Origin: Eledone cirrhosa
Taxonomy: Eukaryota
Assembly (NCBI GenBank): GCA_964016885.1
Contig: OZ024743.1
Span: 4,712,001 to 4,776,000, forward strand
Length of the DNA: 64,000 nt
Reading direction: 5' to 3'
Made by a program: the position numbers and the translations under genes
Notes under the pieces: model-generated
The model's input: the letters and a program-made list of their open reading frames with translations, nothing else
The model's database searches: none
Told to the model about the DNA's origin: nothing
In this document: in pieces, positions 1 to 64,000 of the stretch
How the letters are laid out: each line of letters starts with the position of its first letter
Numbering within the stretch: the stretch's first letter is position 1

Positions 1-1090
1 TTTTCTCCCGGATTTTTTTTGGTTTTGAGTTAACATTCCTGCGTGGTCCACGGCTGTTTCATTTAAATTGTCACCGTTTGACCCTTGGATGCCTGAAGAG
101 GAGTCTTTCTACTCTTTTACAAACATTCCAGCCAGATCTCTAATTTGAGAATAACCTTCTCCTTTCTTTCTTCACCCTTCCTTTTCATGAGTCTCGGTGG
201 AAGTGAAAGTCGTTATAAGCCTTATACTTACTTCTGACTAAATGATAAATAAACTTGGCGTTAAATCTTGTCGAACCCTATCAATATTCCTCACACAAAC
301 ATAGTAACTACTGTCGGATTGACTGAAATGATGTAATGTTGAACTACATACATGTCATACTGTATTCAGATACTCATTTTACATTTCGAGTTCAAATTTC
401 ACTGGATTTGATTCAGGTTCAACAAATGATAGGTACCAGCAGTGTATTAAAGTTATTGTTCAGACCCATGGCAACATTGGTTGAACAGATCTATAATCAA
501 AGACATTCTAGCCATTGTAGTATCTTCTGACTTGTGCTTCTTTTCTTCGTGATGTTAGTGTATGGTTTGTGGGAAATTTGGCTGCTGAGGTAGATTCAAC
601 CAACTCTACTCACCTTTTCTACACGTATGAAACATTATGTCGAAATTAGAATTGAAAATTTCACTTAATGCTCAAGAGGTAATGATCAAGATACCTCAGT
701 TTCAAATATCTGATTAAACCCATTCATATAATATATACACATTGACTCTGCACAAGATCGTCACAAAATTTAATTTTCCTTCTTTTCCAGTCTCATTGAT
801 TGTTTTGTCCCACTCATCTAAGAAAGGCATTCGCATTCCAAATTAACTGGGACTTTTTAATATCGTACACCTTGTCCATAAAAGTAATTTAATAGGTTGA
901 TATATTGGTAGGTGACGAAAAGGTAAGCTGGTCGACAGGTATGTAGCTAGGTGGGTAGGTGAATAGTTAAGTATGTAGGTAGGGAGATAAGTAGGTTGGT
1001 AGAGAATAGCCGGTTACTAGGTAATAGGAGAAGGGAAGAAAATAAGCATGTGTGTTATACACACACACGAACGCATATACATACATACAC

Positions 1091-1323
1091 AGGGGCGATG
1101 GAAGTATTTTTTGTGTGTTGAGGGTGAGGGCAAATTTGGTTGTAGTGATTACTTTAGCTCTTAGCACTCTAAAATGGTCAGAAAACTTCGATATGCGATT
1201 AACATAACATATACATAAATTGAAGTGCATATCCAAATAGATGTGTTTTGGTAGTTTGGGGAGAAAAAAATTTATTATTGGCGGGATCATGGCCCCACTG
1301 CCCCCTCCCCCAGTTCCACCGCC

Positions 1324-1326
<3 letters not shown>
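1091..1326. mobile_element. Non-autonomous DNA transposon (MITE), about 236 bp
   Basis: TIRs AGGGGCGATGGAA (from 1091) and TTCCACCGCCCCT (ending 1326) match at 12/13; non-coding interior; superfamily not assigned. Confidence 0.55.

Positions 1327-1403
<77 letters not shown>
1327..1403. repeat. (TA)n microsatellite, representative of dozens in the window
   Basis: Read directly; other long (TA)n tracts at about 7755-7918, 11781-11834, 25096-25225, 30869-30966 and 51087-51300. Confidence 0.95.
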
Positions 1404-1407
<4 letters not shown>

Positions 1408-1628
1408 ATAATAATAAATTTGAAGACTAAAATCCAAAGAGGGTTCGATAAGGATAAATATATATCAAATATATAAGAACCGTAGAGCAAATATTTATTA
1501 AAATAGCAGATTAAAGTTTAAGCAAGAATCGCTGCTTTCACCCTTAACAGGATCTTCTGAAACTCAGAAGATCCCGTTAAGGGTGAAAGGAGCGATTCTT
1601 TGCTTAAACTTTAATCTGCTATTTTAAT
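1404..1628 (-). mobile_element. PLE-like fold-back element, family A (U4A hammerhead at 1515-1564, minus)
   Basis: Inverted arms about 1497-1560 and 1564-1628 with a 3-nt loop, flanked by (TA)n; same sequence recurs at 12431-12878 and 63652-63803. Confidence 0.7.
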
Positions 1629-1826
1629 ATATATATGCAGAGGTTATATTTAATTTGTTGGGATTCAACAAGCTTAAAAAATGTTATAACTGATATAAAG
1701 CACTCAACAAGTATATATATATAATGTAAAGAAAATTATGCTCTGTACCCTTTCCTAAGGGGTTGATATATCGAGCTTCTCCGCATTTGGTAATAAACTG
1801 CTATTATGCCTAATGTATTCATCTCC

Positions 1827-1970
<144 letters not shown>

Positions 1971-1981
1971 GAGAGAGAGAG

Positions 1982-2175
1982 AAATGTATGACCCCGGCGG
2001 CAGAGCTCAAGCCGTTTCGACGGCTATTTCTGGACTGAGACCAGAAATAGCCGTCGAAACAGCTTGAGCTCTGCCGTTGGGGTCATACATTTTCCTATTA
2101 CCCACTCTACTACCCTAAGTATTGAGTACTCTGGTGCGTTATGGTCCATCTGGTTCCTTACCACAACTCCTTCGT
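1982..2175 (+). mobile_element. PLE-like fold-back fragment, family B (3' half of hammerhead plus tail)
   Basis: Hairpin arms 1982-2033 and 2041-2092; 2041-2175 is the reverse complement of about 30979-31112. Confidence 0.7.
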
Positions 2176-2213
2176 TATATATATATAGAGATAGATAGAT
2201 AGATAGATAGATA

Positions 2214-4346
2214 GATTTCTTTATTAGCCACAAGGGCGCAACAAGAAAGAGGACAATACAAAGACATGCCGGGGATTTTACATACAGTCGTGTAAAAAAT
2301 ATAAAAACAAACAATTTCAACAATCGAAATCCCCAATAGGGGGGAGGCGCCACAAATGGGTTGTTTAATACCCCGTTGATAGAACAACCCTCAACTTGAG
2401 GAGCGTGTTGTGCAAGTGCTCCTTTCTTCCTTTTGCTCTCTTCCTCAACCTACAGGCTTATAAACAGAGAAGGCCCAATCACTCGGGCCATTTTCGCTTC
2501 ATTCACCCACCTTTCAGTAAATTTACTGGGGTGCAGTGCCTCTCTCTCCACCCTGATTCTCCTTCTAAAGTGATACTTAAAGAAGGGAATCAATTGTTGT
2601 CCGGAGAGAAAGGCATCTGTCCTCAGTCCTCTCAACCTCGTCCACCATATAACTTCTTTCACCATAGCCACCGTACAGAGGAAAACCGCCTCTCTTTCGT
2701 TTTTGAAAGAGTCTGGCGGTTTGATCCTTACTATGGACTCGGCAGTCAATTGTATTTGTCCCATACGTGACAGCAGTTGTTCTGCATAGTTCCACAGGTC
2801 GCTTACGCCCGGGCAGTGTACAATTGCGTGCAGAACTGTTTCAATGTCCTGCGCACATCTTGGACACGTCCTCTTGGAAGGATCCCTGCCAGGGCGTCCG
2901 TGCCTATAGATCTTGTCACGAACCGGTAGAGCTCCTCGGTAGCACTGCCAGGCCAGGGACCTCTGGAAGTTGTCCATAGGTCCCGGGCGGAAAGTCCTAC
3001 CAAACATACTGGTGAGCTCATCGTCTTCAACGCCCAGAGTCTCTCCGAGCACGTCGTCGCCCTTGTAACGTACAATCCCTCTATAGAATGTCGAAGTGGA
3101 GTCTCCACTGATTGCTGCGCCCGCTTGCCAGAGGACTGTGAGCGCCTGAGCGCATTCAATGTGCTAGGCGCCCATCGTTTTCGGTCTTTTCTTCACCCAG
3201 GACTGCAGCTCCGTTAGCGAGACGAGCTGTGGGAAAGCCTGTCTCACAAACGGTGCCCACACCGGTTGGGGCTCGGTGAGGAATACCTGGACATGCCGCA
3301 GCCTCAGCGCATGTTTGTGCATCATCAGCCACGGCATTCCCAGCCCTCCGTTGGAAGGGTGCTGACAGCAGACGGATCTCCTCACCAGCGGAGCCTGCTT
3401 CTTCCACAGAAACTGGAAGAGCATGCGTTCCATCTTGGCGAGGTGTTCACGGGGACAAGGCACGACAGTCAAGCGGTAGTAGATGACGGACGCTATGAAA
3501 GTGTTCGCCACCTCCGCTCGACCTTTCAAGGACAGTTTGCACTCTGCCCACTTCTGAGTGAGTGCAAACACCTTGGCCGTGACCTCGTTCCAGTTTTTCT
3601 CCACCTGGAGGTCTGGACCGAACCAGACCCCGAGCAATTTCACCGGTCCGTCCGTCCAGCGTCCAACGACGCTGTCGGATGTCATCGGTTTGCCTCTCCA
3701 CGTACCGAGTTGCAAACCGACAGACTTGTCTGGGTTTAGTTTTGCTCCCGTCAGCGTTTCGTATTCTTTCAGTATGTTGCCGATCACCCCGATTTCCGAG
3801 GTGCTCGACACCATTACTGTCACGTCGTCGGCATAAGCCGACGCCGCTTTGCGCAGTCCCGGTTCTAGGGGGATGCCCTGCAACAGCTCCAATTTCCGCA
3901 GTAGTGGCTCTAGAGTCAATACATACAGAATGGAGGAGAGAGGGCATCCCTGTCGAATGGAACGCGTGATTGCGAACGGCTCCGATAGGTAGCCGTTCAC
4001 CTTGACTCTCGAGCAGATGCTGGTGTGCATCGCCTCGATCCATCCTCTGAACACGGGACCGAAACCGGCCGCCTTGAGAACCGCTTCCAAGTATCGATGG
4101 TCGACCCTATCGAATGCCTTAGACTGATCCAAGTTGATCAGAGCCCCACCGAAGCCGGGTTTACTACCCACCCTCTCTATGATGTATCGCATGAGGTGGA
4201 GGTTGTCGTGTATGGACCTGGTCGGGATTGCACACGTTTGCGCTTTCCCTACCAGGTTCTCGACGACAAGCGCCAACCTCGTCGCTAGCACCTTGGCCAA
4301 AATCTTTAACTCTGTGTTGAGCAGAGTTATGGGCCTGAAGTTGTTA
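2214..4346 (-). mobile_element. 5'-truncated Tx1/L1-clade LINE inserted in (GATA)n
   Basis: ORFs 3164-4300 (RT: LDQSKAFDRV, RQGCPLS, AYADD) and 2450-3052 (CPRC...HAIVHC zinc finger) are clearly homologous to ORF2 at 40561-43980; frameshifted; (GATA)n on both flanks. Confidence 0.92.
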
Positions 4347-4864
4347 AGATAGATAGATAGATAGATAGATTTATCATTGCTATTGGTGAGTTATGTTACT
4401 CTAAAGTTTCACTTGCGCACTCACAAGATCGCCAGTCATGTAAGTACACAAGTGAAACTCCAGAGTTACAAGTCCCATCACTTAGCAATAATAAACGAAT
4501 ATTTAAAGTGTACTCCGGTATTAAGTTTTCATTCACGTACTCCCAAGGCAGATTATTTTATTTTACATTAAAAACACATTATATACGACAAAAAACGAAC
4601 ATTACACGAAATTCCATATTTACGAACGTAAACTATACAATTACCGATTTCCCAAGCACCCCTTATTCCCACCCCTCATATTATTTGGGATCCTCTCTAT
4701 ATCCACTACATGACTCTCTCCCATTATTCTTTCTCTGTATCTACAACCACCAAATTCTCCCTCTCTCTATATCTAACATACAAAACACTCCCAATCACCC
4801 TATTTATATCAATTTTCTCCAAACTCCCCTCCTCGCTATCTCCACTACACTCTCTCATAATCGC

Positions 4865-4911
<47 letters not shown>

Positions 4912-5134
4912 ATCACCAACTCCCTCCTCTATATCTTTTACGATACTTACTGTCTCTCCCAATCCCCACTCTATATTTAGCAATATTTATCTTTCCCAAC
5001 CACCTCATTATATCTACAAGCATTGAAATCTACACCTCTCTATATCTACTACACGTCATTCTCACTCCCAAACCCCTCTATATATCAATTACCACCAAAC
5101 TCTCCTCCTCTCTATATCTACCATACAACACACA

Positions 5135-5212
<78 letters not shown>

Positions 5213-5304
5213 TTCTCACTCTATCCATCACTACCAAACGCCCCCTCTCTATATCTAACAATACATATCTCTATCAATCCTCTCCCTCTATTCATTACCA
5301 CCAT

Positions 5305-5760
5305 CGCTGGCTGATCTTGAGGACTTTCCGGACAAGAGACCGAGAGACCATGTTGATACTATGGAGGACATTTGTCCTAAGCCGACTGGACTACTGCTTC
5401 CAACTGCGGTCACCCCATAGTATCAAACTAACCACGGAGCTTGAGTCAATTCAACGAAGCTACACCAAGTGGATTTCCACGATGAAGGAGATAAGCTACA
5501 GGAAGAGGCTAAAGTGGTGCCAAAGATCCCATCTTTCACATCTAGGACAAGAAGCAGTTATTGCAATACACTGCGGTTGAAAGGCCCTCAACTCTTCAAC
5601 AAGCTGCCAAGAAATTCTAGAGATCTGCATGGTTAAGAAGCTAACCTGGGGATAGCAGCAAGGAATTCCCTCTTAGACCAATGGCCAGCCAATACAGGAT
5701 GGAGATAGAACGTGTAGCAACAAGGGCGGTGCCCTGCCCCAGCATGGCCTCAGGACCCCG
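5305..5760 (+). mobile_element. CR1/L2-group LINE 3' fragment
   Basis: Translation ILRTFRTRDRETMLILWRTFVLSRLDYC..SPH...LESIQRSYTK.I..MKEISY..RLK matches the typical post-RT region of CR1-group ORF2; internally deleted. Confidence 0.75.
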
Positions 5761-5799
5761 ACGGCTGGAGCTCAGCCATCGGAGTCCTGACTCTTTTCC

Positions 5800-5871
<72 letters not shown>

Positions 5872-5923
5872 TATAGATAGGTAAATATACACGGGTGTGT
5901 ATGATTGTGTATAGAAGATTATG

Positions 5924-6306
5924 TTAATAAGAGGAATTCCAACTTTGTCTGATTTACTCGTTTTATTTACAATCCTTTAAAATATATAATGGTATTATAA
6001 TGAAATAGTATGATAGAATATTACATTCTAAGTGTTAATTGAACAAGTACTTTCATGCTTTCGCAATCTTCAGGTTCATAATATGTGGTGACAGTCGAGT
6101 TTGCAATTTTCAACTGTTGAAAATTGCAAACTCGACTGTCACCACATATTATGAACCTGAAGATTGCGAAAGCATGAAAGTACTTGTTCAATTAACACTT
6201 AGAATGTAATATTCTATCATACTATTTCATTATAATACCATTATATATTTTAAAGGATTGTAAATAAAACGAGTAAATCAGACAAAGTTGGAATTCCTCT
6301 TATTAA
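5924..6306. repeat. 383-bp palindrome (191-bp arms, 1-nt centre at 6115), PLE-like fold-back
   Basis: Arms read as reverse complements around CAAC-T-GTTG; (TA)n follows. Confidence 0.92.
6152..6190 (+). ncRNA. Minimal type I hammerhead ribozyme (mirror copy 6040-6078, minus)
   Basis: UGAAC-CUGAAGA-UUGC GAAA GCAU-GAAA-GUAC-UU^GUUCA: stem I UGAAC/GUUCA, canonical core, palindromic stem III AAGUACUU. Confidence 0.85.
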
Positions 6307-6620
6307 TATATATATATATATATTGGTAAACGGAAAAGAAAATGCTGACAAATTGTTCACAGTGAAAAATAGTTTACTTAGGAATAAGTGAGAATTAGTA
6401 ATAGTATTGGTTAGTATTCAGTTTTGGTTTTAAGTTTTACCGGTTGCGCATTTCTAATGCTTTTCAAAAATAATTTTGAGATAGAGCGTCCGTGATGTTT
6501 GCTCTGATATATTTATAGTTGGTGTGGGATGCTTAAAGCGTCTATATGCGGTAGGCCGTTTGAGCACTCGATGCTCTTACAGAGCAGAGTATAATATCAT
6601 ATAAGAAACGGATAATCAGT

Positions 6621-6842
6621 GGTGCGACGAATTCAAATTTATTAGACATATTACAATCGATGCGATGATCGAACCTCACTCTGAAATCGCAAGATCCTGA
6701 GATCAAAATTTGGTGACTCTGCTTCGAAAGATCGAGACGTATCTAAGGATCTTGCGATTTCAGAGTCAGGTTCGATCATCACATCGACCGTGCCTGGAGC
6801 TGGTCGCCAAAGAAACGAATTAATAAATTTTAATTCGTCGCA

Positions 6843-6844
<2 letters not shown>
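6621..6844. repeat. Nested inverted repeat (outer 6621-6645/6821-6844; inner 6657-6698/6746-6787)
   Basis: Arms read directly; abuts (TA)n; probably another fold-back insertion, but no intact HHR was found. Confidence 0.7.
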
Positions 6845-6883
<39 letters not shown>

Positions 6884-6887
<4 letters not shown>

Positions 6888-7329
6888 TATTTTCCGTTGT
6901 GTTGTAATATAAATATTACACACAGTAGGTTGACAGCTCACGTAGAGTTTGCTCGACGGTTCCAGTTGTAGTTCCAAAAGTAATTCGGAGAAAAGTAGAA
7001 AGATTTGAATGGATACAGTTTAGTTGAAAGGAATTTATTGACACGTGTTTCTATAACAGTTACATAACCTGAAAACAGCTGCTATCTACAAAGTTTTAGT
7101 TATGCAGACATTCAATATTTCAATGTTATTATTTACTGTCATTTCATCAGTAATATTATTGTCCTCAGTAATATTATTCTGATGAAATGACAGTAAATAA
7201 TAACATTGAAATATTGAATGTCTGCATAACTAAAACTTTGTAGATAGCAGCTGTTTTCAGGTTATGTAACTGTTATAGAAACACGTGTCAATAAATTCCT
7301 TTCAACTAAACTGTATCCATTCAAATCTT

Positions 7330-7330
<1 letters not shown>
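6884..7330. mobile_element. PLE fold-back, family E (short copy of 57192-59474)
   Basis: Arms 6999-7150 and 7179-7330 plus one-sided tail 6884-6998; HHR-like CUGAUGA-AAUG..CAUU-GAAAUAUU at 7179-7215 with weak stem I; (TA)n on both sides. Confidence 0.8.
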
Positions 7331-7377
<47 letters not shown>

Positions 7378-7399
7378 TGTGTATGTATCTATGTGTATG

Positions 7400-7454
<55 letters not shown>

Positions 7455-7554
7455 TAAAGAACGATCGACTTTCGTCAAATCGGACCGAGGGAACAATGTT
7501 TCCGTTGGTCTTTCCAATTGCTAATACTGTCTATCGGTCGCAACTCCAGGTAGA

Positions 7555-7672
7555 AGGAGCAACGTGAAATAAAGTGTCTTGCTCAAGGACATAACGCATC
7601 GCCTGGCCCAGAAATCGAACTCGCAACCTTACGATTGCGAATCCAATTCTCTAACCACTCAGCCACACGCCT
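7555..7672 (-). mobile_element. tRNA-derived SINE 5' part
   Basis: Minus strand has A-box TGGCTGAGTGG, B-box GAGTTCGATTTC and central motif TGTCCTTGAGCAAGACACTT. Confidence 0.75.
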
Positions 7673-7714
7673 GTATGTATATATATACATAGCCACACGC
7701 TATGTATGTGTGTG

Positions 7715-8638
<924 letters not shown>

Positions 8639-10325
8639 ATATATATATATATAAGGATTAAAATACTGGAGCGTGTTGGAGTTAAACACCCTCTTCGTAT
8701 TATAGAAATGACAGTAAAAGGTATAGCTCAATGTAATTAAACAGAGCCGAAGAATTATGAAAATAAAACAAAGAAGCCTTCAATACATCAAAAGTCTTTA
8801 TTAGCCAACAATGTTTCGTCCTATTAAGGACTCATCAGGGCAATTAAAACCACAAGAAGTACTATCGGCCAATACAAGCCGAAAACTCCGAAGAATATGG
8901 AGTGTACATACACTAAAGTATTGGAAGATTATGGGTAAAAATATATAATAAAAATCACTAAGGAGGTGGATAACATTTTGAACCATATTACAAATATAGT
9001 CCAAAGCAAAAAAAACCTAGAGCTAAACAAAGGTGGTTATATAGAGCGGGAACTATATATAATACAATATAATATAATATAATATACTTGTAACAATATT
9101 AAAATTAAAATTAAAAATTAAGATTAAAAGGCACAATATACATATGTATATATGTACGCACATATACATATACATATACATCAATACACATATCCATCAT
9201 TAACAGCACAAATTAAACCTTATTAAGAGTTTAAATATAAATAAGCATAATAGGAATAAAAATAATAATAATACGTATATCTAATATACATGAAGTAATG
9301 AAATGATTAAAAGTAACACATATAATATATAATAAACTATATAATTATATAATATATAATATAATATAATAGATAATCTCCGGTTAATTTACACAAACAA
9401 TATAGATGTCACAATAATACTATAATAATAATATAATAATATATAATATATAATGGCATGTAAGTTAACAAATCAATTCATATAGAGTTACAGAGTAGGT
9501 GAGAAAAAATATAAATTGTACAATACCCAAAATTATGATGGTACAAAAATATAAACATCTTACATGATATATAAAATTTAACATATCAAAATGGCTCATA
9601 AAATCATCGGTAAGTAATAAGGATCAATAGTACAATAACAACTTCAATATAAAATAATGAACATAATATAATATATAATTACTTATAAATACAAGGTTGG
9701 TAAACAGACATATATGTGGATGAGTGAATAAGGGCCAGACAGAAAATAGTATGCACAGTAGTATTAATAAATAAATAAATAAAATTAACCGGGAATTAAA
9801 AAAACAAAAACAAAAGTATTTACTTAGGTCTCACATGCAGTTAAGTAAAAACTTAGGAAACAACCCAGATAAATGACTCGAAAACCCTATCTGATAAATT
9901 AATATTGAAAATATTTAAAATACCTAATAAGGCAATACAATATTAGCTATGGTTTAAGTCATCAAAATTCCTAAACATTAATATTTCACTATAAATATAT
10001 ATATGAAGGAATGAAATATTCTACTATCATTTACATAACGATATCTAAAAAAAAACTGACTTAAGCAGAATTATGGTAGGCTAATAGGGACAGAAAAAAA
10101 GAAATGTATGAAGGATACAAAGGAGCATAAAATCACAATCAATATGCTCCTTTGTATCCTCCATACATTTCTTTTTTTCTGTCCCTATTAGCCTACCATA
10201 ATTATGCTTAAGTCAGTTTTTTTTTAGATATCGTTAGGTAAATGATAGTAGAATATTTCATTCCTTCATATATATATTTATAGTCTGTTTACCAACCTTG
10301 TATTTATAAGTAATTATATATTATA

Positions 10326-11310
10326 CTAGCAGTAAAGCCCGGCGTTGCTCGGGGTCGCTCAGTAGCTGTGTTAAAGTTACAATGTTAAGTTTCTTTCTTG
10401 GCTTAAAAACTGTAGTGTCTACTGTGCAGACTTGCATGTGGTGTTTTTGATTAATATTCCCTCAACCAACAATATGCCTTATGAAGTTAAGAAAACATAA
10501 CGATAACCCGAATGTTATAACAAAAGAGGATGCTGGGGATAGAAACTGCACTGGTTATTTATTAACAAAGATCGAAAATGTAAACACTGCAACGCAGAGA
10601 AAAACATTAGCGTAACCAAATTATCAGTTATGTCTGTCTGCACGCCTATATCACCTCTCTGCACGACTATCTGTCTGCACGCCTATATCACCTCTCTGCA
10701 CGACTGTCTGTCTGCACGCCTATATCACCTCTCTGCACGACTATCTGTCTGTACGCCTATATCACCTCTCTGCACGACTGTCTGTCTGCACGCGTATATC
10801 ACCTCTCTGCACGACTGTCTGTCTGCACGACTGTCTGTCTGCACGCCTAACGACGAAATATTTGCTTGTTTTACGTAGTCTTTAAATAGACTTGTTTTCA
10901 AGTAAAAATATTGTTTTAAAATGCTTTTAAATGGAAATGAAGCAAAACGGAAGCTTAGTGTTCGAACTGATGAATTTTGCAGGTCAATATTTTGCTGGCT
11001 CAACAACTGTTCGTGTATTGTGTTAATGTCATTTTAAACGCTGAGAAAGCCAACGTAATTTTTTACGTAAGACGCTCAATGTAAACAGAACAAAGGGAAA
11101 TAACTGATAACTTACGCTCAAAAATCGATACATTATATTCGATTTCGTCACATAGGGTGGGTCAATTTGAAATATGTTTTTTCCGATGTCTTCGCTAGGG
11201 CTCAATGTACAAGTATAGCAATTTCGGTGCAATTCCGTGAGAGATTCTAAGAGGAGATGTTTGCCAAAAATCGATAGACAGACAGACAACCACAGTTTTA
11301 TATATATAGA
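10326..11310 (-). mobile_element. Non-autonomous Helitron, 985 bp
   Basis: Minus strand begins TCTATATATATAAA and ends with hairpin CCCGAGCAACGCCGGG then CTAG; inserted between A and T with no TSD; the empty site is visible at about 9658-9680. Confidence 0.9.
10631..10848. repeat. 37-bp minisatellite, about 5.8 copies, inside the Helitron
   Basis: Unit TGTCTGTCTGCACGCCTATATCACCTCTCTGCACGAC at 10631, 10668, 10705, 10742 and 10779. Confidence 0.92.
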
Positions 11311-11690
11311 TTATGTTCATTATTTTATATTGAAGTTGTTATTGTACTATTGATCCTTATTACTTACCGATGATTTTATGAACCATTTTGATATGTTAAA
11401 TTTTATATATCATTTTATATATCATTTTAATTTTAATATTGTTACAAGTATATTATATTATATTATATTATATTATATATAATTCCCGCTCTATATAACC
11501 ACCTTTGTTTAGCTCTAGGTTTTTTTTGCTTTGGACTATATTTGTAATATGGTTCAAAATGTTATCCACCTCCTTAGTGATTTTTATTATATATTTTTAC
11601 CCATAATCTTCCAATACTTTAGTGTATGTACACTCCATATTCTTCGGAGTTTTCGGCTTGTATTGGCCGATAGTACTTCTTGTGGTTTTA

Positions 11691-11735
11691 ATTGCCCTGA
11701 TGAGTCCTTAATAGGACGAAACATTGTTGGCTAAT
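11691..11735 (+). ncRNA. Minimal type I hammerhead ribozyme (mirror copy 8800-8844, minus)
   Basis: AUUGCC-CUGAUGA-GUCC UUAAUA GGAC-GAAA-CAUUG-UU^GGCUAAU; canonical core, perfect 4-bp stem II. Confidence 0.85.
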
Positions 11736-11776
11736 AAAGACTTTTGATGTATTGAAGGCTTCTTTGTTTTATTTTC

Positions 11777-11839
<63 letters not shown>

Positions 11840-12161
11840 AAAGAGAGTAAGGTTCTATACAAAACAGTGACTATACAAAGATGAAAAGACCTTCTATACA
11901 AAGGTGAAATTGAAAATAGCCCCCGAAAATATGTTTAAGGATCTGTTTTTCTCTTTTTTTCTTCCTTGATTCGTCAAAGTGACATTATGGAAAAAATGAG
12001 AGGGACAATTCTTTTAAAAAAGAGTTTTATAATGTATATAAAATATATATAATATAATAGGTTTCGATGTATCAGTGTAATCTATCTTATCAAATGTTGA
12101 CTATTACAATTAAAAAGAATTAAAAAGAACTAAAAATTAAAGATTTAAAATTAAATGTTGA

Positions 12162-12242
<81 letters not shown>

Positions 12243-12246
<4 letters not shown>

Positions 12247-12400
12247 TCAGGATTCTACCAGTTTTAGTAAGACCATTATTCAGCAGAGCACTCTATACTT
12301 AGGTTAGTAGAGTGTCCGACGGCTGAGCTCTTGTTGTTTCGACAACAAATCCCAGATTAGAATTTGCTGTCAAAACGGCAAGAGCTCAGCTGCCTGACCC
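12243..12400. mobile_element. Diverged family-B-like fold-back fragment
   Basis: GGCTGAGCTCTTGTTGTTTCGACAACAAAT...ATTTGCTGTCAAAACGGCAAGAGCTCAGCTG hairpin resembles 1982-2092. Confidence 0.5.
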
Positions 12401-12430
12401 CATATCTCAATATATATATATATATATATA

Positions 12431-12878
12431 TTTATTAAATAACAGATTAAAGTTTAAGCAAAGAATCGCTGCTTTCACCCTTCACGGGATCTTCTGAAAC
12501 TAACAAAGTCAATCTGTAAACGCAGAAGTGGATATTTCAAAAAACGTTGCAACCGGAGGAAGACAGGAAGACGATACTTTGGTTTTTTAGGTATGTTTTC
12601 CTGCTTGGTACGGGTATGTTCTTTGTAGAAATATTCAGATGTTGTTTCTGCATGATGAATATAAGTCAGTAGAGTGCTCAACCGAAGGAGCCAAATAGTA
12701 ATAATAATAAAATTGAAGACTAAAATCCAAAGAGGGCTCGATAAGGAAAATATATATCAAATATATAAGAACCGTAGAGCAAATATTTATTAAAATAACA
12801 GATTAAAGTTTAAGCAAAGAATCGCTGCTTTCACCCTTAACGGGATCTTCTGAAACTAACAAAGTCAATTATTATTAC
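12431..12878 (-). mobile_element. Family A unit with terminal redundancy (356-bp period, two HHR copies)
   Basis: About 80-bp direct repeat at 12431 and 12787, each containing the HHR fold; (TA)n flanks; no credible ORF. Confidence 0.8.
12807..12857 (-). ncRNA. Type I hammerhead with U4A core variant (also 12451-12501)
   Basis: AGUUU-CAGAAGA-UCCC GUUAA GGGU-GAAA-GCAG CGAUUCU UUGC-UU^AAACU: all three stems pair, core CAGAAGA. Confidence 0.72.
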
Positions 12879-12934
12879 TATATATATAAAATTAGGAAAC
12901 GAAGCAAGTCAAATATATATATATATACAGTATG

Positions 12935-12971
<37 letters not shown>

Positions 12972-13199
12972 CAGTCGATATTGACCACAGTTGCAAACAA
13001 AGAAAACAAAGATGCTAATTTGATTGATGGCATGACAGTGCTGTTAAGGTGGTGTACCTTTTAACTTTCTGTTTGGTCAGCTGAACAGGATCATCGCGAA
13101 TTTAACTACTTTACCTTACTTTGAGTGTGTCGGTGTTTTGCCCTCCCTCCCCCTCTCATCCTTTCTCTCCCCTCTTTCACTTTCCCCTCACTCCCCCCC

Positions 13200-13287
<88 letters not shown>

Positions 13288-13368
13288 AAAGTTCTATTTA
13301 AAGTTGTTGGGATACAACAAGTAAATATTTTTATAACTGATATAAAGCACTCGACAAATTTTTGGAGT

Positions 13369-13412
<44 letters not shown>

Positions 13413-13525
13413 GTATACACATGCATTCACATATACATAGAATTATATGTAGAGAGAGTGAGATTTTCCTCCTCCCCCTCATTATCCACATAAACGTTCA
13501 GGCATATATACACACACACACACAT

Positions 13526-13627
<102 letters not shown>

Positions 13628-14248
13628 GTGTGTATATATATATATATATACACACATACATCAGTGCAGACATTCACACATACAAACCCGTTTATTTTTA
13701 TTTATATTCATATATTTATGAACTAAATGGCTGAAGCAGCGTACAAATGGATAAATTGTAAATACATTTACACGCTTACGTTAAATTACAATCTGTTTAG
13801 TCCCTGTTTAACATCAGAGCTGTTTTTGCTGTTTTTGCAGAATAATTCAATGAGTTGCGTCTTGACAAGCTACACAACAGTATTTATTAAACCTATGCAT
13901 GTATTTTTTTATAACTCATAAACACACTCTCAGTAAACACCACCGGCTTTGGGGTAAGAACAATGGAATCACTTTTAATATACATGTAGCTTTTAGATGT
14001 CAGAGCAAACAGCGATCCAAAATAAAAAATGGAATATTGTTGCAGAAGCCTACACATATACATCGGTGTTAGCATCTGTCAACCATACACAATGAAAAAG
14101 GTTAAGATCTTGATATGCGGAATACTTTGAGATCTTAGTTTTTGAATTGAAAGTTAATGGAATCTTGAGTCTATGAGATGGAGATGGAAACGAATAGTGA
14201 CAAAGGTTTTTAGTTCAATGGAGAAAGCCAATGCAAAACACAAGATGG

Positions 14249-14367
<119 letters not shown>

Positions 14368-14374
14368 ACAAACA

Positions 14375-14465
14375 ATGAGTCTGATGAGTTATTGATTCTA
14401 GAGTCGGGAACGAACGATACTAATCGTACCTTGAGCTGATCGATCGCGAAACGTGCGTCACTCGT
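14375..14465 (+). ncRNA. Type I hammerhead ribozyme with extended stem II
   Basis: AUGAGU-CUGAUGA-GUUAUUGAUU...GAUCGAUCGC-GAAA-CGUGCG-UC^ACUCGU; GUC triplet, 6-bp stem I; lies between (GT)n and TA-rich repeats. Confidence 0.85.
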
Positions 14466-14527
14466 GAATAAATATAACGATGATAATTTGACACTTCGTT
14501 CCTATTCCTTATATATGTATATATGTG

Positions 14528-14577
<50 letters not shown>

Positions 14578-15759
14578 CACACATATATATATATACATTC
14601 ACGTATATATATATGTATATATATATATATATTCATATATATATATACATACACACATATATATATATGTATATATATATATACACATGGATATACATAT
14701 AAATACATAGATATAGATATATAAACATGTATTATATATATATATATATAAACATGTATCATATATATATATATAAGATATATATATATATGTGTGTGTG
14801 TTATTTATGAATGCATGTAATTTCCTTCAATTATATTTTATAGATGCTGTTAACATTATATGCCTGTAAAATAAAATCTAAAAATTAAAGACAAAACCAC
14901 TTTATGCTCTGTATATGAACACATGTACAGTATTCATAGGTCGCATAGTAGTGGGTTTTCATTCTATCATTCATTCTAAACAACTTGACAATTTCCTGTT
15001 TAACTGTTACAAGACTGATCTGTTGTCTGTTGCCTTGTTTGCGTGTTTTCCTGTTGTTTTTATTGTTAATCCCGTTGTTGTTATCAATGTTACAGTTATT
15101 GTTGATGTTGATGATGATGATGATGATGTTGGTAGTGGTGGTGGTGAGGAAGGTGGTGTTAGTTGTTTATGAAAGCCATGGCAGTTGTTGTTGATGGTGG
15201 TCGTGAAGGTTGTTTGGTGGTGGTGGTGGTGGTGGTGGTGGTGGTTAGGTAGGTGGAGTTGCGTTGCTTTGTTCTTCTGATGCTAGTTGTTGATGAAAAT
15301 CAAGGTTGATGTTGTTGACGGTGGTGGTGGTGGTGGTGTGTGTGTGTGTGTGTGTGTGTGTGTTGGGGTGGGGTGGGGTGGGGGGTGATTGGTGTTCAGC
15401 GTATTGCTTTTTTCTGATGGTGTTATTGATGGTTGTCGTGTGAGTGCTGTTGATGATGGCTGGAGGTTTATCTCACATATGTCGGACCACGCCATGCTAT
15501 TTTCTCGGTTGGTGAGTTTTTTTTAAAAATTGTGATTACTTTTGTCAGCCTTGATTGCCAAAATGTGTTATCATTGGCTGGTGATAATCTATCAGAGAAA
15601 TATCTTACCCACAATCACCGTGGAACCGGGGTTCCAGTTCGATCCAAATAAAAAATTATCAGTTTTACACATTCAAATGCCAAGAATGAACACGATTCAA
15701 CAGTTTTGGAAGCTGTTGGTGAGTTTAGGAGTAATTGTTGCAGAATAAACAGGTTAAAA

Positions 15760-17140
15760 GACAACAACAAAATTTCCGAACTATAAAACAAGCAAGAGAC
15801 AGAGAAAGAAAGAAAGGAAACATTGTAGCAGCCACTTCGACGGTGAAAATGATGAAGCCAATAGCAATAATAGCAATAGTAACAACAACAACAGCAACAA
15901 AAAAAAAACAATAACAACAATGACTACGACAGCAATGACAACGACAGCAACAAAAACAACAAGAAACACATCAGACAGGAAGGTGGATTCAGCGACCTTC
16001 AGTGAAGCGAAGAGATTCATACAGAGAAACTGAAGGAAAGTTTAGTTGGCAGTGTTGGAAGACGTGATTTCCATCGTCCAAAAATGTACGATTATCTATA
16101 AGTGCATAAACCTCGGAAATAAACGTCGGGATCTACCTTTTATTTTAGGAGCTCCACGAATCTCATAGGGGTATGAAAAGCATTTGTTTCTCGAGGAAGG
16201 AAATACAGGATAGATGTAATATTCGTCTCAGAAAGAGCGAAGATTCCCTGTTAACTCCGTCATATGAGAAAATATGTAGTGGGTTGGAGACAGTTGTAAA
16301 CTTCGGTGCCTACCTCGACAGCCTGCTGCGACTCTCGGTGGAAGACGCGAAAGACTGTGATAAATCGATACAGGCAGCTGAGAAACGGATGGCGATGTCC
16401 GGTTGTGCAAGACGGAGTTTACTTGGTTTGGATGATCTGCTGTGAGAGTTTTACGAGTATATTCCAGACTTCTTCGGCGACATCTTTGCAGACGTCAACT
16501 GTAACTGGCAATAGAAGGAGAGAATTCACAGACGCGAACAAAGGATATGTAATGGATAATTTCCGATTCATAACTTTGTTGAATACAGAATTTAAGGCTT
16601 TAGTCAAGATGTTTGTAAAAAGATTTTCCATCAAGTGTTTGGTCAGGGAAGCATAAACATGAAGCACAAACAAATGGCTTTGGACAACTTCGATTAATCG
16701 AAAGCTTTTGACAAGGTCGACAATCGTTACTTGGCGGCTGATTTCGAGCAGCCGGTTTCAATCCCCTTTTCCGGAACTGGATCGCGGCAATGCAAAGTGG
16801 TTGTACAAGCTTAGTGGTAATTAAATGACCACCTCTAAGAACGGTTTCGTATTATTTAGGGATCGTCGGGGATGTCTTCTCTCATTTCTTCCGTATGTGC
16901 TGGCTCTCGAGCCAATTACGCGGAAGCTAGAGCTGTTGAAGGGCATCCATTTGTAAGTGGAATGTAGAAGAGCAGAGAGGAAACTATCCCTGAAAAGTCG
17001 GTCTATGGTGCTAAATGAAAAAGTTGCCTCCCTCATCATTTACCATCCGACGGTCATGCCTTGTCCCAGTTCTCGTCAGACCAAATTAGAGCGTTTGCTT
17101 TTCCACTTCTTGTGGAAAGGGCTTGTCGCACTTGTCAGAA
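15760..17140 (+). pseudogene. Old, deleted Tx1-clade LINE remnant
   Basis: Fragments DNFRFITLLNTEFKAL, SKAFDKVD, AERKLSLK.R and LERLLFHFLWKG match ORF2 at 40561-43980; many stops and deletions. Confidence 0.8.
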
Positions 17141-17267
17141 TAAATAAAATAAATAATATATACACAATGTTTATAAGGAACAGAAGAATTTGTGACTGCG
17201 GTGGAGTCATGATCGAATGGTTAACAATTTCACCGTGCAATCGTGAAATTGTTAACCGTTCTGGGAT

Positions 17268-17356
<89 letters not shown>

Positions 17357-17461
17357 GAGTTTTATTTACCAGAGTCTTTCAATAATATTTTTGAAAGATG
17401 AGGGAAAGAGAAAGACGGTTTGTTCTGAATATTCTTATCACCGTGTTTTATGATTTTTAAT

Positions 17462-17650
17462 AATTGTTTCTACGTTTGGAACAAAGCCAGCAATTATCCC
17501 AGTGCATTACTGGTACTTTATGTTATCGACCCCCGTAAGGATGAAAGGCAAAGTTAACCTCGGCGGTATTTGAACTCAGACTGTAGAGGACCGTAACTAT
17601 TTGCTGCAAAGCATGGCGTCCGACCCTCTACCGATACTGCCAACCCACTT
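17462..17650 (-). mobile_element. tRNA-derived SINE with Meta-like central domain; further copies at about 18886-19070, 21760-21905, 23412-23590, 24302-24435, 52168-52330, 52333-52532 and 54225-54425
   Basis: Minus strand has A-box TGGCAGTATCGG, B-box GAGTTCAAATAC and GAGGTTAACTTTGCCTTTCATCCTTACGGGGTCGATAA; repeated across the window. Confidence 0.8.
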
Positions 17651-18641
17651 TAATAATGCAGAGATGGCGAAAAATATAGAAACGTAACTATAGAGTTAAG
17701 ATCATTACACGTCACTCGGTAAAAAAGAAGAAGTGATCCTTAATTTGGAACATTTTCCAGACATCTTAAATCAGAGTATGTCTGCACCTGGAAAGTTACT
17801 CTTCAAGTTATTTATGTCTTGATGAAGACCGATAGTTACTCATGCGTGTGATTCTTCTTTTCCCATGTCACTGGCATTGCCAAAGGGAAAAGCAAGGGTT
17901 AATACTGCTTGTCACCAGGGTCATTGTTTATCAAATCCGAAAGAATTGAAGGTAAAATTGTCTGTATAAATTTTGAACTCGTAAAGCAGTGAGCCAGAAA
18001 AATGCTAAAACAAAGTTCTAAGGCATTCTATCTATAAAGACTTTACCAAATTCGTCGCCTTAACACGTTTGTCACTAAACTGCCTGAAGTCACCCCTGGC
18101 TCTACGATCAAAAGTGCTTATATGTATCTAAAATATTTTACATTATAATTTCATCTATGAACTTTTGTTAATTTATGTTCCAAACACCGGCTTAATAATG
18201 GCAAAGTTAGTTATATTATTAAATCCTCCAAATTCTATATTATTTAAGGAAATAAAAGGGATAAACATTTAAAGAGAAGTCGAGGAAGAGGAGATAAACT
18301 GCTTACTTAATATCTAATATGGACTAAAGGGAGACTGAAATCCGATATAAACCAAATATATATGTTAAGTGTCAAAGGTAAGATCGTAAAATGAATTTCT
18401 ACGTCGACCCAGGAGGTGTCTATGTACCTGAATATTTTATATTCAAGAATTATAAGATGATAGTCGATAAGACGAGCAAAAACAATTAACATTAGCATCT
18501 GATGGTCTGTTGATGGCATAAAGGTATACACCTGAAACAATAAATCAGACATTTTGACAACGTGATGGATTGTGGATATTTAATGCCTAACAAAGGACAT
18601 GTAGTCACACTCGCACATACACACACATACACATACACGCG

Positions 18642-18678
<37 letters not shown>

Positions 18679-18784
18679 GAGAAAGATGTGTGGGTGCTCG
18701 TGGGACGTGAGTGTAAATATGTTTTAATGCGAACTATATATTAACAATCCATTACTTTACATATATGCATACATAAATATATAT

Positions 18785-18822
<38 letters not shown>

Positions 18823-19632
18823 TTATATATACACACACACATATTTATATACACATACACACACACACACATATATATATATATGATTGTTTCTACATTT
18901 GGCACAAGGCCAGCAATTACCTTAGTACATTACTGGTACTTTATTTTATCGACCCCGTAAGTATGAAAGGCAAAGTTAACCTCGGCGGGATTAGAACTCA
19001 GAATGGCAAGGACCGTAACTCACTGCGTCAAAGCATGGTGTCCGAATCTCTACTGATACTGCCAATCTACCACCCATATAATGCAGGTAAATCAACTATT
19101 ATAAACGGAAGTGAAAGTTTCTCTAACCTTACACGCACAGACGCGCAAGCGTACATTGTTTTTCTATATGTGCTAGTGAGCGTTGTGCTCATGTAATATT
19201 AATGAGGCTTGTATAATTGTTATATGATTAAAGTAGGTAACTAGGCTGGTTGTTCTCTAAGGGGAATATATATATACACACGAACACAGATTTTCTATAT
19301 GCTTGCCAAATTTTTTATTTGGAATCGTGTGTTGAAACAGTTATACTCTGGGATGGTCATGCTACAAATAAAACACACGCACTAAGTTTTCAAAGTTCTT
19401 TTGTCTCACATTCTGTGACCTACTTAATGACTATTTGGGTCCTCCGTGCTTCCTCCTTGTTTCGGTGCTGCTCTAGTTACCCCAACTTTGTTCTTTTCTC
19501 GTTCAAAAATAAAAGATAAAAAAATGGAATATCAGAAGCAACATCGAAACGAGGGAGATAAAGAGGTTCAAAACAGTCATCAAGCGCGTTACAGAAAGTG
19601 CGACGGAATACATTTGAGGATTAAATAATAGT

Positions 19633-20470
19633 TTGACTGCCCCAAGCAGTATGTATATGTATAGGGGTAAAAACCGAGAGGTTATATCTATCGTAGGTAA
19701 CGGACTCAGTGCAAAGGACGAGTTCGCTACAGAGTTAGTTCCACAAAAATTTAGCAAACCATGCTCGAGGAAGCCGTTTCCCCGGCTGGATTTTCAACCC
19801 GTGTGTGGATGCTGTGAGAATGGAAATATATATGAGCTGACTGCATTCTGCCCTATTCAAAAACAGTGTAACACATCCGCAGCCGCCTATGAGGCTGAAG
19901 TTACATCCACTCGACCGAAAATATGTTGGTATGTCGGAGAGATGGTTTAAAGAACGCTTCCTTAACCATTAGACTACCTTTAGACAATCTAAAGGTAGTC
20001 AATCTAAACGATCGTCCACGAAGCTGGCAAGCCACGTATGGTCACTCAAGGATGCAGACGTGAATTTCTTCATTCAATGGAAATTTCTAGTCAAATCCAG
20101 GTCATGTGGAAATGGCACAGTGTCCTGTAAGCTGTCGTGAAGAAATTGTGAACGTTTTGCAGAGGTTACGTAATAGTACTTAACTTAATACTAGAACCGA
20201 TTTTTTTAATCGCTGTCCCCATGCTGCGAAGTGTCTGTTACGAAAGACCCAGGACAACCATAAGTCTAATCCGGAATGAACAAACTCAAACGAAAATTGT
20301 CCCACTGCAACAGTCTAATTTGAGTTGTCTCTCTTGATACCAAACTACCGCCATCTACCGCGCAGAACCCAGTCAGCTCACTTCCGTTCCCACTGTGGCC
20401 ATACATGAGTTGAAAATCCGACCGGTGAGACGTGCGTCTTCGAGTATCGTTTGGTAATTTGTTATGGAAC
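19633..20470 (+). pseudogene. Degenerate Penelope-like (Naiad-type) GIY-YIG 3' end with downstream HHR relic
   Basis: CGC..CPIQKQC...AYEAEV...YVG; after a frameshift FKERFLNH..TKLASHVWSLKD..IQWK..SCKL..LNTRTD..RCPH; U3A8 HHR-like fold at 20407-20441. Confidence 0.8.
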
Positions 20471-20493
20471 TAAATCTCTCTCTATATATATAG

Positions 20494-20646
<153 letters not shown>

Positions 20647-21103
20647 CGTGTGTGTACGGTATATATATATATATATATATATATGTGTGAATGACTATGT
20701 GTACATAAGTGCGAATACGCAATAACTCTCACTTTCGCTGTCTCTCTTTTTCTGTGTCTATATATATATAGGGAGAGAGAGAGATAGAGAGAGAGAGAGA
20801 AAGAGAAGGAGAGAGAGAAAGGAATGTCTGGGGTGGCAGCTGAAGGCACGTGATTGAGTGATATAGAGGATTAATGTGTGAGCATGAATGTGGGGGTTGG
20901 GGGTCAGAGAGAAAGTAAATATAGACATTAAGTGCTCAATATTTCATGATGAGTATTTGTAGCGTCTAACGAATGATATTGTGATGGCCATATAAAATAT
21001 GTATTACAGATAATTATCCTAATATGATATACTACCTCCTTTAAGATAAGTGACATATTAGTGCGCCATAATATGCCTTGCAGTCGAGCTCGAGTCGAGT
21101 AAT

Positions 21104-21140
<37 letters not shown>

Positions 21141-21173
21141 CAACAGCAGCAGCAGCAGTAGTAGTAGTAGTAC

Positions 21174-21226
<53 letters not shown>

Positions 21227-21240
21227 ATAGCAGTAGTAGC

Positions 21241-21326
<86 letters not shown>
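21104..21326. repeat. (TAG)n microsatellite
   Basis: Read directly. Confidence 0.95.
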
Positions 21327-21327
<1 letters not shown>

Positions 21328-22171
21328 CGTTGTGGTGGTGGTTATGGTGGTGGTGGTGCTGGTGTTGGCGAAGACGAGGAAATTGCCGAATATGATGACT
21401 ATGATGATGATGATGACGACAGCATATTGTATTTTGTTGTCTGTTTTTTGTTTTTTATTAATCGACCCAGCCCGACCACTAGATATTATAAACAACAAGC
21501 TTGTTAGTTACTGGACGTATGGTTTTGTATGTTAAGGATATTCTCTAAAGTGCCATAAGACTAGTAAAGATCAGCAACAACAAAGCTCAATGAGGTTTTG
21601 TTAGTTTGCATCTATGAGTTCGTATCCTGTACAGAATATACTACTGATACACACATAGAAAAGGAGAATGGATCTATATCGGTTGCAGCGATGACTATTA
21701 AGTTGTTCAACCAACTGATCTGTCTATTCATTGAATTATAATGGTTCCTGATTTAGACACAAGGCCATTACTGATACTTTCTTTTATCGATCCCATAAGG
21801 ATGAAAGGCAAAGCTGACCTCGGTGGGATTTCAACTCAAAACGTAAAGGGTCATAAATCTATGATACAAAGCATAATGTCCGACGTTCTACCGATTCTGC
21901 CAATTCACCTACAAATATTTCAATATATTATAGAGATTTTGTACCTTTAATGAAATTCTCAGGTAGAATCAGCGTAACACTGTGTATGACAAGATGTGTC
22001 TATTGAAGTACAGGTAGAGTCCTTCCGACAGATTTTCGCAAAGTTTTTGTCTACTCAGTTTTATTAGGGCAACGTAGAGCTATGGTAGAAGACATTCAAA
22101 ATGCTACGCAATGGGATTAAATCCGAGCGTCCATGGTTCAACACCTATACGCGTGCACACACACACACACG

Positions 22172-22243
<72 letters not shown>

Positions 22244-22775
22244 TACACACAAATAGGCATCCACAACTGAAAGGGGTAGCTTCTACACTGTCGATTTGTA
22301 AGTGATAGCGACCAAATCTCTCTCAAATCACCGCTTTTATCTTAAAACGGACACATTGGATAATGAAACTCAACAAACACTATACCTGAATGAAAGATGA
22401 GACGGTTGGAACTAGTAAGTTCTTGATTGTACAGCTGGTCAATCTGAGTTGACGGTTGACGAAGAGCTAAACAGCGTTGACATATACAGACATATATTAA
22501 ATGTACACAAGTATATCTTGATTACAATATAACCTGAGTGTTGTGTATGAATATGTCGGTATATTGATAGTCATGAATGTCGCACCCCCCCCCCCACTCA
22601 TTTCCTCTCTATAACTATCATCTGTATACGCGAATGTATGCATATGTAGATGTAACACGCCAGAGTATGTATGTATGTATGTATATAAATATATATATAT
22701 ATATATATAGACGCACAAATAAGTACGTACACAAAAACACACAAAGACACATGCAAACACACACGCATATCTCTT

Positions 22776-22838
<63 letters not shown>

Positions 22839-22938
22839 AAATAGTAAAAAGGAAAAAATACAGTAGAAAATGCTAGAGGGATTTTTTCAGTATAACATGA
22901 AAACATTTATTTATAAAGTAGGGATTTCCGCATTTAAT

Positions 22939-22977
22939 CGTGTACTGGTTTCAGCTTTATATGCTTTTTCAACGACG
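22939..22977 (-). ncRNA. Possible minimal hammerhead with U3A8 core
   Basis: CGUCG-UUGAAAA-AGC AUAUAAA GCU-GAAA-CCAG-UA^CACG; stem I needs one bulge; adjacent fold-back arms about 23038-23096 and 23116-23173. Confidence 0.45.
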
Positions 22978-24199
22978 GAAGTGTATAGTGCAGTTAAATT
23001 GCATATTTATACGAATAATGATAATAGAGAAAATTTCTTTTTAGTTTTTACATACATATTTAGAGAGAAAGTTTCATATTTTTGTCCGTAGTTTTGTTAG
23101 TATTGACCAACACTTCAAAACTACGGACAAAAATATGAACTTTCCTCTGTAAATATGTATGTAAAAACTAAAAATATGCAATTTAGATAGATAGATAGAC
23201 AAACTATATTTATATAGTTCAGAGATTTGATTATACAAAGTCTAAATAGTTTCAAGCTTGATGGAAAAATTTAAAAAAGAATTTCTTAATGTATAGGTAA
23301 GAATAAAGTTCAGATAAGAATAAAGTTAAGAGAAAGAGGATGCTGAAAGATTGAAGAAAGAAGTATGAAGATGGGTGAAGTGGGGGGGGGGGGGGGGGCG
23401 TAGATCTATTAATAATTGTTTCTACTTTTGGCACAAGGCCACCAATTACTTCAGTATATTACTGGTACTTTATTTTATCGACCCTGTAAGGATGAAAGGC
23501 AAAGTTAACCTTGGCGGAATCTGTACTCGGTCCATAAAGGGACGTAACTCTATGCTGGAAAGCATGGCGTCCGACTCGCTACTGAAACTGCGTGCGGGTG
23601 CGGAGCATTATGGAATGCGTGTGTTGTAATTGTTTGTATGTGTGTGTATAGAGTAGTGTATATATTGATTGTGATGGTGTATGTCTGGGCGTATTATGAG
23701 TGTGTTTGTGGTTTGGTTTATATGTGTGTTCTTTATGCATTGCCAACGGAAGTGTGTGTATGTGTGTACGTGTCTCTGTTCGGTTGCATGTGTGTCTGTT
23801 GTAGTTTCTGTGTTCTTACGAGCATGTGTATATGTGTGTCTGTTCGATTGCGTGTGTTTTTTTAGTGTCTGTGTGTAAATGTACGTTGTGTGTATGTAAG
23901 TGTATGTTGCATATGTTTGAGGGAGAGTATGTGTGTGTGTGTGTGTCTATGTATAAGTGTGTAAATGTTAAGTCTGACTCTTGTCAGACTGGCACTTAAC
24001 CCGATTTCATTTGTGTTAAGCAACTGAGAGTAGAACCCTACTGCTGGTACTTATGTTTCGGTGAGTGGACTGGAACCACGTAAATTGAAACTACGACTTA
24101 ACCATCGTAAAACTATGAACTTAACTACTAGGCTACGCACCTTCACATACACACATATTCATATACACACATATCCATACACACACACACGCTCACACG

Positions 24200-24304
<105 letters not shown>

Positions 24305-24485
24305 ATTGTTTTTACTTTTGGCACAAGGCCAGCAAATTAACCAGTGAATTACTGGTACTTTATTTTATCGACCCCGTAAGGATGAAAGGCAAAGTTAACC
24401 GCGGCGGGATTTGAACTCAGAATGGCAAGGGCCGTATATATAATAATAACATGAAGAAAGATGTTGATGTTACATAAATCGTTTA

Positions 24486-24573
24486 TTCATAATAATTATT
24501 TCAACGGTTCTCTTATGCAATCCAAGATGTAATTCCTGCATTTGTTGTTATGAGAACGGTATCTTCAGATGAA
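24486..24573 (-). ncRNA. Type I hammerhead ribozyme with extended stem II
   Basis: UUCAU-CUGAAGA-UACCGUUCUC...GAGAACCGUU-GAAA-UAAUUA-UU^AUGAA; palindromic stem III. Confidence 0.75.
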
Positions 24574-24792
24574 AATAACGATATACTGATATGCCAAAAC
24601 AACACCTCCTTCTATTCGTGTGCCCAACTCACATGCGAATGTAGAGAGCTTTCTCCTGCTTCCTCCTGTTTTTACCAAAACAAGTTCTACCGTGTGTGTA
24701 AAAGTTAAGCAGAAATAACAACACAATCGGTACAGTATATGAAAGGAATATATTAGTTTAACGCTTGAAATAGCAGGAAGAGGGATATATAT

Positions 24793-25230
<438 letters not shown>

Positions 25231-25269
25231 TTCTACAGGACTAGAACTGTTTCATTCATTAGAAATCAT

Positions 25270-25374
<105 letters not shown>

Positions 25375-25521
25375 TATATATATATATATATGCAAAAGTT
25401 ATATTTAAATTGTTGGGATACAACAAGCAAATATTTTTATAACTGATATAAAGCACTCGACAAATATTTGGAGTAGATATACGATATTAATAAATGGAAA
25501 CTATATTTATAAAACCATATT

Positions 25522-25586
25522 TATTTCATTATATATATTTCAAGGATACCAAGTTACATTATGGTATGCCTTCATCAGACAAAATA
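25522..25586 (-). ncRNA. Type I hammerhead ribozyme, family C
   Basis: UAUUUUGU-CUGAUGA-AGGCAUACCA...UGGUAUCCUU-GAAA-UAUAUA-UA^AUGAAAUA; 8-bp stem I; tail 25392-25476 recurs at 13285-13370 and about 1637-1711. Confidence 0.8.
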
Positions 25587-25953
25587 CAATATATAACAGT
25601 TTTATAAATAGACATTGACGTACCATTTTAAAAATTGACCGTTGTTTTTGGAGGCCATCAGGATAGTGATTTGTTTACTTTAGTAAGTCATAGTGTTAAG
25701 AGTAAGTAAAAAGATGGAGAGAGAGAGAGAAACGTGGAGAAAAGAAAGGGAGAGTTAGATAAAGAAAAAGAAGAAAACAAAAAGAAAAGAGAACAGAGAA
25801 AAATAAGGGGGAGATATCAAACCATCAGACAGAGAAAAAGATATATATATATATATAAAACCAAAGATTAATATGGTTCATTGATTACTCAATGAATATA
25901 GTTTTACAATAGATTAAAAGCACTCTACAAAGAAGTTTTCTGGAGTTATTAAT

Positions 25954-26254
25954 ATTATTCAGAATAATAATAAATGAAGACATTCACATAATCAAAATAT
26001 ATGTTTTATTATATATATTTGGAAGTTACTGTGCTGTTTTTTCAATGGTCTTGATGGTTCAATTCCAGTATTGGCAGTATTGACTGCCAATACTGGAATT
26101 GAACCATCAAGACCATTGAGGTATGTCATACGTCAATTCATGTATTTTATCTGACGAGGACGTACTGAAAAAACAGCACAGTAACTTCCAAATATATATA
26201 ATAAAACATATATTTTGATTATGTGAATGTCTTCATTTATTAATATTCTGAATA
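25954..26254. mobile_element. Family-C-like fold-back with G12C hammerhead relic (26143-26206, plus)
   Basis: Inner arms 26042-26078 and 26083-26119; outer arms about 25954-26043 and 26166-26254; core CUGACGA...CAAA. Confidence 0.7.
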
Positions 26255-28011
26255 ATATATATATATGGCCCATGATAAAGGAATATTTTCTTCGTTGGAC
26301 AAGTGATGAAGCGCTCATATTGGCGTTGGAGATAATATAGTTCTAGTTGGAGAGAATAAAGTTTATACATATATACGACGGGCTTCCGCATAGTGGCTGT
26401 CAACCAAATTCTATTCAAACCGTAATTATTGTATAGGAACCATATATGGCCCCATCTCATGCCAGTGCCAGAAAGTGCAGCTACATTTCCATTAAATCAC
26501 ACCATATCGTCTTAAAAATAAAAGGGCTACCTGAAAGTCGGACGTGATAGATTTTCTGCTGGAAAGCCATTGATAAGTCTGCCGAATAATAGCTGACTGG
26601 TGACCAAATAACGATGTAGAACATGATAGAAGGTGTGTACCCCGCTTATAAATAGAAATGTCCAATGCCTTATATAATCACAATATAGAAGGCCCTCAGC
26701 TGTCATGACTAACCATATGCTTGCATCTTAAAAGTTCCTCAAAGGCTCGGGAAGCGTGGTTTGTGGAAGACCAGCAGTCACCCATGTATGCAAGTCTCCC
26801 TTCTCCACAACAGAAAATGCCGATGCGGCATCGCATCGGTGTCGTTTCAACTCACAGCTGGATAGAGTAGCACAACGTCAAATAAAATATCTTGCTTAAG
26901 GACACAATGTGCCACCCATTCCGGAATTCGAATTCAGGACTTTAAGATCTGGAGCTCAGGTCCCTACCCAGTAATGCACGCGCCTTACTAATTACAGTAT
27001 ATATACTTGTGTAGTCTTATATTGTTACATCACTTCAATATTTTACCTAGTCCATTACATTTAGCTATAAAACGATTTTCTAAACAACACTTATAAGTAA
27101 AGTGAGGCGATATTATTTCAACCAGGGACATAAACCAAGTGATCGTAAGAGTAACTTTAACGCTTACACTTAGCTCACAGAAACCCTAAGTATATATTTC
27201 TTAGTTTAGTCTGAGACTTCGTGGTTCTACTTAAAAGGAAAACGACATGTTATGTTCACACCTTTCTAAACTTCCTCTACACTCACAACACAAATTCGAA
27301 ATACATATCTATAAGGATATAGCCACATGGCTGGCTTTAAAGGTAAATACCATAGTTGTTTGAATTGCTCAGAGTATATTACTGGTAGTCTAAAACTTAA
27401 GGAATAATGCTTGATACATTGCCGTCAGCTCTTTCTAAAAACTCACAAACTAAACTTTGAAAGGAAGTACGGGATTTAGCTTTTTGCTACATAAGGTAGC
27501 ACTTAGGACCTCACAATCTCCAGGTGCCTCACAATAGTTAAAAGGTATATCCGTTTTATTTTTTAATTTTGGTAAAGTCTTCTGGTGTACATCTTTCACA
27601 AGGGGCCTTCAAGTTATATATAGCTTAAGGCCTCACCAAGTCTAAATCCGACACAGTTTAAAAGTGTAAAGGAATGAAAAATAAATAAATTAATAAATAA
27701 ATTAATAAATAAATTGATAAATAAATAGATAAATAAATAATTAAAGCCAGGTAACTTACTGGGTGTGCAATCCTTTATGGTTATCCTTAATTCCATAAGT
27801 ATACCATTTCTTGGCAGCAATATGTTTTCAATTTTTATGTATTTGTGTATGTGTGTTTGTAGGCAAGCATGTATGTATGCAAGAATGTAGGCATGTATGT
27901 GTGTATGTCTGTCTGTATGTGTCTATGTATATATGCATGTATGTATATGTGCATGTATGTATGTATGTATGCATGTATGTGTGTATGTATGTATGCATGT
28001 GTGTGTATGTG

Positions 28012-28043
<32 letters not shown>

Positions 28044-29064
28044 TGTATGTATGTATGTATGTATGTATGTATCGATCTATCTATATATTTGTAAACATGT
28101 ATGTAAACTTGAATGTATATATGTATGTGTATGCAGAAAAAATTGTAATGCAATGAACGTGTGAGAAAATCAAAAGATTGAAGTGGAATAAATCACGTGA
28201 GATACATGTATATAAAATATAGCAGCCTTGTCGCAGTCCATCGCCTGGAACAGGTAAAAGAGTAAAAAAGTAATAATATCCTGGAGAAGTTTTAGTCCGT
28301 CATGTAAGCCAGTTGGAAATATTATAAAGCGACTACATGTCTGAACACAGCTATTTAAAGATCTACAGAAACAGAAAATAAAAAGGAAAATAATGCGAAA
28401 AAAATAAATATAATAATGTTGATAATGATGATGAGGGAGGATAACGATGATGATGATGGTAGGGATGATGGTAAAACAGGAAGCGTCAGGGGTAGTCAGC
28501 AGTAGTGGTGGTAATTGTGGTGAGTATTGTTGAGGTAAGTTTGTGATGTGAAAGCGTCTGAACGCGTGTTTTCTATTCGAGTGTCAAACTTATCCGAGAG
28601 ACTTTTAAGAAATGGTTGTCTATGACACAAACAACTTGTACTACTTCTGCTACTACGTCTAAATAATAATAATGACAATGATGATGATGTACATATATAT
28701 AGAGAGGATGAAGAAAATAGGAAAAACAAATATATATATATATACATATATAAGAAAAAAATCAAGTGACGATGATTCTCTAGTAAAAGCACACTCCTAT
28801 ACACTACGCATATACATAATACATGTGCGTACAAGCATGCAAATATACCCTTGCCATCGACACTCAAACCACCGCCATCATGGCTCTCAGCGACGTTCGC
28901 GGACGTGCACACGCGCACAGCCCCACGTCTTCTTGCAGGCGGTGCGGACGTGCGCGCGCGCTCATGCACGTGAACCGGAGAGCAGAATCCCCGGTTCTGT
29001 CAACAACTACGCTTGTACATCTTGCCACAACATTGATTGACGGTGAGATGCATATATACATATA

Positions 29065-29130
<66 letters not shown>

Positions 29131-29335
29131 TACATACATGCGTACATATATACACCACACGCATACATGCGTACATATATACATACATACATCCATGCGT
29201 AAATATATACACATCTACATACATACAAAGATACATAGATACATACATACATTCATAAAACATGCATGAATACATGCATACATGTATGCATACATGCATG
29301 CATACATACATTTATACATGTGTGCACACGCCGCT

Positions 29336-29372
<37 letters not shown>

Positions 29373-29374
29373 AT

Positions 29375-29492
<118 letters not shown>

Positions 29493-29553
29493 CTGGCTGT
29501 GTCAAGATCTACAACACCTTCAAATAATTTCACAGTTTCGGCCTTTATAGAAA

Positions 29554-30033
29554 CTAGCAGAAAACCACCCTTCGGGTGGTTTTCTGCTAGCATGTGTAGT
29601 GTGTATAATGATATTATACGCAGGTATATATACATGTAGATATGATACATCAAATAAAATCGTAATTGACAATATACACAGAAATTGAACGAAGACTGTT
29701 ACACTGTCTTATGTACTCAGTAACGTAATCCATGATACATTAAAAAAAAAGACGATATTATATATAAACTACATTAGGAGAAAATTAGTGACAGAAAATT
29801 AGTATGTTTATTTAAGCGATCGCCACCGGAAGTGTTGACATTTGAAAATTTTAAAGAAGTGAATCTTTAAATAAATAATAAAATATATTTAATGAACAGC
29901 CACTAAATTTAGTAGATAAATTATGTAATATTCATTCATTATTTATTCAAAGTAATCTAACTTATTTTACTAATGGGATAAAAAATTATAAACCGTACGC
30001 AGTCCCGCGCTTCTTACTTTATTATAGTTTAGA
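29554..30033 (-). mobile_element. Candidate non-autonomous Helitron, 480 bp
   Basis: Minus strand A|TCTAAACTATAATAAAG start and hairpin-CTAG|T end; single copy, so boundaries are inferred from motifs. Confidence 0.6.
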
Positions 30034-30289
30034 TTGTTCTTCCAAACCTCTACCCCTAATCACTAATGTCCATTTCGCTTCACGTTCACACACATATATA
30101 CGTTTTTATCCACACATACACATAATAGACATCTCCGACAAATAACCGAAAGTGGCCTCTTCGCGGTGGCCCCAATAGAGTATTTATCAAACATTTCGAC
30201 AGCATGTAGAAACTGACTAAATATACCATCAACCATACACAATTAAGTGTAAAATTAAACTTAGAAGAAATGTGTACATACCGTAATTA

Positions 30290-30368
30290 TATCTCTACCA
30301 TGGTTTCATCCGTATTTTTAGACATCCAATTAATAGGAATGTCTTGAGTTAGGATTCATCAGGAGACA
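30290..30368 (-). ncRNA. Type I hammerhead ribozyme
   Basis: UGUCUC-CUGAUGA-AUCC...GGAU-GAAA-CCAUGG-UA^GAGAUA; palindromic ACCAUGGU stem III, GUA triplet. Confidence 0.87.
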
Positions 30369-30542
30369 AACTCAAAATCAGACATTTAGTTTCAAAATTA
30401 GATTCAAAAATGGCTAAGAATCGCTATGTGGCTGTGGTCAAGCTAGAAAGGATGTGATTGGTTGCTTACGGCGGGTAGGTTTGTTGCTAGAAAGCGCAGC
30501 CAAATATCGCCAAATTGAATCTCAACCCAACGGGAGATTATT

Positions 30543-30863
30543 AAATATAAAGGTTTACATATACATAAAGTTATAGATATATATGTTGCAACCGGTCACT
30601 TTTAGGCTCTATGAAGAATTAATAAATTAAATAATTAGAGCAATATATCATAAATCATGTCCTTAGAATTATTAGATAAAATATATACCGTTTCCTCTTC
30701 CAATTAGCATAATTAACCATATAAAAAATCAATTAGACCAAGCTATAAGAAGAAATGATATATTGCTCTGATTATTTAATTTATTAATTCTTCAGAGAGC
30801 CTAAAAGTGACCGGTTGCAGCATATATATCTATAACTTTATGTATATGTAAACCTTTATATTT
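30543..30863. repeat. Inverted repeat with about 110-bp arms (30543-30651 and 30754-30863)
   Basis: Arms read directly; ends at (TA)n; probably the fold-back part of the element carrying the 30290 HHR. Confidence 0.8.
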
Positions 30864-30864
30864 T

Positions 30865-30971
<107 letters not shown>

Positions 30972-30978
30972 TATATAT

Positions 30979-32150
30979 AACGAAGGAAATGTGGTAAGGA
31001 ACCAGGTGGACCATAACGCACCAAAGTACTCAATACTTGGGGTAGTAGAGTGGGTAATAGGAACCAGTAAGACCCCGACGGCTGAGCTCAAGCCGTTTCG
31101 ACGGCTAATTCTGAACTAAATGAAAATTTATCCTGGTATTTAAATAGCCGATCTTCTCAAGGGGTAATTCCATATATGGTCAAAGTGATTGTCAAAAGTC
31201 AGTAGTAATTCTGTGATTGCAAATTAGTAGGGGAGATGGTGGCTAAACCTGCCAGTAGGAGAAAGAGGGGAGGGGGTGGAGTAGACCCAATCAAGCGTTG
31301 GTAGTGCCAGCTACAGCTGGGCATGAGGTCAAAGAAGATACTGGGGAGGGGGAGGGGGAGGAAGTCGGAACGGTAGTTAGAACAATGAGGGGTAAAAATA
31401 TATATGAAAGAAAAAATACTGAGAGTGAATAAAAGCGAATAAGTGTAAAGAAAAAAGTAAAGCAAGTTCTACGACCTAAGTCTCAGGCTATTGTTAGGCT
31501 AGATAAATAAATAAATAAAGAAAGAAAGAAGTAAAGAAAGAAATAAAGAAATAACGAAATTAGTAAATGAACTAGGTGGGACGGAATAGGCAAGGACCCT
31601 TTTAAGAGGTATAAGTACGTAAATCATACGGTGACGGGTGAACAAATGGTGCCAAAATACTAAAGAGACTACCACGAAATAAATAATAAAGGTTTCTATC
31701 CCGGGCACAATGCCAGCAACCACCCAGTGCAGCAAAGTAAACTAGTACGAGATAATAATTCTGAGTCCCGAAAAAAATATATACTAATGCTAACTCTAAA
31801 AGGTCTTATACAAGCTACATGAAAGTTCGTACGAAGTAAAGGTAGAATACGGAAAAATAAATTCAGAATCCACCCCGCCCAAAAGAAAAGCGAAGAAAGA
31901 AAAACGGAAACGAGAAAATAAGGCATAAGTGCCACTAAGAAATATAGAAGGCACGGAAAATAGTGGGAGCGGTCGGAAAAAGGGGGCAAGTATCCGGGGT
32001 CTAAACCAGCTGCTATAAAAAGCGGAGTCCATATATGGAATTACCCCTTGAGAAGATCGGCTATTTAAATACCAGAATAAATTTTCATTTAGTCCAGAAT
32101 TAGCCGTCGAAACGGCTTGAGCTCAGCCGTCGGGGTCTTACTGGTTCCTA
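30979..32150. mobile_element. PLE-like fold-back, family B, with about 855-bp non-coding spacer
   Basis: Arms about 31058-31175 and 32032-32150, one-sided tail 30979-31057, (TA)n on both sides. Confidence 0.85.
32043..32136 (+). ncRNA. Type I hammerhead with U3-A8 covariant core (mirror copy 31072-31165, minus)
   Basis: ACCCC-UUGAGAA-GAUCGGCUA...UAGCCGUC-GAAA-CGGCU UGAGCUC AGCCG-UC^GGGGU; three GC-rich stems, GUC triplet. Confidence 0.85.
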
Positions 32151-32151
32151 A

Positions 32152-32175
<24 letters not shown>

Positions 32176-32183
<8 letters not shown>

Positions 32184-32199
32184 CGTAAAATAAGAAAAT

Positions 32200-32236
<37 letters not shown>

Positions 32237-32342
32237 TATTTTTTACTTACTTAAATTTTCACTCTGGAGTGAAAATTTAAGTAAGTAAAAAATTTAAAAA
32301 AAAATTTTCTTTTTTTTTTATTTTCTTATTTTACGTCTTTTA
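32176..32342. repeat. Fold-back inverted repeat centred at 32265-32266
   Basis: TAAAAGACGTAAAATAAGAAAA...CACTC-TG-GAGTG...TTTTCTTATTTTACGTCTTTTA. Confidence 0.75.
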
Positions 32343-32462
32343 TATTATTGTTCTGCATTCTCCTGCATTGAACCACCTAGGTACTATGACATAACCTGTG
32401 TATTTGCTAGCATGGGCGTGCATCTGTGCGCTTATGTTAGTTGATATATTAAATTATCTATC

Positions 32463-32493
<31 letters not shown>

Positions 32494-33114
32494 TATAAAA
32501 GAGAAAACACAGGTAAGCATTAAGAGAAGGATTTTATCCAGGTATTTACGACCGTTTCATTGGTAAGTGCAACCTTATATTGCTATACTGCAAATAGCAG
32601 CCACTCAATTATAATTGTTGTTCACAGTCCAAATTTTCAAAATAGTGAGTAAGTTACTCTTGAAATAATTCTTAATATATAGAGAAAAACATTTATTTGG
32701 AATTGTATTTACTAGTATAGAGAGAGAGGAATCAGAAGGTGAGGGGACAGGCGGAATAGTATAGAGAGAGAGGAAGGGGGAAGAGGTAGGAAGTAGAATG
32801 ACAAACTGAGAGGTGGAAGGATTCCTTGGTCAGTTTTGATAGCAGACTTCATGTCGTGGAATGTAGTGAGTTAAAGAGAATTAAATTGATCATAGTGGGA
32901 GGGATGGATAGAGAGGGAGAGAGAGGGGGGAGATATAAAGAGATAAATATATATACATATGTTGATTTAAAACTGCACTATCCACAAGTGTTTTTTAGCC
33001 TTCATATCATGTTCTCCTGTTTTATCTGATGAAAACAAATATTATTGCATGATGATGTTTGTTTTTGAAATGCGCATAATAAAATACATGGAACTCCTTT
33101 AACCATCTTTTGAT

Positions 33115-33170
<56 letters not shown>

Positions 33171-33392
33171 GATAATAATGACAAAAATAAAAGCAAAGAA
33201 GGGGGTGAGAAAGAAGAAAAGAAAAGATAGCCAAGAAGGGGAGGGAAGGAAGGAAGAAAACGAAGAAATAGAAGAGGAATGAGGGAGAAGAGGGGGATAT
33301 ATGTATTGGTTTTGTGGGTAATTAAAGGGTTTAGATACAACAAGAGGGTATAAAGTCTAAGTATATGCAGTTTGTCAGTTGGTAGTAAGAGG

Positions 33393-34250
33393 TTAAGGGT
33401 TCGATTTGTAGTGCGAAAACTTCTCTTTGAGTCTATGGTTACAATAAATTGATCTCTCGATTTTATTGTTGAGTAACTTATTCTTCGAACTTAAGATGTG
33501 GAACAGCTCAAGGTCGCATAATCGACAGCTTCTCATACCACTCTGATATGGAGGCGCGTTCGATAATTTTTTCCACTTCAGGGTGTATTGATGGTTACTT
33601 TCCCTCAGTTGCCAGGTCTTGTTTGCAAGGGTAGTTACATAACGGTGCTGGGAATGTTTCATTGCGTAACGGTGTGTATACCAACGGGCTTTAAATGTAT
33701 TCCCAGTCGCTCCGATGTAATACCATTTCTGGTTGTCTGATTCCACTGTGCATTGGTAAACCATGTTAGACTGCATACATTCATTATGTAATGGACAGGT
33801 TTCAGGTAGGTGGCAGTTACAGTTCTTGTCATGGGCAACTTTGGCATTATTTGTGGGCTGCGATGCCTGAACAAGTGTGTTACGTTTTGTTTGCCTATTA
33901 GTGGGTGGTTGTGTATTAGATATTCCGTTGTGTTCGGTGGTGATTGTATTGTTATTGTTGTAAATTTGTGTTTTGGTGTTGTTATGTATCTTTTTAGCGT
34001 TAAGCATCTTAATGTGTGCTTCTATATTTGGTGCCGTGGAGTAAGATAGTCTAATAGATTTAGTGTTAAGGATTTTGCTGTATCTATGTGAATCTGGAAA
34101 GTGCTTATTTATTATTCTAAAGAAGGTAGAGGGTAGGTTAGTACTAATAGAGGTGTTAAATATGGGGTTATACCAAATATATTTTCTACTGCGTGACTTG
34201 TTTGATTTCGATGTTGTATTTCTATTTGCCGTATACTTTGCAGTTCTATG
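33393..34250 (-). CDS. C-terminal part of PLE polyprotein: linker plus GIY-YIG endonuclease (Naiad-like)
   Basis: Frame is open from the inversion junction: RKYIWYNP..KHFP..LSYSTAPN..CNC..CPL..C..MVY..YIGAT..FKARWYTH..CRLC..E..LLN..CNH; RT domain absent. Confidence 0.88.
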   Translation of the reverse strand, partial: HRTAKYTANRNTTSKSNKSRSRKYIWYNPIFNTSISTNLPSTFFRIINKHFPDSHRYSKILNTKSIRLSYSTAPNIEAHIKMLNAKKIHNNTKTQIYNNNNTITTEHNGISNTQPPTNRQTKRNTLVQASQPTNNAKVAHDKNCNCHLPETCPLHNECMQSNMVYQCTVESDNQKWYYIGATGNTFKARWYTHRYAMKHSQHRYVTTLANKTWQLRESNHQYTLKWKKLSNAPPYQSGMRSCRLCDLELFHILSSKNKLLNNKIERSIYCNHRLKEKFSHYKSNP

Positions 34251-34315
34251 CGTAAATACAATTCCAAATAAATGTTTTTCTCTATATATTAAGAATTATT
34301 TTAAGAGTAACTTAC

Positions 34316-34417
34316 TATTTTGAAAATTTGGACTGTGAACAACAATTATAATTGAGTGGCTGCTATTTGCAGTATAGCAATATAAGGTTGCACTTACCAA
34401 TGAAACGGTCGTAAATA
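34316..34417 (+). ncRNA. Hammerhead with U3-A8 core and long stem II insert (mirror copy 32543-32644, minus, sense to the ORF)
   Basis: UAUU-UUGAAAA-UUUGG...(65 nt)...CCAAU-GAAA-CGGUCG-UA^AAUA. Confidence 0.62.
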
Positions 34418-34622
34418 CCTGGATAAAATCCTTCTCTTAATGCCTACCTGTGTTTTCTCTTTTATACTTTATACTCCAAGATTGAACGGAATTCTTACAA
34501 ACTTGTGGAGTTACCCCTAACCGTACGTTGAAACCATCCATGAAACTGGCTTTCTTAACCAAAAACTGGATCACAATAAGCAATTTTTTGCTTCTCTAAC
34601 TATATATATATATATATATATA

Positions 34623-34792
34623 TTGTTATATTTGGGGAGGGTCATATTTGCGTAATATTGCCAGAATTAATAACATATTTAATAACATAATTTCATATAA
34701 AAAACATAATTTGTTATATTTGGGGAGGGTCATATTTGCGTAATATTACCAGAATTAATAACATAATTAATAACATAATTTCATATAAAAAA
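34623..34792. repeat. 88-bp tandem duplication; related dispersed repeat at about 56483-56713
   Basis: TTGTTATATTTGGGGAGGGTCATATTTGCGTAATATT at 34623 and 34711. Confidence 0.8.
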
Positions 34793-34816
34793 CCTCGCAA
34801 AACTAATTCATCGCCG

Positions 34817-34850
<34 letters not shown>

Positions 34851-37396
34851 GTACGTACATATATACATACATACATACATACATACATACATACATACAT
34901 ACATACATACATACAAACAAAATTTATATATATATATATATATATATGGACAGGCATTCATGTTTTTTTTTTGTTCTTGTTTTTTTTTGTATTAACAAAA
35001 ACATTAAGTTCGAGCTAACATAATTATTGGAATGATACAAAATATAATTTTTAATCAAATGAATTTACTCTCATATGAGACGAACCCCTGTATTAATCCA
35101 ATATGTTCTTTTTTTTATAACGAAAGAGTATGATTAGGGAGATTTGGCAGATCGATTTAATTTGGCGTCAGCCTCCCCAGAAACAGAAACAACAACACTG
35201 GGAAGGCTGTGTCTATGTCCCAAAAACTTTACTTTCAGTTCACCTAATCGTTGTATGCAATGAGCGTTCTCCCCTTTAATACCAAACCACCTGTAACCTC
35301 GCTTTACAAAAGTAGAAAATGAATCGTTGTGACAGAATATTTGCAATTTGGAATCGTGTGGAAATCCTATTGAAGATTAAGATCGATTTGTGAAATCAGT
35401 TTATGGAGACCTCGTCTGAATGCGGTTTACGGTTCAAGATTCAAGCTTTTCCGTTGTTAACTTAATTTTATCTGGGTTAAACCAATTCTAGGAAATTAAA
35501 CTGCAATGACAAGAAATTTTCTACTGACGTGAAATTAATGTTGTATCTAGCCAAGAATAATAATCATAGTCTAATACTATATTCCTTCAATATGTGCGTC
35601 GATTCTAAGGAATTATTACTAGATAATTGAACTGGGATTCATGGATGAGATATTGGACAATAAGAAGGTGTTCAATACAGTTACATCATTAAACTTTTAG
35701 TCCGGCGGCTGAGTCCACATAACTGTCTGTAGATTCCAAAGAATCGTATAGTTCACTAATCTAAACAACGACAGCTTTGCAGATCATTGACGAATATGTT
35801 GTTTGCACAAATTAGTTTAATTTTTGTCAATGAAGAAAAACGCCTTTCATCAGAGGAACAGGTTTGACCATTGCACCCATAACTCACCTCCATAAATTAC
35901 ACAATGCTATAGAATTTACCAAAAATATGGGTTATAAAGAAGTATTATAATCAAATATTTAGTATTTCGTTTCATTTGAATTATATGATCAGGAGTTTTA
36001 CAGTTAGCCATGTAATCATGGTGAGACTCGAGGAGAAGTCGATTTCCAAAGATGGAAGTTGACTAAAATATTTTATTATCGAGAACAGTTTGTTTCAGTC
36101 TGGCCTAGCGGGTAATTTACTGTTACTTTTTAACAAAAGACAATACAATCATAAGAAACCCCCAATGGCACTAAACCACACACTTTTAGAATAAGTGTAG
36201 TCGACATTCGATTATTCCAGTGACTTAGTGCTACTTAATTTATCTGCCCAGAAGAAATTGAAGGCAAAGATCGTAGAGATATGTAATTAAGTATGAAAGT
36301 TAGATTTTTTTTTTTATTGATTCTGAGATCCAATAATTTTAACAATCTCACATAATAAATGTATATTTGATTGATGATGATAATAATCTTAAATATATAT
36401 TATTGCCTTCGATCGTGAATAAAATACATGTTTCGTCAAAGAACAACAAGTGCAGACTTATCCGAACCCAAATGAAACCCAGAGAAGAGTAAAATATTAG
36501 GTAAACACTTCAAGTATAGACTAATAATTAAAATAGCTGTCATTTCTGACGACACTAACACGGTGATATATTAATAATGTTACAATCTGTTGTAACATTA
36601 TCTTTTTTTATCGTCACTATCGGATTAATTTGCCCCTTCAAATGGGATTGGTTAATATCAGGCTGAACCTTTTTTTAGATATGAAATATATAGGTTTTGT
36701 GAATGTTGGATATCTTACTTGGGTGGTAAGTCTGTCTCCCGTGGCAGTGGGTGAGTTGTTCTGCAATCTGTAAGATATTTAACAAAGTAACAATCAAAAC
36801 AAACTAGGTTTATTGACTATGTTTTTATGTCACTTGATGACTTCATTATGAAAGTTCCTACAGGTAATATTACACTAAGCAGAGCAGTATGAGGCCATAA
36901 AAATCTCTCAATCATAAAAACCTGTCTAAAGTTTTAAAAAATATATATATAAAATTAAAAAAATATTATAGTATTGTCTATCCAGACAGATGTGGTCCTA
37001 TATAGTTTCATAAAGTTTCTTTAATTCTATACATATTGTTAGTGATATCATTTAAATGGGTATCATTTCGACATGAATCTCTGTGAATGCAGAAACAATA
37101 TGGAAAGTAAATAGGAGAGGAAATCACCGTTTGACCCCTTAGAGACTAAAATCGTGATGTTGATTAATGAAGATGGAGTACCTTGCAGGTGAGACTTAAA
37201 TTATCTACCAACAAACAATCCCCTTACCCTGAAGATGCAATGATAAAAGATACAGTGTAACGATGCTTCGTCATTTGAATTAATCGCCGGTAATTTATTG
37301 TTATCGTGAAGAATTTGTTGTGTTGTGTTCTCTAATTTTACAAATAAATAGATGGCTTTACACAAAAACATATACAAACACCTGTGCACACATACA

Positions 37397-37510
<114 letters not shown>

Positions 37511-37646
37511 CACACACGCATTTCCCGCTGTTCGGATTTTACATATCTCTATACCCACACCGAATCTCCCATGCATTGAGTACTCCCATGTTTAGTGGTC
37601 CCTCTCTCTCTCTCTCTCTCTCTCCCTCTCTCTCTCTCTCTCTCCC

Positions 37647-37693
<47 letters not shown>

Positions 37694-38432
37694 GTCTTTG
37701 CTTTCTATACATAAGGCCTGGTCGTGTGCTTCCATGGCAAATTCTTTACATTTTTCAATTTGTAAAAATGACCATCGTGTTCCTCGAAAATAGGGAATAC
37801 TAGCTTAGCTCCCTTTCACTGTCACATAACACAGGTAGTGGCGTTGACTACTGTAACCGCCATTTCACAACGAATGCAGTGGGCTAGTGTTTGACCTGTT
37901 CCGAGTAGGCTAACTCCCGCCGATGAAGTTACTCTTAGCCGATTAGGTAATGTTTAATAGCATTACCTAATTTCTGTATACACCAGTCCTACATGGACTG
38001 CCACCAGCAGACAGGGTAACAGAAACTAGTGCCTAGTCATGGAGAAGTAAATTCTCTATCCTCACGAAATCGTTTCTCTCACTATTAACGTATAAGTGTG
38101 CACACAGTTTTCCTTTTTGGTTGGTATCCTAGTGATGCTGGCTTAATTAAAGCATTGAGTGACAGAACGATCGGAGATACAACGGTTCTTCCGATATTAT
38201 TATTATTATTATTATTATTGAATGCCATGGTTGACGGAGGCTCGGCTCTGTAAGGTATAGTAATTTTTAACCGTTAAAACAATTGTAAATTGTTTAAAAC
38301 TTGAACCAAATTGTTGATAAAGACACCCTCCTCCTCGTGAGAGGGGTCTTTCTGTCCGTTATTTGGCCCTTCGGGGTTAAATAACCAGTTATTGGGGTTT
38401 TGTACCCAAAATTTCATTTTAAACAAAAAAAC

Positions 38433-40525
38433 ATGGCTACCAAAAAGAAATTTCATACGTCACTCCCACTCATTCCGTCTTCTTCTTCCTCAATCATCAC
38501 TACAGCAGAGAGAAGATTGTCTCTCTCCCTCCCTTCTTTAAATGTGTCTCTCTCCCTCCCTTCTCTTTCGCAAGCGACGAAAGAAAAGAAAAGTCTCGTG
38601 CAAAGCGTGCAAGGTTTCTCCACGACGACGACGACAGCGACGAAACAGGTGTGCGGGAAATACGAAAACCCAGTTCATTCGTCTGACGTCAGGAATAATA
38701 GCAGTAGCAGCCGTAATAACAACAGCAACAGTGACAATGAAAACAACAGTAGCAGCCGCAACAGCATCACCAGCAGCATAAACAACAACAGCATTAGCAG
38801 CAGCAACACCAACAACAACCACAGCAACAGCGGCGGAGGCAGTAGTCGTAGTACCTGCAGCAACAAAAGTACCAGCAGCTCTGACGACAACAACAACAGC
38901 AGAGAAAAACCAATCTCATTTGCAGGTATTGCGAAAAACTTGGAAACAATCCTCATAACAAATGAGGAATTAGAGGAAGCGAAGAAGATGGTGACAAAGA
39001 ACGGACACCGAGCAATCTGCAAGGCAGCGAAAAATTTTTTCGAAACCCAAGAGCACTGTACGGTCACGTACCGTACAGTAAGTACAAAATCCCGTAGGGT
39101 GGAAAGAGCCACAGAGGCCCAAATACAAAAAGCCTTGGGTCTGTGTGGCAGAGGAAAACGCACATCACCCGAGGCAAAAAATACGCCACCGTAGACGTAC
39201 TTTTTGCCACACCCCAGGAGGCAAAGGCCCAATCAGTAGTGACCCTAAGGAGCGAGGAAATGGTGTTGGTGCCCTCCTACTGCGGGCAAAAAATTGTGAG
39301 GGTCAAACTGACCCACGTCCCCCCCGGAATGACCCCTTCTTGGCTGGCCGCGTCTGTCCTCGTCGGAATCGAGGACAAAACAACTGTACTGCAAGTACGG
39401 AAAAAAGTAAGAGAAGATTGGGTCGGCTCCTCCATTGAGATGCTAATCCAAACCAACCAGGAGTGCATCGAAGCTATCCCGGATGTGATAGACTTCGATA
39501 ACGGCACTCAACTGCCCATAAGTGTTGAGGGCAAACGCCCGAAATGCTTTCGCTGTGGATCGAAGACTCACCTCAGGGCCTTCTGCAACGAGAAGACCCT
39601 GAGAAAGGAGAAAACCCCCCTCCTTCCGAATCCGGCTCCACGGCTACCAGCAACAGGACAAGCGGCAACCAGGAACGATAGGTCCGTGGCACCCATACCC
39701 ACTCCACGGAAATCAAAGACAGCAGCAGCAGTGGAAATATTAACAACAACAACAGCAATACCAAATGCAGCTGCAACAGAGACTCCAGTGCAAACATCAC
39801 CAACAACAACAAGTGAAAGAGTGGAGCTGGTACCCCTCCCCGACCTTACAGAATCAGACATGGAGTGTGAGGTGGGAGAGGGATGGCAAAAGGTCGCAAG
39901 AAGGCACAAACGCAGAAGCAGCGCATCGTCGCCTTTGAAAAGGGAGGAAAGAAATGAGAAAAGGGTAAAGTCTACTGCAAAGAGACCCACAGCAGCAACA
40001 CCACCAACACCATCACCACCCACACCAGCACCACCATCACCACCGGCGACAACCCCACCGCCAACAACACCTTCAACACCACCACCACAAGCACCAACAT
40101 CGCAAACACAACAACAAAACACACACACCCAGCAACAACGACAAGAAAATAGCAGAACCACACCCCACCCCCAGAAAAACAAATGCACGGCAATAAACAC
40201 ACACAACAAGAAACTAATGACTTACATAATTGAACACACAGACATTTCACAACAGGACTACATAATACCAGCACCAATCAAAACGCCAACTAACATAAGA
40301 CTGCTAAAAATAGCACAGAAACAATACACAAACATTAAAACGAAATTCCCCAACGCAGTTGGTGATTTCAGGGACCTAGGAGGAACCATCAATCGAAGAG
40401 TATATTCAGACATTCTCTTAGAAGAGCCGACGACCAGCCGAAGGGACGATTCAACGGTCCCTTCACCAGACGATCAAGTGAAAAGGGATGTAAAAACCAT
40501 CCCTCCTCTACCAAAAGTACGGTAA
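38433..40525 (+). CDS. ORF1 (gag-like, CCHC knuckle), split by one frameshift near 39143-39194
   Basis: MATKKKF start, N/S-rich tract; second frame has CFRCGSKTHLRAFC and a P/T-rich tail. Confidence 0.8.
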
Positions 40526-40560
40526 GTGGTCTTTCCCATCTTTTCCACTCTATTTTAAAC

Positions 40561-43500
40561 ATGACCTCACTCAGAATAGGCAGCATAAATGCGCGTGGCT
40601 TGGGGTCGTCATGGAAGCAGGGTCACCTGCTCAACGACCTCAGGTCACTAAACATAGATGTAGTGGCCATCAGCGAGACCAGAATCTCCGAAGCACGGGC
40701 CTTCGCACCGATCTTCGGCGGCTACGATGTGTACGCATCTCCCAGCCGTCCTGGATCGGGTGGAGGAGTTGCTGTGCTTTTTCGGAGAGGTTTGGATCTC
40801 GCCATACGGGCCATCTTCCTGGACCCAGAGGGTAAGCTGGTGGTGCTGGACGTGACCAGCGGAGACGGGCAAGCTTTCAGGCTAGTGGCCGTCTATGCCC
40901 CGACAGGAGCAGGGCGGCCTGATTTCTTCCGGCGTCTGGAGACCTTTCTTGGAACGTCGCGCTCTTTAGTGTTAGTGGGCGACTGGAACGGGATCTTAGA
41001 TGCACGCTGGGACTGTGTGGGATTAGCGGATAGGGGTGGAGGGTGCAAGAGCCTCACCAACCTGCTCAGGCGTTTTGAATTGTCTGACAGGTACCGATTG
41101 GATTTCCCGAATGTGCCAATGTGGACTTGGACAAACCGCATAGGGTCATCCAGATCATATCTAGATAGAGTATTTTGTAGGGAAATAGATAGGTCTAGCA
41201 TAGGCTGTCCACAATTCAAGATAGTCAGCTACACGGACCACAAATTCGTGATCTGTGTGCTTGACTTAGATAGGCTTCATAGACGAGGACCCGGCTACTG
41301 GAAGCTAAACGCGTCCTTACCAGCGCGCAAGGCCTACAGAGACCGGATTAGCGAACTAGTTAAACGGGCGTTGACGGGGGCCATCGTCAACAACAAGTGG
41401 TGGTTTGCTCTGAAAAGAGCGATTAGAATAGAATCGATTAGATTTAGTAAGGCTTTAGCAATAGAGAAAAATAGAGCAGAGGGAGAACTAGTTAGAAAAT
41501 TAGACGAGGCGCTTAGCAAAGGCATTGCGACCGACGTGCTTGCGGCGAAATTGGCCCTTGACCAATTCTTCAATGCAAAGCACGAAGGCTGCGTTGTCAG
41601 AGCAAGGGTGCGTGCTCTCAGACACGAGGGGACGAAAGCCGTTCAATGGGCCCGAGTGGCGGAGGCGCGTCGTGGCAACAAAGCCACGATCCGGTCTTTG
41701 GTGGACCACGACGGGCGCATGCTACTCGATCCCGGGCAAATGTGTGAAGCTTTTCAGCGACACTTCGCTCAGCTGTTCGGGGGCAGCGGTGGGCCGGGTA
41801 GAGGGATGGACTTTAGTGTCTACCTCGACGGACTGCCGCGGCTCTCGGCCACTGAGGCGAAGTGTTGCGAAAAGCCGATAACAGCCGCTGAAGTAAGGGA
41901 GGCAATGACTGGCTGCACAAGGGGTAAATCGCCTGGTTTGGATGGTCTGCCCTATGAACTTTACGTACAGATGCCAGACTTGTTCGGAGGCCTCTTGGCG
42001 GACGTCTACTGCAACTGGCAACAGAACGGGAGAATTCCCAGTTCTGTGAGCCGAGGAGCGGTGGCACTGCTGAGAAAGGATCCGAACAAGGGGGATAACA
42101 TAGACAATTTCCGGCCCATAACTCTGCTAAACACAGAGTTCAAGATTTTGGCCAAGGTGCTAGCAAAGAGGTTGGCGCTTGTCGTTGGTGGTCTGGTAGG
42201 AGAGGCGCAGACATGCGCCATTCCCGACAGATCCATACACGACAACCTCCACCTCATGCGATACATCGTAGAGAGGGTAGCTAAGGAACCTGGCACGGGT
42301 GGGTCCTTGATCAATTTAGATCAGTCGAAAGCTTTCGATAGGGTCGACCATCGTTACCTAGCGGCAGTCCTGAGGGCGGCTGGCTTTGGGCCCGTCTTCA
42401 GAGGCTGGATCGCTGCCATGCACAGCGACATCTGCTCTGTGGTGAGAGTGAACGGTCACCTGTCGGAACCGTTCAACATCATGCGCTCGGTCCGCCAAGG
42501 ATGTCCCCTCTCGTCCCTCTTGTACGTATTGACTCTCGAGCCATTACTGCACAAACTGGAGACGTTGAGGGGGGTCCCGCGCGAACTAGGATGCGGAAGA
42601 TCCGTATCAGCATATGCGGACGATGTCACCGTAGTGGTGTCGAACGCCAAACACATCGAGGCGATCGGCACTACACTAAGAGAATACGAAGCGGTGACAG
42701 GAGCAATGATCAACCAGGAAAAGTCAGTGGGCCTGCAGCTCGGCACCTGGAGAGGCAGGTCCATGCCGTCCAACAGCGTCGTCGGGCGCTGGACGGACGG
42801 ACCGGTTAAATTGCTAGGGGTCTGGTTCGGTCCGGACCTCCAGACGGACAAAAACTGGGACGAGGTGACGAGCAGGGTGGCTTCTCTCACCCAGAAATGG
42901 GCGGAGAGGAAGCTATCCCTGAAAGGTCGAGCGGAGGTGGCTAACGCGTACATCGCGTCTGTCATCTGCTACCGCCTAACCGTCGTACCTTGTCCTAAGC
43001 CTCGCCTGACTGCGCTGGAGCGTTTGCTCTTTCGCTTTTTGTGGAAGGGACGTGCTCCGATGGTCAGGCGGTCCATCTGTTGTCAACACCCGCTACGTGG
43101 AGGGCTGGGCATGCCGTGGCTGATGATGCGCAGGCACGCGCTCAGGCTACGACATCTCCACCTCTTCCTCGACGGTGATCAGGTGTGGTCGCCGTTTGCT
43201 AGACGCGTTTTTCCCCAGCTCGTTTCCTTGACGGAGCTGCAGTCCTGGGTCAAGCGAAGACTGAGAGGGAGCGCCTGGAGACTGGAATGTCTTCAGGCGC
43301 TCACAGCCCTCGACCAATCGGGCAATGTGATCGGTGGAAACTCCACCTCGGCGTTCTATAGAGGATTAGTGGAGGGGAAGAGCGACGACGTACTTGGGGA
43401 AACTCTAGGCGTCGACGAAAATCAACTAGCCAATCTCTTCGGAAGAACTTTCGGGCCAGGGCCTATGGACAACTTCCAGAAATCTCTGGCCTGGCAGTGC

Positions 43501-43980
43501 TACCGAGGAGCCTTGCCAGTTCGGGATAAACTCTACAGGCATGGAGGTGCCGTCAGCCGGGCATGTCCGAGATGCGCGCAGGGCGACGAAACCGTCCTGC
43601 ACGCACTCGTCCAGTGTCCGAAAATTGCTGACTTGTGGGTTTATGTCGAACACCTGCTGTCGCGTTTAGGACGGATCCAGCTATCATCTGAGTCTATCGT
43701 GAGGATTGCCCCGCCCTCCTCCTTTAGCCGGGAAGGGCAGGCAGTTTTTATCTGTCTGGTGGCCATGGCGAAAGAGATAGTATGGTGGACACGTTTGAAA
43801 GGGCTGAAGACGAGCACTTACCTCTTCGGTGATGCTCTGATTGACTTTTTCAAATTTCATTTGAAAAGGAAAATCAGAGTAGAGAAGGAAGTGCTCTCTT
43901 CCCAGCATTTTGTTGAAAGATGGGTGAGAGAAGCAAGAATGGCCCGAGTGAATGGGCCGACTCTGAGTATATATCTGTAA
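40561..43980 (+). CDS. ORF2: APE endonuclease, reverse transcriptase and C-terminal zinc finger; 1139 aa, uninterrupted
   Basis: SINARGL, SET, VYAP, GDWN, YLDR, TDH (APE); KSPGLDG, NFRPITLLN, KAFDRV, RQGCPLS, AYADD (RT); CPRC..HALVQC. Confidence 0.96.
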   Translation: MTSLRIGSINARGLGSSWKQGHLLNDLRSLNIDVVAISETRISEARAFAPIFGGYDVYASPSRPGSGGGVAVLFRRGLDLAIRAIFLDPEGKLVVLDVTSGDGQAFRLVAVYAPTGAGRPDFFRRLETFLGTSRSLVLVGDWNGILDARWDCVGLADRGGGCKSLTNLLRRFELSDRYRLDFPNVPMWTWTNRIGSSRSYLDRVFCREIDRSSIGCPQFKIVSYTDHKFVICVLDLDRLHRRGPGYWKLNASLPARKAYRDRISELVKRALTGAIVNNKWWFALKRAIRIESIRFSKALAIEKNRAEGELVRKLDEALSKGIATDVLAAKLALDQFFNAKHEGCVVRARVRALRHEGTKAVQWARVAEARRGNKATIRSLVDHDGRMLLDPGQMCEAFQRHFAQLFGGSGGPGRGMDFSVYLDGLPRLSATEAKCCEKPITAAEVREAMTGCTRGKSPGLDGLPYELYVQMPDLFGGLLADVYCNWQQNGRIPSSVSRGAVALLRKDPNKGDNIDNFRPITLLNTEFKILAKVLAKRLALVVGGLVGEAQTCAIPDRSIHDNLHLMRYIVERVAKEPGTGGSLINLDQSKAFDRVDHRYLAAVLRAAGFGPVFRGWIAAMHSDICSVVRVNGHLSEPFNIMRSVRQGCPLSSLLYVLTLEPLLHKLETLRGVPRELGCGRSVSAYADDVTVVVSNAKHIEAIGTTLREYEAVTGAMINQEKSVGLQLGTWRGRSMPSNSVVGRWTDGPVKLLGVWFGPDLQTDKNWDEVTSRVASLTQKWAERKLSLKGRAEVANAYIASVICYRLTVVPCPKPRLTALERLLFRFLWKGRAPMVRRSICCQHPLRGGLGMPWLMMRRHALRLRHLHLFLDGDQVWSPFARRVFPQLVSLTELQSWVKRRLRGSAWRLECLQALTALDQSGNVIGGNSTSAFYRGLVEGKSDDVLGETLGVDENQLANLFGRTFGPGPMDNFQKSLAWQCYRGALPVRDKLYRHGGAVSRACPRCAQGDETVLHALVQCPKIADLWVYVEHLLSRLGRIQLSSESIVRIAPPSSFSREGQAVFICLVAMAKEIVWWTRLKGLKTSTYLFGDALIDFFKFHLKRKIRVEKEVLSSQHFVERWVREARMARVNGPTLSIYL

Positions 43981-44241
43981 ACTAAAGGTGGAAAACTGGG
44001 AGAGGGCACTTGCCTTGGTGGTCAGGGTCATTGTGGCTTTTTACTGGGCTTTCTCCACAAATGTCCCTCCGAAGTCTCCCCCCTATTGGGGAATTTTTCA
44101 TTGTTATTTTCATTGTTATTTTTGTTACATCCTCTGTTTTTGTTTTTTTTACACGCAGAAATGCCCATTTGTACCGTCCTGCATTGTCCTGCACTGTCCT
44201 TAATGTCTACTTTATGTAAACCCTTGTGGTTAATAAAGAAA

Positions 44242-44286
<45 letters not shown>

Positions 44287-44287
<1 letters not shown>

Positions 44288-46695
44288 AGTTGCATTTATC
44301 TTGCTTTATGTTCATACGAGTTATCACCAAGTCACAACCAGTGACCTCAAGAGACAACAAGGTCCGCCATGTTCAAGAAAGAACATACATATTCACACAT
44401 GCATCTTTAGTGTTTAGACTTGTGACGTACTTATATTGACAGAATCTTCCTTAGTATATGGGCAGTTCCCATTAATACTATCTTTTGTATTTCTCCTATA
44501 CGCGGGTTTCCTGGGATTTGCGATATGTAATCATTAGACCCCTTAGGTATCATTTCCAGAGCGCCTACAACCACTGGTATTGTTTTAGTTCTCAATTTCC
44601 ACATTTTTCCAATTTCTATCTCCAGGTGCTTATACTTGCTCAATTTTTCAAATGTTTTTATAGCTACATTCTTGTCTATTGGAACAGACATATCAATTAG
44701 CAGGCATACCCTCTTTTGAAAGTCTTTCAATATTATATCAGGTCTGTTTGCATCTATTTTTCGGTCTGTTTGGATGCTAAAGTTCCACAAGATTGAGATG
44801 TGATCTTTTTCAAGTATGGGAGGTGGTTGACGCTCCCACCAATTCTTTTGATGGGGCAGGTCAAAATGCTTACACATTATCCAATGTATGTATTGTGCAG
44901 CTCTGTCATGCCTGTTTAGGTATTCGGTTGGAGCTATAGGACTGCACATTGAAATTATATGGTCAATGGTCTCTGGTTGTTTTTTACATACACGGCATAA
45001 TGGGTTGCATCCATTTTTCATTATGTTGGCTTGGTAATTTTTTGTTGGCAGACACTGATCTTGTGCTGATATAATCAGTCCTTCAGTCTCCGATTTCAGT
45101 CCAGAGGATGCCAAACATTGATGGGTTAAAGTTTTGTCAACATCAGGATTGTTAGCTCTTTCTGGGTATTTTCCATACAGAGGCTTTTCTTGCCATTTCT
45201 TAGCCAGTTTCTGTAGCAGTTCTTTCTTTGCAGTTACTTTTACCTGCTTTGCTTTTTCTGTGTTTTTCATTTCAGCAGTAAATGGGACTTCTGAAATTTG
45301 TAGTCCATTACTGTATCTTTGTGCATCTTTTGTAATGGAGTATGATCTTTTGATGCTTTCGTGTTTCAAAACGAGTTTGATCATCCAATCATGTGATTCC
45401 CTTAGATATGTAGATAATCCAATTGTTGCAGTTTTCAACGCAATGTCTAACTGGATTAACCCACGTCCTCCTTCTTTCCTAGGGAGATATATTCAATCTG
45501 TATCTGCCTTAGGGTGATGCATTCTGTGCATGTTAAGAATTTTCTCATTTTTGTATCGTGCCTACGGATCTCTGTGCTTGACCAGTTGATGACATTGTAA
45601 CTGTAGGTTACTACTGGTATGGCAAGCGTGTTTATGGCATCGATCCTATTCCTTGCATTCAATTCCGTTCTTAAGATTGCTCTGACTCTGCGGTAACATT
45701 CCTTCCCTATCCTTTCCCTCATTGTCGAGTGCTTGATTCCGTCTCCTTCACAAACACCTAGATATTTGTAAGTTTCCTCTTGATCAAGTTCTCTTATCAC
45801 GTTCCCCCGATCAAGATTAATGTCTGAACTTTTCAGCAGCTTTCCTCAGGTGAGCGTTGCTTTGGCGCATTTATCTAGTCCAAACTCCATTTTAATGTCA
45901 TCACTGAACTGCTCCACGGTGGATCCTTACAATTGTTCATCATTTTTTGCAAATAGTTTCAGGTCATCCATATAGAACAAGTGATTAATGATTTTGTCAT
46001 AGACTTTATATCCATGTTTTGTTTCATTGAGCATTTTACTTAATGGTATAAGCGCGATGCAGAATAAAAGCGGTGATAATGAGTCACCCTGAAAAATTCC
46101 ACAATTAATATTAACTTCTCCAGCTTCCAGTGATTTTTTTTCACTATTCAAAAGGAGTGTCGTTTTCCATGTCTTCATACTGAATGACAAAAACCTCCTG
46201 ACAACGGGAGATATTTTGAAAATCTCTAAACATTTTTCAATCCGACTGTGTGGCAAACTATCGAATGCTTTTATATAATCTATCCAAGCAATTGATAGAA
46301 TTTTGTGTCTATTATGACAATCTTCCAGTATCATTTTGTTAACCAAAAGCTGAGCCTCGTTTACACCCCTTCTGCTCATTTGTTATCAGGTGGTTATATG
46401 TATATTCAGTTAGGACTGATGTTAACATTTTATACATTGTGGTCAAGCAAGCTATCAGTCTGTAATTTTGGAGATTGTTTGTCTCATTATTCTTCGGAAG
46501 CAGGAATGTAATGCCGTTAACTAGCCATGATGGTATCTTTTCTGGCTCGTTAATATATTTCATTGTAAAGTTGGGCTAACAGCTCATGAGACTCTGTGAA
46601 GGCATTTATCCAAAAATTTGGTATTTTGTCTTTTCCTGGGAATTTCTATTTGCTGGTTTTTCTAAGAGCCAAACGCAACTGTTCAACTGTTCAAC

Positions 46696-46697
<2 letters not shown>
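44287..46697 (-). mobile_element. R4/Dong-clade RLE LINE, 5'-truncated and frameshifted (copy 1)
   Basis: RT motifs FQGDSLSP and YMDDLK (45927-46379); CRVC..HIISMC, RHD, RPDI and K..KY RLE motifs (44431-45438); (TAA)n at both ends. Confidence 0.92.
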
Positions 46698-46730
<33 letters not shown>

Positions 46731-46732
<2 letters not shown>

Positions 46733-49472
46733 ATCTTTGAGTCTCAGTCATTGATGTTAGTTAACTGGAAAGTTTGTTGAAATGAATATCAAGCCACTAC
46801 CTGCAGCCTCAGATATTCAGGACGTATTCAGGACGTTCCCAGCAAGCATGCCTTTTGAAGTGTTCCAAAAAGCGGAGCGGGGCCAATTTTCTTTAACCAT
46901 CCCTGGAAACTTTTTGAGATAGTACCTAGTGCGCCTATGACAATCGGGACCACTTTGACTTCATGGCAGTTCCAAATCCTTTTTACCTCCCACTTTAAGT
47001 CCTGGTATCGGTTAATTTTCTCCCTCTCCTTCTCTTGCACTCTCATGTCGAATGGGCAGGCCATATCCACAATCAGGCACGATCTTTTTTCCTTGTCCAA
47101 AACCACCAGGTCAGGTCTATTGTGTTCCAGTTTCTTGTCCGTCTGTATCCTAAAATCCCACAGCACCTTCACCTGATCGTTTTCTATCACCGACTCTGGC
47201 GTATGCTCATACCACTTCTCGGAATGTGGTAAATTGTTTACTTTGCATAGGTGCCAGTGGATCACCCTGCCCATCACATCATGTCTCCAGCCCTTATAGT
47301 GAGTCTGGGCTAGGTGTTTACTCTCGGATACAATGTGAGCCACAGTCTCCTCTCTCTCTCCACAAATCCTGCACAGTGGGCTAGCCTCCTCCTTGTAAAT
47401 ATGGTGTTTCAGCCACTTCGTTTTGAGGGCCTGCTCTTGCGCAGCCATTAACATTCCTTCTGTAGCCTTTTTAAGGTCTCCTCTTTTCAACCAGTTCCAT
47501 GTCTGTGGATCTCTGAATTCGGTTTTCTCAAAGAAGGTACTATGAAGGGATTTTTCATGAAGGTTGCTCTTTCTCCTTGATGTTATTTCCTCCTTGGACA
47601 TCCCCTGGTCTATTGTCCTATCCTTCAGTACAATTCTGAGCATTGGCTCCTTACTATCGGTCACGTATTTGTGTAGGTTGTTTTTCTCCATCTGAACACA
47701 GTCCTCTATGCTGATAAGACCTCTTACACCTTCATATCTCCTTAAGTAGAGTCTATCGACATCACCCCTCTTGTGGAACATGTTGTAGATAGTCAATAGC
47801 TTCCTAGTCTTCCTATCCATTTCTTTTTGTTCAGCAACATTCCTTCTCAGAATTCCCGCACTGTACCTAATAATAGACACAGCTCGGGAATTTACTGCAC
47901 TTATGGCATTCCTACTGTTCAGATGTGACTTTAATACGCTCCTTATTCTCCGAATGTATTCAGATTTTATCAATTCCTTCATTTTTTTGTTCTTGATGTC
48001 ATCAGCCTCCAGAATACCCAAATACTTGTATCCTTTTTCAGTGTCAATTTCCTTTATCATCTCACCTGTTGGTACCTGGATTCCGTTGCTTCTGCTCAAT
48101 TTACCCCCTCTTCATCACAAGGACTCCACACTTACTAATACCAAATTGCATAGATATATCATTGCTGAAAATACGGACAGTGTCAACAAGCACATCCAAC
48201 TCCTTCTCACTCTTCCCGAAGAGCTTAAGATCGTCCATGAAGAGGAGGTGATTGATGGTAAGCTCTCCCTTTCCCAACTTGTATCCTGCTCTCACTTTTC
48301 GCAGTATAATAGTCAGGGGCATCAGGGCAAGGACAAACAACAGAGGGGACAGACTATCTCCCTGGAAGATACCTCTTTTGATCTTCACGCCTCCGAAGGA
48401 TTCTCCAGCTGATGTTAACTCTGTTTTCCAGAACTTCATACTTTTGCTCAACAACTGTCTGATGTTATCTGCCACCTTGAAGATCTCTAGGCTTTTGGTG
48501 ACCCAAGAATAAGGCACCATGTCAAATACCTCTTTGTAGTCTATCCATCCCATAGCAAGACCAGTGTGTCTCCTCATTACCATCTTATCAATAAGTAACT
48601 GGTCCTTTGTACCACGGGACTTCTTTCGGCATCCGTTCTGTTCGTCCGGTAACAAGTTGTTTGTGTGGAGATGATGGTAGATTTCCTCAGACACAATGCT
48701 TGTCAACAGTTTCCACATTACGGACAGATATGTGATAGGTCTATAGTTGGTAACATCATTACTCTTGATTCGGTCTTTCATTACCAGGACTGTGGTACCC
48801 TTTGTCAACCACTCTGGTACCTCACCCGACATCAAGCAGTCATTGAACATGGTTGTCAGTTTCGGGTGGAAGGATGTTATATTTTTAATCCAATACCCCT
48901 GCACACCATCTGGGCCTGGTGATTTCCAGTTGGTTAGTTTTTTGGCCTGCCCCTTAAGCGTTTCAACTGTGATACTCAAATCAGTTTGTTGGTGTGCCTG
49001 TTCACTGATCTCCTTCTGTACTGTCTCAATCCACACTGCTTGGTCATTATGTTTAACATCCTGCTCCCATATTCCACTCCAGAATGTCTTAGTTTGTTCC
49101 GCCTCAGGGATCAAGTCGTTGCCTCTTTCTTTCCCTTCAAGCTGTCCAAACAACAACATCTGGTTGTTGTCAAACATGCGGTTCTGTCTATACTGCCTGA
49201 CTCTGCTCTCCTATCGCCTAATTTTTGCACTCTTTGCTACAAGGCGTTGCTTCAGTTCCTCTATGATAATATTTAGCCTTTTCCTCCTAGTTTTGTACTT
49301 TATTTCCAGTCTATTTTTAGTGTCTATGTTTTTTAGTGTCCCATTCAGTAGGGACTCAAGCTTTCCAATGTCATTTCTCATTTCCTTGATTTGACCATTC
49401 AGTCGTTTCTTCCACCAAGGTTCTGATCTTTCTTCTTTGTTGTTTCCTCTCGCTTTTATGCCAAGTAATTTC
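46731..49472 (-). mobile_element. R4/Dong-clade RLE LINE, different subfamily (copy 2)
   Basis: NWKSPGPDG, FQGDSLSP and FMDDLK (48101-49177); CRIC..H, RHD, RPDL and K..RY (46828-48099); (TAA)n at both ends. Confidence 0.92.
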
Positions 49473-49535
<63 letters not shown>

Positions 49536-49546
49536 CATATATACAG

Positions 49547-49585
<39 letters not shown>

Positions 49586-49662
49586 GCGTGTGTGTGTGTG
49601 TGTATGTGTGTGTGTGTGTGTGTGTGTGCGTGCGTGTGTGTGTGTGTGTGTGAAATAAAAAG

Positions 49663-50468
49663 TGACAAAGTGCTGTGTGGTTACTAATAAATATTATTTG
49701 GAAAAATATAAGAGAAACACAAACATAAACAAGGACAATTCCTGCTCGTCGGTTGTCTTCTGTGGATCACAGATGTTTCGAATGCTTTAAAGACAGTACA
49801 TCTCACCATAGTGCGTTGATAACTAAGAGCGATAGTTATTCGGGGGGGGGGGGGGAATAACCAAAAAAACACAAACGATAACGAAGAGAACGACAAAAAA
49901 AAAAGAAAACAAAGAAGAAAGATTTCCGATAGAGAAGGGGAAACACGAGACACTAGTACATGTAAGTACATTAACCAGGGGAAGAGATGGAGAAGTTAAT
50001 ACGGAGACCGAACATAAGTCCTGAACCCGTACCAACAGCACGAGGAAGAGCGAAGAAAAACACGTCTAATCATAGCGAGAACAGGCGCAAAGAGGAAGAA
50101 ACGAAGGAAAACGGAAGTGAGAGGGAGGTAGGGGAACAGAGAGAGCGAGGGGGAGAAAGGAGATAGATGGTAAGAGAGAAAGAGAATAAGTGAGTGGCAA
50201 AGAGAAAGGGAAAGAAAAAAGAGGAAGAAAGGAAGAAGGAAAGAAGTTAATTCAAATTGGCTGAACTTAAGTTAAAAACCGAATTAACATTAACAAGCTA
50301 GATAGGATGGAGAGAGAGAGGAGAGAACGGAGTCACAGCTATAAATTGATATGAATTAAAACTTGACAATGGTGCTGTGTGGTTACTAATAAATATTATT
50401 TGGAAAAACATAAGAGAAACACAAACATAAACACAAGGACAATTTCCGCTCGTCGGCTGTCTTCTGTG
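49663..50468 (-). mobile_element. Terminally redundant non-coding element (about 100-bp direct repeats, period about 700)
   Basis: GTGCTGTGTGGTTACTAATAAATATTATTTGGAAAAA at 49670 and 50392; degenerate HHR-like GAAAC motif near 49765-49810, minus; strand tentative. Confidence 0.6.
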
Positions 50469-50509
50469 AATCACTCCTATTACGCTTAACGCTGCCTTAG
50501 TACAGTGCA

Positions 50510-51082
50510 ATTGTATGGCTCGGAAAAGCTTTTTCTTAGAGCTATTTAATTGTAAGAGACTACTCTGAGTTTCTAACTCACTATATATTTGTGGGCTCCA
50601 TCATGTAGAGCTAATTTTAATGTCCTGTTAGCCAGGGTGCTATTTTTAGCGGCATGGAATTTCGAGACATGCTGGGTTCCGAAGACACATGTAATAATTC
50701 TTATCGCACGCAATTCAGTCTATAATATTTTTAGAAGTGGAAGGATCACTAATTTCTCAACAACTACCGAGGAGCAAAGAAAAGAGTGGACTTTACTTAA
50801 TAAGATGTTGCGAAACAGTCTCCAAAACTGTCTAGTTGTTACCAGGCGATTGCCCAATATAGGTCTGTTATTTTTCTTAATTTAATATTTAAAATTAAAT
50901 CTGACAAACCATATTGCTGTAGTTAGTATTTTTTCACCCTAGCAAACTTGTTCCTTACGATTCGAATACATGTATGTTTATATTAGTGTTCTTCTCTCTT
51001 GTTTACTAATTATATTGTACGGTTCGGAAAAGCTTTTTCCTTAGAGATATTTAATTATAAGAGACTACTCTGAGTTTCTAAC

Positions 51083-51092
<10 letters not shown>
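50510..51092 (+). mobile_element. Terminally redundant HHR-bearing unit (period about 505)
   Basis: About 78-bp direct repeats at 50510-50587 and 51014-51092; HHR in the middle; ends in (TA)n. Confidence 0.7.
50759..50840 (+). ncRNA. Type I hammerhead with U4C core variant
   Basis: AACAACUA-CCGAGGA-GCAA...UUGC-GAAA-CAGU CUCCAAA ACUG-UC^UAGUUGUU; perfect 8-bp stem I, GUC triplet. Confidence 0.8.
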
Positions 51093-51148
<56 letters not shown>

Positions 51149-51171
51149 CATACATATATATATATATATAC

Positions 51172-51304
<133 letters not shown>

Positions 51305-51334
51305 AAATAGAAACTATATTTACAAAACCATATT

Positions 51335-51395
51335 TATTCTATTATATATATTTCAAGTGTACCAAAACTTTGGTACGCTCTCATCAGATAAAATA
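51335..51395 (-). ncRNA. Type I hammerhead ribozyme, family C
   Basis: UAUUUUAU-CUGAUGA-GAGCGUACCAAA GU UUUGGUACACUU-GAAA-UAUAUA-UA^AUAGAAUA. Confidence 0.8.
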
Positions 51396-54300
51396 CAAAG
51401 TTTGTTTTATAAATGTTGACATATCCAGGAAGAAGATCTTAACGGTTTAAGTTTTTCCTGGATATCCCTTTTGCTTATATATATATATGTATATAGTGAA
51501 AGAGAGACAGTAAGACTGAAAGACATCGTATGTGTGTGCACACATATGAGTCTATTTTCCAAATTTTGCTCGATATTTTTGGAATAAACTACAATTCTTG
51601 GTTTGCTACAATAGGAAACAACACTTCAACATAGTTAGTTATGACCCAATTAGTTATGACCTGATCCCAATTCTTGCAATAGGATATTCTCTATTAAAGG
51701 CCGCAAAGTGCCAGATGATGGTATTGAACTAGGGGACAGATTAAATCTATCACCGAAGAATATGTACAGCCCCTTTGATTGACATTGTAACAGTTCATTT
51801 TCAGTGCTTTAATAACGTAGCCTACGAAGTTATTTGTCCATTATAAATTTAGATCTCAATTACATTTATTAGACTTGAAGTTGAGCTTTCAACTTTGGGT
51901 GAAATTTTCTCACTGAATATAAATTCTGCCGATAATCATTATAACATAACCTTATGTTATAAAATTTCATATAATTTTCATCATTTTCTTGTCAATACCG
52001 CTTCAATCACATTTCTGATGTTTGTTGCTGTTGTTACTGGTTTTTAATTATTCGCAGTAGGTCTTGCGGTAATTATTTAGAATTTGAAATTCTGACATCA
52101 AGTTTTTCTGGAGTTGACTTTGATTTTTCTTCTCATAGAGGTCAATAAAAACTGTACCAGTAATATAATTGTTTCTACATTTGGCACAAGGCCAGCAATT
52201 ATCCCAGTGGTGCTCTATTTTATCGACCCCGTAAGGATGAAAGCAAAGTTAACCTCGGCGAGATTGGATTTCAGACCATAAAGGGCCGTAACTCTTTGCT
52301 GCAAAGCATGGGTCAGACCCTCTACCGATAATGATTTCTACTATAGGCACTAAGCCAGTAATTTGGGAGGAGCGGAAAGTCGGTTAAATCGACCCCAGTA
52401 CGTTATTGGTGCTTTATGTTATCGACCCCGTAAGGATGAAAGGCAAAGTTAACCTTGGCGGGATTTGAACTCAGACCATAAAGGGCCGTAACTCTTTCAT
52501 GCAAAGCATGGTGTCAGATCCTCTACCGATAATGCAAGTGGATTTGATTAATTATAGTCCACCTCCCTTTAAAATGTGCTGCATTGATCCAAGCTAAAAA
52601 TAATCCAGATTAATTTAAACGGAGATTTCTGATTTTTTTTTTACGTTTCAATTGCTGCTTCACAGAGAAATTGAGTCAGGGTTGAGCCAATGGTTCAGAA
52701 ATAGACATTTGTAACAAAACTCATATCAGTAAAGAATATCAAATGATTTTGCTAGAAAATAAACTAAGATAATTCTATTTCTCTATGTTAAAGTTAAAAA
52801 TGAATATTCTCCTTCAATTCTGTCCTATTTTATTACGAGATCGAAGGAGCGGGTCATTTATGATCATTGTGAAATATTTACATCTAGATCTAGTTAAATA
52901 AGTAAAGAAACCTTATATATATTTATTTGTCTAAGGATTTATTTGAAAAGGATGTGTAGAATTTGAGACCGATGTATTCTTAATGAAATGCGTGTGAATG
53001 AACAGCCAAGGATCTGAAATCAACCAGTTGTTCATTGTGTCCTGTGTATCATACATCAGTGTAGAAAAGAAATAAATGAACAAAAACAATAATAAAAAGA
53101 AACAATCATAATCATAAAAGCAAACTGAGAAACATTTATACTCAAACACAAAGAAAACAGTACTAGAAAATCAAACAATCTCCTGTTTTGAAAGATTAAA
53201 TACAAAATTCTTTATTTTCAGATGGATTTAAATTTCATTAGAAAAAAAAACACACAAAAACATATTGCTTACTTGGATGAAATGTATGTGATCTAGTTAT
53301 ATATTATCATTTTTGTAAACTTCTGATTGTCAATAGTCTGGTATTATATATTAGAGCTCTCGATTAAATAAACAGCTGCGATGAAGACACCCAAATGGTT
53401 TCGATATTGTAGACGGTAAAATCTGAATCTGCAGAACTGGCCGATATCTATTTGTTTCAACTGTAGAAAAAGAGAGGTACGTGACTAAAGAGAGAAATAA
53501 ATAAATAAACATACATACTCTAAAAAAAAAAGAATGCAATAAAATATGAGTGCTTTTCTCAATGGCCCACACGTTCATGAAAAATTGCAAAATTTGTAAA
53601 ATGTCGGACAATCAAAGCAGATGCGAACACTTGACGCGCAATTTCAGATGAGAACCTTTGGTTGTTAGATATTTTGTTTCATTCAACTTCAGTCAATCGA
53701 TTGATGCTATTGTTGTTATTTAGCCACAGGTCAGGCCTGACCGTACAGACCAATGATCAAAAGCATTCCAGCTGCAACCATTTCGTCTGTTTTGTAAGGA
53801 CTTTCCATTGAATGGAGTTGACGCTTGTATCCTTGCGTCAGCATACGTGGCTTGCTACCTACGTGGACGATCGCTTATAAAATATGTTGGTGGGTCTTTA
53901 GTAAAATATTTTACTGATACTCTTTCTACCTCGTCTATTGACTACGTAAAGGCTGCCTCGTTGGCAATATCAATGAAACGCTAAGTAGACTTATGCAGTG
54001 AAAGATCCATAAGCACTTACACCAAACTATATGACTCCTACATGTTTCATTTATTAGTTATTGTTGCACCACCCATATTTTTACATGATGTCTTTTTCTA
54101 TCATTTCAATCAAATAACTAATATATTTCCTTAGTATAAAGCCTCACTGTTCAAAACAGAGATGATATTGCATTACATGTTTATCTATTCTAAGAGCAAT
54201 GGCGTATGCCTTCTATTATAATGATTTCCAATTTAGGCTAGCAATTTGGGGGAAAGAGAAAGCCGGTTTTATCGAAACTAGTACTTAACTGGTATTTTAT

Positions 54301-54500
54301 TTTATCGACCCCGTAAGAATTATAGGCAAAGTTGATCTCAACGGGATTGGAACTCAAAACGTAGAAAGATGTAACTATATACCGCAAGGCATTTTTCCCG
54401 ACGCTTTACGGATTCTACCAATCCACCATGTCTTATAATGACGTAAGTTTTCTATAATAATTCCGCTTTATTTAAAGTCTACTGCTTTATTTATAATATA

Positions 54501-55610
54501 CTAGCATTAAAGCCCGGCGTTGCTCGGGGTCATTAAGTTACCAAAGTTAGGTTGCACCTCCCATTTTATGGCAGCACTTTTTTGTCTGTCAGGCACTGGG
54601 TGAATGAATTGCAGACCTGGAAGCAGGAGCTGCGCCAGCAGTGACAATTGTAGTTTCGCCTATGGATATTATCTCTGTGCAAAAAAGTGTTGAAATTTAT
54701 TGTTTCACAGTACTTGCGGAACACGCGCGTAGACGTTGTCAGCCGAACAACAGAGCTGCGATGGAGTTGTTCTGCATGGTTGTCTGTGTGTTTTCTAAAT
54801 TTAAGACAGTAGGGAGGGTTGTGATATGAGGGAGATTTAGCTGTTGTTTCTGGCAGGTTTAGTGACCTCATAGAGGATATGTGTTTTCTAAATTTAAGAC
54901 AGTAGGGAGTGGTGTGATATGGGGGAGAGTTAGCTGCTGTTTCTAGCAGGTTTAGTGACCTCATAGAAGATATGTTTTCTAAATTTAAGACAGTAGGGAT
55001 GGGTGTGATATGGGAGAGAGTTAGCTGTTGTTTCTAGCAGGTTTAGTAACCTCATAGAGGATATGTGTTTTCTAAATTTAAGACAGTAGGGAGTGGTGTG
55101 ATATGGGGGAGAGTTAGCTGCTGTTTCTAGCAGGTTTAGTGACCTCATAGAAGATATGTTTTCTAAATTTAAGACAGTAGGGAGGGGTGTGGTATGGGGG
55201 AGAGTTAGCTGCTGTTTCTAGCAAGTTTAGTGACCTCATAGAGGATATTATTGTTTATCATTATCTATAAAAGGCAGATTGTTGTTGTTGTTGTTGAAGT
55301 GAGTGTGTTGAGAGAGTAAAACGGACAGTATCACCATCAAGCTTGGAAAGAGAAAGTAGCAGAAAGTATGCAGTTGTATAGATTTTGAATGGTATTGGAA
55401 AGAGTTTAGCAGTTTAAATGACAGAGAAAAATCGTAAAATATTGAGTTTTATCTATTTTTTGCGTAATTGTGGGTGAAATTGAAAAAATGAGATGTGCCA
55501 AGACGCAATCGAAACTATTTCGAATACTGAATTGTAAATTTCAATTGAAGAAATTCTATATCGTAGATTTCTATAAGAAAGGAGCATGACCACACACTGA
55601 GCTTTATAGA
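54501..55610 (-). mobile_element. Non-autonomous Helitron sharing its 3' end with 10326-11310
   Basis: A|CTAGCATTAAAGCCCGGCGTTGCTCGGGGTC is nearly identical to the sequence at 10326; the 5' end at 55610 (A|TCTATAAAG) is tentative. Confidence 0.7.
54787..55246. repeat. Minisatellite of five units, alternating 93/91 bp
   Basis: Unit starts at about 54787, 54880, 54971, 55064 and 55155. Confidence 0.92.
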
Positions 55611-57050
55611 TTATGATATATACGGAATTATAATATATATTTAGGGACTCATATACACAAGGACTCATGCCACCCGCCTACGGTCTTTAAAAACTTCGTC
55701 AAAACATTAGCACTCGAATCTCAAATCTCCCACATACACACACATACACAAACACACACATACACACACGTGCGCATATATATATATATGTGTGTGTGTG
55801 CGTGTGTGCGTGTGTATGTACATGCATTCGTATTTATATATATATATATATATATAAATACGAATGCATGTACATACACACATACACACGCACACACACA
55901 CACACACACGCGCGTGCGCGTGCTTTCTCTCCAGTTTTTATTCTGTTTCATTCTCTTCTTTATTTTTCTATTTTTTTTTCTATATCTCATTCTATCTACT
56001 GATGAAGAACTAATATCCGAAACGTTAAACTCTTTTCCTACTATATCAAGCGTTAAACTAATATATATCTTCATTGTACTGTATCGTTTTACTATGTTGT
56101 TTAACCGTTTACTTTTCGCATATATATATTTATATTTATATTCATATTTACATAACAGATAGGTACTCGGTACAAAATCGTAAAGTAAATGATTCATGAC
56201 TGAGTGTGCCAAGTTTTGAAATCATCTGTGTAGTCAATCATTTGTATATGTTAACATCGCTTAAAATAGCCGAGAGAGATCAAACTAGTGGACCGATTGA
56301 CCCTAATAGCTTCCAACAAAAAACTCAATTATCACATCAGTGTCAGTTAAAACCTTTTTGGTGTAATGTTTTCATAATTTCTTCACGAATCGACTTTTAA
56401 TGATTGTAAATAAATGACGAAATGTTAGTTATATTTGTTTCACAAGGTTTTTTTTATATGAAATCGTGTGTTGAAACAAATATTGTTATATTTGCGGAGG
56501 GTCATGCTGTCCTAATATTGCCAGAAATAGTAAAACATACCCATTGTTTAGTTTGGTTTTCGCTTCAATTTCAGTATATTTTTATATTTCCATAAATAAT
56601 TTAGTTGGCAATCAATGTTTATCATTGATTGACCAACAGTTAAACATATAAACCAAGCCAAACAGTTACTATTTTACTATTTTTAGGACAATACGACCCT
56701 CCACAAATATGACAAGAAATGTTAGTTACCGTTCGATTAATAATTAAAATTGTTACTTTACAACTTCAAATGATATTTTGTGATTTAATAATTATTTTAA
56801 GCAGATTTTGTTGCTTCATTTCTCTAAAGTGTTTATTATTCACGTGGCATTTTGCCATTTAAAAGCGAAGTTATTGTAAATAAGAATAAATTTAAAAAAT
56901 CAACGATGTCAGGTGGGAGGAAATAAGTGAACTAAAATGGTGAAGTCACCAAGAAATCATTTCGAACCATAACTTTATACGATAAAATAAATATCATGTG
57001 ACAGGAAGTTGATGAAGTCGGAGTTGGGTTTATAGGGCTATTTGGATACA

Positions 57051-57175
<125 letters not shown>

Positions 57176-57191
57176 ATATATATATATATAT

Positions 57192-57918
57192 ATAGAAAGA
57201 TTTGAATGGATACAGTTTAGTTGAAAGGAATTTATTGACACGTGTTTCTATAACAGTTACATAACCTAAAACAGCTGCTATCTACAAACTTTTAGTTATG
57301 CAGACATTCAATATTTCAATGTTATTATTTACTGTCATTTCATCAGAATAATATTACTGAGGACCTATTTAGTTTTTATAGAGAATATTAGGAGGGAGAG
57401 GTGAAGTTGTTAGAAGAATAGTTGAAGGAGTGGTTTTTCGATAGCAGTGAGAATTCTTGGTGGCAGTGAGTAATTAGATTCCCATCTGTTGTTTTGACAT
57501 TTTTTATAGAATATATTATTGGTTATTTTTCTAAATCTATAGAAGGATTAGAGATAGTAAAGATATGCGTGGTTGGTTTTGTGTTTGCACTTAATTAACA
57601 TTCAGACTTAAATTTTTCTTTCAAGTGTACGTATCCTTTCACCCACGCATTCACAAACAAATATATTTGCACACCTCTACAAAATACATATACTCACAAT
57701 TCACATATTCATACTTACATATATATACACATGCATACACATATATATACACACATGTATTCATGTACATACATACGCGCTCATGTGTATACATTTTCAT
57801 ACTCAACTTATCTTTATATACACACGTATAGACACACACATATATACATACATACTCTAGTCCATGTGTACACACATACACATACATACACATCCATATA
57901 CACATATATACATACATA

Positions 57919-57976
<58 letters not shown>

Positions 57977-58581
57977 CACTTTAATACATGAATACACTTA
58001 CATCTAACTATACACATCAAACATATATATATATTTACTTATTTATATACATTTTCACATATATATACATACTTATGGACGTTTTTAGACACATTCATTA
58101 TCGCATATTTGTACCTATTCTCATCAGCATATCTTTCCATTATTAGTGTGGTAATTTAAGGTTATTAATATATGTTGAGAAGAGATTGTTTTTATATTTT
58201 TCTAACATAATCACACACAAGAAGAAACTGCTGAATAACAGAATTGAACGAACATTATTCTGCCGTCACAGAACTAAAACCCTTTTTTCCCACTACAAGC
58301 CGAATATTACATAAAAGAGGGACATCCCCCAACTATATAAACCTTAATCTAGTTAGAAAAATATAAAAACAATCTCTTCTCAACATATATTAATAACCTT
58401 AAATTACCACACTAATAATGGAAAGATATGCTGATGAGAATAGGTACAAATATGCGATAATGAATGTGTCTAAAAACGTCCATAAGTATGTATATATATG
58501 TGAAAATGTATATAGATAAGTAAATATATATATATGTTTGATGTGTATAGTTAGATGTAAGTGTATTCATGTATTAAAGTG

Positions 58582-58635
<54 letters not shown>

Positions 58636-59474
58636 TATGTATGTATATATGTGTATATGGATGTGTATGTATGTGTATGTGTGTACACATGGACTAGAGT
58701 ATGTATGTATATATGTGTGTGTCTATACGTGTGTATATAAAGATAAGTTGAGTATGAAAATGTATACACATGAGCGCGTATGTATGTACATGAATACATG
58801 TGTGTATATATATGTGTATGCATGTGTATATATATGTAAGTATGAATATGTGAATTGTGAGTATATGTATTTTGTAGAGGTGTGCAAATATATTTGTTTG
58901 TGAATGCGTGGGTGAAAGGATACGTACACTTGAAAGAAAAATTTAAGTCTGAATGTTAATTAAGTGCAAACACAAAACCAACCACGCATATCTTTACTAT
59001 CTCTAATCCTTCTATAGATTTAGAAAAATAACCAATAATATATTCTATAAAAAATGTCAAAACAACAGATGGGAATCTAATTACTCACTGCCACCAAGAA
59101 TTCTCACTGCTATCGAAAAACCACTCCTTCAACTATTCTTCTAACAACTTCACCCCTCCCTCCTAATATTCTCTATAAAAACTAAATAGGTCCTCAGTAA
59201 TATTATTCTGATGAAATGACAGTAAATAATAACATTGAAATATTGAATGTCTGCATAACTAAAAGTTTGTAGATAGCAGCTGTTTTAGGTTATGTAACTG
59301 TTATAGAAACACGTGTCAATAAATTCCTTTCAACTAAACTATATCCATTCAAATCTTTCTATTTTTCTCCGGATTACTTTTGGAACTACAACTGGAACCG
59401 TCGAGCAAACTCTACGTGAGCTGATAATCTACTGTGTGTAATATTTATATTACAACACAACGGAAAATACTGTA
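57192..59474 (+). mobile_element. PLE fold-back with about 1-kb inverted arms, family E
   Basis: Arms 57192-58206 and 58352-59362 nearly identical, 145-bp spacer, tail to 59474, (TA)n flanks; HHR-like core at 59208. Confidence 0.9.
58207..58314 (+). pseudogene. Last 35 codons of a Naiad-like PLE ORF
   Basis: IITHKKKLLNNRIERTLFCRHRTKTLFSHYKPNIT* aligns with ILSSKNKLLNNKIERSIYCNHRLKEKFSHYKSNP* of the 33393 ORF. Confidence 0.85.
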
Positions 59475-59494
59475 TATATATATATATATATATA

Positions 59495-59594
59495 CAAGGT
59501 GTCGCAAAAAATGTATATATGCTTTGATTACCTGTGCAGGCAATATTTATTAGAATGCTATTGAAGTGTGTATATATTTCTTGGGGACAACCTG
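59495..59594. mobile_element. 100-bp Tc1/mariner-type MITE
   Basis: TA|CAAGGTGTCGCAAAAAATGTATAT...GTATATATTTCTTGGGGACAACCTG|TA: imperfect TIRs with TA TSD. Confidence 0.65.
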
Positions 59595-59597
59595 TAC

Positions 59598-59747
<150 letters not shown>

Positions 59748-61483
59748 GTGAGAGAGCGAGAGAGAGAGAGAGAGATAGAGAGAGAGAGAGACAGTGTGGG
59801 GGGGGATCTGTATGTGTTCGTGAGTTTGTGTGCATGTTTATTATCTAACGCAGTTTCATTGTCACTTCAAGTTATAGAAAAACAATATTTTTTTTAGCAC
59901 GACAGATTTTTGATGGGTTTGTTGTATAAAAGCTTCGAACAAAGTATTTTTGTCTTCAGAAGGAAATTATATTTCACATTACGAACGCGCCGATTTCACC
60001 TTAAAAGACCAAATAGATTTTAAAAAGTATGAAAAAATTAATCAATAAAACTGAAACAACAATAGTTGATAATAATAATAATCTTTCGTTTACTCTTCCT
60101 CTTCGCTATAATTTCGCTCTGCCCTACAATTTTCCATACGTTTCATTGTATGGCCGCATGTGTGTACGTTGTGTGTGTGTGTGTGCACGCGCGCGCGTGT
60201 GTGTGTGTGTGTGTATGTACGTACGTACGTAGGTATGTATGTATGTATGTATGTATAGATGTAGGTAGGTATGTTGTATGCCCCACCAAGTGTCAATCAA
60301 GAAGTTGCAGGTTCAATCCCATTGTGTGACATCGTGGAAACATACCTGCCATAATAGACCCGAGTCGTCCCAAGTTTTGATTAAAATTAAATTAATAAAA
60401 AGTGTGTATAAGCTGATCAGATGGAAGGTATCCGCAATACATAAGTTTATCTTTATCACACAGGGTCTCACTCTGATTCTGGCTGAGGATTACTTTAAGG
60501 ATGCAAGTGGCTGTGGAATACATGGAATACAATGTGTAAGTAATTTCATTCATTGAACAACCACAATGTTCGTTGTCGAAATTGGCGGAGTATCTATTTA
60601 TTTTTAAATGTATCTATATATATATATCCATGTAGGTCAACGAATATTCATTGAAAATACATTGGTCCAAAAAGTAATTGGGTGGAAAACACATTCCTAG
60701 AAAAACATTCGTAGGAAAATAAATGGAAAAAATTGGTCGAAATATTAGTCAAAGACAAGGCGGAATGTTCGTTGAAGTTTCAATTATTTTCAAAAAATAG
60801 GTTGAAAAATGATTTATCAAAGTAATGTAATAATTTGAATGAACTGCCATCATGTTCCGGGGCGTCAAAATAAAAGAGTTCAAAACAAACAAGAGATGCG
60901 TGCATGTGAAAATATACATCATAGTATACTAAAGAGTATTTGCAATATACAAACATGCAGACAAGTGGCGGGAATGTTTCTCTGATCAGCAAGGTTTCAA
61001 TCAAAAGAGGGAACAACTCTGAAAACAAAACATTGTCGTTTCTATTTAGTATCTAAAGTAGACACTTAATGATGGCGCCAAAACTGACTGATCACCGGTT
61101 GATCAGATATATACACATATAATGTGCAGAATCTAACAAGCTGTACTGAGCCGAAGGTTTTAGTTCAATGCCCACTTCTTTGGTTAAAAATAGTGATGTG
61201 ACGTGCAAAGCTGATCAGAATGTGCAAGCATGATTTTTGTTCTGGTCTTCAACATGATGAAAGTTCGCTACAACAGGATGTCAGAAAAATGTACTCCACG
61301 GTATATATATACACGTAGTTTTAAATATCATATTCGGTTGCTTACCACTATTGTGGAAGTTCAGAATCTTAGTCAATAAAAGTTCCTTCAAAAGAAATCA
61401 TCAGGTTTACCTGATGATTTCTTTTGAATGAAACAGTCCTGCAGAAGCCATTTTTATAGTATATATATGTGTGTGTGTGTATA

Positions 61484-63310
<1,827 letters not shown>

Positions 63311-63332
63311 CACACACACGCACACACACACG

Positions 63333-63490
<158 letters not shown>

Positions 63491-63651
63491 ACACACACAC
63501 ACTCTCTCTCTTTGCAAGAGATGTCAACATGAATGGACCTGTTATTTTTATCTAAAGACATTTTTTTCCAATATTTTTTCCATAGTTTTTCCATATTTTT
63601 TCCATATTTTAATAAATATATATATATATATATATATATTTATTTATTTAT

Positions 63652-63803
63652 TTATTAAAATAACAGATTAAAGTTTAAGCAAAGAATCGGTGCTATCACC
63701 CTTAACGGGATCTTCTGAAACTCTACGGTTCTTATATATTTGATATATATTTACCATTATCGAGCCCTCTTTGGATTTTAGTCTTCAAATTTATTATTAT
63801 TAC
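63652..63803. mobile_element. Rearranged family A copy (HHR segment joined to an inverted upstream segment)
   Basis: 63652-63721 matches 12787-12856; 63721-63803 is the reverse complement of 1404-1486. Confidence 0.75.
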
Positions 63804-63822
63804 TATATATATATATATATAT

Positions 63823-63889
<67 letters not shown>

Positions 63890-64000
63890 TATTTCTTTTA
63901 TTTGCCACTAGGGCATCAAAAGTGGGACAAGTACAAAGGGGGGAGTTTACACAAAAAGGCGTCCTCAATAAGGAGAAGGCAATAACAAAATATAAAAATA
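63890..64000 (-). mobile_element. 3' end of another Tx1-like LINE in (GATA)n, running off the window
   Basis: Minus strand ends GCCCTAGTGGCAAATAAAAGAAAT then (ATCT)n, like the ends at 2214 and 44243. Confidence 0.7.

Follow-up and report, generated by a model that had tools for sequence, protein, structure and literature searches.

U3-A8 hammerhead cores in Penelope-like terminal repeats of Eledone cirrhosa

Does a hammerhead core in which the C3-G8 pair has been exchanged for U3-A8 belong to a ribozyme that works, and how often has such an exchange occurred within one genome? The question is raised by a 64,000-nucleotide stretch of the genome of Eledone cirrhosa (contig OZ024743.1, positions 4,712,001 to 4,776,000, hereafter the window), in which the original prediction had placed four heptamers of this kind, TTGAGAA at 32048-32054 and TTGAAAA at 34320, 20410 and 22966-22972 (minus), all of which are present where they were placed. 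That U3-A8 is a functional natural replacement of C3-G8, which was asserted at the same time, is already in print (PMC3088659, PMC4209133). Perreault et al. (2011) report several natural examples of covariation from C3-G8 to U3-A8, and cite earlier work in which U3-A8 hammerheads cut in vitro (PMC3088659), while Cervera and De la Pena (2014) describe, in the Schistosoma mansoni Cercyon element, about 1,300 U3-A8 matches that a first descriptor had missed, beside about 2,000 C3-G8 matches (PMC4209133). Both the variant and its undercounting by CUGANGA descriptors are therefore published and our finding refines a known system, its own contribution being covariation at the level of families, in several independent lineages, and a natural matched pair.

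The focal hammerhead and its element

The focal motif, which belongs to a family that we call F1, folds as a type I hammerhead (32043..32136, + strand) with (i) a helix I formed by 32043-32047 and 32132-32136, (ii) the core UUGAGAA (TTGAGAA, U3 to A9) at 32048-32054, (iii) a helix II formed by 32055-32063 and 32101-32108, followed by the GAAA box at 32109-32112, and (iv) a helix III that runs to 32130, with a GUC (GTC) triplet at 32129-32131 and a predicted cut after C32131. The three strong stems and the GUC site that had been proposed are borne out by folding, since the hammerhead is the minimum-energy fold of 32043-32136 (-23.1 kcal/mol), with pair probabilities between 0.60 and 0.98 (0.71-0.98 for helix I, 0.77-0.96 for helix II and 0.60-0.96 for helix III). 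In this predicted fold, three helices surround the core, which is open at helix I, and G10.1-C11.1 is present; a U is bulged after two pairs of helix II, loop II is long and loop III contains the palindrome GAGCUC. The 5' core box reads U4 G5 A6 N7 A9 with a Watson-Crick 3-8 pair, and the GAAA box and an NUH cleavage triplet (GUC) are both in place, as expected of a hammerhead. Among copies from the genome, U3-A8 is found in 47 of 50, and all four bases occur at N7.

Folding of the 121-nt region around the motif is no better than that of shuffles (z -0.90), and no contact between loop I and loop II was identified by secondary-structure folding. The Rfam covariance models give no hammerhead match on 31950-32150 at E values up to 10; over the window, Hammerhead_1 is among the matches listed, at 8800-8844 and 11691-11735, and many miRNA matches in the same scan were discarded as microsatellite noise. 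The heptamer TTGANAA occurs 70 times in the window versus 66 in local shuffles, which is chance level, so the motif alone is no proof and it is structure and family context that bear the case.

A second fold of the + strand copy lies just 1.2 kcal/mol above the active one. In it, the 3' strand of helix II pairs with the 5' strand of helix III (32102-32117) in a 6-bp hairpin that holds GAAA in its loop, and in the near-identical copy on the minus strand (31072-31165) this alternative is the minimum-energy fold.

That minus-strand copy (31058-31179), absent from the original prediction, is 98% identical to the reverse of 32029..32150 (+), which is an inverted 5' copy of the 3' end of an element read on the minus strand. 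The distal 3' UTR of this 5'-truncated Hydra-type Penelope-like element (31180..32030, minus) is followed by the sense hammerhead (31072..31165, minus, core at 31160-31154) and by a 3' tail (30980..31057, minus) that leads into a (TA)n tract at 30864-30979; another (TA)n tract (32152-32178 in the repeat table) lies directly beyond the inverted 5' copy. Since the reading strand is minus, the element's own hammerhead is 31072-31165 and the focal one is its inverted 5' duplicate, of a kind typical of such Penelope insertions (PMC8557442). The + strand copy would be a by-product of insertion, and the element's own transcript would bear the minus-strand copy.

Coding sequence is found in other F1 copies, seven of which (e.g. 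L002, L004, L021, L029 and L209) have the end of a GIY-YIG ORF 1.1-1.3 kb ahead of the core. At L030, translation across a frameshift yields an RT motif (YRDD), a thumb region and then an endonuclease, recognised through its motifs and its likeness to Hydra-1_Amil. A CxCX5C linker and CxxC and CxH around E and N, with no CCHH, were found both in F1 (L005) and in the ORF of a second family in the window (F2, below), and a (TA)n target, a hammerhead-bearing terminal repeat and an inverted 5' copy were all found for the F1 element. Assignment to the Hydra clade is by these motifs, defined as in section 11 of PMC8557442, and by element layout, the tree presented below containing no reference proteins. 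What our elements have in common with the Hydra-clade elements of Craig et al. (2021) is a C-terminal GIY-YIG domain, the CxCX5C linker, CxxC/CxH around E and N, (TA)n targets, the inverted 5' copy and, in many rows of the published table, U-U at the base of helix II (PMC8557442). The core sets them apart, since 26 of 26 Hydra rows in File S2 of that study read CUGANGA, whereas four Hydra-type families here have U3-A8.

A search of the genome (3.0 Gb, 1,796 contigs) returned 787 F1 candidates, the best 40 of which are all 97-100% identical. Together with the many near-identical copies of F2, this indicates that the families were amplified with U3-A8 already present. Two other readings of the locus were rejected. 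Non-LTR retrozymes are short non-coding tandem repeats with a hammerhead in each (10.64898/2026.07.22.740005), whereas F1 copies are dispersed and lie behind a coding endonuclease and a long UTR. A TATA-like hexamer at about 32015 belongs to the reverse strand of the F1 3' UTR and is therefore not taken as a promoter.

The window as a whole is AT-rich (~35% GC), with many microsatellites. It contains eleven C3-G8 hammerhead-like motifs from several families (at 7179, 8838, 11697, 14381, 25578, 30362, 33026, 51387, 57346, 59208 and 62911), a non-LTR element with a 1,204-aa open endonuclease-RT frame (40366-43980, +), a fragment 74% identical to that frame (2450-4390, minus) and further RT fragments (44431-49210, minus). 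Near-perfect long inverted repeats or palindromes lie at 57192-59362, 5920-6310 and 32245-32286; several of them flank hammerhead motifs and are probably inverted Penelope ends.

Other U3-A8 families and a census of the core pair

The three remaining sites belong to three separate repeat families and, taken as single copies, are weaker than the focal one. The F2 hammerhead (34316..34417, +) has U3-A8, a long helix II and a predicted cut after A34413. It sits in an inverted 5' copy (repeat 34252-34468), the sense copy of the terminal repeat being at 32492..32712 (minus, core start 32640) behind a 5'-truncated ORF (33393..34295, minus) with an RT thumb remnant, a CxCX5C linker and a Hydra-type GIY-YIG domain (CxxC..E..N..CxH), for which Pfam gives no GIY-YIG match. 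In the 34320 copy, U is opposed to U at 10.1/11.1, helix I has 4 bp and helix III is short and nearly palindromic, each of which is the majority state of F2. U-U at 10.1/11.1 is also common in F3 and in clusters 2, 4, 6, 16 and 20 of our sample; it is frequent in C3G8 and U3A8 families alike, and among the published Hydra rows too, and so is not linked to the exchange in the core. The F3 copy (20396..20456, +) has U3-A8 at 20410-20416 but reads GAGA where the GAAA box should be, a loss that has likely inactivated it; a second decayed copy has its core at 19797 (minus), and F3 is linked to a Hydra-type endonuclease at L063, L075 and L079. F4 is a minimal hammerhead (22915..22985, minus) with U3-A8 at 22972-22966, a bulged helix I and, in the window copy, a loop III altered from the family palindrome. 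At L109, this family lies behind an endonuclease with CX2-5CxxC plus CCHH, which, following PMC8557442 as for the position numbering, we take to be of Neptune type.

Genome-wide, U3-A8 is present in 37/37 F2, 32/32 F3 and 27/31 F4 copies, a conservation inflated by the fact that these are mostly best matches to the query (the best 40 were scored of 1,497, 140 and 1,119 candidates, respectively). The families had been described as unrelated, which does not hold since all four are Penelope-like terminal-repeat hammerheads (three Hydra-type and one Neptune-type). The argument that four families in one window speak for function survives in part: U3-A8 is indeed fixed in several families, but the 20410 copy has no GAAA and inserted copies decay. 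Whereas the stable helix III of F1 would permit cleavage as a monomer, F2-F4 would need dimers formed via a palindromic helix III, as described for short palindromic helices III in metazoan Penelope hammerheads (PMC4209133).

How common each state of the 3-8 pair is was counted in 160 evenly spaced 10-kb stretches (1.6 Mb), using a descriptor that leaves positions 3 and 8 free (16 combinations) and a minimum score of 10. The matches were 123 C3G8, 25 U3A8, 6 U3G8, 4 C3A8 and 27 other, against shuffle expectations of 0.6, 4.6, 1.0, 0.6 and 21.4, the U3A8 figure including false matches from three local tandem arrays. These arrays (L174, L211 and L219; 29 matches at a score of at least 9; clusters 7, 9 and 13) were rejected as local tandem repeats and excluded from all family and homology counts. 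In a recount by homology, which used 49 family representatives out of at least 103 clusters (single-copy matches became representatives only with a credible-looking fold), 250 copies, inverted duplicates included, comprise 194 C3G8, 38 U3A8, 7 U3G8, 4 C3A8 and 7 other. Counted per family and locus, C3G8 makes up 124 and U3A8 32 of 160. Among the 37 families present at two loci or more, 26 have a C3G8 majority, 9 a U3A8 majority and 2 are tied, while U3G8 or C3A8 is the majority in none. The C3G8 sister of F3 and a U3A8 motif at L172, both found by eye, are outside the 250-copy and 37-family counts.

Single-change cores, which the original prediction took to argue against function should they be as common as U3A8, are rarer (11 versus 38 of the 250 copies), and occur as minority copies within families or as two singletons. 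Mismatches between copies amount to 17/465 at position 3 and 10/465 at position 8, with 3-17 at the other fixed core positions and 78 at N7. The expectation that CUGANGA-only searches undercount ribozymes is confirmed as well, since 38 of the 232 paired cores (16%, about 1 in 6) would go undetected by such a search. Two oddities were noted in the sample. At L275 (cluster 21), two C3-U8 copies at one locus, against two C3G8 copies elsewhere, probably represent a single decayed insertion together with its inverted copy. A Hydra-type family (L254 +, L269 + and L177 -) has a hammerhead-like CAGAAGA (U4A) in 3/3 copies, ~1 kb past the endonuclease.

One origin or several

Whether U3-A8 was gained once or repeatedly was addressed with a 136-column tree of 20 endonuclease domains of Hydra type, built from decayed single copies and with the root not inferred, onto which the state of the hammerhead was placed; several of the links between endonuclease and hammerhead rest on a single copy or were read by eye. 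With all links, U3-A8 needs 5 changes, 4 of which are forced by starred branches, and a single U3-A8 clade is rejected (p-AU 1e-18, with row L079 partly misaligned). Without L079, and with no label given to five weaker links (those read by eye or spanning a (TA)n run), 4 changes are needed, 3 of which are forced, and p-AU is 0.0013. Starred branches provide only 3 independent contrasts (sign test p 0.25), so a Fisher p of 1.4e-8 computed over families overstates the case. U3-A8 is thus scattered on the endonuclease tree, with at least three changes among Hydra families, and is found on Neptune-type elements too (F4, F5 and L172), which may share a single origin. From the majority here and from published tables, we infer that C3G8 is the ancestral state.

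The most instructive comparison is between F3 and the L165 family (1,698 candidates, of which the best 40 were scored), whose endonucleases group at 97/98. The two hammerheads can be aligned over their full length, where 68 of 125 majority columns agree, and differ in the core, which is UUGAAAA in F3 and CUGAGGA in the L165 family. C3G8 is present in 19 of 20 fetched L165-family copies when the alignment is read by eye (by script pattern, 16, with 3 unmatched and 1 A3).

Could U3-A8 have arisen once or twice and then have spread from one family to another through template switching at the 3' end? Modules might be exchanged in this way since Penelope insertions are nested and rearranged, the tree was built from the endonuclease rather than from the hammerhead, and F4, F5, L172 and family 75 have a GAAACCGGU motif in common that may stem from one event. 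We nevertheless find this distinctly improbable, because the F3 hammerhead and its flanks align with those of its C3G8 sister, with the same grouping of the endonucleases (97/98), and because the hammerheads of F1, F2 and F3 have helices of different sizes and do not cluster by sequence. Our literature search, which covered few subscription papers, found no report of repeated U3-A8/C3-G8 switching among sister families; the supplements of PMC4209133 and PMC3088659, which were outside this search, may list more U3-A8 cases.

Comparison with the best-studied relatives helps to delimit what is particular to the present case. With Cercyon, F1 has in common the U3-A8 core, the location in a terminal repeat and being missed by a CUGANGA descriptor, but a stable helix III of 5-6 bp and a long loop II make F1 resemble the monomeric fungal type of the same paper, its element belongs to a different clade and we saw no mapping of the variant on a family tree in PMC4209133. 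Whereas the U3-A8 examples that we saw in PMC3088659 are scattered across life, those described here are in sister families inside one genome. The PAc element of Anolis (Poseidon clade) likewise has a Penelope terminal-repeat hammerhead, cutting by which depends on the 3-8 pair, with partial rescue by C3G/G8C; it differs in its C3-G8 core, in having no stable helix III noted in that account and in being protein-assisted (PMC11167929). As for Penelope hammerheads in general, their function is called unclear in PMC8557442, and the main text of PMC13282606 does not mention hammerheads.

Function of the 3-8 pair

We consider it probable that the focal motif is a U3-A8 hammerhead of the terminal repeat of a Hydra-clade Penelope-like element, predicted to cut at C32131, and that the 3-8 pair has been switched repeatedly under selection for Watson-Crick pairing. 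The 3-8 pair forms in the active hammerhead fold (PMC3884650) and the chemistry would be that of an ordinary hammerhead, with U3-A8 replacing C3-G8; that the variant core is functional is suggested by covariation at the level of families. Selection would act in transposition, where masters with an unpaired core would found no families, and inserted copies would decay neutrally. In this AT-rich genome, the likely route would be by two transitions (C to U and G to A), with U-G or C-A as a transient intermediate. Loss of CpG at C7-G8 is one candidate first step, which we offer as a suggestion; it would fit the CUGACAA of a decayed copy at L197, whose family reads CUGACGA, and the UUGACAA of divergent F1 copies (L177 and L229).

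Two readings in which the core pair is not kept for cutting have to be weighed against this one. That U3-A8 families are simply decayed hammerheads, which drifted towards AT through common transitions and no longer work, needs no selection and draws on a window of ~35% GC in which TTGANAA is frequent by chance, and on copies in which the single changes C3U and G8A do appear. We find it extremely unlikely, since under drift single changes should reach fixation more often than double ones, which none of the 37 families shows, and since F1 and F2 have hundreds of candidates, the top copies of which are 97-99% identical. Retention of the pair for a protein-bound fold, for packaging or for priming, with cutting weak or incidental, is a more serious competitor, if still an unlikely one. 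In the lizard Penelope, catalytic mutants were still able to insert in vitro, so that cleavage was dispensable for this step, none of the reads had its end at the cut site, and cleavage required protein (PMC11167929); metazoan minimal hammerheads are poor cutters in vitro (PMC4209133); and a U4A core is present in 3/3 copies of the Hydra family mentioned above. Copy ends, examined for clustering at the cut site as a possible trace of cutting in vivo, point the same way, as 5' ends in the 1.6 Mb are not enriched there for F1 (3/79) or for the 25 other families listed. What speaks for catalysis is that the 3-8 pair belongs to the catalytically active core (PMC3884650) and that GAAA and NUH are retained in all 49 family representatives, though the descriptor required both.

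The 5' ends of F1 copies are clustered elsewhere. The 1.6 Mb contain 79 matches to the 3' end of F1, 49 of which begin within helix II or loop II; the core half is present in only 9 of the 79 and absent in 70. Most are two inverted arms with varied junctions, such as the foldback insertion at 1986..2175, in which the 3' half of the F1 hammerhead occurs twice, in inverted orientation, and the core half is missing. Similar foldbacks joined in loop II were seen at L133, L158, L168, L172, L214, L218, L233, L245, L255, L261 and other loci, and contigs from two runs (of unrecorded kind) have a similar depth step there, with many distinct joints. Our guess is that reverse transcription might stall at the 6-bp hairpin that traps GAAA, giving truncations in loop II. 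In cluster 4, a C3G8 family, 16 of 54 copies begin either within the core or at the 5' border of helix I, a possible second truncation hotspot.

A bolder version of the preferred reading, namely that the 3-8 pair flipped between C-G and U-A at least four times with no half-way family, and that F1 is in addition a two-state switch whose alternative hairpin halts reverse transcription and spawns plentiful foldbacks lacking the core, is one that we hold only tentatively and with more doubt than belief. If true, at least four flips without half-way families would be direct evolutionary evidence that Penelope transposition needs catalysis in vivo. In practical terms, about one intact core in six in our sample escapes a CUGANGA-only descriptor, and the focal copy escapes Rfam. 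The existence of sister families unlike each other in both bases of the tertiary core pair, together with the lack of fixed intermediates, argues for an active-site fold that is selected in transposition, and F3 and its C3G8 sister offer a natural matched pair for the measurement of rates.
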